Positions 1-46,302 of a stretch of DNA of 46,302 bases are shown here, piece by piece (position 1 is the stretch's first letter; the number at the start of each line of letters is the position of its first letter). A program made the translations under genes and the position numbers. The notes below the pieces were generated by a model. It ran no database searches, had not been told where the DNA came from, and worked only from the letters and a program-made list of their open reading frames with translations. Source of the DNA: an uncultured Alphaproteobacteria bacterium (GTDB taxonomy: Bacteria > Pseudomonadota > Alphaproteobacteria > Rickettsiales > UBA1997). The DNA lies in contig CAIRMX010000004.1 in assembly GCA_903879805.1 (NCBI GenBank), forward strand, positions 1 to 46,302. Reading direction: 5' to 3'.

Positions 1-902
1 AAAACTTGAGTAATTTTTTTCGCCAAATCCGCGGCATTTTTATTCTCAAACAACTTCCCGTCTTCATCATCTTTAATCAAAAATTTGCCGCCATCGGTGT
101 TAGATGAAATCACCAAAGTTGAAAATAAAAACCCTTCCAAAATCACTAAGCCAAAGGGTTCTTCGCGAGATGGCACGCAAAAAATATCGACATCTTCAAA
201 GAATTTCTGCTTGTTAATCACCGTGCCCACAAATTGGCATTTTTCAAAAACTTTATGCTCGCGAGCGCAATCATTAATATTAGTCCAACCGTAGTCGCGA
301 TGAGCCTCGAAGCCGCCAATTTTCAGGCGAAAATCTTGACCATTTTTTGCTAAAATTTCTGCCGCTTTCAGCAAAATATCAAAACCTTTACGCGGCTCGA
401 TTCGTCCGTACATTCCGATCACCAAAATATTTTTAATCGTTTTTGCCTGATATTTTTGATCGACCTTAATCACGTTAGAAAGCACGAAAGACTTGGCTTC
501 ATCAAAACCCGCCGCCACCACTAAATCAGAAATTTGCTGATTTATGCTAATAATAAATTGGCAATTCAGTGAATGCTTAAAACTAATACCGTGATTGATC
601 GCCACCGATTTGGTGCGAGTAAAAAATTTCAAAATTTTCATCCATTTCATCAAACGATTAGAATGGCACAAAATCACATCGGGCTTGAATGAATGAATAA
701 TCCACAAGAGATGCAAGCAATCAAAAACCTGACTAATATTTTTCAGCTTAAAGATTTTTTGTGACCCATAATCGTCGCGCCCATTATTAGAAATTAGCAG
801 CGCCACCTCGTGACCTTGCGTGGTTAAAACTTCTGAATAATCGCGAAAAACTTGATCGACTCCGCCAATATTTTGCGCGTGAATTGCGTTGAGAATTTTC
901 AT
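1..902 (-). CDS. GT4-family glycosyltransferase, 3' end runs off the window
   Basis: Absent from the ORF track because it is open at the edge. Manual translation from ATG at 902: MKILNAIHAQNIGGVDQVF...GMYGRIEPRKGFDILLKA...DIFCVPSREEPFGLVILEG, the GT4 C-terminal signature. Confidence 0.9.
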   Translation of the reverse strand, partial: MKILNAIHAQNIGGVDQVFRDYSEVLTTQGHEVALLISNNGRDDYGSQKIFKLKNISQVFDCLHLLWIIHSFKPDVILCHSNRLMKWMKILKFFTRTKSVAINHGISFKHSLNCQFIISINQQISDLVVAAGFDEAKSFVLSNVIKVDQKYQAKTIKNILVIGMYGRIEPRKGFDILLKAAEILAKNGQDFRLKIGGFEAHRDYGWTNINDCAREHKVFEKCQFVGTVINKQKFFEDVDIFCVPSREEPFGLVILEGFLFSTLVISSNTDGGKFLIKDDEDGKLFENKNAADLAKKITQV

Positions 903-906
903 AAAT

Positions 907-2535
907 TTAGTGCGATTTTGTCGCTTTTGGCGCGCAAAGATTGAAATTATTTTTAACTAAATCTGACTCAATCCCAGAGCATCCCAGCATTGAGTGAAAC
1001 ATATATTCGTGAGTAATTTTCTTCTGCGAATTTTTAGTAAAATTCGTCACCAAATTTTGATTTTCTTTTTTAAATAAATCGGACTGCCAAACAAATAGCG
1101 GCACTGAAATTTGCTCGTAAGGTTTATTGTCTGCAGCGTTACCAATCTTGCCGCCCTCGCCCAAAGAAACACCGTGATCTGGTGTAAAAAACACCATGGC
1201 ATTTTCATTAACAAAAAGGTCGATAATGTCTTCCAAAACCTTGAAGCTGTAAACTACCGAGTTCTTGTAAGAATTTTGCAACTCTTGCGTTGAACAAGCC
1301 TCCGCCCCTCTATCCACCGAACAATGCGGCGAAAATATGGCATATTCTTTGGGATATCTAAGCTCGGTGTGCCAGTGACTTCCCAGCAAATGAATCAAAA
1401 TAAATTTATCTTTTTTAGTCGAATTTTCTTCCGCAATCGCCTTCTTGATATAAGGCAACAACACATCGTCGTAATTATTATATCGGCGCATGTCGGCATT
1501 GATGTATTTTTCTTCAATCACCACGTCGGAGGATTTTGCCAAGAAAGAATAAGTAGAATCGAAATAGCCGTAGAGGCTTTGATTATCGATCCAGTAAGTG
1601 CTAAATCTCATTTTGTTAAACACGTCGATCATATTGACCGAGTTTAAAAAATTCTCCCAATTGCCGTGATCAACATCTGTCAGCAAACAAGGCACCGACT
1701 TGCGAGTGGAAGTTTCGCAAGCACTAACATCTTTAAAAAATGAGATGTTTTTATTTTGCAAAAGCTTGGGCGAAAATTGCGGCAACATCTCGTAAAAATA
1801 ATCATTACGCAAACTCTCACCAATAATCATCACCATCACCTTCGGCTTGTCGCTCTTGTTTTTGTAAGTGGTTTGACTTTTTTGAATTAGCTCAAGACTC
1901 AAACTTTTTTGAATCTTCACATCTGACTCTTTTCTGATTTTCAAATATTTCGTCACGCTACTTGAAACGCTCAAAGGCGGATAATTTCTACGCACTTTTT
2001 TCATAACAAAATCATCAGCAAAAATAATCGCAACCAGCGCCAGTAGAAGCGATAGATGAAAAGTTAAAAAAGCTTTTCCGGTGAAAGATTTTTTTCGCAA
2101 TTGAATTTTGCGGGCAAAAAAACCAAAAACCGCCGTCAGCCCCAAAACCAAAATCAGAATTTTGGTGCTGAGATATTCAAAGGTCAGACTGTTGATATTT
2201 TCCAGCATGTCGCTGATCACCCAAGCATCAATATTTTTGCCGAAAGAAACAAAAAAATATGCCACTACAATTGAGGATAAGAAACAAATCAGCCACAGCA
2301 CCAAACCAACAACACCAAGCGATAGCAGCCCCAGCGCAAAGAAATATTGCACCACGCAAACTGCAAAAATCTCGAGGGCAATTTTAAAAAAGTGAAAATT
2401 TTCACTCACCGTAACGAATGATCCGTGATAAAACTTAATCGCGATTGGAACACTGGTAATAAGACTTGAAAGCAGCGAGAGCGCTAAAATTAAAATCCAA
2501 TGCTTGCAGCTTTTTAATTTGCTAAAAATTTTCAT
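907..2535 (-). CDS. Phosphoethanolamine transferase-like protein (EptA/MCR, alkaline phosphatase superfamily) with divergent active site
   Basis: N-terminal multi-TM region, then IGESLR, CETSTRKSVPC (Thr nucleophile), HLLGSH and DHG motifs. Confidence 0.85.
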   Translation of the reverse strand: MKIFSKLKSCKHWILILALSLLSSLITSVPIAIKFYHGSFVTVSENFHFFKIALEIFAVCVVQYFFALGLLSLGVVGLVLWLICFLSSIVVAYFFVSFGKNIDAWVISDMLENINSLTFEYLSTKILILVLGLTAVFGFFARKIQLRKKSFTGKAFLTFHLSLLLALVAIIFADDFVMKKVRRNYPPLSVSSSVTKYLKIRKESDVKIQKSLSLELIQKSQTTYKNKSDKPKVMVMIIGESLRNDYFYEMLPQFSPKLLQNKNISFFKDVSACETSTRKSVPCLLTDVDHGNWENFLNSVNMIDVFNKMRFSTYWIDNQSLYGYFDSTYSFLAKSSDVVIEEKYINADMRRYNNYDDVLLPYIKKAIAEENSTKKDKFILIHLLGSHWHTELRYPKEYAIFSPHCSVDRGAEACSTQELQNSYKNSVVYSFKVLEDIIDLFVNENAMVFFTPDHGVSLGEGGKIGNAADNKPYEQISVPLFVWQSDLFKKENQNLVTNFTKNSQKKITHEYMFHSMLGCSGIESDLVKNNFNLCAPKATKSH

Positions 2536-2588
2536 TTGCAGAATTTGGTGTTGGATAAAGACATATAAAATATCTCAAAAATTTCAAA

Positions 2589-3629
2589 ATGAAAAACATC
2601 CTGCAAACAATCAATTACCAATATCCCAAACCGGTTAATTTTGACGAAAATGATCCGTCTTTTGAGATTTTTAGAAATGTTGCCGACGAAAATTGCGTCG
2701 AGCCCAAAATTGAAATTTTAAAAAATGTGCGAATCAGCACCAATTCAGTGATCTTTACTTATTTTAAAATTTTTAAAGAAAGCTGCATCACGCCAGAAAA
2801 TTACGAAAAATATCAAAAAGGATTCAAATTTTTTCTAAAATTTATTTTCCCGAAATTTAATTTTAGCAAAAAAAGATTCATCCTCATCACCGACGAATGG
2901 ACCAGCAATTACTACCATTGGCACACTTTTGCTTTGAAAAAGCTTTTGATCTTAAAGGAAAAAAATCTGCTGGAAAATTCGCTGCTACTTTTGCCAAAAA
3001 AATATCTTCAATATTCTTTCGCTTTGCCCTCGCTTGCAAAATTCGGCATTAGCAAAAACCAGATCGTGTTTTTACCAAAAAAATCCAATATCAAAGTTGC
3101 TGAAATGCCTTTAGTTACACAGCCGCGTCAGCATCCTGAAATGTTTCGTGAAATTCGCGATACTTTGCTTTCTGATCTTTTGACAAGCGATTTTGGCTTT
3201 GGTGAAAAAATTTACATCTCGCGCGAAAAACAAGTTTTGCGCTTCGTCGAAAACGAAGCAGAAGTTTTGACGTTGCTTGAAAAATTCGGTTTCAAAAAAA
3301 TCATCGCCGAAGATTTTTCTTACGACGAACAATTAGCAATTTTCTCCAAAGCAAAATTTCTCGTTGCCCCCCACGGAGCCGGAATTACCAATGTCTTATT
3401 CATGAAAAAAGGTGGCGCGATTTTGGAAATGACCACACCGCAAAAGCCCGAATCTTTTAACAAAGATTTTTACACATTAGCTTCAATGCTCGAGCTAAAA
3501 TATTTTTACCAACAATGCGCCATCGGTCCACGCAGCAAAGTGCGCGATCATCACCAATCAAGTTTGGTGGTTGATTTAGCCCGATTAGAAAAAAATTTAA
3601 ACCTCATGATGCAATGCCAAATATCCTAA
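2589..3629 (+). CDS. Glycosyltransferase family 61 (DUF563)
   Basis: NYYHW, IYISR, R-x-x-x-NE and APHGAGITN motifs. Confidence 0.85.
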   Translation: MKNILQTINYQYPKPVNFDENDPSFEIFRNVADENCVEPKIEILKNVRISTNSVIFTYFKIFKESCITPENYEKYQKGFKFFLKFIFPKFNFSKKRFILITDEWTSNYYHWHTFALKKLLILKEKNLLENSLLLLPKKYLQYSFALPSLAKFGISKNQIVFLPKKSNIKVAEMPLVTQPRQHPEMFREIRDTLLSDLLTSDFGFGEKIYISREKQVLRFVENEAEVLTLLEKFGFKKIIAEDFSYDEQLAIFSKAKFLVAPHGAGITNVLFMKKGGAILEMTTPQKPESFNKDFYTLASMLELKYFYQQCAIGPRSKVRDHHQSSLVVDLARLEKNLNLMMQCQIS

Positions 3630-4399
3630 AAGACCGCGCCTTAATTGAGATTGCCGGAGAAGACCGCAAAAAATTTCTCCAAGGCCTCATCACAAATGAT
3701 GTTAATAAAGCCTCTGAACAAAAACTGATTTACTCAGCAATGCTCAATTCTCAGGGGCGCTTTCTTTACGATTTATTTATTTTTGAAATTGGCGATAAGC
3801 TAATGCTCGATTGCTTTGCCACGCGTCGCGATGAGATTTTTCAAAAACTCAATTTCTACAAATTGCGCTCGAAAGTGACACTTACCAAAAACGATGAGTT
3901 GGCGGTAACTCAAGATTTTTCTCAAGGCCAATTTGCCGATCCACGCCATTTAGAATTAGGGTTTCGCACTTACTCCAACAGCACTTCTCAAATTTCAGAA
4001 AACTCTTACCACGCCAAACGCATCACACTAAAAATCCCCGAAAGCGAGCATGATTTAACTTACGAAAAATCATTCATTTTGGAATTTGGTTTTGACGATT
4101 TAAACGCCATCGATTACCAAAAAGGTTGCTACGTTGGACAAGAGCTAACAGCGCGCACGCACTACATGGGACAAATTCGCAAAAAACTTTTTCACATCAA
4201 AATTGATGGCGAAATTGCGCCGGAAAAAAACTCGGAAATCACTTGCGATGCAAAACCCGCTGGCCTAATTCTGTCTTCAACTTTTCTTGAATCACAACTT
4301 CACGCTCTAGCTCTAATCAAACTTCCTGACGACATTAATTTTGACGATTTTTCGCAAAAACTAAAGTTTGAGAGCTATAAAATTTTCATCGCAAGCTAA
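3614..4399 (+). CDS. ygfZ: YgfZ/CAF17 folate-binding Fe-S cluster maturation protein
   Basis: FLQGLITND and KGCYVGQE signature. Confidence 0.93.
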   Translation: MPNILKDRALIEIAGEDRKKFLQGLITNDVNKASEQKLIYSAMLNSQGRFLYDLFIFEIGDKLMLDCFATRRDEIFQKLNFYKLRSKVTLTKNDELAVTQDFSQGQFADPRHLELGFRTYSNSTSQISENSYHAKRITLKIPESEHDLTYEKSFILEFGFDDLNAIDYQKGCYVGQELTARTHYMGQIRKKLFHIKIDGEIAPEKNSEITCDAKPAGLILSSTFLESQLHALALIKLPDDINFDDFSQKLKFESYKIFIAS

Positions 4400-5328
4400 T
4401 GCAAATCTATTTACCAATCGCCGAAATTCCGGTTAATATCATTTTGATTTTGCTACTCGGACTCATGACTGGCTTCCTCGCCGGCATGTTTGGAATTGGC
4501 GGCGGCTTTTTAGCAACACCACTTTTGATGTTCATCGGAATTCCCCCAGCAATTGCCGTTTCAACTTCGACCAACCAAATCATCGCCTCTTCAGTTTCAG
4601 GACTTCTGGGCCATTTACGCAAAGGCAATGTCGATCTCAAGATGGGGATGTTTCTCGTCATTGGAGGCTTCTTCGGCTCGTCATTTGGCGTGACTATTTT
4701 CAAACTTTTGCAAAAAACCGGTCACACTGAAATTGTGGTATCGCTGATTTACGTTCTGTTTCTAGGCTCGATCAGCATCACCATGTTAATCGACAGCATC
4801 AAAACTCTGGTCACCAAAAAATACGGCATCACTTGGGAAAAAAGCAAAAACAGCAAAATGGCCAAGTTTTTAACCAAAATTGACCGCCTGCCTTGGCAGC
4901 AAGAATTTCCTAAATCTGGCATTAAGATCAGCGTTATCGTGCCAATAGTTTTAAGTGTCGGCATCGGCATTTTGGTTTCTTTGATGGGAATTGGTGGCGG
5001 ATTTTTAATGATTCCGGCAATGATCTACATTCTACGCATGCCGTCCGCCGTGGTAGTTGGCACCTCACTTTTTCAAATCATTTTCATCGCCAGCAACGCC
5101 ACTTTTTTACAAGCCGTAACCAACAACACTGTCGATATCGTCTTAGCTTTTTTAATGATTATCAGCTCGGCAATCGGCGCTCAAATTGGCACCCGCTCGG
5201 TTTACAAATTTGACGCTGACAGCATGAGAATTTTCCTCTCAATGCTAATTCTCGGCGTCTGCTTAAAAATACTTTTCACTCTGCTTGCAGCACCCGAAAG
5301 CCTTTACACAATTGAGTTTTTGAAATGA
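4399..5328 (+). CDS. TauE/SafE family permease
   Basis: MQIYLPIAE start, two GxGGGF repeats, hydrophobic; paired with the TIGR02186 gene as usual in Alphaproteobacteria. Confidence 0.9.
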   Translation: MQIYLPIAEIPVNIILILLLGLMTGFLAGMFGIGGGFLATPLLMFIGIPPAIAVSTSTNQIIASSVSGLLGHLRKGNVDLKMGMFLVIGGFFGSSFGVTIFKLLQKTGHTEIVVSLIYVLFLGSISITMLIDSIKTLVTKKYGITWEKSKNSKMAKFLTKIDRLPWQQEFPKSGIKISVIVPIVLSVGIGILVSLMGIGGGFLMIPAMIYILRMPSAVVVGTSLFQIIFIASNATFLQAVTNNTVDIVLAFLMIISSAIGAQIGTRSVYKFDADSMRIFLSMLILGVCLKILFTLLAAPESLYTIEFLK

Positions 5329-6062
5329 GAAAAATTTTTCTAATCACATTTTTATTTTTCATCAGCGGCGGCGCTTTTGCCAACCCAATCATTTCAGGCA
5401 TTTCCACCAACGAAATTAACATCGACACCAAATTTCAAGGCGCAAAAATTTTGCTTTTTGGCGCCAAAGGTGATGCCGGAAACGTTGTGGTTGCAGTGCG
5501 CGGCCCCAAGAAAAACTTTGTTGTTACCAAAAAACAAAAGCTTCTGGGCATTTGGTACAATGGCGAAAGAGTGAAGTTTAAAAACTCTTACAGCTTTTAC
5601 TCACTATTCTCCACCTTCAACGACCAAGAGCCGATTGACCAGCTTTTGAAAGAATTGGAACTCGGCAAAAATAATCTCGAATTCAACACTTTCGGCAAAG
5701 TTGCCGAAAAGAAAAAAAATGACTTTCAACTGCAATTAATTGAGCGCTTAGAAAAAAATCAGCTCTACACGGCGGGCGCCAGCAAGGTTGATTTTCTTGA
5801 TGAGACGCTTTTCAAAGTGATGCTCGACTTCCCGAAAAACATCACGCGCGGCGTTTACACCGTGGAAATTTATTTGATTAATGACAGCGCCCTTTTGTCA
5901 TTTCAATCAATCCCAATTTACGTAAATCAAGTTGGATTCAGCGCGCAAGTTCTCGACTTCGCCTATCAGCAATCCTTTTTGTACGGCTTACTGGCAATCG
6001 CAATCGCGCTTGTTGTAGGCTGGCTCGCTAACTATCTCTTTGCACGTTTCATCGGAAAATAA
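5325..6062 (+). CDS. TIGR02186 family (Trans_memb_alph) membrane protein
   Basis: Signal peptide, FQGAKILLFGA, VRGP, GIW motifs, C-terminal TM; ATGA overlap with the TauE gene. Confidence 0.85.
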   Translation: MRKIFLITFLFFISGGAFANPIISGISTNEINIDTKFQGAKILLFGAKGDAGNVVVAVRGPKKNFVVTKKQKLLGIWYNGERVKFKNSYSFYSLFSTFNDQEPIDQLLKELELGKNNLEFNTFGKVAEKKKNDFQLQLIERLEKNQLYTAGASKVDFLDETLFKVMLDFPKNITRGVYTVEIYLINDSALLSFQSIPIYVNQVGFSAQVLDFAYQQSFLYGLLAIAIALVVGWLANYLFARFIGK

Positions 6063-6078
6063 TTAAGAAAAACTACTT

Positions 6079-6561
6079 ATGGCCAAAATTCACAATGACG
6101 AAAAAACACCGGTTATTATCGTCTGCATCGACACCACTAATGCCTCAGAAACTGCATTGCGCTACGCTTGCTACAAGGCTAAAAATAGTGGGTTTTCGGT
6201 GCAAATTTTGGCTGTAATGGAAGCCTCTCACAAAAATCTACTTTTCGCCTCACGCGCCATCGGCAATGAAAAAAGGAGGGAATTAGAAGATCATCTAAAA
6301 AAATTGATCGATTCTAACTTTAAAGAAACCGGCGTGATGCCCAGCGTTTCAGTGCGTGAAGGCGACATTGTTGCAGAAATTATTCGCGAGATTAAATCGA
6401 CCTCCAACTGCGCCATGCTTGTATTTGGCAAGTCGCATAATTCACTGAGCGACAATACAGTTTTACCAAAAGTTGTGAAAAAACTGGGCAATAAAATCAT
6501 CGTTCCCGTGGCAATTATTCCGGAAAATTTAAGCAACGAATTTTTGACTAAGTTGGTTTAA
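6079..6561 (+). CDS. Universal stress protein
   Basis: IIVCIDTT...ALRYA start, REGD, MLVFG, IVPVAIIP USP-fold pattern. Confidence 0.8.
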   Translation: MAKIHNDEKTPVIIVCIDTTNASETALRYACYKAKNSGFSVQILAVMEASHKNLLFASRAIGNEKRRELEDHLKKLIDSNFKETGVMPSVSVREGDIVAEIIREIKSTSNCAMLVFGKSHNSLSDNTVLPKVVKKLGNKIIVPVAIIPENLSNEFLTKLV

Positions 6562-6593
6562 AGTTTAGCGATCTAACAAACTCCACTCATTTC

Positions 6594-8168
6594 ATGACCT
6601 TATTTCGCTCCGTATTTACCATCTCTTTCTACATCTCAATCTCACGCATTCTCGGCTTCATTCGCGACATCACAATCGCGCAATATATTGGCGTTAGCAT
6701 GCTCTCCGACGCCTTTTTTGCTGCCTTTCGCTTGCCTAACTTTTTCCGCCGCATCTTTGCTGAAGGAGCTTTCAACTCAGCCTTCGTACCGATTTTTATC
6801 GAGAAACTGCAAGACCAAAAAAATGGCAAAGCAGCCGAAGGCGCCGAGCTACTTTTCGTGCGCAATATTTTCTCGCTGCTCTTTTACGCCTTGCTAGTTT
6901 TCACCATCATCTTCCAACTTTTCATGCCATTTTTCATGAAAGTTTTATTTCCCGGTTTCTTCACCGACCCAGAAAAATCAACCCTTCTCATCACACTTTC
7001 GCGCATCACAATTTTTTATCTGATCTTCATTTCACTAGTTTCACTTTGCTCGGGCATTCTTAATTCAATTAGCAAATTCGCGGTTCCGGCCTCAGCCCCA
7101 ATCGTTTTGAATTTAACATTAATTGCTTCAGTTTTTGCTTTTGGCGCCATGGTTCCAAACTACGCCTACGCACTTTCTTGGGGCGTTTTTCTTGCCGGCA
7201 TTTTACAATTTATTTGGGTCTTTTTCTTCACGGTTAAATCAGGATTTTTGCTTTATCCGCAAATGCCAAAATTTAATACCGACATGAAAAAGTTTTTCAA
7301 AAAACTAATTCCCGGCATCATCGGCGGCAACGTGATGCAGATTAACCTGTTGGTTGATTCAATCTTTGCCAGCATGATTGCGGGGGCTGTTTCTTACCTC
7401 TATTACGCCGACCGCATCAACCAATTGCCTCTCGCCATGATTGGCATTGCGATAGGTGTGGCGCTTCTTCCCGCTCTTTCACGCAAAATCAAAGCTGACG
7501 ATGGAGATGGTGCAATAAAGTTACAAAACATGGCGCTAGAAGTTGGCTTGATCTTGGTAATCCCCGCCACTCTAGCTTTGACAGTGCTTGCCTATCCAAT
7601 CATCTCGTCACTTTTTGAGCGCGGAAAATTTACTTCCGACGAAAGTTTCTTCGTTGCCAAAGCTCTGATGTTTTACTCTTTCGGTCTTCCCTCTTACGTT
7701 TTAGTAAAAGTGATGGAACCCGCATTCTTCTCGCGCGGCGACACTAAAACCCCAATGAAAATCGCTTTTGTTTGCTTGATTACTAACGGCGCTTTTAACG
7801 CAATTTTCTTCTACATGGGCTTTGGTTATGTCGGCATTGTAATGGCTTCAATCATCTCAACTTACCTCAATTTAACCATCCTCACCACCACTCTAATTCG
7901 CCAAAAACATTTCTATTTTGAAAAAGATTTCGCCAAAAAAATGGTGTTGATTTTAATCCCATCATTTTTGATGGCAGCCGCGCTATTTATGATGCGCGAG
8001 CATTTTGCTCAAAGCGAATCTTTAGGAAAAATTGCTGAACTCACCATCATGATTTTAGTCGGATTACTTGTTTACGGTGTTGCTGCATTCTTCTCTGGCA
8101 GTCTAAATATTTTGCTGAAATCGAATCTCTTAAAAAGGAAAAAAAATGACATTGTCCCAAGCGCTTAG
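6594..8168 (+). CDS. murJ: Lipid II flippase MurJ
   Basis: SRILGFIRD, AFRLPNFFRRIFAEGAF, YYADRINQLP. Confidence 0.97.
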   Translation: MTLFRSVFTISFYISISRILGFIRDITIAQYIGVSMLSDAFFAAFRLPNFFRRIFAEGAFNSAFVPIFIEKLQDQKNGKAAEGAELLFVRNIFSLLFYALLVFTIIFQLFMPFFMKVLFPGFFTDPEKSTLLITLSRITIFYLIFISLVSLCSGILNSISKFAVPASAPIVLNLTLIASVFAFGAMVPNYAYALSWGVFLAGILQFIWVFFFTVKSGFLLYPQMPKFNTDMKKFFKKLIPGIIGGNVMQINLLVDSIFASMIAGAVSYLYYADRINQLPLAMIGIAIGVALLPALSRKIKADDGDGAIKLQNMALEVGLILVIPATLALTVLAYPIISSLFERGKFTSDESFFVAKALMFYSFGLPSYVLVKVMEPAFFSRGDTKTPMKIAFVCLITNGAFNAIFFYMGFGYVGIVMASIISTYLNLTILTTTLIRQKHFYFEKDFAKKMVLILIPSFLMAAALFMMREHFAQSESLGKIAELTIMILVGLLVYGVAAFFSGSLNILLKSNLLKRKKNDIVPSA

Positions 8169-9210
8169 CGCCACACCCTGCCCTTATTTTGAGGCATGTG
8201 GTGGTTGTGATTTCCTAGATTTGAGTGAAGAAAATTATCAGGAACTTAAGAAAAAAAACCTCGGAGAAAATTATAAAGATGCTAGCTGGATCTGGGTTGG
8301 ACCGCATTCGCGCCGCAAAATAAATCTACAAATCGGTGCTAAAAATCAGATCGGATTTTTCGCTAAAAAATCGAAAGACTTAGCTGAAATTGAAAGTTGC
8401 TTTGTTTCTGAAAAAGCAATTTCTGATTTGATTTTGCCGCTGAAAAATTTGCTAAAAACTCAAGATCAAAATCTTTTCACCCAAATCTCCGTCACCTTAT
8501 TTGACAATGGTTTAGACCTAATTTTTGCTGCAAAGAAAGAGTTAAATTTTTCTCAAACTCAAAAACTTTTGCATTTTGGCCAAGAAAAAAATCTCAATAT
8601 TTCTTACCGCATTAAAGATCACGTCGCACCGATTTTTATCACGCGCAAAAACCAAATTTTTTATCCTGATTTTAAAGTTGATTTAGGTTCTGAAATATTC
8701 ATTCAAGCAACCAAGACGGGACTCGCCAGCATCACCAAAATCATTCGCGATTTTTTAGGGCAGAATAAAAACATCAAAAACATCGTCGATATTTACGCTG
8801 GTTTTGGCGCTTATTCTTTTGCCACAATTGATTTAGCAAAATCGATTTTTGCTTTTGAGGGTGACGAAAAAATGGTCAATGCCATCAATAAAAACGCTGC
8901 TGCAAACGGCATTGCCAATAAATTAAAAGCTGAAGTTTGCGACTTGTTTGCTAGCCCCGTTCACAAACGCGATCTCAATCATTTTGATTTAGCCATCATC
9001 AATCCACCAAGAAACGGTGCCTCGCCGCAGATTTTAGAAATTTCAAAATCTTTGCTAAAAAATGTCATTTACGTTTCTTGCAATCCCGAAAGTTTTGCTC
9101 GTGATTCTAAGATTCTAATTGACTCGGGATTTAAGATTACAAATCTCACTGCCCTTGACCAGTTTTACTCTACCAAGCATTTAGAGCTTATCGCAATTTT
9201 TCAAAAATAG
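8146..9210 (+). CDS. 23S rRNA m5U methyltransferase, RlmD/RlmC family, no TRAM domain
   Basis: CPYFEACGGC Fe-S motif, FIQA, NPPRNG, YVSCNP, DQF...HLE. Confidence 0.85.
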   Translation: MTLSQALSATPCPYFEACGGCDFLDLSEENYQELKKKNLGENYKDASWIWVGPHSRRKINLQIGAKNQIGFFAKKSKDLAEIESCFVSEKAISDLILPLKNLLKTQDQNLFTQISVTLFDNGLDLIFAAKKELNFSQTQKLLHFGQEKNLNISYRIKDHVAPIFITRKNQIFYPDFKVDLGSEIFIQATKTGLASITKIIRDFLGQNKNIKNIVDIYAGFGAYSFATIDLAKSIFAFEGDEKMVNAINKNAAANGIANKLKAEVCDLFASPVHKRDLNHFDLAIINPPRNGASPQILEISKSLLKNVIYVSCNPESFARDSKILIDSGFKITNLTALDQFYSTKHLELIAIFQK

Positions 9211-9214
9211 ATTT

Positions 9215-10984
9215 ATGAAAAAAAATACTACTCCGCCGAACTGGGATTTATCTGACTTTTACGCCTCGCCAAAAGATAAAAAAATCGCTGCCGAAATTAA
9301 AAAAATTGCTGAGGACACTAAAAAATTCACCAAAGAATTTTGTGGAAAAATTGGAAAACTCAGCGCGCCGCAACTTTTTTTAGCGATTAAAAAATTTGAA
9401 GAACTCTGCGAAAAAATCGGCAAAATTTCCAGCTATTCACAATTGCTCTACGCTTCTGATTTATCGAATCAGACCAATGTTGCCTTCCATCAAAACACTT
9501 CTGAGACCTTAAGCAAATTTGAATCAGAATTAATTTTCTTCTCACTCGAATTAAACAAAATCGACGACAAAAAATTAGCGCTTTTGCTGAAAAATTCTGA
9601 CTTAAAAAAATACCAACCTTTCATTCGCGACACTCGCGCTTTCAAAAAATATCAGCTCTCAGAAGAGCTAGAAAAATTCTCACTCGAAAAAGGTCTAACC
9701 GGCCGCAACGCCTTCGTGCGCTTGTTTGATGAGACAGTTAATAATTTAAAATTTTCTTACCGCGGCAAGATTTTGAACTCGCAAGAAATCTTCGATTTAG
9801 TTTCAAATGCCGACGAAAAAGTTAGAAAAGACGCCGCCAAAGCAATTGGCAAAACCTTCGAAGAAAATTCCAAAATTTTCGCCTTCATCACCAATATTTT
9901 AGCCAAAGATAAAGCAGTTGAAGATACTTGGCGTGGCTTTGCCAAACCAATATCCTCGCGCAATCTCAGCAATTTTGTTGAAGATGAAGTGGTTGATGTT
10001 TTGGTTAAAAAAGTGAAAGAAAATTACGGCAAGATTTCGCATCGTTACTACAAAATTAAGGCAAAAACTTTAGGCAAAAAAATCCTAAATCACTGGGATC
10101 GCAACGCCCCTTTAAGCAAAGCAGAAAATAAAACCATTCCTTGGGAAGAGGCTAAATCTCTGGTTCTATCAGCCTATGGCGAGTTCTCACCCGCGATGGA
10201 AAAAATTGCGGAGATCTTTTTTAAGAAAAATTGGATCGATGCTAAAGTTAAGAGCGGCAAAGATTCTGGCGCCTTCTCACATTCTTGCGTGCCCTCAGTT
10301 CACCCTTACATTTTAATGAATTACCAAGGCAAAGTTCGCGACGTGATGACTTTAGCACACGAGCTTGGTCACGGCGTGCATCAATATCTGGCGCGCTCTC
10401 AGGGCTATTTCATGAGCGGTACACCTTTGACTTTGGCAGAAACCGCATCAGTTTTTGGCGAACAATTAACCTTCCAAAAAATTCTTAAAAACGAGAAAGA
10501 TTCAAAAAAGAAAAAACTAATTATCGCCAATAAAGTTGAAGACATGATTAGCACTGTGGTGCGTCAAATCGCCTTTTTAGAATTTGAAAGAAAAGTGCAC
10601 GAAGCCAGAAAAGACGGGGAAATTCCGCTGGAGAAAATCTGCGAATTTTGGATGGAAGTGCAAAAAGAAAGTCTGGGCGCTGCCTTCAAATTTGACCAAG
10701 AATATCGCTTCTTTTGGAGCTACATTCCTCACTTCATCCACTCACCTTTTTACGTTTACGCCTACGCTTTTGGTGACTGTTTAGTCAATTCACTTTACGG
10801 CGTTTACAAGTCTGGTAAAATTAAAAACTTCGAAGAAAAATATTTGGCGATGCTGACGGGCGGGGGCACCAAAGGCCACAAAGAAATGTTAGAACCATTT
10901 GGACTTTCGATCAAAGATCCAAAATTTTGGCAAGCGGGACTTGATGTAATCATCGGCTACATCGATCAATTGGAGAAGATTTAA
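9215..10984 (+). CDS. pepF: M3B oligoendopeptidase F
   Basis: WDLSDFY start, HPYILMNY, HELGHGVH zinc motif, AETAS, PHF...PFYVYAY. Confidence 0.93.
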   Translation: MKKNTTPPNWDLSDFYASPKDKKIAAEIKKIAEDTKKFTKEFCGKIGKLSAPQLFLAIKKFEELCEKIGKISSYSQLLYASDLSNQTNVAFHQNTSETLSKFESELIFFSLELNKIDDKKLALLLKNSDLKKYQPFIRDTRAFKKYQLSEELEKFSLEKGLTGRNAFVRLFDETVNNLKFSYRGKILNSQEIFDLVSNADEKVRKDAAKAIGKTFEENSKIFAFITNILAKDKAVEDTWRGFAKPISSRNLSNFVEDEVVDVLVKKVKENYGKISHRYYKIKAKTLGKKILNHWDRNAPLSKAENKTIPWEEAKSLVLSAYGEFSPAMEKIAEIFFKKNWIDAKVKSGKDSGAFSHSCVPSVHPYILMNYQGKVRDVMTLAHELGHGVHQYLARSQGYFMSGTPLTLAETASVFGEQLTFQKILKNEKDSKKKKLIIANKVEDMISTVVRQIAFLEFERKVHEARKDGEIPLEKICEFWMEVQKESLGAAFKFDQEYRFFWSYIPHFIHSPFYVYAYAFGDCLVNSLYGVYKSGKIKNFEEKYLAMLTGGGTKGHKEMLEPFGLSIKDPKFWQAGLDVIIGYIDQLEKI

Positions 10985-11599
10985 ATGATTAATCCGGTTT
11001 ACGCAGAAACTTTATTCAATCACTTGTACGGAAATATTAATGGTTACGGAATTTCAACCGCAGCGCGAGCAAGTTCTGGGCTTGATACTGAAAAATTACT
11101 TTACGGCGAATTACCTTTTCAAACTTGGAAAGACATTATTGAGCGCGCCAATCCCAAAAAAGATGGTGTGTTTTTTGACTTGGGATCGGGCACGGGACGC
11201 GTCGTAATTGCTTCATATTTGCTTGGCGAATTTCAAAAATGCCTTGGTGTTGAACTTCTTAAAGGTTTACACGACAAGGCTTGCGAGGTGAAGACAGAAT
11301 TTGAAAAAAATATTAAACCGCAAATCGAAACTCACGTTGCGGGGCGCGAATTAAATTTTTTCTGCAATGATATTTTTGCAATCGATCTGCGAGAAGCTGA
11401 TTTTTTGTTCATGAATCACCCTTTCAAAGAGAGTGATATTTTTAATAAACTTGAAGAAAAAATTTTGGACGAATTAAAAGCAGGAAGTAAGATTGTTACA
11501 ACCATCCGTTCACTAAAGAATCCGCGTTTCAAAAACCTTGGAAACCAAACTTACAAATTTAGCTGGGGTGATTCTACAGCACATTTTTTCGAGACGTAA
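10985..11599 (+). CDS. DOT1-like class I SAM-dependent (protein-lysine) methyltransferase
   Basis: LYGE, VFFDLGSGTGRVV, GVEL, ADFLFMN..F, LKAGSKIVT and FSWG occur in the motif order of the DOT1 catalytic core. Confidence 0.75.
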   Translation: MINPVYAETLFNHLYGNINGYGISTAARASSGLDTEKLLYGELPFQTWKDIIERANPKKDGVFFDLGSGTGRVVIASYLLGEFQKCLGVELLKGLHDKACEVKTEFEKNIKPQIETHVAGRELNFFCNDIFAIDLREADFLFMNHPFKESDIFNKLEEKILDELKAGSKIVTTIRSLKNPRFKNLGNQTYKFSWGDSTAHFFET

Positions 11600-11602
11600 A
11601 TT

Positions 11603-11896
11603 ATGAAAAAGAAAATAGTTAAAGCCGCACCAAAAAAAGTTATCAAAAAGAAAGTGGTTAAAGCCGCGCCAGTTAAAGCTAAAAAGGCCGCGGTAAAAAA
11701 AGTTTTAGCAAAAAAAATCGTTAAAAAAACACCACAAAAAGCAGTGGCTGAAGTTAAGACCGCTAAAAGAAAACCGGTTTCAATCAGAATTCTTACCAGC
11801 GACATCGAAACCATTAAAATCAAGGCTGCAAAGCTTGGCGTTCCTTATCAAACCTACATTAATATTCTTATTCATCGCGACGCGGTGAGTGAGTAA
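11603..11896 (+). CDS. Histone H1-like Lys/Ala/Val-rich protein with C-terminal CopG-antitoxin-like (RHH) DNA-binding domain
   Basis: 23 Lys and one acidic residue in the first 57 aa (KKKxVKAAP repeats); C-terminus VSIRI...IKxKAAKLGVPYQTYINILIH fits the CopG/BrnA-type RHH pattern. Confidence 0.75.
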   Translation: MKKKIVKAAPKKVIKKKVVKAAPVKAKKAAVKKVLAKKIVKKTPQKAVAEVKTAKRKPVSIRILTSDIETIKIKAAKLGVPYQTYINILIHRDAVSE

Positions 11897-11912
11897 TTCT
11901 ACAAAGGCACCA

Positions 11913-12347
11913 ATGGCGACAGAAATAAATTTTTACCAAGCTGACGAAACCATCATAAAGTCTCTCGCCCCTTTGCTTTTAAAGGTTTTGGATGAGAAGA
12001 AAAAGGCGTTTATTTTCTGTCAAAATCCTGCGCAAATTAAGGCGATTGACGATTCTTTGTGGAGTTACGGACGTAATAAATTCATTCCCCACATTACAAT
12101 TTCTGATAAGGATTTTGTCTTGGAACGTCAGCCGATTTTGATTTCAGATAAAGAAGAAAATTCTAACAAAGCTGATTATTTGGTTTTTTTAGATGTGCCA
12201 TCATCTGGCTTTTTATCTAGCTTTGAGAGGGTCTTTTATTTTTTTGAAGAGCAGAATTTTGCAGCTGCAGAAGGGATCGCGAAGAAAGTTAAACCGAAAA
12301 ATTGCTACAAGAAACTAGATGGGAAATGGGTGAAGTTTAACTTCTAA
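11913..12347 (+). CDS. holC: DNA polymerase III chi subunit
   Basis: INFYQ, LLLKVL, IDDSLWSY...FIPH, QPILIS, FERV. ATG 11913 preferred over GTG 11889. Confidence 0.88.
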   Translation: MATEINFYQADETIIKSLAPLLLKVLDEKKKAFIFCQNPAQIKAIDDSLWSYGRNKFIPHITISDKDFVLERQPILISDKEENSNKADYLVFLDVPSSGFLSSFERVFYFFEEQNFAAAEGIAKKVKPKNCYKKLDGKWVKFNF

Positions 12348-12376
12348 ACTTCACCACTGCTGCACCTTACCTTTAG

Positions 12377-12483
12377 TTGTCACCCCGTCGCATGACGGGA
12401 CCCATCTCGTCACAAATTATGAATTTTATTCTTTACTTCTGAGCTCCCGAGACCGTGGACCCCGTCATTCGACGGGGTGACAA
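12377..12483. repeat. Palindromic REP/RPE-like element, family A, copy 1
   Basis: TTGTCACCCCGTCGCATGACGGGACCCA...TGGACCCCGTCATTCGACGGGGTGACAA: inverted arms, each itself a hairpin; second copy at 15457. Confidence 0.85.
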
Positions 12484-12503
12484 TCGAGAATGTAATTACC
12501 AAC

Positions 12504-12542
12504 AAAAAAGGCTCCTCTGAAATTTTCAGAGGAGCCTTTTTT
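12504..12542. terminator. Bidirectional intrinsic terminator
   Basis: AAAAAAGGCTCCTCTGAAA-TTTTCAGAGGAGCCTTTTTT hairpin with U-tracts on both strands, between convergent units. Confidence 0.9.
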
Positions 12543-12550
12543 AAATTTTA

Positions 12551-12633
12551 GTGTCGGGAGCCACCACCACGCAAACCCGGCGTGTGTATTCATATTCCCT
12601 GTAAAAGGTTTTGTATTCTGATACACTCCCGAC
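12551..12633 (-). ncRNA. Putative structured small RNA, possibly a minimal alpha-r45/speF-like RNA
   Basis: 5' GTCGGGAG pairs with 3' CTCCCGAC; internal hairpins; GC-rich island with upstream promoter-like motif and downstream terminator; no ORF. Family resemblance is from memory only. Confidence 0.65.
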
Positions 12634-12640
12634 GGGGGGC

Positions 12641-12671
12641 AATTTATTTTTAGTGACCCATTTTTAGCAAG
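12641..12671 (-). promoter_or_regulatory. Sigma70-like promoter of the putative sRNA
   Basis: Minus strand CTTGCTA-N18-TAAATT, then GCCCCCC, then the first G of the closing stem. Confidence 0.5.
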
Positions 12672-12729
12672 AGGTTTTTTATAATTTTTTTTAGGCTCCG
12701 AACTATTGAAAATAAGACCTCTAGCAATC

Positions 12730-13407
12730 TTACCTAATTTTCAAAATCTTGTGAATCTGCAGCGAAACACGGTGGCCAAATTTTGCCGCTAGCTCCAAAA
12801 CATGGCGCAAATTCTCTTGATTCTTGGCCTCGTCGTACTCGTCCATAGGTTGCAAATAAACTGGGATCTTAAACTCGCTTTGTCCGAGCTCGGCAGTTTG
12901 GAAATAATTTTTTTTCGTCTTAGAAATAATAAATTTTAAAGCATCGACTCGGGCCAAAAGATCGGGGCGAATTTGGTGATATTTTTCGTTAGTGATTTTT
13001 GGTGAACAAATAATTTTCACTTCTTTGGGTAAGTCGCGAAACAAAGTGCCGTTAGTTTCAATCTGCACTAAAAAATCGCGCTGTACCAATTCTTGACAAA
13101 GTCTTTCAATCGGCTGACGCAAAGGCTCTCCACCGGTAATTACAACTAGTTTTCTGACCAAATCGCCAGCGTCATTTTTTGCCAAACGCGAAACTTCTTC
13201 GATTATTTTTTCGACAGAAAAATTTTGGTAAGAATCAAATTCGGTGTCACAAAAATCGCAGGCTAAATTGCAGCCGCCCAAACGCACAAAAACTGAAGGG
13301 TAACCCACGTAAGGCCCCTCACCTTGAAATGTCGGAAAAATTTCCTGCACATCTAAGTGAAATCCTTCGTGAATTTCTGGTTTGGCAATTTTGTTTTTTC
13401 CAAACAT
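12730..13407 (-). CDS. queE: 7-carboxy-7-deazaguanine synthase (radical SAM)
   Basis: FQGEG, CNLACDFCDT, ITGGEP, IETNG, SLQIHK. ATG 13407 (MFGKN) preferred; the track's TTG 13440 lies inside a dispersed repeat. Confidence 0.93.
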   Translation of the reverse strand: MFGKNKIAKPEIHEGFHLDVQEIFPTFQGEGPYVGYPSVFVRLGGCNLACDFCDTEFDSYQNFSVEKIIEEVSRLAKNDAGDLVRKLVVITGGEPLRQPIERLCQELVQRDFLVQIETNGTLFRDLPKEVKIICSPKITNEKYHQIRPDLLARVDALKFIISKTKKNYFQTAELGQSEFKIPVYLQPMDEYDEAKNQENLRHVLELAAKFGHRVSLQIHKILKIR

Positions 13408-13415
13408 TTTAAAAG

Positions 13416-13471
13416 TTGGATCCTTGATTTTGCTGGTCAAAAGCTAATTTTGCACCTAGGTGCAAAATTCA
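13416..13471. repeat. 56-bp dispersed element with perfect 24-bp palindrome, copy 1
   Basis: TTGGATCCTTGATTTTGCTGGTCAAAAGCT-AATTTTGCACCTAGGTGCAAAATT-CA; second copy at 30629. Confidence 0.85.
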
Positions 13472-15358
13472 CTATTCCGGTTTTTCGCCTTCGCTAACGT
13501 TAGGCAAAAAACTACTAACTGCTGCAGTTGCATTTGAAACTACCTGCACTGAATTTTTGCGAATTTCTTTGCCAGCGAGCAAATCTTTGATTTCATCACC
13601 TGTTAGCGTTTCGTATTCGAGCAAAGATTTTGCCAATTTTTCCAAATCAGCTTTTTTCTCAGTCAAAATTTTCTTCGCGCGTTGCAAAGCTTCGTCAACG
13701 ATTCTACGCACTTCTTCGTCAATTACTTTGCCGGTTTCTTCGGAGAAAACTTTTTGCGCAGCGTAAAATTTCGAACCGTCTTCTTCGCTGTAATCAATAG
13801 TTCCAACTTTGTCGCTTAAGCCCCAACGCGTCACCATGCTGCGCGCCATTGAGGTGGCTTGTGAAATATCGGAAGAAGCGCCAGTTGTGACTTGGTCGTA
13901 GCCAAAAATTAATTCTTCCGCAGCACGTCCGCCCATTGCAACCACCAAATCGTCGTGAAGTTTAGCGCGAGTAATTGAGAAACGATCAGTTTCTGGCAAG
14001 CGCATCACAAGGCCCAAAGCGCGACCTCTTGGAATGATTGTTGCTTTGTGAATTGGATCAGAATTGACGCAATTGATCGCCGTAATGGCGTGTCCCGATT
14101 CGTGGTAAGCGGTTAATTCTTTTTCTGATTGCTGCATCACCATCGATTTTCTCTCAGCGCCCATCATGATTTTATCTTTGGCTTCTTCGAGATTTTTCAT
14201 CGTCACCATTTTCTGATTGTAACGCGCCGCAATTAGTGCGCCTTCATTTACCAGATTGGCCAAATCAGCACCGGCAAATCCCGGTGTGCCGCGCGCAATG
14301 GTTTTGGCGTCAATATCAGCCGCCGCTGCAACTTTTTTAAGGTGAACTCCAAGAATTTGTTCACGGCCGTTAATGTCGGGATTTGGCACGGTGATTTGGC
14401 GATCGAATCTTCCTGGTCTAAGCAAAGCACGATCCAAAACATCAGGGCGGTTGGTTGCAGCAATAATTACCACACCTTCATTTTCAGAAAAGCCGTCCAT
14501 TTCAACTAGCAATTGGTTGAGAGTTTGTTCACGCTCGTCATTTCCGCCCCCTACTCCCGAGCCTCTGTGACGACCAACCGCATCAATTTCATCAATGAAA
14601 ACGATGCAAGGTGCTGATTTTTTTGATTGCTCAAACATGTCGCGAACGCGGCTGGCGCCGACGCCCACAAACATTTCAACGAAGTCTGAACCAGAAATTG
14701 AAAAGAAAGGCACGTTGGCTTCCCCTGCAATTGCGCGGGCCAACAAAGTTTTACCAGTACCGGGAGAGCCAATTAGCAAGCAGCCGCGCGGAATTCTCGC
14801 GCCAACATCGGTGTATTTTTTAGAGTCTTTTAAGAAATCGACAATTTCGGTGAGCTCTTGTTTAGCCTCATCAATGCCCGCTACATCAGCAAATGTAACT
14901 TTGGTTTTGCTTTCTTGCAAAAGTTTGGCGCGTGATTTTCCAAAACCAAACGCACCACCGCGACTGCCGCCACCAGAGGCACCGCGTGAAAAATAAATCC
15001 ACAAGCCAATCATTAAAATGAAAGGTAGGAAGCCTAAAATTCCGCTAATAATTTTTTCAGATTTGCTGACGAGTGGCACGGCGTTGATCTCCACACCTTT
15101 CTCCTGCAAGGATTCAACTAGGTTAGGATATTCCGGAAGATAAGTGTAAAACTCGCCGCCGCTTTTGAATTTTCCGATTAAATCGCTGCCTTTAATGTCA
15201 ACTTTTTCAACTTCGCCAGCATCAACTTTTTTCATGAATTCGCTGAAAATCAGCTTGTTTCCCGAAGCGCCGTCAGGCCCGCCAATGATCTGTGACACCG
15301 TCATCACCACAGCGAAAATGATCAGCCATGTAAAAAAATTTTTGCTGGGAGTTTTCAT
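13472..15358 (-). CDS. ftsH: ATP-dependent zinc metalloprotease FtsH
   Basis: Two TMs, [14 protein letters not shown], second region of homology, HESGH zinc motif. Confidence 0.98.
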
Positions 15359-15399
15359 TTAGAATTTTTTGAAATTTTAGGGAGTTGTGAGTGGAAGAA

Positions 15400-15427
15400 A
15401 CTTAAGAACGGCGGGAGAAAATTCAAT
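15400..15427 (-). promoter_or_regulatory. Putative RpoH (sigma32) promoter of ftsH
   Basis: Minus strand TTG-N17-CTTAAGT; same architecture upstream of groES. Confidence 0.5.
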
Positions 15428-15456
15428 GTGAGGCTTAAAAAAAACTCTCTGTCACT

Positions 15457-15561
15457 CTCGGTGTCACCCCGTCTTTATGACGGGGTCTAGTCTCCGAATT
15501 CCAAACTTAAAGTTTGTGCCGTGCTGACTGGACCCCGTCGTAAAGACGGGGTGACACCGAG
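15457..15561. repeat. Palindromic REP/RPE-like element, family A, copy 2
   Basis: CTCGGTGTCACCCCGTCTTTATGACGGGGTCTAGTC...GACTGGACCCCGTCGTAAAGACGGGGTGACACCGAG. Confidence 0.85.
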
Positions 15562-15606
15562 GGTAGCTACAGTTAGGTGCAAAATTACAAAGATTTTAGA
15601 CAGGCT

Positions 15607-16338
15607 CTAAGACTGCTTCAAAGTATTAACCAAAGACTTCCTAACTTCCTTAACTTCCGCCACCTGCAAATCATCAAGACTAAACGGCCCGAAAGACACG
15701 CGGATCAAGCGGTTAACCTGCAATCCCAAATGCTCCATCACCTTTCTAATCTCACGATTTTTTCCTTCTTCGAGAGAAATTTTTAACCAAGAGTTCGATT
15801 CTTTTTCTACATCCACTTCCACCTTGATGCCAGCATATCTAACGCCGTCAACCGTGATTCCTTTCTCCAATTTTTTTAATCTTTCGTGGTTTAATTTTCC
15901 AAAAACCCGCGCGCGATATTTTCTCACCCATTTATTTTTCGGCAGCTCCATGTAGCGCGCAAGCTCGCCACTGGTGGTTAGAACCAAAAGTCCTTCGGTG
16001 TTGTAATCCAACCTGCCCACCGTGATTACGCGTGGCATGTTTTTTGGTAATAAGTCGAAAATTGTTTTGCGATTATGCGGATCTTTAGTTGTGGTCAAAA
16101 ACCCAACCGGCTTGTGAAACAGCCAAATGCGTGCCTCTTGCTTAGCATTGATTAGCTTGTCGTTAATTTTAATCGACTGATCGGTAATAAAAGTTGCGGG
16201 GCTGTTAATGGTTTCGCCATTCACTTTCACCACACCTTCAAGAATTAGCGCCTCAGCTTCGCGGCGTGAGCAATGTCCTGATTGCGCAATCATTTTTGCA
16301 ATACGAATGCCTTTTTCTTCAGTTGTTTTAACTGTCAT
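15607..16338 (-). CDS. rluB: rRNA pseudouridine synthase, RsuA/RluB family
   Basis: S4 domain (CSRREAE), [25 protein letters not shown]. Confidence 0.85.
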
Positions 16339-16348
16339 TTTATTTGTC

Positions 16349-17110
16349 TTAATTTCTGTTTTTATACTTCGCAGCCGCTTCTACAAACGCTTCGAAGATT
16401 TTTCTATCCGCATCACCAACTTCAAATTCGGGATGCCATTGCACGCCTAAACAAAATGGGTGATTAGGTTTTTCAACGGCTTCAATTACTCCGTCTGATG
16501 CTTGCGCAACCACTTTCAAACCTTCTCCCGCCATCTTCGCCGCTTGATGGTGCGAAGAATTAGTTTTGATTTTTTCCTCACCAACAATGTCGAAAAGTCG
16601 CGAGTCTTTTGCGATTTCAACATCGTGATATCCGGTTTTGTAATCGTTAAAACCCTCAAAATGACTCTGCTCGTGATCCATGTATTTTTCTTCGTCTGGA
16701 ATATGCTGAATCACTTTGCCGCCATGCAAGACGTTGATTAATTGCATACCATTACAAATACCAAGTAAAGGCACTTGGGTTTTGATTGCTCTAAGCCCCA
16801 ATTCATGCTCAAAATTTTCGCGAATGTCGTTTAGTTTAACTGCTGGGTGAATTTCATCAACACCGTAGCGCTTTGGGTGAATGTCAAAATAGCCACCAAC
16901 CACCATCAATCCGTCAAGAGACTCAAGGTAAGAATCGATCAAATCATAATCGTAAGTAAGTATAACTGCTGCACCCCCAGCCTTGTTTACCATCTCAACA
17001 TAATTAGCGCGCAAAGCGTAATAATTTCTAGTTGAGTAAGCACCCGGGCAGCCATCTTTGTAGTCTGGAACTATGCCAATTATGGGACGAAAAGTTTTAG
17101 CTTTAATCAT
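16349..17110 (-). CDS. Gamma-glutamyl-GABA hydrolase family (peptidase C26)
   Basis: [21 protein letters not shown] class I glutamine amidotransferase triad. Confidence 0.92.
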
Positions 17111-17112
17111 AT

Positions 17113-18336
17113 TTAAGAAATTTTTTGATTTTCTATTGCCGCCGCAAGAGCTGCAAGCCTTGCTACTAGCGAGTAGATTGACACCATTTTATTTTTTTCT
17201 AAACCAAGTTTTAGTTGGTTTTCCAACAAAGTTTCTAAGTCAAAAAAGCTAGCGCCAGCTGAATTTAAACTGATTTTTTCATCGCGAGATTCATTAACAC
17301 GAAACAGGTTTCCAACCACTTGGCCGTTGATTAGGTAAATCATCGGTTCAGCAATTTTATCGTCAATTTTGTCGAGAGTTTTAATGCCTTCTTGCACCAT
17401 CACCTGCGTGGTTTGTACTGAACCTTTGAGCATGTTCATTTTATTGCGCTCTTTCTTATTTATTTCCAAAACTTCTGTTCCAGAAAAAACCGGCCAAACC
17501 GCAATTCCGTAGGTTCCGTTATCAGCTTTAATGTAGCAATAAGGATCATCCGCAACACCATATTCTTGATATTTCTTGCGCAGATTTTCGATCATTAAAT
17601 CGACATTTTTAGCCAAATCTTCGAGGCCTTTTTGCTCTTTAAAATTCACATCTTTGTGCGACGTGTGCATTGAAGAAATCAGCCAAGGATCAATTTCTAA
17701 AATTTGCGCTAACTCGCCAGCCAATTGGTTGTAAATGTCAAAATGCTGCGACTTGGTTCTGCGATGCCAGCCCATATTTTTTGAAGGAACAATCGGGGTT
17801 GTTACATCTGCAAAAATTTCAGGAATGCCGTCAGTTAAATCATTATTTAACACAATCACATCAGCTTCGAACCCATCAATTGTAGAAATTTTTTCAGCTT
17901 TTTTAATAACAGGATGAAGCGTGATGAAGTGTCCATTTTCTAGGTCAATTTCAACTTTCTCAGCAAGCAAAGTTCCAACCAAAACCTCTGCGCTTGCCGA
18001 TAAAATTTCCTGCAAATAACGCACATTTTCAAGATAGCGCAAATTGCGCGTGTGGTTTTCGGGGATGATTAAAATCTTTTTTGCTTGCGGAAAATTTTTG
18101 CTAAAAAAATCACGGGCGATAATTTTAGCCTTTTCTTTTGAAACTTCAGAAAGGTTGTTAAAGCCAGCCGGAAAGCAGTTGGTGTCAATTGGCGCGATCT
18201 TTGTTTGAGAGTGCCTAAGATCAACTGAATTGTAAAAAAGCGCCGGATTTTGTTGAAATTTTTTTGCAAAAAAATCTTCAATTTCTTGAGTTTTGTCGCT
18301 GATTTTTTGCCAAAGAATTTCGGTAATTTTTTGCAT
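17113..18336 (-). CDS. gshA: Glutamate--cysteine ligase, divergent TIGR02049-type GshA
   Basis: SVDLR...APIDTNCFPAGFNNL, PENHTRN, LNNDL, KADNGTYG, QEGI, AEP motifs. Confidence 0.9.
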   Translation of the reverse strand: MQKITEILWQKISDKTQEIEDFFAKKFQQNPALFYNSVDLRHSQTKIAPIDTNCFPAGFNNLSEVSKEKAKIIARDFFSKNFPQAKKILIIPENHTRNLRYLENVRYLQEILSASAEVLVGTLLAEKVEIDLENGHFITLHPVIKKAEKISTIDGFEADVIVLNNDLTDGIPEIFADVTTPIVPSKNMGWHRRTKSQHFDIYNQLAGELAQILEIDPWLISSMHTSHKDVNFKEQKGLEDLAKNVDLMIENLRKKYQEYGVADDPYCYIKADNGTYGIAVWPVFSGTEVLEINKKERNKMNMLKGSVQTTQVMVQEGIKTLDKIDDKIAEPMIYLINGQVVGNLFRVNESRDEKISLNSAGASFFDLETLLENQLKLGLEKNKMVSIYSLVARLAALAAAIENQKIS

Positions 18337-18346
18337 TAGATAATTT

Positions 18347-18631
18347 TTAGTTGGTGAAATTTCCGGCGTAAGATTTCTGTTTTACTGACGCAACTTTTGG
18401 CTCTTCAATTTCAAAAACAAAATTACGACTTTGAGCAAATTTGATCGCCTCTTCTTTGCTGGCAAATTCAAAACGAAATTGCGACGAAGTGTCGCTTGCC
18501 GAAACCCAGCCGGTCACCGTATTTACTGATCTGATATTGGCTTCTTCAATTGGCGTCACCAACCATTTTTTGGTGTTTCTTTTGCCTGATTGCATTGCTG
18601 ATTTGGTCGGGCGAGAGATTTTTACTTTCAT
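18347..18631 (-). CDS. ETC complex I subunit conserved region (NDUFS4-like)
   Basis: PTKSAMQSG, GW-x-S-x-x-DT, F-x-SKEEAI-x-FA, KSYA-x-NF. Confidence 0.9.
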   Translation of the reverse strand: MKVKISRPTKSAMQSGKRNTKKWLVTPIEEANIRSVNTVTGWVSASDTSSQFRFEFASKEEAIKFAQSRNFVFEIEEPKVASVKQKSYAGNFTN

Positions 18632-18661
18632 GTTTTTAGAGATTTAGAGTTTAACAAATAT

Positions 18662-20425
18662 TTATTTTCCTACCGCAACACCTTCGCGCCTAGGATCAGC
18701 GCCGCCGGTGATTTTATTTTTTTCGAGCACCACTGCACTAATTCCACTAACAATTTCAATCACTTTAGTTTCGTGGCCCATCTTATTCAAAGCTGATTTT
18801 AAATTTGTGATATTTTGATTTTTCTCCAATTCCACCACATCATTTAAAACCACAAATGACGGCAGAGCAATCGCCTGCTGCACATCCAAACCAAAATCGA
18901 GATGATTCACAATCGCTTTTACAACAAATTGAATAATTCTCGGACCTCCGGGGGATCCTACAACCATCAGCAATTTGCCCTTCTCGTCAAAAACAAAAGT
19001 TGGCGACATTGAACTGCGCGGTTGTTTGTGTGGCTCAAGACGATTGGCAACTTTTTTGCCATTTTTTTGCGGCTCAAAAGAAAAATCTGCAAGCTGATTA
19101 TTTAGTAAGAAACCATCAACCGACAAGGCAGAGCCGAAGAAATATTCAATCGAGCTAGTCATTGCAACAGCATTGCCCTCAGCATCCACAATCGACATGT
19201 GAGTGGTTGAAGGCATTTCTGCCGCTTTGTTATTTAGCGTCAGATTTTTATTTTCGGGAGTAAATTTTCCAGCTTCTACTTTGGCAATTGCGTGATTTTG
19301 ATCAATCAAAGCGGCGCGAGATTTTAGGTATTTTTTATCAAGAAGTTTCGCCAAAGGAACCAGCGAAGAATCGCCCAAATACTCATTGCGGTCAGCGTAA
19401 GCCAAACGCGTTGCTTCAATAATTAAATGCACACTTTCCGCTGAATTTGGCTGCAATTTTGCTAAGTCAAAATTTTCCAAGATCCCTAAAATCTGCAACA
19501 TTGTCGCGCCACTCGAAGGTAATGGCATTGTACATACTTTATATTTCACACGATATTTAGCGCAAAGTAGCTCGCCTTTTTTGACACGGTAATTTTTTAG
19601 GTCACTTGCCGACAAATATCCCGCATTGGTTTTGGAATTTTGAACTGCACTGACAATATCATTTGTGATCTTGCCGTTGTAGAAGTCGTTAATTCCTTCT
19701 TTAGCAATTTTTCTAAAAGTTGTAGCCAGTTTTTTATTGGTAATTTTTTCACCAACCGCAAAAGGTTTGCCGTTTTTATTCAAATAAATTTCCGCAGTTT
19801 CGTCGAATTTTTTTAAGTAAGAAATGCTTGCCGAAAGATTGTGGAATCTCTCGCTCACCACAAATCCACCATCGGCAATTGCAATTGCTGGCTCAAAAAG
19901 TTGTGCCCAAGGCAACTTGCCGTATTTTTTGTGTGTTTCTTTCATCAGTTTTAAAGCACCCGGAACACCTACAGACATGCCGCCCTGCACCACATCGTTA
20001 AATTCACGCGGCTTGCCATTTTTATCCAAAAACATGTCGCTTTTAGAATTTGCCGGAGCGGTTTCGCGACCGTTAAAGTAAACTGTTTGGCCAGTTTTTT
20101 TGTCGTAATAAAGTAACAATGCCCCGCCACCGATGCCCGAAGAATGCGGTTCCACAACATTCAAAACCAATTGCGTTGCAATCATCGCATCAATTGCGTT
20201 GCCGCCTTTTGCCAACATTTCAGCACCAGCTTTGCTCGAAAGTTCGGTTGCAGACGCCACCATGTATTTTGTACCTTCGACAATTTTTAAATCACGAAAT
20301 CCCGAATCAGGCTCGCCCACCCAAACATCTGAAAGGCTAAATGAGCTTTTGTGATTTTTATGGGTGCAGGCGGGAAACGTCAAAACCGCAAAAATCAGGA
20401 AAATTTTGAGAAGATTATTTTTCAT
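18662..20425 (-). CDS. ggt: Gamma-glutamyltranspeptidase, predicted lipoprotein
   Basis: GGNAIDA, SGIGGG, STTHMS (Thr nucleophile), PRSSMSP, GSPGG, GGADPRR; lipobox-like FPAC. Confidence 0.96.
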   Translation of the reverse strand: MKNNLLKIFLIFAVLTFPACTHKNHKSSFSLSDVWVGEPDSGFRDLKIVEGTKYMVASATELSSKAGAEMLAKGGNAIDAMIATQLVLNVVEPHSSGIGGGALLLYYDKKTGQTVYFNGRETAPANSKSDMFLDKNGKPREFNDVVQGGMSVGVPGALKLMKETHKKYGKLPWAQLFEPAIAIADGGFVVSERFHNLSASISYLKKFDETAEIYLNKNGKPFAVGEKITNKKLATTFRKIAKEGINDFYNGKITNDIVSAVQNSKTNAGYLSASDLKNYRVKKGELLCAKYRVKYKVCTMPLPSSGATMLQILGILENFDLAKLQPNSAESVHLIIEATRLAYADRNEYLGDSSLVPLAKLLDKKYLKSRAALIDQNHAIAKVEAGKFTPENKNLTLNNKAAEMPSTTHMSIVDAEGNAVAMTSSIEYFFGSALSVDGFLLNNQLADFSFEPQKNGKKVANRLEPHKQPRSSMSPTFVFDEKGKLLMVVGSPGGPRIIQFVVKAIVNHLDFGLDVQQAIALPSFVVLNDVVELEKNQNITNLKSALNKMGHETKVIEIVSGISAVVLEKNKITGGADPRREGVAVGK

Positions 20426-22289
20426 ATTTTGCGCGAAAGATTTTAAAAATTGCAGAAGAGAAAATCAGAAAGCAACCTGACCAGATCAAGTAAATGAAGG
20501 GTTTGTAATAGGCGCGTACGGCGTAATTTTCTTCTTCATCCTTATTGCCAATCACTAAATAAAGGTCACCAAAAATTCCATGTTTGATGGAAGCTTCGTT
20601 GGTGGTTTGCTCGGAAATCGGGTAATAGCGCAGTTGTGGCGCGAGTTGACCAATTTCTTTGTCACCTTTTAAAATCACAAAATTGCCTTGGCGCGCTAGA
20701 AAATTTTTGCCCAAAGCATGTTCAATATCGATAAATTTAATTTCGTAATTGGCGATTTTTAGGGACTGGCCTTGCTTTAAATTAATCTCTTTTGTCAGCC
20801 CGAAAGACGAAGTTAGAACAATGCCAATGACAATTATGGAAAAACCAAAATGCGCCAAAGTCATGGCGATATTTTTGCGCGAAAGTAGCGTGATTAAGGC
20901 CGAGAAAATCGCCAAAAATAAAATAACAATTTGCAAAATATCAGCGCTTTTTTGGTAGAAAAAAGTGAGCGCCGTAATTGCCGCTGATGCCAATAAAACC
21001 AAGATGATTGGGCGATTATTGAAGCTAGATTTTTGTGAGTAACTCAACTGATTTGAAATCGCCAAAAACGCCAAGAAGGGCACGATTAAAATGCTGAAAA
21101 TTTTATTGTAGTAATCCGGCCCAATTGAAATGAATTGGTCGAAAAATCCGCGAGAAAAAATCGGGTAAATCGTGCCTAAAAGCACAACGAATAAAGAGAT
21201 GATCAGCACGTAATTATTGAACAAAATCGCGCCGATTTTGGACCAGAAGAAAATCTTTTTTTCGTCACTTTTTAGCTTCGACATTTTGGCGCCAAAAATT
21301 AGCAACCCGCCGCCACCAATTAACAAAATTAATCCGATGACGAAGAAGCCGCGCTTGGCATCAATGGCGAATGAATGCACTGAGGTCAAGACGCCAGAGC
21401 GCACGAGGAAAATGCCAAAGAGGCATAAAATGAAAGTAAGAACTGCTAAAAATGCGGTCCAAATTTTGAAAATTTCTTTTTTTTCTAACATCTTCAAGCA
21501 ATGCACCAAAGCGGTGGCAGCAATCCAAGGCATTAGCGAAATATTTTCCACCGGATCCCAAAACCAATAACCTCCCCAACCTAGCTCACGATAGGCCCAC
21601 CAAGATCCAAGACCAATTCCCAAAGTCAAAAATCCGTAAGAAAAAAACAGCCAGTTTTTTAAATTAGCGGCGAATTTTTGGTCGATTCTTTCGGTGAGAA
21701 GTCCGGCGATGGCGAATGAAAAAATTAGTGAGAAGCCGATATATCCGGTGTAAAGCATTGGCGGATGAAGCGCTAGGCCGATATCTTGCAGAAGCGGATT
21801 AAGGCCGAGCCCCGCTTCTGGAGCCGGAAAAATTCTTTCAAATGGGTTAGAAGTAAAAGCGGTGAAAGCAGCGAGAAGACCGATAATTGCTGATTGCGAC
21901 GAGCTGACGATGAGCTTTTGTTTAATGTCGATTTTGCTCAAAAGTGCGAAGCCGAAGCTGTAGGCTGAGATGATTGAAATCAATAGCAGCATTGATCCTT
22001 CGTGATTGCCCCAGCTACCGGAAATTTTGTAGATGAAAGGTTTTAAGTGGTGCGAATTTTGGTAAACATTGGCGACGGAATAGTCGGAGATGAGGAAGGA
22101 ATAAATTAAACAGCACTGCGTGAGAATCGCAGCGATTAGGGTTGCAGCGCTTAAAGCGAGAGTGATTTTTTCTAATTCGAGAAGTTTGGCGTGGGTGGTT
22201 TTTTTGAAAGAGATAAAGCTAAAAATCGGCAGGAAGATGCTAATTGAGAGGACTAATAGCAGTAGGGCAAAACCGATTATTGGGGACAT
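20415..22289 (-). CDS. ccmF: Cytochrome c heme lyase CcmF
   Basis: WGNHEGS, HPPMLY, WGGYWFWDPVEN, SVHSFA. Confidence 0.96.
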   Translation of the reverse strand: MSPIIGFALLLLVLSISIFLPIFSFISFKKTTHAKLLELEKITLALSAATLIAAILTQCCLIYSFLISDYSVANVYQNSHHLKPFIYKISGSWGNHEGSMLLLISIISAYSFGFALLSKIDIKQKLIVSSSQSAIIGLLAAFTAFTSNPFERIFPAPEAGLGLNPLLQDIGLALHPPMLYTGYIGFSLIFSFAIAGLLTERIDQKFAANLKNWLFFSYGFLTLGIGLGSWWAYRELGWGGYWFWDPVENISLMPWIAATALVHCLKMLEKKEIFKIWTAFLAVLTFILCLFGIFLVRSGVLTSVHSFAIDAKRGFFVIGLILLIGGGGLLIFGAKMSKLKSDEKKIFFWSKIGAILFNNYVLIISLFVVLLGTIYPIFSRGFFDQFISIGPDYYNKIFSILIVPFLAFLAISNQLSYSQKSSFNNRPIILVLLASAAITALTFFYQKSADILQIVILFLAIFSALITLLSRKNIAMTLAHFGFSIIVIGIVLTSSFGLTKEINLKQGQSLKIANYEIKFIDIEHALGKNFLARQGNFVILKGDKEIGQLAPQLRYYPISEQTTNEASIKHGIFGDLYLVIGNKDEEENYAVRAYYKPFIYLIWSGCFLIFSSAIFKIFRAKYEK

Positions 22290-22313
22290 TGTTTGTTTTT
22301 CTAAATATTAGAT

Positions 22314-22434
22314 CGAGTGCTTGAATAACCACCCCAACCCCTCCTTGAAAAGGAGGGGCTTAAGATCGAGCTCGGATTAGAGTACTCCCCTCCTTTTCGT
22401 AGAGAGGGGTTGGGGGTGGTTATTCGCGAACTCG
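22314..22434. repeat. Palindromic REP-like element, family B, copy 1
   Basis: GAATAACCACCCCAACCCCTCCTTGAAAAGGAGGGG...CCCCTCCTTTTCGTAGAGAGGGGTTGGGGGTGGTTATTC. Confidence 0.88.
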
Positions 22435-22435
22435 G

Positions 22436-23854
22436 TTAAACCCTCTCCGAAATAAATTTTCTCACTAAATCAATATTATTCTCAATAACCTCAAATCTCT
22501 CTTTATCCGAAAAAAGATTTTTCAAAAAATTCGGCAAAGCCGGAGTTGGCGCACCCGCCTCAACCACCGCATCAGGAAATTTCGCCGGATGAGCTGTGGC
22601 TAAAGTCACCACAAATTCACCTTCGTAATTTTTACTTTTAATAAATTCTTGCGCCGCGAAAGCACCAATTGCGGTATGTGGATCAAGCGTTTCACCGGTT
22701 TTATCAAAAAATTCTTTAATGGTTTTTTTGGTAGTCGCGTCATCAACCGCGTAAGCGTCGAATTCTTTTTGAATCTTTTTTAGAATTTCATCACCAACTT
22801 TTAACGAGCCATCCTTCTCAAATTCGGCCATTAATTTTGGAAATTTTTCTTCCATTCTTTGGTTTTTGTAAGCATCAAAAATCAAACGCTCGAAATTGCT
22901 TGAAACCTGAATATTCATGCTTGGAGAGATGGTTTCAACCATCGCCGCTTTTGAGTAATTATTGGATTTTAGGAAGCGCACCAAAATGTCGTTGGAGTTG
23001 GTAGCAATCACCAATTTATTGACATTTAGACCCATTTTTTTCGCTAAATATCCAGCGTAAATATCACCAAAATTTCCGCTTGGAACTACGAATGACAGCG
23101 GGTGCTTTTCGTCACAACCAAGTCGCGCCGCCGCGTAAAAATAATAAACGATTTGCGCCATGATGCGGGCGAAGTTAATTGAATTTACCGCCACCATTTT
23201 TTTGCCTTTCAAAGCGCTCTTGCCGCTACTTTCTTCGGCAAACATTTTTTTCACCATTGATTGGCAATCGTCAAAATTTCCCTCAACTGCAATGTTGAAA
23301 ACATTGTCTGCAAGCACTGTTGTCATTTGTCTTCTTTGCACTTCAGAAACTTTATTGTGCGGGTGCAAAATAAAAATCTGGGCATTGTCGCAAGCTTTGC
23401 AGCCTTGAATTGCCGCTGATCCGGTGTCGCCAGATGTCGCGCCGACAATCACGATTTTTTCGCCGCGTTTGGTTAAAAAATAATCCAAAAGATTGCCTAA
23501 AAATTGCAGAGCAAAATCTTTAAAAGCTAAAGTTGGGCCGTGAAAAAGCTCAAGTAGAAATTCGTTGTGAGATAGCTGTTTTAGAGGTGCGATTGCGGTG
23601 TGGGAAAAATTCTGGTAAGATTTTTTGATCAAACCTTGGTAAGTTTTGGCATCAATTTCACCATCAATAAAATGGCGAGTAACTTCAAAAAATAACTCTT
23701 CATAGGTCATTTTTCTCATGCGCGAAATATCGTGATCGCTGAATTTTGGTAAAAATTCCGGAACGTAAAGTCCGCCGTCACTGGCCAGTCCTTGCAAAAC
23801 CACTTCTTCAAAAGAAAGGGCAGGTGCGTCAAGACGCGTTGAGATAAATTTCAT
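22436..23854 (-). CDS. thrC: Threonine synthase
   Basis: GLASDGGLYVP, FHGPTLAFKD (PLP Lys), ATSGDTG, PSGNFGD, TAHPAKF. Confidence 0.97.
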   Translation of the reverse strand: MKFISTRLDAPALSFEEVVLQGLASDGGLYVPEFLPKFSDHDISRMRKMTYEELFFEVTRHFIDGEIDAKTYQGLIKKSYQNFSHTAIAPLKQLSHNEFLLELFHGPTLAFKDFALQFLGNLLDYFLTKRGEKIVIVGATSGDTGSAAIQGCKACDNAQIFILHPHNKVSEVQRRQMTTVLADNVFNIAVEGNFDDCQSMVKKMFAEESSGKSALKGKKMVAVNSINFARIMAQIVYYFYAAARLGCDEKHPLSFVVPSGNFGDIYAGYLAKKMGLNVNKLVIATNSNDILVRFLKSNNYSKAAMVETISPSMNIQVSSNFERLIFDAYKNQRMEEKFPKLMAEFEKDGSLKVGDEILKKIQKEFDAYAVDDATTKKTIKEFFDKTGETLDPHTAIGAFAAQEFIKSKNYEGEFVVTLATAHPAKFPDAVVEAGAPTPALPNFLKNLFSDKERFEVIENNIDLVRKFISERV

Positions 23855-23934
23855 GGATCAATGTTTGATTTTTGAAGGGGGATTTTTAACTTGAATTTAT
23901 ACAAAATTTTTAAGGCCAACCTAAATTGAAGTCA

Positions 23935-24444
23935 ATGTCAGCTCAAGCAACTCAAGGCCAGAAGAAATCTCAAGAAAAACCAGACTATCTTTACCGCAGC
24001 GGCGTTGGCATCATGCTAATTAATGCGCGAAAAGAAATTTTTGTTGGCAAGAGAATCGACAATAACTCCGATGCTTGGCAAATGCCCCAAGGCGGCTTGG
24101 ATGTTGGCGAAAGCGAAGATGCTGCGATGTTTCGCGAACTCAAAGAAGAAACCGGAATTGATGAATCTAACATTAAAGTTCTAAGAAAAAGTCACGGGCA
24201 TCGCTACTACAACCTGCCCTACAAGCTGCAAAAAAAATTCTGGGGCGGCAAATATTTAGGACAAAAACAACGCTGGTATTTAGCTGAATTTATTGGCGAT
24301 GAAACCGCGATTAATATTGCCACCGAACATCCAGAATTTTCTGACTGGAAATGGATCGCCGGCAGCGAAATAATCGGCGCCATTGTTGGCTTTAAGCGCG
24401 AGCTTTATGAAGATGTTTTAGGTGAGTTTGTTGGGTTTTTGTAG
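23935..24444 (+). CDS. rppH: RNA pyrophosphohydrolase (Nudix)
   Basis: YRSGVG, WQMPQGG...RELKEETG Nudix box, GQKQRW, PEF..WKW. Start ATG 23935 or TTG 23926. Confidence 0.93.
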   Translation: MSAQATQGQKKSQEKPDYLYRSGVGIMLINARKEIFVGKRIDNNSDAWQMPQGGLDVGESEDAAMFRELKEETGIDESNIKVLRKSHGHRYYNLPYKLQKKFWGGKYLGQKQRWYLAEFIGDETAINIATEHPEFSDWKWIAGSEIIGAIVGFKRELYEDVLGEFVGFL

Positions 24445-24461
24445 GCTCTAATTACAATCAC

Positions 24462-25364
24462 CTAAACCGCCGGAGCATTTTTCGATTTGAAAAAATTCTG
24501 CTTCGAAAGATTCAAAATAAATTTCATGCTCACCAAAATCGTCACGCATCCGATGATTTTGCTTGCTGTAATTTCCTCTCCCAAAAACATCGCACCGAAA
24601 ATTGTGCCAAAAACCGGAATCAACAAAACCACGCTCACCGCCACTCGCGGGCCTTCTTCGGTGATTAATTTGAAATATAAAACATAGGCGATGCCGGTGC
24701 AAAGCAGGCCCAAGCCTAGTAGAGAAGAAGCAACTTTTGCGTCGATCAAGCTGAAATCGGCAAAAAATAAACTTGGCGAAAGCAGTAAAGCCACCGACAA
24801 AACGCTGCCCGCAGCCATGGTCATGGCATCAATATTTTTGCATTTGGCGTTAATGTATAAAGAGGCTCCGGCGTAAGAGGCGGTGGCAACTAAAATGGCG
24901 ATTACGGCAAAGCTGTAAGACCAAGTGATGTCTGCGGTGATGCAACCGTCGAAGTAAGTGATGACGATGCCAACAAGGCCAAACACCACGCCCAAAATTG
25001 CGTTTTTATCGACGAAACGTTTGAGGAAAAATATTGAAATCAAAACTTCAAACATCGGCACCGTGCCATCAAGAATAGCGGCGATTCCGCTATCAACGGC
25101 GCGCGAGGCCAGAGCAAATAAAGTGAAAGGAAAAGCCGAATTAAAAAAGCCAACAATGGCGTAATGTTTAAAATTTTTGGGGAGAAAAACTTTTTTTCTT
25201 TGAATCAAGCAAATGCCGTAAAGCAAAGCGCCGCCAAGCGCCAAACGCGAGAAGGCCACAAAATATGGAGATAACTCTGCAGCAGAAATTTTCGTAAAAA
25301 TCGCAAAGCTCGACCAAGTAATTCCAAGAACAATTAGAATGAATAAGTTGCTGTTTTTGTTCAT
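24462..25364 (-). CDS. EamA/DMT family transporter
   Basis: About ten TMs in two EamA repeats; WSSFA, FSRL, PVFG...LGE. Confidence 0.9.
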   Translation of the reverse strand: MNKNSNLFILIVLGITWSSFAIFTKISAAELSPYFVAFSRLALGGALLYGICLIQRKKVFLPKNFKHYAIVGFFNSAFPFTLFALASRAVDSGIAAILDGTVPMFEVLISIFFLKRFVDKNAILGVVFGLVGIVITYFDGCITADITWSYSFAVIAILVATASYAGASLYINAKCKNIDAMTMAAGSVLSVALLLSPSLFFADFSLIDAKVASSLLGLGLLCTGIAYVLYFKLITEEGPRVAVSVVLLIPVFGTIFGAMFLGEEITASKIIGCVTILVSMKFILNLSKQNFFKSKNAPAV

Positions 25365-25418
25365 AAATTTTCCTGAGTTGGATTTTTTTATGCGGTTTAT
25401 ATTGAAATTTGCTCCCGT

Positions 25419-25533
25419 AAATAAACACCCCTAACCCCTCCTTGAAAAGGAGGGGGATGCTCTAATCCGAGTTCAGAACTAAAGCCCCTCCTTTTCAAGG
25501 AGGGGTTGGGGGTGGTTATTCACAAACTCGATC
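25419..25533. repeat. Palindromic REP-like element, family B, copy 2 (inverted relative to copy 1)
   Basis: CACCCCTAACCCCTCCTTGAAAAGGAGGGG...CCCCTCCTTTTCAAGGAGGGGTTGGGGGTGGTTATT; spacer CTCTAATCCGAG is the reverse complement of CTCGGATTAGAG in copy 1. Confidence 0.88.
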
Positions 25534-25534
25534 T

Positions 25535-25585
25535 AAATAAAAAAACCCCGACTCTGAATTTCAGAATCGGGGTTTTTTATTTTTT
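25535..25585 (-). terminator. Intrinsic terminator of groESL (bidirectional shape)
   Basis: A-tract, CCCCGACTCTGAA-T-TTCAGAATCGGGG, T-tract, just downstream of the groEL stop. Confidence 0.88.
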
Positions 25586-25602
25586 CAAGAGCGACGGGGG
25601 TT

Positions 25603-27267
<1,665 letters not shown>

Positions 27268-27291
27268 TTAAGAATTTAATTTTTTACTTTA

Positions 27292-27391
27292 TTAGGTCCC
27301 TGAGCAAAGCACGTAGTGCGCCGTCGAAGGGCCTGAAAACCGATGTTCCGGCCCTTCGACGACGGCCTTCGGCCTTTGCTCAGGGACCTAA
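27292..27391. repeat. Palindromic element, family C, between groES and groEL
   Basis: TTAGGTCCCTGAGCAAAG / CTTTGCTCAGGGACCTAA outer stem and CGTCGAAGGGCC / GGCCCTTCGACG inner stem. Confidence 0.8.
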
Positions 27392-27395
27392 AACC

Positions 27396-27683
27396 TTATT
27401 CGATTACTGCTAGAATGTCTGATTCTTTTAGGATGATTAGCTCTTTGCCATCAACCTTAACTTCTGTGCCGCCCCATTTTGCGAACAAAACGCGGTCACC
27501 TTTTTTAACGTCTAAAGCAACTCTTTTGCCGTGATCGTCACGAAGTCCTTCGCCAACAGAAACTACTTTGCCTTCAGCTGGTTTTTCTTTGGCATTTTCT
27601 GGAACAATAAGGCCACCGGAAGTTTTGCTTTCGGCTTCAATGCGTTCAACAAGAACGCGATCATGTAAAGGTCTAACTTTCAT
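27396..27683 (-). CDS. groES: Co-chaperonin GroES
   Basis: [33 protein letters not shown]. Confidence 0.99.
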
Positions 27684-27743
27684 GTTTAGTTTGATTTAAG
27701 AGTTGAGGAGAAAAAATTTAATCTGTGGTGCATCGAATAACTA

Positions 27744-27771
27744 ACTTAGGAAAAATTTGACGCCTTACAAG
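27744..27771 (-). promoter_or_regulatory. Putative RpoH (sigma32) promoter of groESL
   Basis: Minus strand CTTG-N17-CCTAAGT, close to the alphaproteobacterial RpoH consensus; no CIRCE seen. Confidence 0.55.
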
Positions 27772-27790
27772 TAGCTAACAAAAAAAATTA

Positions 27791-28042
27791 TTAAGCCAAC
27801 AATTCATCAAGCTTGCCTGCAGCTTCCAAAGCATAAAGATCATCACAACCACCAACATGAAAATCGCCGATAAAAATTTGCGGCACCGTCATGCGGCCGC
27901 CGGATTTTTTCATCATTTCATTTTTAGTTTCTTCGTCAGTGATTTTGATTTCAGTAAAAGCAGCACCCTTTCTTTGCAAAAGCGATTTAGCGCGCACGCA
28001 GTAAGGACAGATTTCTTTGCTGTAAACTATGATTTGTTTCAT
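27791..28042 (-). CDS. grxC: Glutaredoxin 3
   Basis: CPYC, TVPQIFI, GGCDDL. Confidence 0.96.
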   Translation of the reverse strand: MKQIIVYSKEICPYCVRAKSLLQRKGAAFTEIKITDEETKNEMMKKSGGRMTVPQIFIGDFHVGGCDDLYALEAAGKLDELLA

Positions 28043-28051
28043 TAGGAAATT

Positions 28052-28498
28052 TTAAAATGTACCCGGATTAGATAAGACTCGCTGCTGCGCTTGTATTGAG
28101 GACTGCGGTTCTACGTTATTGTAGTAAGTTGGCGGAACGTAATATTGGTCAGCATCGTAATAAGGATATTGAGTGGTGGCAGGAATTGCGTAAGGATTTG
28201 AATAAAATCTCGATCCTCCTTGCGGCGGATAGTAACCCTGCTGTTGCTGCGGATAATAATAAGGTGCTGGTTGTGGCGCTTGTTGATATTGCGGAGGATA
28301 TGGCTGCTGATAAGGCTGCTGCTGATATTTTGGCTGTCCGTAATAAAATTGATTCGAGTTTGGCGCTGCCCTACCCGGTGAAAGCGCCGCGCCACCATCA
28401 TCATTATTTATACTATCCGCACAAGATGCTACCACGGCTAAAAAGCACATTGCACAAAAATATTTTGCTGCGGTTTTAAGTAAATTTTGGAACGACAT
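28052..28498 (-). CDS. Q/P/Y-rich lipoprotein, paralog 3 of tandem family
   Basis: ATG 28498; lipobox VASC; low-complexity linker; SRFYSNPY...YDADQYYVPPTYYNNVE motif. Confidence 0.8.
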   Translation of the reverse strand: MSFQNLLKTAAKYFCAMCFLAVVASCADSINNDDGGAALSPGRAAPNSNQFYYGQPKYQQQPYQQPYPPQYQQAPQPAPYYYPQQQQGYYPPQGGSRFYSNPYAIPATTQYPYYDADQYYVPPTYYNNVEPQSSIQAQQRVLSNPGTF

Positions 28499-28550
28499 TT
28501 TTAAAAAATTGATAACAAGAAACTGTGTAATCTCGAGCAGAGAGCGGCGC

Positions 28551-28578
28551 TTTATAGAAAGCATTTTCTCAGATTCAA
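28551..28578 (-). promoter_or_regulatory. Possible sigma70 promoter for paralog 3 and grxC
   Basis: Minus strand TTGAAT-N16-TATAAA followed by GC-rich GCGCCGC. Confidence 0.35.
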
Positions 28579-29159
28579 TAGCTCACTGACCTGCCTTGTG
28601 GCACCTGCGGCTCGATATTATTACGATAAGTTGGCGGCACATAAAATTGATCTCCATCATAACGAGGAGCCTGAGCTGAAGGTGGAATAGCATAAGGATT
28701 GGTATAATAACGCGATCCTCCAACATCAACCGGCGCTGCCTGTTGTGGTGGATAGTACACTGGCACCCCTACAGGCGCTGGTGGTTGCGGATAAGGTTGT
28801 GCAACATAAGTCTGTTGAGGAGCCGCAGAATAAGTAGGCTGAGGCACTATTGCAGCTGGAGGAAAAGCTTGGGGCTGATATGCTTGAGGAGCTTGCGGCT
28901 GTATGTAAGGCGATGGTGCTGCGTAAGTGGGCTGACGATAATAATAATCCGGCGCTACTCTTGTGGTTGCGGTATTTGGATCTCTAATTTGTGGCGATGC
29001 GCCAACATCAAATCCAGTTTTGTCGTAGAGATAAGTATCGCCATCATCAACGGCGCAAGAAGCGTTTAAAAATAAACAAACAGCAACAAGGGTTAACACA
29101 AGTAAATCTCTAAAATTTACTGCTCGGACCGAAGGAGTTGTTATTATCTTGTTCAACAT
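28575..29159 (-). CDS. Q/P/Y/A-rich lipoprotein, paralog 2 (start uncertain: ATG 29159 or GTG 29099)
   Basis: Hydrophobic stretch ending NASC; SRYYTNPY...YDGDQFYVPPTYRNNIE motif. The track's start at 29303 would overlap the upstream paralog heavily. Confidence 0.75.
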   Translation of the reverse strand: MLNKIITTPSVRAVNFRDLLVLTLVAVCLFLNASCAVDDGDTYLYDKTGFDVGASPQIRDPNTATTRVAPDYYYRQPTYAAPSPYIQPQAPQAYQPQAFPPAAIVPQPTYSAAPQQTYVAQPYPQPPAPVGVPVYYPPQQAAPVDVGGSRYYTNPYAIPPSAQAPRYDGDQFYVPPTYRNNIEPQVPQGRSVSY

Positions 29160-29424
29160 TTTTATACTGAGTTGGCGGCACGTAATATTGATCGAAATCG
29201 TAATATGGGTAATAATTTTGCGGTGGGTTGTAAGGGTTTGTGTAAGCTCTTGAATTCGGCCTAACGTAGCGATGATGATTTTGTGGATAAGGCTGGTGAG
29301 CATCCATCCTCACAGCGGGCTTGTTACCTGGTGGATAAACGTTATCTCTTTTACACGCAAAAGACAACGTTAACAAAAGTGCTAAAAAAATAAATTTCTG
29401 AATCTTTGATTTTTCTTTAGTCAT
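29110..29424 (-). CDS. P/Y/N-rich lipoprotein, paralog 1
   Basis: Basic n-region, lipobox SFAC; SRAYTNPY...YDFDQYYVPPTQYKNVE motif. Confidence 0.8.
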   Translation of the reverse strand: MTKEKSKIQKFIFLALLLTLSFACKRDNVYPPGNKPAVRMDAHQPYPQNHHRYVRPNSRAYTNPYNPPQNYYPYYDFDQYYVPPTQYKNVEQDNNNSFGPSSKF

Positions 29425-29541
29425 TAAAATTACCGCACTATTTCAAAACTTGATTAGACAGTAGCGGTAACAGCAATGAAAATCAATCAACCACTCTTAA
29501 AAGAATCAACCTCACCAACTACGTCCTAAAATGACATTTGT

Positions 29542-30624
29542 ATGACACAAAATTCTGATCAAAAATTCATCTCTTACGCTCTCAAACTAGCTAAACAAAA
29601 TCTTGGCATAACATCGCCTAATCCAGTTGTAGCCTGTGTAATCGTGAAAGATAGTGAAATTATTTCCACCGGTGTCACCGCCAAAAACGGCCGCCCTCAC
29701 GCTGAAAAAATTGCCATTGAAAAAGTTGCTGACAAAAAAATTCTCCAAGGTGCAGAACTTTACGTAACGCTTGAACCCTGCTCTCATTTCGGTCAAACCT
29801 CACCTTGTGCTGACGAAATTATTAAATTTGGTTTTAAAAAAGTCGTGATCGCAACCAGCGACATTGACGAAAGAGTCAATGGCCGCGGCATTCAAAAACT
29901 GCGCGACGCCGGAATTGACGTGACTTGCGGCATTTTAGAAAAAGAGGCGCGCGAAATTAATCGCGGCTTTTTTAAAGCGCGCCAAAGCGGCTTGCCTTTT
30001 ATCACGCTAAAACTTGCCACCAGTTTAGACGGCAAAATCGCCACTAAAACTTTCGACAGCAAATGGATCTCTTGCGAAAAATCGCGGCTTTTTTCACACC
30101 ATTTACGCTCAATTAATGACGCGATTTTGGTTGGGGCAAATACGATTCGAAAAGACGATCCTAGCCTTGATTGTCGCATTGCTGGTCTTGAAGATTTCTC
30201 ACCAAAAAGAGCAATTATTTCCAGCTCGCTTGATTTAGATTTAAGCGCTCAAATTTTTCAAAATTGCGACAAAATTCCCACCGTGATTTTAAGCAATAAA
30301 TCTTGCGACAAGTTTGAAAATTTAATTCTCTGCGCTGAAAAAAATGGTAAAGTTGATCTGCTTGACGCAATGAAAAAACTATGCGCAAGCGGCGTTAATT
30401 CTGTGTTAATTGAAGGTGGGCAAAATATTGCGACGCAATTCTTAAGAGAAAATCTGGTCGATGAATTAGTCTGGATTCGCAACTCAAAAATTATCGGCAA
30501 TGACGGAATTGCCGGAATTGGAGAGTTGGGTTTTATGAGAATTTCGGAAATATTGGATGGCTTTGTCAGGGTAAGTGCTCGTGATTCTGACAGTGACTTA
30601 ATTGAGGTTTTTGAGAAGAAATAG
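29542..30624 (+). CDS. ribD: Bifunctional riboflavin biosynthesis deaminase/reductase
   Basis: PNPVVAC, PHAE, TLEPCSH...PC, LATSLDGKI, IEGG. Confidence 0.96.
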   Translation: MTQNSDQKFISYALKLAKQNLGITSPNPVVACVIVKDSEIISTGVTAKNGRPHAEKIAIEKVADKKILQGAELYVTLEPCSHFGQTSPCADEIIKFGFKKVVIATSDIDERVNGRGIQKLRDAGIDVTCGILEKEAREINRGFFKARQSGLPFITLKLATSLDGKIATKTFDSKWISCEKSRLFSHHLRSINDAILVGANTIRKDDPSLDCRIAGLEDFSPKRAIISSSLDLDLSAQIFQNCDKIPTVILSNKSCDKFENLILCAEKNGKVDLLDAMKKLCASGVNSVLIEGGQNIATQFLRENLVDELVWIRNSKIIGNDGIAGIGELGFMRISEILDGFVRVSARDSDSDLIEVFEKK

Positions 30625-30628
30625 AAAA

Positions 30629-30684
30629 TTGGACCCTTGATTTTGCTGGTCAAAAGCCAATTTTCTACAGCTGTAGAAAATTCA
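30629..30684. repeat. 56-bp dispersed element with perfect 24-bp palindrome, copy 2
   Basis: TTGGACCCTTGATTTTGCTGGTCAAAAGCC-AATTTTCTACAGCTGTAGAAAATT-CA. Confidence 0.85.
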
Positions 30685-30692
30685 AATTTTAG

Positions 30693-31877
30693 CTAAACCA
30701 CCCGCTTCAAAACTTCCCGATAAACCTTGATTGTCTCATTACACATCTTCTCGTTCGAAAAATTCTCTTCGATATTTTTTCTACCAGCCACGCCCATTTC
30801 ATCGGCTTCTTCTTTTGGCATTTCCAAGGCCTTGTCGATTAGTTGAGCAAATTTTTCAACATCCCCCACTTCCACCAAAAATCCGGTTTTACCGTCAATT
30901 ACAGTTTCAAGTGAACCGCCAATTTTAGTGGCAATAATAATTCTGCTCGATGCTTGTGCCTCAATGGCGATGCGGCCGAAAGCCTCAGCGCGCACGCTTG
31001 GACAAACCACCAAATGCGACACTGCGTAAGCGGTTGGCATGTCTTTGCAAATGCCGCAAAGTTGCACTTTTCCGGCTAAGTTTTTTTCAACGATTTTATT
31101 TTCGATTCTTTTTCTAAATTTTTTGTGACCGTGATCCGAGCCAATCATGACGCAGAAAAAGTCATTTTTTACTTGCGACAAAGCTTCAATCAAAAACTCG
31201 TGACCCTTCCAAGCAGTGAATCGAGCCGGCATTAAGATAATTTTTTTATCATCCGGCAAATGCCATTTTTTACTCAAATCAATAATGCGACTTTTTGAAA
31301 CTTTAGCGTAATCAAAATATCCCAATTCAGCACCGCGTTGGATCGTCACGATTTTATCGGCAAGTGACGTGAGGTGATTTTTTTGATAATTTTTAATCAG
31401 ATAATCTTTGATAAATCCTGAAACAGCGATGATCTCGTCAGCCTTTAACATCAAGGCGTTGTAGATTCTTTTAAGTGGAAAGATCTTCCAGCCAAAAAGA
31501 TTTAATGAGTAAGTTCCGTGAACCGTTGCGACTAATTTTGTGTGAGTTTTTTTGCAGGCAAAATAAGCGCTCCACATTGGCGCTCTTGATCTGACGTGAA
31601 CAATATCAACGTGATATTCTGCGATAAGTTTGGCGATTTTTTTATTGTTAGAATAGATCGTCAGTGGATTTTTGCTGTGAACCGGAAGCTCGATGTGGGC
31701 AATCCCCGCCTCGCGCAATTGATAAACTAAAATACCACCTTTTGAAACTACGATCGGTTCAAAGTCAGATTTTTTTAACGCCTTAGCAATATCAATTACA
31801 CCGCGCTCTACTCCGCCGCTTTGCAAGCCCGGCAGAATCTGCATCACTACAGGTTTTTTCTCTTGGGAAATTTCCAT
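30693..31877 (-). CDS. GT4-family glycosyltransferase
   Basis: GGVERG, HVRSRAP, R...WKGH, EAFGRIAIEAQA. Confidence 0.92.
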   Translation of the reverse strand: MEISQEKKPVVMQILPGLQSGGVERGVIDIAKALKKSDFEPIVVSKGGILVYQLREAGIAHIELPVHSKNPLTIYSNNKKIAKLIAEYHVDIVHVRSRAPMWSAYFACKKTHTKLVATVHGTYSLNLFGWKIFPLKRIYNALMLKADEIIAVSGFIKDYLIKNYQKNHLTSLADKIVTIQRGAELGYFDYAKVSKSRIIDLSKKWHLPDDKKIILMPARFTAWKGHEFLIEALSQVKNDFFCVMIGSDHGHKKFRKRIENKIVEKNLAGKVQLCGICKDMPTAYAVSHLVVCPSVRAEAFGRIAIEAQASSRIIIATKIGGSLETVIDGKTGFLVEVGDVEKFAQLIDKALEMPKEEADEMGVAGRKNIEENFSNEKMCNETIKVYREVLKRVV

Positions 31878-31878
31878 T

Positions 31879-33150
31879 TTAATTAACTATGATTGTTTCT
31901 TCGCGCTTAGGGCCAGTTGAGATAATTGAGGCCTTGATGCCGCATAAATCTTCGATTCTTTTGATGTAGTTTAGAGCTTTTTGTGGCAAGTCGCTTAAAT
32001 GTTTTGAACCCACCGTGCTTTGCTGCCAGCCTTCCATTTCTTCGTAAATCGGCTCAATTTGATTCCACAAATGATTGGCTTGCGGCAAGTAATCGTAAGT
32101 TTTGCCACCAATTTTGTAACCAACACAAATTTTGATTTTTTCTAATTTGTCGAGCACATCCAATTTGGTTAAAGCCACTTCTTTCACTGAAGAAAGTTGA
32201 ATTGCTTGGCGCACCAAAACGGCGTCAAACCAACCGCAACGTCTGTCGCGACCAGTAACGGTGCCGATTTCTTTACCTTCAATGCGTAAGAAGTTGCCGA
32301 TTTCACATTCAAGTTCAGTTGGGAAAGGACCCGATCCCACGCGAGTTGTGTAAGCTTTTAAAATGCCGATTGTCTTGTGCAAATCAGCAACGCCCATGCA
32401 AGAACCAAGAGCAATTTGTCCGGCCATTGTATTGCTTGAAGTAACGAATGGGAAGGTTCCGTAAGTCACGTCAAGCAAAGCGCCTTGCGCGCCCTCAAAC
32501 ATTACGGCTTTAAATGCAGAAAGCTTTTTGGCAATTTCAAAAGCCGGTTTGGCGTGAGAAAGTAGGCGCTCGCGAACTGGCGCCAATTCAGCAATAATTT
32601 GCTCACTGGTGACAATTTCAGCACCCAAACTTTGGCGCAAAAGATTGTGGTAAAAGAGTAAATTTTCTAAACGTTCAGCTAAAACTTTTTCATCCATCAA
32701 ATCGCAAATTCTAACTGCTCTACGCCCTGCTCTGTCTTCATAAGCTGGGCCAATGCCGCGTCCTGTGGTACCGATTTTTTTCTCGCCTTTTTTGCCTTCC
32801 AAAAGTTGGTCAAGATCGCGATGCACCGACAAAATCAAGCAAGCATTTTCGGCAATCGCCAAACTGTCTGCGGCAATTTTAATGCCCGCTTCTTCAATTT
32901 TTTGAATCTCAGCAAAAAGCGCGATTGGATCAACCACCACGCCGCTGCCAATTACTGAAAATTTACCGCGAATACTGCCTGATGGCAGCAAGCTCAATTT
33001 GTAAGTTTTATCCCCAACTTTAATAGTGTGGCCAGCGTTGTGACCACCCTGAAAACGCACGACGGCGTCAAATTTATCTGCTAAGAAATCAACGATTTTA
33101 CCTTTTCCCTCATCGCCCCATTGTAGGCCGATTATTGCTGTGTTGGTCAT
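31879..33150 (-). CDS. purA: Adenylosuccinate synthetase
   Basis: QWGDEGKGK, GGHNAGH, GTTGRGIGPAY, EGAQG, TKLDVL. Confidence 0.98.
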   Translation of the reverse strand: MTNTAIIGLQWGDEGKGKIVDFLADKFDAVVRFQGGHNAGHTIKVGDKTYKLSLLPSGSIRGKFSVIGSGVVVDPIALFAEIQKIEEAGIKIAADSLAIAENACLILSVHRDLDQLLEGKKGEKKIGTTGRGIGPAYEDRAGRRAVRICDLMDEKVLAERLENLLFYHNLLRQSLGAEIVTSEQIIAELAPVRERLLSHAKPAFEIAKKLSAFKAVMFEGAQGALLDVTYGTFPFVTSSNTMAGQIALGSCMGVADLHKTIGILKAYTTRVGSGPFPTELECEIGNFLRIEGKEIGTVTGRDRRCGWFDAVLVRQAIQLSSVKEVALTKLDVLDKLEKIKICVGYKIGGKTYDYLPQANHLWNQIEPIYEEMEGWQQSTVGSKHLSDLPQKALNYIKRIEDLCGIKASIISTGPKREETIIVN

Positions 33151-33151
33151 T

Positions 33152-33379
33152 TTATTTTTCTTCCTTCATTTGATTTTTTAGGACCAAGATCACCGAATTA
33201 TTGCCGCTTCTTTTTTCAATCGTAAAAAATTTACTGCAATAAGGACAAGTCACTGAATCCTTGTTGCCCATGTTTAGGTAAACCAAAGGATGAGTTCCTG
33301 CGCCATCACAAGAAACTTTTTTTGAATCAACATGCAGCGTTTCAAGCGGACTGTTTTTAGAATTAATTTGAGGATTCAT
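33152..33379 (-). CDS. zf-CHCC zinc-finger protein (NDUFS6-like)
   Basis: VSCDG...HPLVYL...CPYC; ATG 33379 (MNPQ) preferred. Confidence 0.85.
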   Translation of the reverse strand: MNPQINSKNSPLETLHVDSKKVSCDGAGTHPLVYLNMGNKDSVTCPYCSKFFTIEKRSGNNSVILVLKNQMKEEK

Positions 33380-33480
33380 TTTTAAAAATTGAGAGATTAG
33401 AAATTGCGGCATTAGCAGATCTGTGAGCCACGCCAAGTTATTTTCCGCAATCGAGTTTTTCAATCTAAGTTTTACACAAA

Positions 33481-35268
33481 ATGAAAAAGATTTTTACCCT
33501 AATTTTTGCAGTCTTTTTTTTGCATTTTGAAGCCGCCTTTTCTGCCAGCAGCGATTGGCATGAAACTAAAAGCAATGGCGCCAAAGCAAGGTTGATCGCC
33601 AGTTTTTACAAAGATGCTTCCGGCACAAAAAAATTAATCGCCGGCATTCATTTTAAACTTGGCGATGGCTGGAAGATTTACGGCAACGACGCCGGCGGCA
33701 TCGGCATGCCTCCAAGCCTTGATTTCTCTACTTCAAAAAACTTTGCCAAAGACAATATTATTTGGCCAAAAGCCGAAGCCGGCGAAGAAAAAATTGGCGA
33801 CGAGACCATCAAATTCGCCTTTTACAAAAATGAAGTTGTCCTGCCAATTGAAGTTGAATTACAAGATTTATCGCAAGCCACCGAACTTACAGTTAAGCTG
33901 GATTACGGCTTGTGCAAAGATGTTTGCATCCCTGTGAGCGAAAATTTCACATTGAAAGTTTCTGATGAAATTGACCAAGAATCTTTGGCAGAAATTCAAA
34001 AATTTTTAGAGAAAGAAATCACCGCAACAAAAGAAGTCGTCACCCAAACTAAACCAAAAGCCAAGCCTATGTTCACCTTGCTTTACGCCATTTTGCTAGC
34101 AATTTTCGGCGGAGCAATTTTAAACATCATGCCTTGCGTTTTGCCGGTTTTATCAATCAAGCTGATCTCGGTAATTAAACATTCGGAAGCGCCAATTGCA
34201 GGAATTCGCTTCGCTTTTCTCGCAACAATTTGCGGCATTTTATCCTGCTTTTTTGCCTTCGCTATTCTTGCCACAATCATCAAATTTACCGGCAATTCTC
34301 TAGGCTGGGGACTGCAATTTCAAAATCCTTATTTCCTAATTTCTCTAATTGTTATTTTGGTGCTTTTTTTAGGCAATCTGCTCGGATTTTTCGAAATTAA
34401 TTTTAATCAATTTCTATCAACAATTCTGAATAAAAAAATCACCGAAGGCGAAGACAAGAAAAATATTTTTATCCCCAATTTTCTCTCTGGAGTTTTGGCG
34501 GTAATGCTTGCCACTCCTTGTTCGGCACCATTTTTAGGATCAGCAATTTCTTTCGCCCTCACCCAAAATTTTGTAGTTATTTTTCTGATCTTCCTCTTCA
34601 TCGGCTTTGGTTTTTCTTTGCCTTACATCATCTTAATCGTCTCACCAAAACTAGTTTATCTGCTTCCAAAACCCGGTAACTGGATGGTGCAAATCAAACA
34701 AATGCTCGCCGGACTTTTGGCCGCAACCATCATTTGGTTGGTTTACGTTCTCTCTCACATCATCGGTTCTTTTCCGGCATTTTTGGCGGGAGCGCTTGCA
34801 ATAACCTTGCTTGCCGCCATCAAAATCAAATCCGAGTTTTTAAAATATACGACAATTGCAATCATCGCCGCGTGCACTTTGGCTTTGCCGTCAAATCTGC
34901 AACATCGCCAGCAAATGCAGGAAGAATTCTGGAACAATTTTAATGAAGCCGAAATTTATCAACATGTGGCGCGCGGCGAGGTTGTGGTAGTTGACATCAC
35001 CGCTGATTGGTGCTTGAGCTGCAAATTCAATAAAATCAGAGTTTTGCAAAATAAAGAGGTGGTGGAGAAATTAAAAGGTGGCACCATTATTGCCATGCGC
35101 GGCGACATCACCAAGCCCCAAGAAGAAATCATGAATTACCTGCACAAGAATAATCGCTTTGCCATTCCTTTTAACGCGGTTTACGGGCCACACGCTCAGC
35201 AGGGTTTACTTGCCAGCGAACTTCTTACTAAAAAAGAGCTTTTTGAATTAATCGAAAAAGCTAAATAA
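33481..35268 (+). CDS. dsbD: Protein-disulfide reductase, DsbD/ScsB family
   Basis: Signal peptide, GWKIY and CxxxC in the N-domain, LNIMPCVLP and ATPCSAP TM cysteines, TADWCLSC thioredoxin domain. Confidence 0.88.
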   Translation: MKKIFTLIFAVFFLHFEAAFSASSDWHETKSNGAKARLIASFYKDASGTKKLIAGIHFKLGDGWKIYGNDAGGIGMPPSLDFSTSKNFAKDNIIWPKAEAGEEKIGDETIKFAFYKNEVVLPIEVELQDLSQATELTVKLDYGLCKDVCIPVSENFTLKVSDEIDQESLAEIQKFLEKEITATKEVVTQTKPKAKPMFTLLYAILLAIFGGAILNIMPCVLPVLSIKLISVIKHSEAPIAGIRFAFLATICGILSCFFAFAILATIIKFTGNSLGWGLQFQNPYFLISLIVILVLFLGNLLGFFEINFNQFLSTILNKKITEGEDKKNIFIPNFLSGVLAVMLATPCSAPFLGSAISFALTQNFVVIFLIFLFIGFGFSLPYIILIVSPKLVYLLPKPGNWMVQIKQMLAGLLAATIIWLVYVLSHIIGSFPAFLAGALAITLLAAIKIKSEFLKYTTIAIIAACTLALPSNLQHRQQMQEEFWNNFNEAEIYQHVARGEVVVVDITADWCLSCKFNKIRVLQNKEVVEKLKGGTIIAMRGDITKPQEEIMNYLHKNNRFAIPFNAVYGPHAQQGLLASELLTKKELFELIEKAK

Positions 35269-35280
35269 ATTTATCAACAC

Positions 35281-36744
35281 ATGTCAGAACTTACAAAATT
35301 AACCATCCGCCAAACTCTTGACGGCTTAAAAAATAAGAAATTTTCAAGCACGGAAGTCACTTCAGCCTACATTAAAAATATCGAGCAAAACCGCCATTTA
35401 AACGCCTTCATCACTGAGTCATTTGACGTGGCGATGACAAGTGCCAAAAAATCTGACGAGAATATTGCCGCCGGAAAAATCGGTGATTTGGAAGGAATTC
35501 CACTCGGCATTAAAGATCTTTTCTGCACCAAAAATATCCGCACTACTTCTGCTTCAAAAATGTTGGAAAATTTTGTTCCATCTTACGAATCAACAGTTTC
35601 ACAAAAACTTCTCGACGCAGGCTCAGTAACTCTCGGCAAACTAAACATGGATGAATTCGCCATGGGTTCTGCAACCACCAACAGCTATTTTGGGCCGGTA
35701 ATTAATCCTTACAAAAAGAAAGGCTCTGACGAAAACTTAGTTCCCGGTGGTAGCTCTGGCGGCTCTTCGGCAGCAGTTGCAGCTAATTTATGTTTGGGTG
35801 CGACAGGTTCTGACACGGGAGGCTCGATCAGACAGCCCGCCTCTTTCACTAATACTGTCGGCATTAAACCAACTTACGGACGTTGCTCTCGCTACGGCAT
35901 GATTGCTTTTGCCAGCTCACTTGACCAAGCCGGAATTTTTGCCAAAGACGTTTACGACGCTGCACTTTTGCAACGTGTGATTTCTGGTTTTGACGCCAAA
36001 GATTCAACCTCGGTAAATATCGCCGTGCCACAATTTGAAGCGCTGCTTAACTCAAATGTGCGTGGCAAAAAAATTGGTATTCCTAAAGAATATTTTGCTG
36101 ACGGCATGTCAGAAGAAATCGTGCAATTGTGGAATCGCGGCAAAGAAATTTTGCAAAAACGTGGCGCCGAAATTATCGAAATTTCTTTGCCTCACACTAA
36201 ATATGCCGCAGCAGTTTATTACGTTTTGGCATCTGCCGAATGTTCGTCAAATCTAGCGCGCTTCGATGGTGTGCGTTACGGATTTAGAACTGAAGGCAGC
36301 AATTTATCTCTTGAAGAAATGTATGAAAAAACCCGCGCTCAAGGTTTTGGCGCTGAGGTAAAAAGAAGAATCCTTACCGGAACTTACGTGCTTTCTGCCG
36401 GCTATTTTGACGCTTATTACAAAAAAGCTCAAAGAGTGCGCAACCTTGTATTACAAGACTTCACTGAAGCTTTCAAACGCGTTGATGTGATTCTAACCCC
36501 AACAACTCCAAGCGCGGCATTTTCAATTGATGAATCGAAAAAAGTTGGCAGTTCTGATCCGGTAAAAATGTATTTAAATGACGTTTTCACAATTCCGGTG
36601 AACTTGGCTGGATTGCCTGCAATGTCGGTTCCTGCCGGCTTTGACAAGGATGGTTTACCTTTGGGATTGCAGTTAATTTCTAAGCATTTCGACGAGCAAT
36701 CGCTGTTTGACGTGGCTTTGGCGATTGAAGAAGACAGTAAATAA
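35281..36744 (+). CDS. gatA: Asp/Glu-tRNA amidotransferase subunit A
   Basis: [54 protein letters not shown]. Confidence 0.98.
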
Positions 36745-37677
36745 TTATCTGCTCTTTTGCTCTTGTTCTGCTTGCAGAGCCGGAGCCGTAATTTTTGGTG
36801 AAAATGACGGGGTATTTAGAAATGCTTGGGACGAGTCTAACATTCTATGAAAAATATTACTGGTCATTTTATAAACTCCTTCGCTGCCTTGGGTATAAAT
36901 GCGATTATCTTTTTGCATCTGGTAAAAACCTTCAATTCTTGACGCCTCAATAGCACTAGTCGCAGCTCTAATGTCTTGCTCATGAATTTCTTGCATACTC
37001 TTGTCATAACTATCTGGTGAAGAGTCCAAAACCTCACATACTTGAGATGAAATCATCTCAGCTGTGTGAACATTCGATTCCTCAAGCTCATTGTTAAAAT
37101 TTTCTCCGCAAGTCGAAGCGAGATTTACAGCATGAGCAGCGCCAACTAACAATATTACTAACTTTGGTGCTTCATTTGACGAAACCATCAACCTAACATT
37201 CTTAACCATTTCAGCTATTCGCAACTTCTCATACTCTTGCGCTTTTTCTTCTAATCTTTCGTGATAATGCTCATCTTCCTCAATACTGGAACATATTTCC
37301 GTCATAAGTTCCGGAGAATCTAGCTGACAATAGCGCATATTATTTTCTTCGCAAAATTGCATCATCGCTCCAGTCGCAACTGTATCCAAGATAAGTGAAA
37401 TATCGTGACAATTCTTACCACCATCGCGCTCTACATAAGCATTCATCACGCGGCCTTGGATCAAATCCACTTTTCCCTCACGCAATTCTTGGATGACGCT
37501 TTCGAAAGTTTCCCTATCTTCTTCGTGGGCTGTTTTCTCAAAACCAAAAACCACATTTTCTCGATCAACCACTCCATGTTTTATGGCTTTTTGCAACTCT
37601 TGCATCATGGCATAGCGACTAGCAATGTCGTCATGCGTGATCCCCACTACTAAAAAAGAGAGTTTTTGCTTACCCAT
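36745..37677 (-). CDS. Hypothetical acidic protein, probable EreA/ChaN/TraB-TIKI-like fold; candidate secreted effector
   Basis: Spaced motifs LVVGITH, VFGFE, R...MV..V and LLVGAAH; no signal peptide; PSxSP...Q-rich tail ending SR. Confidence 0.55.
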   Translation of the reverse strand: MGKQKLSFLVVGITHDDIASRYAMMQELQKAIKHGVVDRENVVFGFEKTAHEEDRETFESVIQELREGKVDLIQGRVMNAYVERDGGKNCHDISLILDTVATGAMMQFCEENNMRYCQLDSPELMTEICSSIEEDEHYHERLEEKAQEYEKLRIAEMVKNVRLMVSSNEAPKLVILLVGAAHAVNLASTCGENFNNELEESNVHTAEMISSQVCEVLDSSPDSYDKSMQEIHEQDIRAATSAIEASRIEGFYQMQKDNRIYTQGSEGVYKMTSNIFHRMLDSSQAFLNTPSFSPKITAPALQAEQEQKSR

Positions 37678-37688
37678 AACTAAACCTC

Positions 37689-38516
37689 TTAATCCAACGG
37701 ATTATTATTCATCAATTTAGTGGCATCGATCTCTTCTCGCATGCCGTCCTCACGTTTTTCTTTTTTGTCAAAAACTTTTCTCATTTCTTCTAACTGTCTT
37801 TGGGTTGGATCAAATTCAATAGTGCAACGTGGAGAAACCGCAAACTCACCGCTATCAACCAAAGCGGGGCGATGAATGCCAAAGCTGTAAAAACCGTAAG
37901 TTGAAGATTGGAAGATTTTGCCTTTGTAAGAAAATAAATAGCAGTCATAGCTAGTGTCGTAAGCAGTGTTATAGCCTCTTGAAACTATGCTTGGAACAAT
38001 ATCGCCAACATAACAAAACCACGCATCAGTGCCGATTGTTCCTTCAATTTCAGAGGTTTTGTCGCTTGATCTGTAGCGCAAAATTTCTTCGCTGCTGCCA
38101 TCCTTATCAAGATCAAGTACGGTTTTTTGCATTAGAATTTTCGCCTCGTCACGATGGTCTTGGTTAAATTGCTTAATCGCATTAAGCCTTTCGCTAGGTG
38201 CCATGTATTTTGCCGCATCTTCGGAGGGCACATCTTCCTAAGTTAAAAATTGAAAATTGGTGTTTTTTTCAGGAATGACAAATTCAGCGTTACGCAGTCT
38301 CGGATTTGCAAAATTCTTATTTTCCGGCCCATTAACAATACGCACCACCTCCTCGCAAAGCTGGCGTTCATTGTCTCGAATGTAATCCGCTTCTTTTGAG
38401 ATGTGGAATTTAGAAGTATTAACTTTTGCCTTAGTTTTTGCTTCAGCCTTAAAACCTACGCCCACCATCAAAAAAGCCGCAAATAGAGCCAGAAATTTTC
38501 TTAAAGATTTTGTCAT
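37689..38516 (-). pseudogene. Secreted hypothetical protein interrupted by one in-frame TAG at 38238-38240
   Basis: Track ORFs 38238..38537 and 37689..38231 share a frame (...FLT-TAG-GAA-GAT-GTG...); signal peptide ending AEA from ATG 38516; DLDKDG motif downstream. Confidence 0.7.
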
Positions 38517-38603
38517 GTTTGGTAAAAAATGGCGCAAGATTTATTAGTGGGTTTTTGTTAAATTTGAGGCTTTCTTTACGCAATTAGTTTCTGCAATCGA
38601 TAT

Positions 38604-39338
38604 TCAATTTGACGCAGCTTTGCTCGCCAAAATAAATGCAGAAACACCGCAGGGAAATTTCACTTTTTTTGCCAAAAAAATATCCAAGCGAAAAAGCATT
38701 TTAAAAATTTGATTTAAGAATTTCGAGTTCACCGCATTTTCGCTTTTGATTTTTATAGCAAAAATTTTGGTTAATTTTCTGAAAATCAAAATTGGGATGA
38801 AGAGCAAAAAGTTAAAATAATAACTCTCCAAAATCCGCATTTCAGCTTGGCTAATTTTGCTTTTTATTTCACCAAGCAAATATCTTCTTTGATGCATTGA
38901 AGCCACATCGTGATCGCCCCAAAGGCTCATAAAACAAGGCACGGTGATGATTATTTGACCATTTGGTTTTAGAATTCGCGCCACTTCTTTTAAAGCACGT
39001 GCATCATTTTCAATATGCTCAACCACGTCGGTAAATAAAATTACATCGTAAGAATTATCAGCCAATTCTGAGTCGCAAATGTCGCCTACTTTAACCACAC
39101 CTAAATTTTTTTCTTCGCAAAATTTCTTGGCCAAAGGACTAAAATCAAAACCTTGATAATTGGTGAATCCCGCCTCTTTCAACATCCTTAAATTGCTGCC
39201 CGCGCCCACGCCAATGTCTAAAATTGCCGCGTCTTTTGGAACCGCCTTTAAATATTTGGCAAACATCTCGCGCCTGACCACAAACCACCAGTGATCTTGC
39301 TCAATTTTTGATTCTTCTTCAAAAGCCACATCCTGCAT
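38604..39338 (-). CDS. Class I SAM-dependent methyltransferase
   Basis: HWWF..RR, ILDIGVGAG, DVVEHI, LKPNG, TVP...HD...HQRRY; family typical of GtrB-type glycosylation loci. Confidence 0.9.
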   Translation of the reverse strand: MQDVAFEEESKIEQDHWWFVVRREMFAKYLKAVPKDAAILDIGVGAGSNLRMLKEAGFTNYQGFDFSPLAKKFCEEKNLGVVKVGDICDSELADNSYDVILFTDVVEHIENDARALKEVARILKPNGQIIITVPCFMSLWGDHDVASMHQRRYLLGEIKSKISQAEMRILESYYFNFLLFIPILIFRKLTKIFAIKIKSENAVNSKFLNQIFKMLFRLDIFLAKKVKFPCGVSAFILASKAASN

Positions 39339-39343
39339 GGTTT

Positions 39344-40282
39344 TTAAGATTTTTTATTTTCGGTGATGGTCTCAACCAGATAAAGCGGACGATTTTTTAC
39401 TTCGTTAAAAATGCGGCCGACATATTCGCCGATAATGCCGATAAAAATAAAATTAATGCCGCCCAAGAACAGGATCACACTCATGATTGAGGCGTATCCG
39501 GGAATACCCTGATCGAAAAATAATTTAGCGCAAATAATGGCAAATCCGTAAATGAAGGAACAAATTGAAATCAACAAACCAACGTAAGTAATCAAACGAA
39601 TCGGAAAAGTTGAAAAAGAAAAAATGCCGTCAAAAGCGTAACGCGCCATCGTGGCATAGTTATATTTGGTTTCGCCTTTAAGTCGCGGACCCCTTTCATA
39701 TTGCACTTGCGTCGTTTTGTAACCAACCCAGGAAAGCACGCCACGCATGAAGCGGCTGCGCTCGCGCATTTTTTTAATATCGTCTAGCGCCACTCGGTCA
39801 ATCAAGCGAAAATCGCCCACATTTTGCGGCAAAGTGCGATCCATAATTTTTGAGGCCAATTTGTAAAAAACCGCCGCGGTAAATTTTTTCAACCAAGGAT
39901 CCAAACGATTAATGCGCTGCGCCAAAACCATTTTGTAACCTTCGCGCCATTTTGAAATCATTTGCGGAATCACTTCCGGCGGATCTTGTAAATCAGCGTC
40001 CAAAGGAATTACCGCATCCCCCAAAGCATTGTCTAAACCAGCTGTTAGCGCGATTTCTTTGCCGAAATTTCGTGATAATTTGATGATTTTCAGATTGGTT
40101 TTTTGCGTCGCGATTGCGCTTAGAATTTCGTAGGTTTTGTCAGTGCTTCCGTCGTCAACTGCGATAATTTCGTAATCAATATCGGCAATTTCATGCAAAA
40201 CTTTTTCTACTCGCAAAAAATAATCGTTGATTGATTCCTCTTCGTTAAAGAAGGGTGTAACGATTGAGATAAGTTTTTTCAT
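39344..40282 (-). CDS. GT2 polyprenol-phosphate glycosyltransferase (GtrB/ArnC-like)
   Basis: PFFNEE, VDDGSTD, SRNFGKE, DADLQDPP, GDFRL, two C-terminal TMs, GEYVGRI...RPLY. Confidence 0.93.
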   Translation of the reverse strand: MKKLISIVTPFFNEEESINDYFLRVEKVLHEIADIDYEIIAVDDGSTDKTYEILSAIATQKTNLKIIKLSRNFGKEIALTAGLDNALGDAVIPLDADLQDPPEVIPQMISKWREGYKMVLAQRINRLDPWLKKFTAAVFYKLASKIMDRTLPQNVGDFRLIDRVALDDIKKMRERSRFMRGVLSWVGYKTTQVQYERGPRLKGETKYNYATMARYAFDGIFSFSTFPIRLITYVGLLISICSFIYGFAIICAKLFFDQGIPGYASIMSVILFLGGINFIFIGIIGEYVGRIFNEVKNRPLYLVETITENKKS

Positions 40283-40291
40283 TGATGGTTC

Positions 40292-41425
40292 TTAAACAAT
40301 AAAATGATAACCGGAAAGCCAAACGCAGTATAAAAAATACATTACTGGAATTGATATGAAAAAGACCAAACCAGCGCTGCCACCATTAATCATTTTGGCG
40401 ATAACCAAAAGTATCGGAGCCTGAAACCAGATATATCGCGGCATGCTCCAAAGCCCTGTAGATAGCGGTATGAAAGTGCAAAATAATGAAAAAGCAGCAA
40501 GCTGAAAATGCTTTTTTGCAAGCAAATATACGCAGCATAAAATTGCTCCCACACTAACCACCGATGCCATTTGGTAAAATGGCAGTTCAGAATTAAAGCC
40601 ATCAATAAGATTTGCAAAAGGGTTGGAAACTTCGCGATCCCAAGCTTTTCCGGCGTGGAAAAAAGCAAAAGCATCACCACTATGAAAATGCAAATATGTC
40701 ATAAATAAAGCTAAGCCAGAAACTAGCATCAAGCCGGCCAGAGCTATTTTTACTTTTTGCCAAGGAGCTGCTTTAAAAAAATCTTTAAAATTAGAAATAG
40801 CATAAGAGACCGCCATTACAACGCCAACCAGTCTAGTTGCGCTGAGAAAAATTCCGCAAGCACCGCAAGAAAAATTCTTCCGCTGCTTCATAAAATAAAA
40901 GCTGACGCAGGTAAAAAATAAAAATAACGACTCGGTATAGCCGGAATTGGGGTAAATTGCGTAAGGATTAAAAGCCACCACCGCACCTGCGGTGATAAAA
41001 TAAATTTCAGGAAAATATTTTTTGCAAAATTTCATGAAGGCAAAAATCGCCAACAGAAAAAATATTTTACCAACAATTATTAGAGCCGCTTTAGTTGAAA
41101 CTCCGATCAACCATTGCAACGCTGCAGCAATGATTGGCAATAATGGAAAAAAGGCAAAATTTTTGCTTTCAATTGTATCAGAAGAATATCGATCATAGCC
41201 CCTGTCGATAATTGAAGAATACCAATCGCAATCCCAGCGACACATTTCCAAATAAGTAGTTTGGATGCTTGATAAAACACAGAATTCTAAAAGTTGCTGC
41301 AGGGCAAATAACACCAGCGCCGCTAATGCTAATTTAATATTGGCCTTAGCACTACAATCATCAGCACTTAACTCATGATCTAATTCGACCAGACAGGTCA
41401 TTCTCCAGTGCTTAAAACGGATCAT
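40292..41425 (-). CDS. GT-C fold membrane glycosyltransferase, PIG-V/GT76-like
   Basis: RWDCDWY..I...GY, FAFFPLLP, YTESLF, ATR..G, SMPRY; multi-TM. Confidence 0.8.
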   Translation of the reverse strand: MIRFKHWRMTCLVELDHELSADDCSAKANIKLALAALVLFALQQLLEFCVLSSIQTTYLEMCRWDCDWYSSIIDRGYDRYSSDTIESKNFAFFPLLPIIAAALQWLIGVSTKAALIIVGKIFFLLAIFAFMKFCKKYFPEIYFITAGAVVAFNPYAIYPNSGYTESLFLFFTCVSFYFMKQRKNFSCGACGIFLSATRLVGVVMAVSYAISNFKDFFKAAPWQKVKIALAGLMLVSGLALFMTYLHFHSGDAFAFFHAGKAWDREVSNPFANLIDGFNSELPFYQMASVVSVGAILCCVYLLAKKHFQLAAFSLFCTFIPLSTGLWSMPRYIWFQAPILLVIAKMINGGSAGLVFFISIPVMYFLYCVWLSGYHFIV

Positions 41426-41441
41426 ATTAGCGAAGGAATCT

Positions 41442-42440
41442 CTATAAATTTTTTTGTTTAAATAGTAGCTTTTCCCATTTCCACGCCGATGAAATTATCT
41501 CATCGAGACTAGAAAATTCTGGTTGCCACCCCAAAACCTTTCGCGCCAATTCATTGCTGGCAACTAGCGAATCAGCGTCACCTTCTCTTCTTTTTTTGTA
41601 ATTTATTGGCAGTTTTTTGCTGGAGATTTCTTCGGCTTTTTTAATAATTTCTAAAACTGAAAAACCGCGCCCAGTGCCGATATTGAAACATTTTTCATCT
41701 CCAGCATTTTCCAAATGATTGAGAGTTTTTAAGTGAGCGGCGCAAATATCTTTGACGTGAACATAATCTCTTACACAAGTGCCGTCCAAGGTTTGGTAGT
41801 CATTGCCATTAACAAAAAATTCAATGTCTTGGCGGTTTAAAAATCGCAGCAAGAGCGGAATTAAATGGCTTTCAACCTGACGATTTTCACCGAGATTTTT
41901 TTGCCAATCAGAACCACAAGCATTGAAATAGCGCAAGATTCCGTAAGATAAATTATGGGCTTTAGCGCAGTCAACCAGGGCCTCTTCAACGATCAGCTTG
42001 GTTTTGCCATAAATATTAGCCGGATTTTTCTTATCATCTTCTTTGAGCAAATCATTTTTGGCTTCATAAACCGCAGCGCTTGACGAAAAAATAAAATGAC
42101 TACGCGGGCTATAGCGAATCACCAAATCAATAAGATTCAAAGAATTAGCCACGTTGTTGCGATAGTAAGCGCCTGGATTTGTCATTGAGGCACCGGCTTC
42201 AATTGCCGCGGCAAAATGAAAGACAGCGTGAATTTGGTGGTTGGTAAAAATATTTTTCATTACCTCTAAATCAGCAATATCACTTTCGATAAATGTGACT
42301 TTCGGATTGATCTTTTTTACCAAAGAATTTGAAAAATTATCAATTACCACCACTTCAAAACCATCAGACAACAGAAGCTCAATCATGTGCGAGCCAATGT
42401 AACCAGCGCCTCCGCTAACTAAAACTTTTTTACTCGACAT
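41442..42440 (-). CDS. galE: UDP-glucose 4-epimerase
   Basis: GGAGYIGSH, HFAA, FSSSAAVY, YGKTK, LRYFN, DGTCVRDYVHV. Confidence 0.92.
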   Translation of the reverse strand: MSSKKVLVSGGAGYIGSHMIELLLSDGFEVVVIDNFSNSLVKKINPKVTFIESDIADLEVMKNIFTNHQIHAVFHFAAAIEAGASMTNPGAYYRNNVANSLNLIDLVIRYSPRSHFIFSSSAAVYEAKNDLLKEDDKKNPANIYGKTKLIVEEALVDCAKAHNLSYGILRYFNACGSDWQKNLGENRQVESHLIPLLLRFLNRQDIEFFVNGNDYQTLDGTCVRDYVHVKDICAAHLKTLNHLENAGDEKCFNIGTGRGFSVLEIIKKAEEISSKKLPINYKKRREGDADSLVASNELARKVLGWQPEFSSLDEIISSAWKWEKLLFKQKNL

Positions 42441-42442
42441 AT

Positions 42443-44239
42443 TTAGATTTCAAAAAATACCAGTCGCGCATTTTGCGAAACTATGATTGGCCCGCCTGCC
42501 TGCGATCTGAGATTTCTCTCAAGAATCGTTAATTTGTCACTACCGTGAGTTATTAAATATTGCGATCTGTCGAGATAAACGCCGCGAAATCCTGCCTGCT
42601 TAATGCTGGCGATAAATTCTTTGAAATCTTGATTAACTACTTTTTCTTGCCAATTGCTACTTTCTCTGCCGGCCATTGCGGGATAAGACCAGCGTAAGTT
42701 TTTTGAATGAATATAAGCGATAAGCGACCCGTAATCATCTCCGTCTTTTTCAGGAAAAGGAAATGACGGCAACACAAAAATCATCGCCTGCTCGGGCAAA
42801 GAGTTTTCGATTTTTTCGATAAAGTTGCGATCATTGGCAAATTTCTTTTTCATCATCTCGCTTTGCACTGAAGCGCTAGAAACTACTCCCACTTGATCAA
42901 AAAGCGCTAAAACTGCGATAACTATTACTGCAATTTGAGCGAATAATTTTTTTCTTTCGATGATTTTATCCCAAATTATCGCCACCAAGAAAAATGAAAT
43001 GAAGGCAATAAATACACAAACTCTAGCGTGACTTCTAATTAGTGGAAATGTGATTGAGATCAACATTACCAAACCTCCAGCTGTTGCAAAAAGCACTATC
43101 AAAATATTCAGAGCAGCAAGATTTGAGATGAGATTTTGTTCATCTTTTTTGAGAGATAATTTCTTAATCGTCTTTTTCAAAAAGGAATTTTCCTGATCAA
43201 AATTTTTTGCCATCAGCCATAAAATCAAAAAGAAAAACCCAGATGACGCAAGAATACCAAGGTTTTCCGAGCCTCTCTCTTGCTCATCACTCACCATTAT
43301 TTCAAAATAACTAGTCAGATTAGCAAAGTAATCGATGTAGTGATTAGCTACCGGCAAAAGTAGATTCACTATTCTTAAGGCAAAACCCTCACTGTGGAGA
43401 GCGCCTCTATTTGCAACGCTCGAATTGACACCATGTTGCATTTGGTAAAGCAGCGTCGGTAAATACAAATAAGATATTACCGCAAAAATTATGCCGCAAA
43501 GAGCGAGCACAGAGAAGGAATTTTTATCAAAGAAATTTTCTTTTTTTAAGCCGCATAAAATCCAAGCAAAAATGAAAATTATCATGCTGTAATAAGCATA
43601 ATAGAGACCGCTAACGGCAACTAACGCGCAGATGGCACCAGATATTAAAAAATATTTATTTGGCGACAGACAATACTGCTTTTTTTTATTGAGGCTTACG
43701 ACAGAAATTTTGTCAGAAGCAATCCACATCCCAACCATAACTGCCAGCGGCACCACCATGTAGTTGGAAAGAAAGAGATGCCAAACATTGCGGGCAAAAT
43801 GGTAAGGTAAAAAAGCATATAAAATGCTGATGATGGTAGCGGTAAAAATACTAATTTTAAAACTACGAAGGACGATAAAGGCACTCGCCGCAATAAGCGG
43901 GAAGGTTAATATAAAAAAACAATTCGCGATCAAAAACGGATTACTCGAAAAATAAGTAAGAAATTTGATGATTAAAATTTGCAGCATCTCGGCTTGGAGC
44001 GGAAAATCGTAGATATTAAATATCTCACTAAAATGCGGCAATCCGATATTGGCATTTTGGCTAAACCAGCCGGTATCGACCATATTCTTAGTAATAAAAA
44101 TATAGAAAAGACCGTCATTACTGTAGCTAAAAGCCGGAAGCGCTAAATCGATTTCCCAAATTTGAAAAAACAGCGCGAAGATAATCAAAGACAGAGTTGG
44201 TGCTAATAAATATGGCCAAGAATTTTTTAGCACTTTCAT
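42443..44239 (-). CDS. Polytopic membrane protein, probable GT-C-type glycan transferase/modifier
   Basis: Many TMs, acidic first loop (SNDG, YDFP), YAFLPYH..R...H, YYAY, IRS.AR, soluble C-terminal domain; inside a glycosylation operon. Confidence 0.6.
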   Translation of the reverse strand: MKVLKNSWPYLLAPTLSLIIFALFFQIWEIDLALPAFSYSNDGLFYIFITKNMVDTGWFSQNANIGLPHFSEIFNIYDFPLQAEMLQILIIKFLTYFSSNPFLIANCFFILTFPLIAASAFIVLRSFKISIFTATIISILYAFLPYHFARNVWHLFLSNYMVVPLAVMVGMWIASDKISVVSLNKKKQYCLSPNKYFLISGAICALVAVSGLYYAYYSMIIFIFAWILCGLKKENFFDKNSFSVLALCGIIFAVISYLYLPTLLYQMQHGVNSSVANRGALHSEGFALRIVNLLLPVANHYIDYFANLTSYFEIMVSDEQERGSENLGILASSGFFFLILWLMAKNFDQENSFLKKTIKKLSLKKDEQNLISNLAALNILIVLFATAGGLVMLISITFPLIRSHARVCVFIAFISFFLVAIIWDKIIERKKLFAQIAVIVIAVLALFDQVGVVSSASVQSEMMKKKFANDRNFIEKIENSLPEQAMIFVLPSFPFPEKDGDDYGSLIAYIHSKNLRWSYPAMAGRESSNWQEKVVNQDFKEFIASIKQAGFRGVYLDRSQYLITHGSDKLTILERNLRSQAGGPIIVSQNARLVFFEI

Positions 44240-44249
44240 ATTTTCGACC

Positions 44250-46169
44250 TTAAGATTTTGTCTTAATTTGCTCTTGCGCTAGCGCGATAAATTCATCAAC
44301 ACTCATTACGCTTTGACTTTCTTCGCCAAATTTTCTTACCGAAACCGAGCCAATTTCTGCCTCTTTTTTTCCAATCGCTAAAATATAGGGAACTTTTTTC
44401 AAAGAATGTTCGCGAATTTTTGCGTTGATTTTTTGGGCGTCGAGATCGGCTTCAACTCTAAATCCCTGCGCCTTTAATTTTTCAACAACTCCACCCGCAT
44501 ATCCGTCAGAATCATTGGTGATTGTTGCTACCACCATTTGCACTGGCGCTAACCAAAGTGGAAAATTTCCAGCGCAATTTTCGATCAACATGCCAATGAA
44601 TCTTTCAAAGCTTCCTAAAATAGCGCGATGCAACATTACTGGACGCTTCTTAGATCCATCAGTTGCGATGTAGCTTGCATCTAATCTTTCTGGCAAAATG
44701 AAATCGACTTGCAAAGTGCCGCATTGCCACTCGCGACCAATCGCATCCACCAAAGTGAATTCCAATTTCGGGCCATAAAATGCGCCTTCGCCAACTTGAA
44801 TCTCATATTCAAGACCTGCTTGCTTTACAGCTTCAGCCAAAGCCGCTTCAGCGCGATCCCAAGTTTCATCTGAGCCCGCGCGCTTTTCAGGACGAGTCGA
44901 AAATTTTACGTCAACTTTTGTAAAACCAAAATCTTGGTAAACCTCTTGAAGCAATTTGCAGAAAGCCACAGTTTCGGAATTGATCTGACTTTCTTCGCAA
45001 AAAATATGTGCGTCATCTTGCGTGAATGCCCGCACTCGCATGATGCCATGCAGCGATCCCGAAGGTTCATTACGGTGACACGATCCAAATTCCGCCATGC
45101 GCAACGGCAATTGGCGATAAGATTTTAACTCTTGGTTAAAAATCTGCACGTGGCACGGACAGTTCATGGGCTTGATTGCAAGCGTGCGTTCTTCGCTTTC
45201 GGCAACAAACATATTTTCGCGGAATTTTTCCCAGTGACCCGATTTTTCCCACAAAACTTTATCCACCATTTGCGGAGTTTTCACTTCAACGTAGCCATCT
45301 CTTTCAAGCTTGCCGCGAATGTAAGTCTCGATTTCGCGAAAAATTGTCCAGCCTTTCGGGTGCCAAAACACTGAACCCACGGCCTCTTCTTGAATGTGAA
45401 ATAAATCCAACGCACGACCAATTTTGCGGTGATCGCGTTTTTCGGCCTCTTCCAACATTTTCAAATGATTTTCCAGCGACTCTTTGCTTTCCCAAGCGGT
45501 GCCGTAAATACGTTGCAGCATTTCATTTTTAGAATCACCGCGCCAGTAAGCGCCAGCGAGCTTCATTAGTTTGAAATGTTTAACATGCGAAGTTGAAGGC
45601 GCGTGCGGCCCGCGGCAAAGATCGATGAAATTTCCTTGGCGATAAAGTGTAATATCTTGATCCACCGGAATCGCTGAAATGATTTCAGCTTTATATTTTT
45701 CGCCAATTGAAGCGAAAAATTTAGCGGCGTCATTGCGACTCCAAACCTCACGCACCAAAGGCTCGTCACGCTTAACGATTTCGCGCATTTTATTTTCGAT
45801 TCTCTCTAAATCTTCCAAAGCAAACGGAGTTTTGCGGGCGAAGTCATAAAAAAATCCATGCTCAATTGCTGGCCCGATGGTCACTTGGGTGTCGGGAAAT
45901 AACTCTTTCACAGCTTCCGCCATGATGTGCGCCGCGTCGTGGCGGATAATTTCTAAAGCGTCAGCTCCAGATTTTGGCGTAATGATTTCAATTTTTGCGT
46001 CAGTTTCAATTGCGCGCGACAAGTCGCGAATCTCGCCGTTTACCTTGATTGCAAGTGCCACTTTGGCGAGCGAAATCGAGATCGATTTAGCGATTTCTTC
46101 CCCACTAACATTGCGAGAAAATTCACGCGCAGCGCCATCGGGAAAAGTTATTTTGATTTGCTTAGACAT
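44250..46169 (-). CDS. thrS: Threonine--tRNA ligase
   Basis: TGS domain, RHDAAH, CRGPH, RDHRK, KPMNCP, FTQDDAH, FYGPK, HRAILGS. Confidence 0.99.
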
Positions 46170-46245
46170 TTGAAATTTGGAAAAAATAATTACTGAATTG
46201 AAGTAGATTTGACGCTAGGTGCGGTGATTAGTTTTTCAACAACAC

Positions 46246-46302
46246 TGTCATCGCAAGCGCAAGCGAGAGATCTCTTGAGTTTGGCTTTATCGATGAACTC
46301 AT
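46246..46302. repeat. Probable left arm of a fourth palindromic element family (D), cut by the window edge
   Basis: TGTCATCGCAAGCGCAAGCGAGAGATCTC resembles the GTCATxxCGAGCGxAGCGAxxxATCT type of arm; partner arm not visible. Confidence 0.45.

Follow-up and report, generated by a model that had tools for sequence, protein, structure and literature searches.

The locus studied here lies in a 46,302-nt window (the whole stretch of DNA that was analysed) from the genome of an uncultured lake bacterium related to Rickettsia (G000, 1.88 Mb), and forms a tightly packed, same-strand run (Table 1). In it, murJ, an rlmD-like gene, pepF, the gene of a 204-aa DOT1-family methyltransferase (hereafter the enzyme), the gene of a 97-aa protein and holC constitute a head-to-tail operon with a strong terminator after holC. 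A sequence-only reading of this DNA had singled out the enzyme and the 97-aa protein as a candidate writer and its substrate, encoded 3 nt apart between pepF and holC; both open reading frames (ORFs), their spacing and the identity of the flanking genes are confirmed. The stop codon of pepF (TAA, 10982–10984) directly abuts the ATG of the enzyme gene (spacer 0 nt), and the TAA of the enzyme gene (11597–11599) is followed by ATT and then by the ATG of the 97-aa gene at 11603. The stop of the 97-aa ORF overlaps the longest holC ORF (GTG at 11889); because the Pfam HolC match starts at residue 11 of that ORF, the ATG at 11913 is a likely candidate and may be the real holC start. In many related loci murJ is located upstream of the rlmD-like gene and pepF, and the rlmD-like gene is likewise syntenic.

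Table 1. Features of the operon and its end, in window coordinates.
Feature	Position	Strand	Evidence
murJ (lipid II flippase); opens the same-strand run	6594..8168	+	Pfam MurJ, 382.7 bits
RlmD/TrmA-family m5U RNA methyltransferase (rlmD-like gene)	8146..9210	+	Pfam tRNA_U5-meth_tr, 49.1 bits
pepF (M3 oligoendopeptidase F)	9215..10984	+	Pfam Peptidase_M3, 159.5 bits; Peptidase_M3_N, 58.4 bits
DOT1-family methyltransferase, 204 aa	10985..11599	+	Pfam DOT1, 60.4 bits; PDB 9NE1 match
97-aa protein gene, whole ORF	11603..11896	+	ORF list
Lys/Val/Ala/Pro-rich N-terminal tail, residues 1-58 of the 97-aa protein	11603..11776	+	Composition, alignment
Ribbon-helix-helix domain of the 97-aa protein, CopG_antitoxin/BrnA type, including stop codon	11777..11896	+	Pfam PF12441
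holC (DNA polymerase III chi)	11889..12347	+	Pfam DNA_pol3_chi, 75.4 bits
Terminator-like hairpin ending the run	12504..12542	+	18-bp stem with 7 G-C pairs, then a T run

The junctions from pepF through to holC contain no hairpin comparable to the one that ends the run, and a promoter scan was uninformative (12 sites against 15.0 expected). RNA-library contigs from four metatranscriptome runs of four studies cover holC as well as the 97-aa gene and bridge their junction; the enzyme gene is uncovered, an absence that is no finding. Such contigs cannot rank expression, and RNA libraries can contain DNA.

Judged by its sequence, the 204-aa gene encodes a minimal, core-only DOT1-family SAM-dependent protein-lysine methyltransferase. 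Residues 39-183 match positions 22-166 of the 205 in the Pfam DOT1 profile (PF08123) with an E-value of 2.3e-16 and 60.4 bits against a cut-off of 23, far beyond chance. The motifs named by the sequence-only reading are all present and in order: Y40-G-E42, D65-L-G-S-G-T-G71, G88-V-E90, F142-M-N144-H-P-F147, L164-K-A-G-S-K-I-V171 and S193-W194. In a 40-sequence family alignment, Y40, G41, D65, G67, G69, G71, G88 and G195 are invariant, and E42, E90 and W194 are conserved at 90% or above. The SAM-binding motif I (DxGxGxG, D65 to G71) and G88-V-E90 align to DOT1L, Dot1p and LpDot1. Far from being RNA or small-molecule methyltransferases, the 20 PDB matches at E <= 0.001 are without exception protein-lysine methyltransferases of the DOT1/aKMT4 type, the best being LpDot1 of Legionella pneumophila (PDB 9NE1, E 3.5e-24, residues 9-197), with yeast Dot1p (E 4e-7), archaeal aKMT4 (E 5.5e-5) and human DOT1L (E 5e-4) among the others. 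N144 aligns with the first Asn of the 'VNNF' motif of DOT1L (N241, which we take to be the active-site Asn), and W194 aligns with the 'SWG' of LpDot1; the phmmer alignment to DOT1L ends at residue 173, and the DOT1L counterpart of the 'SW' tryptophan is presumably W305.

The enzyme shares a Pfam family and the SAM-binding core with Dot1p and DOT1L, but it carries T35 where DOT1L has F131, terminates 9 residues beyond SWG, and lacks the nucleosome-binding loop (273-286), the C-terminal helix (319-331) and the flanking domains of DOT1L. According to a recent preprint, F131, the loop and the helix matter for the activity of DOT1L on nucleosomes (bioRxiv 10.64898/2026.01.11.698932), so that a nucleosomal H3K79 mechanism of the DOT1L/Dot1p type is not expected here, and this assignment was rejected. 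Membership of the archaeal aKMT4 equivalog was rejected as well (NCBIfam NF041081, 26.2 bits against a cut-off of 200).

Profile and alignment place the 97-aa protein among the BrnA/CopG-type ribbon-helix-helix (RHH) proteins, as an orphan whose former toxin-binding N-terminus is now a Lys/Val/Ala/Pro tail, and it probably binds DNA. Residues 49-92 match Pfam PF12441 at 29.1 bits, a marginal pass over the cut-off of 28, while homologues score up to 38.2 bits, and the 'GVPYQTYINILIH' core of the domain, which is shared with the RHH antitoxins of BrnTA systems, is invariant in 22 aligned homologues, including canonical members. The N-terminal 'KLDxYExEI' region of those canonical members is missing, and the low-complexity Lys tail stands in its place. 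Canonical members in the genus adjoin BrnT/DUF4258-like genes; in contrast, no BrnT-type toxin gene was detected in G000 by tblastn with six BrnT/DUF4258-like neighbour proteins at E <= 0.01. A count bears out the 23 Lys reported for the first 57 residues, which also hold 11 Ala, 10 Val, 3 Pro and a single acidic residue (pI 11.3), and the tail (residues 1-58) has a net charge of about +23. The description of this protein as histone-H1-like thus stands for its very basic, Lys-rich composition and fails for homology: the Hc2 family (Pfam HC2, 11.1 bits, cut-off 40) and the Burkholderia H1-like family (NCBIfam hist_H1_lk_Burk, 9.7 bits, cut-off 80) were both rejected, and the likeness to chlamydial Hc1/Hc2 and the Burkholderia proteins lies in Lys/Ala/Pro low-complexity composition only.

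The N-terminal part of RHH proteins next to the enzyme gene is the most charged, with net values of +19 to +23 in the six adjacent proteins measured versus +6 to +14 in 14 non-adjacent ones. Even at a distance from the enzyme gene, orphan RHH proteins (+12 to +14) are already more basic than toxin-paired ones (+6 to +12), so that loss of the toxin may by itself account for the growth of the tail. The enzyme itself is mildly acidic (net -3), and tandem second copies beside the RHH gene are basic (pI 8.8-9.5). Mean enzyme net charge is -2.3 for ten copies beside a Lys-tailed RHH gene (the basic second copies included), -5.5 for five beside a CsoR-family gene and -2.8 for 19 others; the ranges overlap and so give no evidence of co-adaptation between enzyme and tail.

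Across the genus, the enzyme is present in 38 of 44 genomes (38 of 40 after discounting assembly gaps and masked sequence), and pepF lies directly upstream of it in 30 of the 32 examined. Tandem or extra copies occur in four genomes (G008, G015, G011 and G047), and the enzyme has diverged about as much as the rlmD-like gene (55% vs 59% in G012; 64% vs 58% in G009). The link proposed with the 97-aa protein is far less constant. A Lys-tailed RHH gene comes next after the enzyme in 9 of 38 enzyme-bearing genomes, so that the exact pair is not conserved and the conserved link is instead the one between pepF and the enzyme. Five further genomes (G050, G002, G056, G004 and G041) have in the same place a CsoR-family protein (PF02583, 63-79 bits) with a Lys-rich N-terminal tail of about 17-58 residues; the tail was absent from both of the CsoR paralogues examined. 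No Lys-tailed gene follows the enzyme in 24 of the 38, and 19 of the 38 have no RHH match at all. G020, which lies within the CsoR clade, has kept the enzyme without the CsoR neighbour, and in G018 the enzyme gene is gone and a CsoR-like gene with a short basic tail stands directly after pepF. For a writer–substrate link, then, the recurrence of an unrelated Lys-tailed protein in the same place speaks in favor, and the finding of the enzyme without a tailed neighbour, and of a tailed neighbour without the enzyme, speaks against. The enzyme and its tailed neighbour are not an obligate, dedicated pair; within the genus, the enzyme predates both kinds of tailed neighbour and is found in more genomes.

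The RHH-bearing and CsoR-bearing groups are sister clades on the pepF tree (SH-aLRT 93), and given this kinship at most two tail events can be counted. Both tails might go back to a single inherited 5' stretch that was fused to a new domain. Local DNA alignments of tail-coding segments, each set against 200 codon shuffles, showed tail DNA to be too diverged for this comparison: true orthologues (G000/G008 and G050/G002) did not rise above the shuffles; only the close pair G000/G042 did (z 10.5). One of 12 RHH/CsoR pairs (G042/G002) gave z 3.6, a score matched by 1 of its 200 shuffles; given the 12 tests, this is unconvincing.

Lysine tails are not confined to this locus. By rough criteria, N-terminal Lys tails occur in 0.15-1.2% of the ORFs of G000 (3 of 1971 with at least 14 Lys in the first 40 residues; 24 of 1971 with at least 6 in the first 20). 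RpoD (sigma-70) and CdnL carry them in all 24 genus genomes searched, including G018 and G016, which are without the enzyme, and also in genomes of other families without DOT1 (G036, G033, G040 and G140), while in DOT1-bearing G166 and G121 CdnL is untailed. No correlation between DOT1 and Lys tails was found across the order.

Of 127 genera sampled in the order, only 3 gave strong DOT1 matches, and none of four genomes of sister genera did, a distribution that points to acquisition by transfer. The wider family comprises 2462 representatives at E <= 0.001, mostly of about 200 aa, with members in genomes of the candidate phyla radiation (CPR), Myxococcota, Acidobacteriota and Actinomycetota, a spread suggesting that an internal bacterial role is common in the family; relatives also occur in Legionellales, Coxiellaceae, Chlamydiae and giant-virus contigs. 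In a FastTree phylogeny of 97 rows, the enzyme groups with other Rickettsiales-labelled metagenome-assembled genomes (MAGs) in a starred clade of 28 rows, and Legionellales/Coxiellaceae form a separate starred 24-row clade; orthology with LpDot1 was rejected on this separation and on identities of 29-33% to the Legionella loci. DOT1-like genes adjoin peptidase genes in three lineages (M3 here, M48 at locus L121, M20 at CPR and gammaproteobacterial loci). Among 35 of 80 DOT1-like loci of other lineages that were inspected, no small Lys-tailed neighbour was seen, with one possible exception, a 51-aa ORF with 20% Lys two genes downstream of a DOT1-like gene in a Chlamydiae MAG; such a neighbour is also absent beside the DOT1-like genes of G166 and G121 and the second copy of G047.

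To our knowledge, discussion of bacterial DOT1 homologues has so far treated them as host-directed effectors, and the one characterized case, LpDot1, acts on a splicing factor of the host. LpDot1 and the enzyme align over their full length, share the DxGxGxG and SWG motifs, have a small residue at the F131 position and no nucleosome loop or C-terminal helix, and are each conserved through a whole genus of host-associated bacteria. They differ in clade, in the N-terminal extension of the Legionellales proteins (ORFs of 235-262 aa), which the enzyme lacks, and in gene context: the LpDot1 gene precedes an HU/IHF-family gene in Legionella genomes, with a 188-aa reverse-strand ORF also adjoining. 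The nearest parallel for an internal role is aKMT4 of Sulfolobus islandicus (PDB 5FA8/5FAD, 5JWJ), first named an L11 methyltransferase (PDB title of 5fa8), which is archaeal and a distant sequence match, but which likewise consists of a DOT1-type core. According to its published description, substrate-recognition domains are missing from aKMT4, and among the proteins that it methylates with loose specificity are Sul7d and Cren7, which are small, basic and part of chromatin (PMC4639711); by analogy, loose specificity is expected of a core-only DOT1 enzyme. The aKMT4 gene is not described as adjoining its substrate genes in the sections of that paper available (PMC4639711). A bacterial lysine methyltransferase acting on an H1-like nucleoid protein of its own cell has a precedent in cpnSET of Chlamydia pneumoniae, reported to bind and methylate Hc1 and possibly host histones (PMC3980110). 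However, cpnSET has a SET-domain fold rather than that of DOT1, Hc1/Hc2 are not RHH or CsoR proteins, and the sections of the report available do not describe the genes as an operon pair (PMC3980110).

We hypothesize, with a probability of roughly 0.37, that the enzyme methylates lysines within the cell with loose specificity and that its Lys-tailed neighbour is among the proteins modified. It would act inside the bacterium in the manner of aKMT4, mono- or oligo-methylating exposed lysines of basic proteins with little discrimination, and a co-expressed Lys-tailed DNA binder (the RHH protein here, the CsoR-family protein in the sister clade) would be one of its substrates; methylation of the tail lysines would blunt hydrogen bonding and change hydration, and may in this way tune DNA affinity or protease sensitivity. 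A bolder view would have a DOT1-type writer marking H1-like Lys tails on DNA binders as a chromatin mark: on two occasions selection would have retained a Lys-tailed DNA binder directly behind the writer or brought one there, each time with another fold (RHH, then CsoR-type), writer and binder would be made together, and methylation would tune nucleoid binding or shield the tail from proteolysis. We consider this quite unlikely. An internal enzyme with another specific substrate, for example a ribosomal, translation or other housekeeping protein, would make the Lys-tailed adjacency meaningless. Retention of the enzyme after pepF throughout the genus whatever follows, its rlmD-like rate of divergence, the recurrent peptidase neighbours and the methylation of Rpl11 by aKMT4 in vitro, as given in the aKMT4 description (PMC4639711), all fit such a role, but no candidate substrate was found in the analysis, the two Lys-tailed neighbours are left unexplained and the aKMT4 analogy predicts loose specificity; we regard it as unlikely.

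Possible, if somewhat doubtful, is that the enzyme is a host-directed effector, exported by type IV secretion into a protist host to methylate nuclear proteins, probably non-histone ones, and that its neighbour is unrelated and came to adjoin it by rearrangement. The closest solved and characterized relative, LpDot1, resembles the DOT1 catalytic domain only, has no activity on histones and methylates K518 of host SFPQ, according to the preprint (bioRxiv 10.64898/2026.01.11.698932), and its departures from DOT1L at F131, the loop and the C-terminal helix are those of the enzyme. G000 encodes two VirB4 and one VirD4 of a type IV secretion system and has 51 Ank_2 matches (no match was found there to the ATP/ADP translocase profile PF03219, which is uninformative as a lifestyle marker because the control matched nowhere too). 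The patchy presence of DOT1 in the order, the relatives in Legionellales, Coxiellaceae, Chlamydiae and giant-virus contigs, and the tandem or extra copies, known also from some Legionella species (PMC10117894), point the same way. The sequence-only reading had argued against export from the lack of a secretion extension and the housekeeping surroundings; this argument does not hold, as LpDot1 is itself described as similar to the catalytic domain only and its gene likewise sits among genes that do not look like effector genes, and as G000 has the secretion and ankyrin genes just described. What does weigh against an effector is that the enzyme belongs to a clade separate from LpDot1, lacks the Legionellales extension and abuts pepF in an operon of envelope, RNA and replication genes, that many family members come from CPR and free-living phyla, and that recurrent Lys-tailed neighbours of two unrelated folds would be a coincidence. 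A toxin-antitoxin-like pair, with the methyltransferase as toxin and the RHH protein as antitoxin in an echo of the BrnT-BrnA gene order, has in its favor the CopG_antitoxin/BrnA family of the RHH domain and the toxin-like neighbours of canonical members. It was nonetheless rejected as highly improbable, as many genomes have the enzyme without any RHH match, the enzyme is vertically syntenic with pepF, the toxin-binding region of the RHH protein is gone, and the sole PADLOC match is a generic SAM-domain one (mad2, 33.6 bits, profile 281-395 of 492).

Whatever the substrate of the enzyme, the locus presents a toxin-less antitoxin turned Lys-tailed DNA binder, in a lineage that has H1-like tails on further proteins too, sigma-70 and CdnL among them. 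Should the enzyme prove to be an effector, DOT1 effectors would have a second clade, outside Legionella and in uncultured symbionts from lakes. Methylation of its own Lys-tailed, DNA-binding neighbour, if it takes place, would instead make the enzyme the first DOT1-type writer known to target a nucleoid or transcription protein of bacteria, and would connect histone methylation in eukaryotes with the aKMT4-Cren7/Sul7d system of archaea and the cpnSET-Hc1 report from Chlamydia.

The 204-aa protein is a member of the DOT1 family: it matches the Pfam DOT1 model with 60.4 bits over residues 39-183 (cut-off 23) and carries, in order, all the core motifs named in the sequence-only reading, which had proposed it as a chromatin writer with an H1-like substrate beside it. 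The PDB contains 20 distinct sequences that match at E <= 0.001, every one a DOT1-type or aKMT4-type (archaeal DOT1-type) protein-lysine methyltransferase and none an RNA or small-molecule methyltransferase; they include LpDot1 of Legionella pneumophila (9NE1; E 3.5e-24 and 88.8 bits over residues 9-197 of the 204), yeast Dot1p (E about 4e-7), aKMT4 (5FA8; E 5.5e-5) and human DOT1L (E about 5e-4). The enzyme does not belong to the archaeal aKMT4 NCBIfam model (26.2 bits, far under the cut-off of 200). Residues Y40, G41, D65, G67, G69, G71, G88 and G195 are invariant in a 40-sequence alignment of the family. According to its preprint, LpDot1 matches the DOT1 catalytic domain only, lacks both loop 273-286 and helix 319-331 of DOT1L, carries Ala at the position of DOT1L F131, methylates host SFPQ at K518, and showed no histone activity in the authors' hands (bioRxiv 10.64898/2026.01.11.698932). 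In phmmer alignments T35 of the window's enzyme falls at F131 and N144 at the Asn of DOT1L 'VNNF', and the chain ends 9 residues past SWG, features that point to a core-only DOT1 which should not act on nucleosomes in the DOT1L manner.

The enzyme is present in 38 of the 44 genomes of the window's genus. Only two of the other six (G018 and G016) truly lack the gene after pepF: G017 has 8000 masked bases and no pepF match, pepF of G024 is broken by a contig end, and G051 and G052 (76% complete) have no full pepF, G051 giving only a 22-residue fragment match. pepF lies immediately upstream of the enzyme gene in 30 of the 32 genus genomes examined (exceptions: G001 and G007), a count that leaves out six enzyme-bearing genomes. 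A profile search of 201 genomes from 127 genera of the order gave strong DOT1 matches (at least 48 bits) only in this genus and in G166 and G121, with none in four genomes of three sister genera. The wider family comprises 2462 representatives at E <= 0.001 in a whole-library search, mostly of about 200 aa, with named relatives in CPR (candidate phyla radiation) phyla, Legionellales, Coxiellaceae, Chlamydiae, Myxococcota, Acidobacteriota, Actinomycetota and other Rickettsiales-labelled MAGs; matches on giant-virus contigs are 22-31% identical. A FastTree phylogeny of 97 rows groups the window's enzyme with two Rickettsiales-labelled MAGs and metagenome proteins in a starred clade of 28 rows, separate from the starred Legionellales clade holding the LpDot1 orthologues; the enzyme is thus related to LpDot1 without being its orthologue. 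Its predicted identity, a core-only protein-lysine methyltransferase of the DOT1 family from a new bacterial clade outside Legionella, is well founded. Tandem DOT1-like genes occur in three genomes, and G047 has three matches; second copies are basic (pI 8.8-9.5) and share only 51-57% identity with the enzyme of the window, and first copies in duplicated loci are mostly mildly acidic (pI 5.9-7.0).

ORFs and Pfam-identified flanks confirm the tightly packed gene pair reported earlier, within the run murJ, an rlmD-like gene, pepF, the enzyme gene, the 97-aa gene and holC; the enzyme ATG follows the pepF stop without a gap, and 3 nt separate the pair (Table). The antisense ORF opposite the Lys-tail region mirrors the low-complexity sequence of the coding strand in a Phe/Leu/Thr-rich product and most likely is no real gene. 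Four metatranscriptome runs, each from a different study and labelled lake water or freshwater, yielded contigs that match the window at >= 99%; the 97-aa gene/holC segment is present in RNA libraries, the contigs giving neither transcript start nor relative levels. None of these contigs covers the enzyme gene, an absence that carries no weight. EamA transporter and groEL genes directly adjoin the RHH (ribbon-helix-helix) and DOT1-like genes in G009 and G045 and lie 12.5 kb downstream of the pair in the window; a rearrangement therefore split them off in the window's lineage, during which the RHH gene remained with the enzyme gene. DOT1-like genes adjoin peptidase genes of three families in three lineages, which may be chance.

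Table. Coordinates of features in the window and in comparison loci
Feature	Location	Strand	Remark
M3 peptidase gene pepF	window 9215-10984		beside enzyme gene
Enzyme gene	window 10985..11599	+	204 aa
Neighbour gene	window 11603..11896	+	97 aa
Antisense ORF	window 11551-11823	-	90 aa
RNA-library contigs	window 11624-12232; 11710-12072; 11657-11936		span 97-aa gene/holC junction
RNA-library contig	window 11672-11872		
Fifth RNA-library contig	window 10653-10835		run X3, over pepF
Terminator-like hairpin	window 12504-12542		18-bp stem, end of murJ-to-holC run
EamA transporter gene	window 24462-25364	-	
groEL	window 25603-27246	-	
M48 peptidase gene	L121:3585-4910		Rickettsiales-labelled MAG
M20 peptidase genes	L071:3649-5028; L106:3707-5071		CPR and gammaproteobacterial loci
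Tandem DOT1-like genes	L032:2987-4213; L005:1498-2738; L033:3100-4332		G008; G015; G011
RHH-like ORF	L033:2846-3100	-	G011, 84 aa
CsoR/RcnR neighbour	L038:2445-2816	+	G050
CsoR/RcnR neighbour	L037:2691-2993	-	G056
CsoR/RcnR neighbours	L041:2612-3034; L045:2747-3055; L052:2766-3077	-	other sister-clade loci
HU/IHF-family gene	L119:3732-4040		Legionella
HU/IHF-family gene	C126:2699-2968		window's genome
Sigma-70 (RpoD)	C97:2075-4516 = L139:576-3017	-	window's genome
CdnL/CarD	C43:20023-21213 = L140:524-1714	-	window's genome
ORF after pepF	L138:4024-5649	+	G016, 541 aa
ORFs with short Lys-rich N-termini	C130:6356; C40:21438; C101:161		window's genome

The 97-aa neighbour (pI 10.65, 23 Lys within its first 57 residues) had been read as histone-H1-like but is no homologue of H1 or Hc1: it scores 11.1 bits against HC2 (cut-off 40) and 9.7 against the Burkholderia H1-like model (80), and its residues 49-92 instead match the RHH family CopG_antitoxin (29.1 bits, Pfam cut-off 28), with a match to NCBIfam BrnA under threshold. 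The core 'GVPYQTYINILIH' is invariant across its aligned homologues, and their N-terminal half divides into a canonical form ('MKKKIKLDAYEREIE...') and a Lys-tailed form, the latter in the window with a Lys/Val/Ala/Pro tail in its place. Canonical RHH genes in the genus often adjoin a gene of roughly 90-115 aa, and six of six such neighbours scanned match BrnT_toxin and/or DUF4258 at 18.6-24.3 bits, all under the cut-offs. Net charge of the N-terminal part is +19 to +23 in RHH proteins directly after the enzyme gene (n=6), +12 to +14 in orphans far from it (n=4) and +6 to +12 in toxin-paired or other members (n=10). The window's genome has no BrnT-like gene, and the 97-aa protein is its sole RHH of this family; that enzyme and RHH themselves form a toxin-antitoxin pair is scarcely credible. 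Downstream of the enzyme gene, at 0.4-1 kb, G012, G009 and G045 have canonical RHH genes, and in G011 the second DOT1-like copy is followed at once by an 84-aa ORF that begins canonically ('AAKNYVAEKKSVTIRIAND') before departing from the family sequence, apparently the remnant of a decayed orphan antitoxin gene. The 97-aa protein as an orphan antitoxin-derived RHH with an H1-like tail is well founded; likely, a BrnTA module near the enzyme gene lost its toxin, and the antitoxin left behind then became a DNA binder with a Lys tail.

Conserved adjacency, a check proposed in the sequence-only reading, fails across most of the genus: the Lys-tailed RHH directly follows the enzyme gene in 9 of 38 enzyme-bearing genomes (G000, the window's own, and G014, G044, G042, G008, G015, G046, G053, G006); an RHH gene lies on a different contig in 7, and none was found with the window's query in 19. 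In five genomes (G050, G002, G056, G004, G041) the next same-strand gene, 0-25 nt past the enzyme, encodes a CsoR/RcnR-family protein (PF02583, 63-79 bits), in every case with about 17-58 Lys-rich residues as an N-terminal tail; two CsoR paralogues at other loci (contig 27 of G002, in a metal-efflux context, and contig 11 of the window's genome) have no such tail. A prediction set beforehand, of a Lys-rich partner beside the writer, was thus borne out again by a non-homologous protein, and the case for a functional link rests mainly on this second neighbour. The G056 protein reads 'KTRAEIL' where that of G050 reads 'KYCTEIL'; with the Cys absent in at least this one, metal sensing may have been lost. 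By rough criteria, at least 14 Lys in the first 40 residues occur in 3 of 1971 ORFs of the window's genome and at least 6 in the first 20 in 24 of 1971. No Lys-tailed neighbour was seen in the 35 inspected of 80 other-lineage DOT1-like loci.

Several observations weaken this link. The RHH-tailed and CsoR-tailed groups are sister clades in a pepF tree (SH-aLRT 93; RHH-tailed G006 falls outside its group with weak support), and therefore at most two events can be counted. The tails may be one inherited 5' segment joined to a new domain; even orthologous tail DNAs resemble each other no more than codon shuffles do. In G018 the enzyme gene is gone, but the gene next to pepF on its downstream side still encodes a CsoR-like protein whose tail is short and basic; G020 keeps the enzyme and is missing the tailed neighbour; toxin-paired RHH proteins are less basic than orphans, even orphans encoded at a distance from the enzyme gene; and enzyme charge is alike in groups with and without Lys-tailed neighbours. 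Lys tails are common in this lineage: in the window's genome sigma-70 and CdnL/CarD bear Lys/Ala/Pro/Val-rich N-terminal extensions of 187 and 173 residues ahead of the first Pfam domain, both found in all 24 genus genomes searched, among them G016 and G018, which lack the enzyme. Similar tails occur in DOT1-lacking other families of the order (G036, G033, G040; G140 for sigma-70), and CdnL is untailed in DOT1-bearing G166 and G121 (190 and 193 aa). CdnL/CarD of the window's genome also has a long acidic C-terminal tail. After pepF of G016, without a DOT1-like gene, an ORF that we take to be an argininosuccinate lyase has a Lys-rich N-terminal extension of roughly 35 residues; in the window's genome a presumably ArgG-like ORF and two small paralogues have short Lys-rich N-termini.

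Absence of a secretion extension and housekeeping neighbours had been held against a host-directed effector, an argument that fails on the catalytic-domain-only LpDot1: at six Legionella loci (L109, L113, L117, L119, L127, L131) its orthologue is followed by a same-strand HU/IHF-family gene (the one scanned, in L119, matches Pfam Bac_DNA_binding at 104.8 bits), making Legionella a second lineage with a DOT1-like gene adjoining a nucleoid-protein gene. One HU/IHF-family gene was found in the window's genome. At 1.88 Mb and 95.6% completeness, this genome encodes two copies of VirB4, one VirD4 coupling protein and, spread over about 25 ORFs, 51 matches to Ank_2 (contigs C75, C91, C116 and many others), a make-up that suggests life with a eukaryotic host and secreted ankyrin proteins and speaks for an effector. 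A review groups the DOT1 proteins of Legionella in one clade with those of protists, giant viruses and amoeba-associated bacteria and argues for repeated horizontal transfer (PMC10117894). However, the enzyme gene abuts pepF within an operon, its clade is separate from that of the Legionellales, and many family members belong to CPR and free-living phyla. An effector role is less likely than not, though close in probability to the internal reading favored below.

A literature search, with the supplements of the LpDot1 preprint (which might list homologues or bacterial substrates) outside its scope, listed no paper that describes a DOT1-like enzyme in a pair with an RHH or CsoR protein bearing a Lys tail. 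The writer-substrate interpretation is partly supported: it retains a true DOT1-family enzyme and gains a second Lys-tailed neighbour in CsoR, but its H1 protein is an RHH and the pair occurs in only 9 of 38 genomes; a dedicated system tuning the nucleoid would be improbable. An internal enzyme with a different specific substrate is unlikely, and what probability remains beyond these internal, effector and toxin-antitoxin readings goes to none of them. Tentatively, with a probability of about 0.37, we favor an internal, loosely specific aKMT4-like enzyme that would also methylate the co-expressed Lys tail.

Follow-up and report, generated by a model that had tools for sequence, protein, structure and literature searches.

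Why would one bacterial operon encode three small lipoproteins that carry the same C-terminal end-piece on linkers of three different lengths? The question is raised by three consecutive minus-strand genes in the window analyzed here (the whole 46,302-nucleotide stretch of an uncultured alphaproteobacterium), which we call A, B and C in gene order. Our preferred explanation, to which we give a probability of about 45%, is that they encode outer-membrane-type lipoproteins that serve as flexible tethers and offer a conserved partner in the envelope the same docking peptide at three reaches. The three genes described in the initial annotation of this DNA are present in the ORF list, and the features on which the argument rests are as follows.

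29110-29424, minus strand: gene A, short class, a 104-aa precursor (ORF and alignment)
28575-29159, minus strand: gene B, long class, 194 aa from the ATG at 29159, in a frame open up to 29303
28052-28498, minus strand: gene C, medium class, 148 aa from MSFQN, in a frame open up to 28564
29173-29253, minus strand: C-terminal motif of A, SRAYTNPY...YDFDQYYVPP (regular expression and alignment)
28632-28715, minus strand: C-terminal motif of B, SRYYTNPY...YDGDQFYVPP (regular expression and alignment)
28130-28213, minus strand: C-terminal motif of C, SRFYSNPY...YDADQYYVPP (regular expression and alignment)
28929-29033, minus strand: membrane-proximal motif of B, residues 43-77, YLYDKTGFDVGASP...RVAPDYYYRQP (alignment)

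The layout of the three products is the same in outline. In A, the signal peptide MTKEKSKIQKFIFLALLLTLSFA is followed by the Cys, a Cys-to-motif spacer of 31 residues, then the C-terminal motif and a final ...SSKF tail. In B, the signal peptide (...LVAVCLFLNAS before the Cys) leads into the membrane-proximal second motif, within a spacer of 111 residues, and the tail after the C-terminal motif is ...SVSY; in C the corresponding elements are ...CFLAVVAS before the Cys, a spacer of 67 residues and a tail ...PGTF. If the ATG at 29159 is the start of B, then B and the 3' end of A have 50 nt in common; an MLNK or MLSK start of B is shared by close orthologues. Across the whole 1.88-Mb genome, A, B and C are the only ORFs of at least 60 aa that reach at least 50% Pro+Gln+Tyr in a 30-residue window. 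They are also the only matches of the family profile to this genome, and no stops lie inside those matches. By both measures the three-gene pattern is beyond chance, and the observation of the trio as a whole is confirmed.

As had been claimed, SFAC, NASC and VASC close the signal peptides of A, B and C, with the Cys codons at 29355-29353, 29057-29055 and 28423-28421, respectively. Each signal peptide has a positively charged n-region and a hydrophobic h-region (MTKEKSKIQKF-IFLALLLTL in A, ..K..R..R-LLVLTLVAVCLFL in B and ..K..K-YFCAMCFLAVV in C; ORF translations and alignment). The lipobox of C is the canonical V-A-S-C, those of B (N-A-S-C) and A (S-F-A-C) are looser, and the family as a whole agrees with the lipobox pattern [LVI][ASTVI][GAS]C. 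The Cys column is invariant in the family alignments; of 113 relatives, 110 have a Cys after the hydrophobic stretch, and a Cys is present in 131 of 134 locus copies. Position -1 is Ser, Ala or Gly in 105 of 110 relatives (S79, A21, G5, with N5) and position -3 is Leu, Val, Ala or Ile in 85 of 110 (L34, V22, A18, I11), while Asp never occurs at +2 in the 110. The window's own genome encodes Lgt (PF01790, E=1.8e-74), LspA (PF01252, E=1.6e-34) and LolA (PF03548, E=7e-21). Our best reading is that these are predicted signal-peptidase-II lipoproteins of the outer-membrane type, with the location predicted purely from the lipobox and the E. coli-type +2 rule. The initial annotation saw no globular domain, and this agrees with the AlphaFold2 model of B (113 sequences; mean pLDDT 54.9), in which the sole element is the signal-peptide helix at residues 16-34; the motif alone gave a mean pLDDT of 66.5 without secondary structure. 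The models are best read as chains that would be disordered from the lipid anchor to the C-terminus, and together with the Cys counts and the three processing and transport proteins they uphold the idea of a membrane-anchored disordered family.

The shared C-terminal motif is borne out by the three-way alignment, in which 27 columns are invariant, nearly all of them within SRxYxNPY...YDxDQxYVPPTxxxNxE, and by motif HMM E-values of 9.6e-17 (A), 3e-23 (B) and 8.6e-24 (C). Its consensus is SRxYxNPY, about 11 residues, then YDxDQ[YF]YVPP, with 9 invariant and 4 nearly invariant positions among 65 diverse copies. The halves lie 11 residues apart in 81 of 111 copies, and the extremes are 8 and 14. 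In every relative the motif is C-terminal, with no fusion to other domains, and a dedicated search found no longer or fused forms; relatives of 230-273 aa were rejected as fused forms, being ORFs called too long, in which the upstream paralog is read in the wrong frame. With its invariant positions, fixed half-spacing and constant C-terminal placement, the motif behaves like a binding epitope.

The linkers had been described as Gln/Pro/Tyr-rich and of different lengths, and both properties hold. The spacer of C peaks at 93% Pro+Gln+Tyr in one 30-residue window, and across the family the spacers contain 17.5% Pro, 17.3% Gln, 15% Tyr and 5.2% Asn (Pro+Gln+Tyr, 50%). Judged from the array sequences, the spacer sequence drifts and its length is class-specific, at about 33, 96 and 60 residues in gene order. 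Three-copy arrays keep the order short, long, medium in 15 of 16 cases (medians of 33, 96 and 59.5 residues), and in two-copy arrays the short gene precedes the long one in 25 of 25, counts that are not independent events because the genomes are kin. Supporting the proposal of three tether lengths is the fact that these lengths and their order are a conserved property of the arrays.

Profile searches gave 316 relatives at E<=0.01 and, at E<=0.001, 246 small proteins among 1.84 billion representatives; the relatives come from MAGs labelled Rickettsiales or Alphaproteobacteria only. A survey of genomes, as suggested by the initial annotation, found a clade-restricted family, with two-copy and three-copy arrays among its loci, present in 51 of 81 genomes and 9 of 17 genera of one GTDB family; a 400-genome sample of the order added one weak match outside that GTDB family. 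Presence is all-or-none per bacterial genus, with 8 of the 17 genera lacking the genes. Since bacterial genera are tracked in this way, the putative partner is probably itself bacterial. Six orthologue pairs gave dN/dS values of 0.13-0.37, which indicates purifying selection, identity among the three paralogs in the motif-coding DNA is down to 69-79%, and the same paralog classes turn up in different genera, all of which is consistent with the old duplications under selection that had been proposed.

The possibility that the motif belongs to a characterized family was checked: A, B and C matched no Pfam family at E<=1 and no NCBIfam entry, and a PDB sequence search with the motif profile returned one chance-level match only (E=0.59). 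Extensin_1 matched weakly in 1 of 27 members tested (E=0.024), and ESM Atlas look-alikes of C were unnamed clusters with a best score of 0.83, below the useful range. Literature searches by motif strings found no paper, and the listed titles and abstract openings of work on freshwater Rickettsiales MAGs and lipoproteins contained no description of the family. On these comparisons it is a genuine family, so far without a description and restricted to one small clade, and it may mark a poorly known freshwater Rickettsiales lineage. Public gene calls for it are unnamed and in some cases over-extended, and it merits a database entry.

In the tether explanation, the lipid anchor would lie in the inner leaflet of the outer membrane, the Pro/Gln/Tyr-rich spacer would be the flexible tether, and the invariant end-piece would bind a single conserved partner in the bacterial envelope, putatively the cell wall or a folded protein of the periplasm or membrane. 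As one end-piece is carried on three spacers, the same ligand would be offered at three reaches. The long class would add a second motif near the membrane, with the BAM complex as a candidate partner, and the tail after the putative docking peptide is short and usually aromatic-ended. Disordered-linker outer-membrane lipoproteins (BAM accessory subunits, LpoB, RcsF) are key organizers of the Gram-negative envelope, and the E. coli proteins LpoB and RcsF combine a long disordered linker with a folded globular end domain. The proteins described here are like these two in having a lipid anchor and a flexible linker of tens of residues through which a distal element could reach a partner. Unlike them, however, the distal element is a peptide of ~30 residues without a predicted fold, and no sequence similarity to LpoB or RcsF was found in the Pfam, NCBIfam or PDB comparisons. 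To our knowledge, all such lipoproteins end in, or attach to, a folded domain; here the entire mature protein would be spacer plus docking peptide, with three lengths kept in fixed order across genera, and we know of no counterpart for three length classes in one operon. If the docking explanation is true, spacer length itself would be the selected trait, and periplasmic distance measurement would then be testable in a very simple system.

A second comparison is with Lpp (Braun's lipoprotein), a helical trimer attached via its C-terminal Lys by YkuD-type enzymes. Like Lpp, A, B and C are small lipoproteins whose C-terminus could link the outer membrane to another layer and set the spacing, but they have no predicted helix beyond the signal peptide and their C-terminus is mostly Tyr or Phe. 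The signs of an Lpp-type covalent tether were absent, as no such helix is predicted, a C-terminal Lys occurs in 3 of 111 distinct copies, and YkuD LD-transpeptidases were not found in the window's genome and were rare in its GTDB family (7 of 81 genomes, too sparse for a correlation with the array).

The membrane-proximal motif of B, 8-42 residues past the lipid-anchor Cys, is kept in 71 of 110 classified relatives (113 aligned) and in 46 of 134 locus copies, and it bears on the choice of partner. According to Anwari et al. (2012; PMC3359395), BamF (DUF3035, PF11233) is an alphaproteobacterial outer-membrane lipoprotein of the BAM complex, the N-terminal regions of BamF and BamC have a disordered post-Cys stretch with a short conserved motif proposed as a BAM dock, and in Caulobacter the BamF gene adjoins lspA. 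The likenesses are that our proteins are also small alphaproteobacterial lipoproteins of the outer-membrane type with a non-Asp +2 residue, that the long class has a disordered post-Cys region with a short conserved motif, and that its ...APDYYYRQP lies ~40 residues past the Cys, compared with ...PPDF.LRPP at a similar distance in BamF relatives of the same order. Unlike BamF, the short and medium classes lack the membrane-proximal motif, the region after this motif is Pro/Gln/Tyr-rich where that of BamF relatives is Lys/Glu/Ala-rich, and the defining C-terminal motif has no BamF counterpart.

No homology to BamF was found. None of 27 family members matched PF11233, nor did anything in the window's genome at E<=0.1. 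Comparison by hhalign of the family alignment with four DUF3035 proteins of the order gave a probability of 6.3% (whole proteins), and comparison of the mature N-terminal regions of 58 long-class and 14 DUF3035 sequences gave 0.3-0.9%. The array and lspA lie on different contigs, and in the window's genome the ORFs after lspA look by eye like a YajC-type protein and a long membrane protein, with no small lipoprotein there. BAM is nonetheless one candidate partner, because the long-class motif sits where BamF and BamC carry the proposed BAM dock.

DUF3035 was found in 236 of 400 genomes of the order, whereas none of 39 genomes from the GTDB family that carries the array yielded a match, nor did the window's genome. 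Its complementarity with the lipoprotein family is weak, because neither is found in two other families of the order (DUF3035 in 0 of 11 and 0 of 28 genomes) or in eight genera of the array's own GTDB family. From the DUF3035 and YkuD distributions, two envelope components usual in other alphaproteobacteria appear to be missing here. A bolder form of the tether explanation, for which we would claim only a modest chance, is that the proteins are lipid-anchored "molecular rulers" that present the same docking peptide at three fixed distances (about 33, 60 and 96 residues) and together organize or space the envelope of a clade that lost BamF and LD-transpeptidase tethering, via BAM or the cell-wall/inner-membrane machinery. 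If this were true, an envelope would be organized by short linear motifs and spacer length alone, with no folded domain.

The best surviving alternative, which we consider unlikely, is that these are surface-exposed adhesive lipoproteins that stick the bacterium to a eukaryotic partner, with the end-piece serving export, anchoring or host-surface binding. Tyr/Pro/Gln-rich composition does resemble that of adhesive and elastomeric proteins, and extensins, glutenin-type repeats and mussel adhesive proteins are structural or adhesive proteins of this kind. The likeness, to which the 50% Pro+Gln+Tyr and 15% Tyr of the spacers contribute, is one of composition only; unlike those proteins, ours show no homology to them, no tandem repeats, a bacterial lipid anchor and an invariant end motif. 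We also know of no surface-export signal or system for the clade. A clade-restricted family would fit a lifestyle-specific trait, and one relative is labelled Rickettsiales bacterium UBA1997. In a CARD-FISH preprint (10.1101/2023.01.31.526412), the freshwater-restricted family UBA1997 is reported as attached to the surface of cryptophyte algae, in keeping with an adhesive role, and is placed at a transition from free-living to host-associated life. If the lineage of our family is UBA1997, a clade-specific envelope or surface protein may be a candidate for that host-associated lifestyle. Against adhesion, however, 8 of the 17 genera do without the genes, the main text of the preprint uses neither "lipoprotein" nor "adhesin", and conservation is highest in the invariant peptide and not in the sticky region, a sign that the partner is conserved and not a host component. 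Only 54 of 111 copies have a host-binding PPxY-type motif, and host WW-domain mimicry as a conserved function was rejected for this reason.

Self-assembly, which the initial annotation had favored alongside docking, fares less well, and we think it quite improbable. The Tyr-rich motif or spacer would build a layer, either as a functional amyloid or, more plausibly, as a membrane-tethered condensate or gel. Consistent with this are the Q/Y-rich low complexity with regularly spaced Tyr, the presence of one motif in three paralogs (taken as co-expressed), the lack of a folded domain in the AlphaFold2 models, and the fact that Tyr "stickers" in Gln/Pro/Gly/Ser spacers favor phase separation. Functional amyloids are expected to be Q/N-rich, Pro-poor and cross-beta, however, and high Pro is atypical of amyloid-forming Q/N-rich prion domains. 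The Pro content of the spacers (17.5%) and of the 36-residue motif (8 residues) speaks against a cross-beta amyloid, the spacer composition lends no support to the term "prion-like", and neither AlphaFold2 model contains a predicted strand or other beta structure. Positional invariance and fixed half-site spacing are more typical of a specific interface, and the spacers are not DNA tandem repeats, none having been detected in them. A homodimer prediction (two copies of the 56-residue motif region) gave no answer, with a score of 0.00, and is neutral on self-binding. Of the earlier interpretation, then, the anchored disordered family, the old duplications and the three tether lengths are supported, and the amyloid or condensate and the prion-like character are unsupported.

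The remaining functional alternative draws on the chain ends and on the genes around the array, which are as follows.

27791-28042, minus strand: glutaredoxin gene grx (PF00462, E=1.2e-19), 9 nt downstream of C
27396-27683, minus strand: groES (Pfam; synteny in 60 of 71 sources)
25603-27246, minus strand: groEL (Pfam; synteny in 58 of 71 sources)
29542-30624, plus strand: ribD (Pfam), divergent from the array across a 117-nt intergenic region

The array nearly always lies between ribD and grx-groES-groEL, with the divergent ribD upstream in 66 of 71 sources and grx immediately downstream in 63 of 71, mostly after a 4-nt gap. The scan found no terminator-like sites between C and grx, and grx is probably co-transcribed with C; the sole minus-strand terminator-like hairpin follows groEL (25505-25485), and Rfam gave only sub-threshold matches in 25000-31000, on that hairpin region. 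No CIRCE operator was matched within 3 mismatches, and neither the promoter and terminator scan nor an alignment of 16 upstream regions yielded a convincing conserved promoter for the array. The placement of groES-groEL is conserved synteny, and a functional link is only possible. The neighbours ribD, grx and groESL provide no link to the envelope.

Given this setting, the proteins might act as an envelope-stress decoy or sensor, in which a disordered, aromatic-ended chain passes for the C-terminus of an unfolded outer-membrane protein that a periplasmic PDZ protease or BAM would recognize, tying envelope state to grx-groESL; we regard this as very unlikely. PDZ proteases recognize such aromatic chain ends, and 74 of 111 distinct copies end in Tyr or Phe (Y44, F30), 38 of them in K-[YF]; the array, which probably shares a transcript with grx, immediately precedes groES-groEL in ~60 of 71 sources. 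The terminal aromatic is not invariant, however, since one subclade ends in Arg (R14), and the sequences, read by eye, show no beta-signal-like alternation of hydrophobic residues in the tail. Moreover, synteny within one clade may simply be inherited, and the groES locus in five array-less genomes of the same family has another gene order, with no hidden diverged copy of the array.

That the genes are chance ORFs or decaying remnants in low-complexity DNA is scarcely credible: low complexity does keep several frames open, with opposite-strand and out-of-frame ORFs of 97-127 aa overlapping the array region and over-extended public calls, but hundreds of relatives have the invariant Cys and motif, dN/dS is below 1, order and length classes are conserved, and the matches in the window's genome contain no stops. 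Expression is only hinted at, by short RNA-library contigs that by themselves do not show transcription, strand or level. Six metatranscriptome runs contained 5-15% of the sampled words, and in the four examined, as contigs only, two contigs lie on 29433-29600, a 151-nt contig lies on 28810-28956 in gene B with 4 differences, and the remaining array is uncovered except by another 151-nt contig, on 29327-29477, which covers the start of A and 53 nt upstream with 0 differences.

The array lies between ribD on the plus strand and a glutaredoxin gene (grx) on the minus strand, and all three of its ORFs (A, B and C) are on the minus strand.

Features of the array and its flanks
29542-30624, plus strand: ribD, flanking the array
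29110-29424, minus strand: ORF A, 104 aa
28575-29159, minus strand: ORF B, 194 aa from the ATG at 29159; the open frame reaches 29303
28052-28498, minus strand: ORF C, 148 aa from MSFQN
27791-28042, minus strand: grx, flanking the array
29355-29353, minus strand: lipobox Cys codon of A
29057-29055, minus strand: lipobox Cys codon of B
28423-28421, minus strand: lipobox Cys codon of C

Each ORF opens with a charged n-region, then a hydrophobic stretch running up to a Cys (SFA-C, NAS-C and VAS-C in A, B and C, respectively). A Pro/Gln/Tyr-rich spacer of 31, 111 and 67 residues follows, and after it a common end-piece, SRxY(T/S)NPY...YDxDQ(Y/F)YVPPTxxxN(V/I)E, which holds most of the 27 invariant columns of the A/B/C alignment. 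The initial annotation had described signal peptides ending in SFAC, NASC and VASC, Gln/Pro/Tyr linkers of unequal length and a shared motif, a description that is correct for the three sequences and their alignment. With ATG 29159 as its start, B would overlap the 3' end of A by 50 nt; this MLNK/MLSK start is kept in close orthologues. The array is not a chance feature, since A, B and C are the only ORFs in the 1.88-Mb, 95.6% complete genome with at least 50% Pro, Gln and Tyr in a 30-residue window, and the only ones to match the family profile. Low-complexity coding leaves other frames open at 28575-29303, where B can be extended across the motif of A (242 aa), and ORFs of 97-127 aa on the other strand or in other frames across C and B are likewise artefacts.

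A, B and C belong to a real, selected and clade-restricted gene family. As to whether the motif belongs to a characterised family, a question raised by the initial annotation, no Pfam or NCBIfam model matched A, B or C at E ≤ 1, Pfam searches of 27 family members gave three single chance-level matches only, and a PDB search with the motif profile returned nothing meaningful. The motif strings were also absent from the literature searched, and the curated families held no match. A word-indexed search with a three-protein profile returned 316 proteins at E ≤ 0.01; each was either unnamed or "hypothetical", and a Pfam domain was seen in none. When a profile of the motif alone (alignment A4, 65 copies) was run exhaustively with HMMER against 1.84 billion representatives, 246 proteins matched at E ≤ 0.001, 87 of them at E ≤ 1e-10; among the matches listed (150 of the 246), lengths are 77-273 aa and nearly all carry the motif at or close to the C-terminus. 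Fused, longer forms of the motif were looked for and not found, and the longest listed proteins are over-extended gene calls, in which the motif of an upstream paralog is read out of frame or the start is placed too far upstream. Spurious N-terminal extensions were seen in public gene calls of 240-273 aa (P0082, P0117, P0146, P0199 and P0212). Between paralogs, the DNA encoding the motif is just 69-79% identical, so the duplications are old and have not been homogenised by recent gene conversion, and dN/dS was 0.13-0.37 per gene in pairwise comparisons with the orthologous arrays L001 and L002 (below 1 in six of six, from small counts); both results uphold the earlier proposal of old duplications under selection. 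No tandem repeats were found in the spacer DNA.

The precursors are of the lipoprotein type. The lipobox Cys is invariant in 113 aligned relatives, as are the motif residues S, R, Y, N, P, Y...D, Q, Y and P. A simple lipobox test was passed by 110 of the 113, the other three having truncated or atypical N-termini in which FSC or NSC is still visible. Among these 110, position -1 is Ser in 79, Ala in 21, Gly in five and Asn in five, position -3 is Leu, Val, Ala or Ile in 85, and the +2 residue is never Asp (0/110). Spacers in the aligned relatives are 31-115 residues long (median 79), with 17.5% Pro, 17.3% Gln and 15.4% Tyr. The C-terminal bipartite peptide is invariant with fixed internal spacing: among 111 distinct motif copies from the loci, the gap between the halves is 11 residues in 81 (range 8-14), and the tail beyond ...VPP has 6-29 residues. 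PPxY occurs in only 54 of these copies. A second motif, [LVFI][YF][DN]xxGF...APDYYYRQP, 8-42 residues past the Cys, is confined to the long spacer class (71/110 classified relatives, 46/134 locus copies).

Scanning one genome per prokaryotic species gave 70 loci, all from MAGs titled Rickettsiales, Alphaproteobacteria or Pseudomonadota by their submitters, apart from a few with evidently automatic labels ("Rickettsia typhi", "Rhizobium sp." or "Lentimonas sp."). Counting the window as a 71st source, the motif HMM found one, two, three and four co-oriented copies in 27, 26, 17 and one sources, lower bounds because some loci are cut by contig ends. Spacer-length classes are conserved in a fixed gene order and are present across several genera. 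The order short, long, medium (medians 33, 96 and 59.5) was seen in 15 of 16 complete three-copy arrays, and short then long (32 and 87) in all 25 two-copy arrays, although these are not independent events because the genomes are related; the spacer median at single-copy loci is 60.

The neighbours are housekeeping genes and offer no functional hint: ribD is divergent and upstream in 66/71 sources, grx is immediately downstream in 63/71 (gap mostly 4 nt), and groES and groEL follow in 60/71 and 58/71. In five genomes of the window's GTDB family (f1) that lack the lipoproteins, gene order at groES differs and no hidden copy was found there. Two genomes of f1 genus g5 have an extra ORF of about 120 aa between groES and groEL (L077 1106-1468, minus strand; L078 1823-2188, plus strand), flanked by short-repeat copies translating as ...FQFSIFNF..., which looks like a small mobile insertion. 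In the window, the 107-nt grx-groES gap contains cttgtaaggcgtcaaatttttcctaagtt (27700-27790, minus strand, upstream of groES), which we take to resemble a heat-shock sigma-factor promoter, and groESL may have this putative promoter of its own besides read-through from the array. No CIRCE element was found in the window. Its sole minus-strand terminator-like hairpin (25505-25485) is past groEL, within a long, strongly palindromic stretch (25417-25584) that draws sub-threshold matches to several microRNA-precursor models on both strands and probably serves as a terminator in both directions, one that the downstream EamA-type gene also uses.

Of 400 genomes sampled from the order (one, G321, unscorable), 35 matched: the window's own genome, 33 of 39 from f1 and one weak match elsewhere (G110, E=8.8e-5), which we regard as spurious because it spans profile positions 11-75 but misses the motif. 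The motif HMM, proposed in the initial annotation for gauging distribution and copy number, matched 51 of 81 f1 genomes, the window's included. The pattern is all-or-none by genus, with matches in g1 (11/11), g2 (7/7), g3 (10/10), g4 (5/5), g6 (7/9), g7 (2/2), g8 (3/4), g194 (4/4) and g195 (1/1), and none found in g5 (0/9), g9 (0/8), g11 (0/3), g10 (0/1), g190 (0/1), g191 (0/1), g192 (0/2) and g193 (0/2). The lipoproteins are thus restricted to one family-level clade and, within it, to roughly half the genera.

AlphaFold2 modelled B (113-sequence alignment) at mean pLDDT 54.9 and pTM 0.24, the sole element being helix 16-34, the signal peptide. The motif region (65 sequences) gave mean pLDDT 66.5 and pTM 0.18 with no secondary structure, and only its first ~20 residues reached pLDDT ~76. 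This agrees with the earlier remark that no globular domain is evident; with no fold beyond the signal peptide, the mature proteins are predicted to be disordered throughout, and on these models the motif would act as an extended short linear motif, not as a domain. When a disordered chain otherwise drifts, invariance at particular positions is the signature of a peptide-domain interface. Since the end-piece has this character and the family tracks bacterial genera, we favour, at a probability of roughly 0.45, lipoproteins whose end-piece would dock on one conserved bacterial partner and whose spacers would be selected for their reach. The lipid anchor would sit in the inner leaflet of the outer membrane, as suggested by the lipobox, the lack of Asp at +2 and the presence of Lol. 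Lgt, LspA and LolA are all encoded in the genome, as is BamD. This architecture belongs with disordered outer-membrane lipoproteins that work via short motifs or linkers, but differs from the known ones in having no folded part, a signature motif that is C-terminal rather than membrane-proximal, and three conserved tether lengths in one array.

The nearest known comparison is BamF, which PMC3359395 describes as an outer-membrane lipoprotein (Pfam DUF3035) belonging to the BAM complex of Caulobacter, with ~50 disordered N-terminal residues carrying a conserved membrane-proximal motif, reported from all alphaproteobacteria then examined. DUF3035 was found in 236 of the 400 genomes of the order (40/40, 40/40 and 18/18 in three families), and not in the window's genome at E ≤ 0.1, the other f1 genomes (0/39) or the f1 genera lacking the lipoproteins; families f4 (0/11) and f23 (0/28) have neither. 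No small lipoprotein follows lspA in the window's genome. YkuD LD-transpeptidases, not found there, occur in only 7/81 f1 genomes, and two envelope components usual in alphaproteobacteria (BamF and these enzymes) therefore appear to have been lost in the clade. Comparison of profiles revealed no homology to DUF3035 (whole-protein probability 6.3%; mature N-terminal regions 0.3-0.9%, 58 long-class vs 14 DUF3035 sequences). The likeness is positional only, ...PPDF.LRPP against long-class ...APDYYYRQP, both about equally far from the Cys. One candidate partner is BAM, given that BamF is missing and given where this long-class motif lies.

A surface adhesin is unlikely, gaining plausibility if f1 is the UBA1997 family, whose attachment to cryptophyte algae is shown in a preprint (10.1101/2023.01.31.526412), but the words "lipoprotein" and "adhesin" are absent from its main text. 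We give still less weight to homotypic assembly or a condensate, the other option in the initial annotation for such Tyr-rich chains; the position-specific invariance points instead to docking. A stress decoy read via its aromatic C-terminus seems improbable. Tyr or Phe is the final residue of 74/111 motif copies, and 38/111 end in K-[YF]. That A, B and C are non-genes is hardly credible beside the purifying dN/dS values.

Transcription of A and B is hinted at by RNA-library contigs, with DNA carry-over possible. In each of six metatranscriptome runs, drawn from six studies, 5-15% of the sampled words of 27300-29600 were present. Among the four aligned to the window (stored as contigs), a 151-nt contig covers 28810-28956 inside B with four differences, another matches 29327-29477 without differences, taking in the start of A and the 53 nt before it, and 29433-29600 is covered by two more. 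All four runs reach groES, X2 and X4 only over its first 36-72 bases.

Elsewhere in the window, a glutathione-related cluster lies near the array (17113-20425 and 27791-28042; GshA, a glutamate-cysteine ligase, gamma-glutamyltranspeptidase and glutaredoxin), together with CcmF (20415-22289) and a DsbD-type thiol:disulfide protein (33481-35268). A 204-aa ORF at 10985-11599 (plus strand) matches DOT1 (PF08123, E=2.3e-16), a histone methyltransferase domain of eukaryotic type that is unusual for a bacterium, and may be a host-interaction candidate. Five minus-strand ORFs of 99-598 aa (36745-38537, 40292-41425 and 42443-44239), without a Pfam match at E ≤ 1e-5, lie within what looks like a glycosyltransferase/methyltransferase/epimerase surface-polysaccharide gene cluster.
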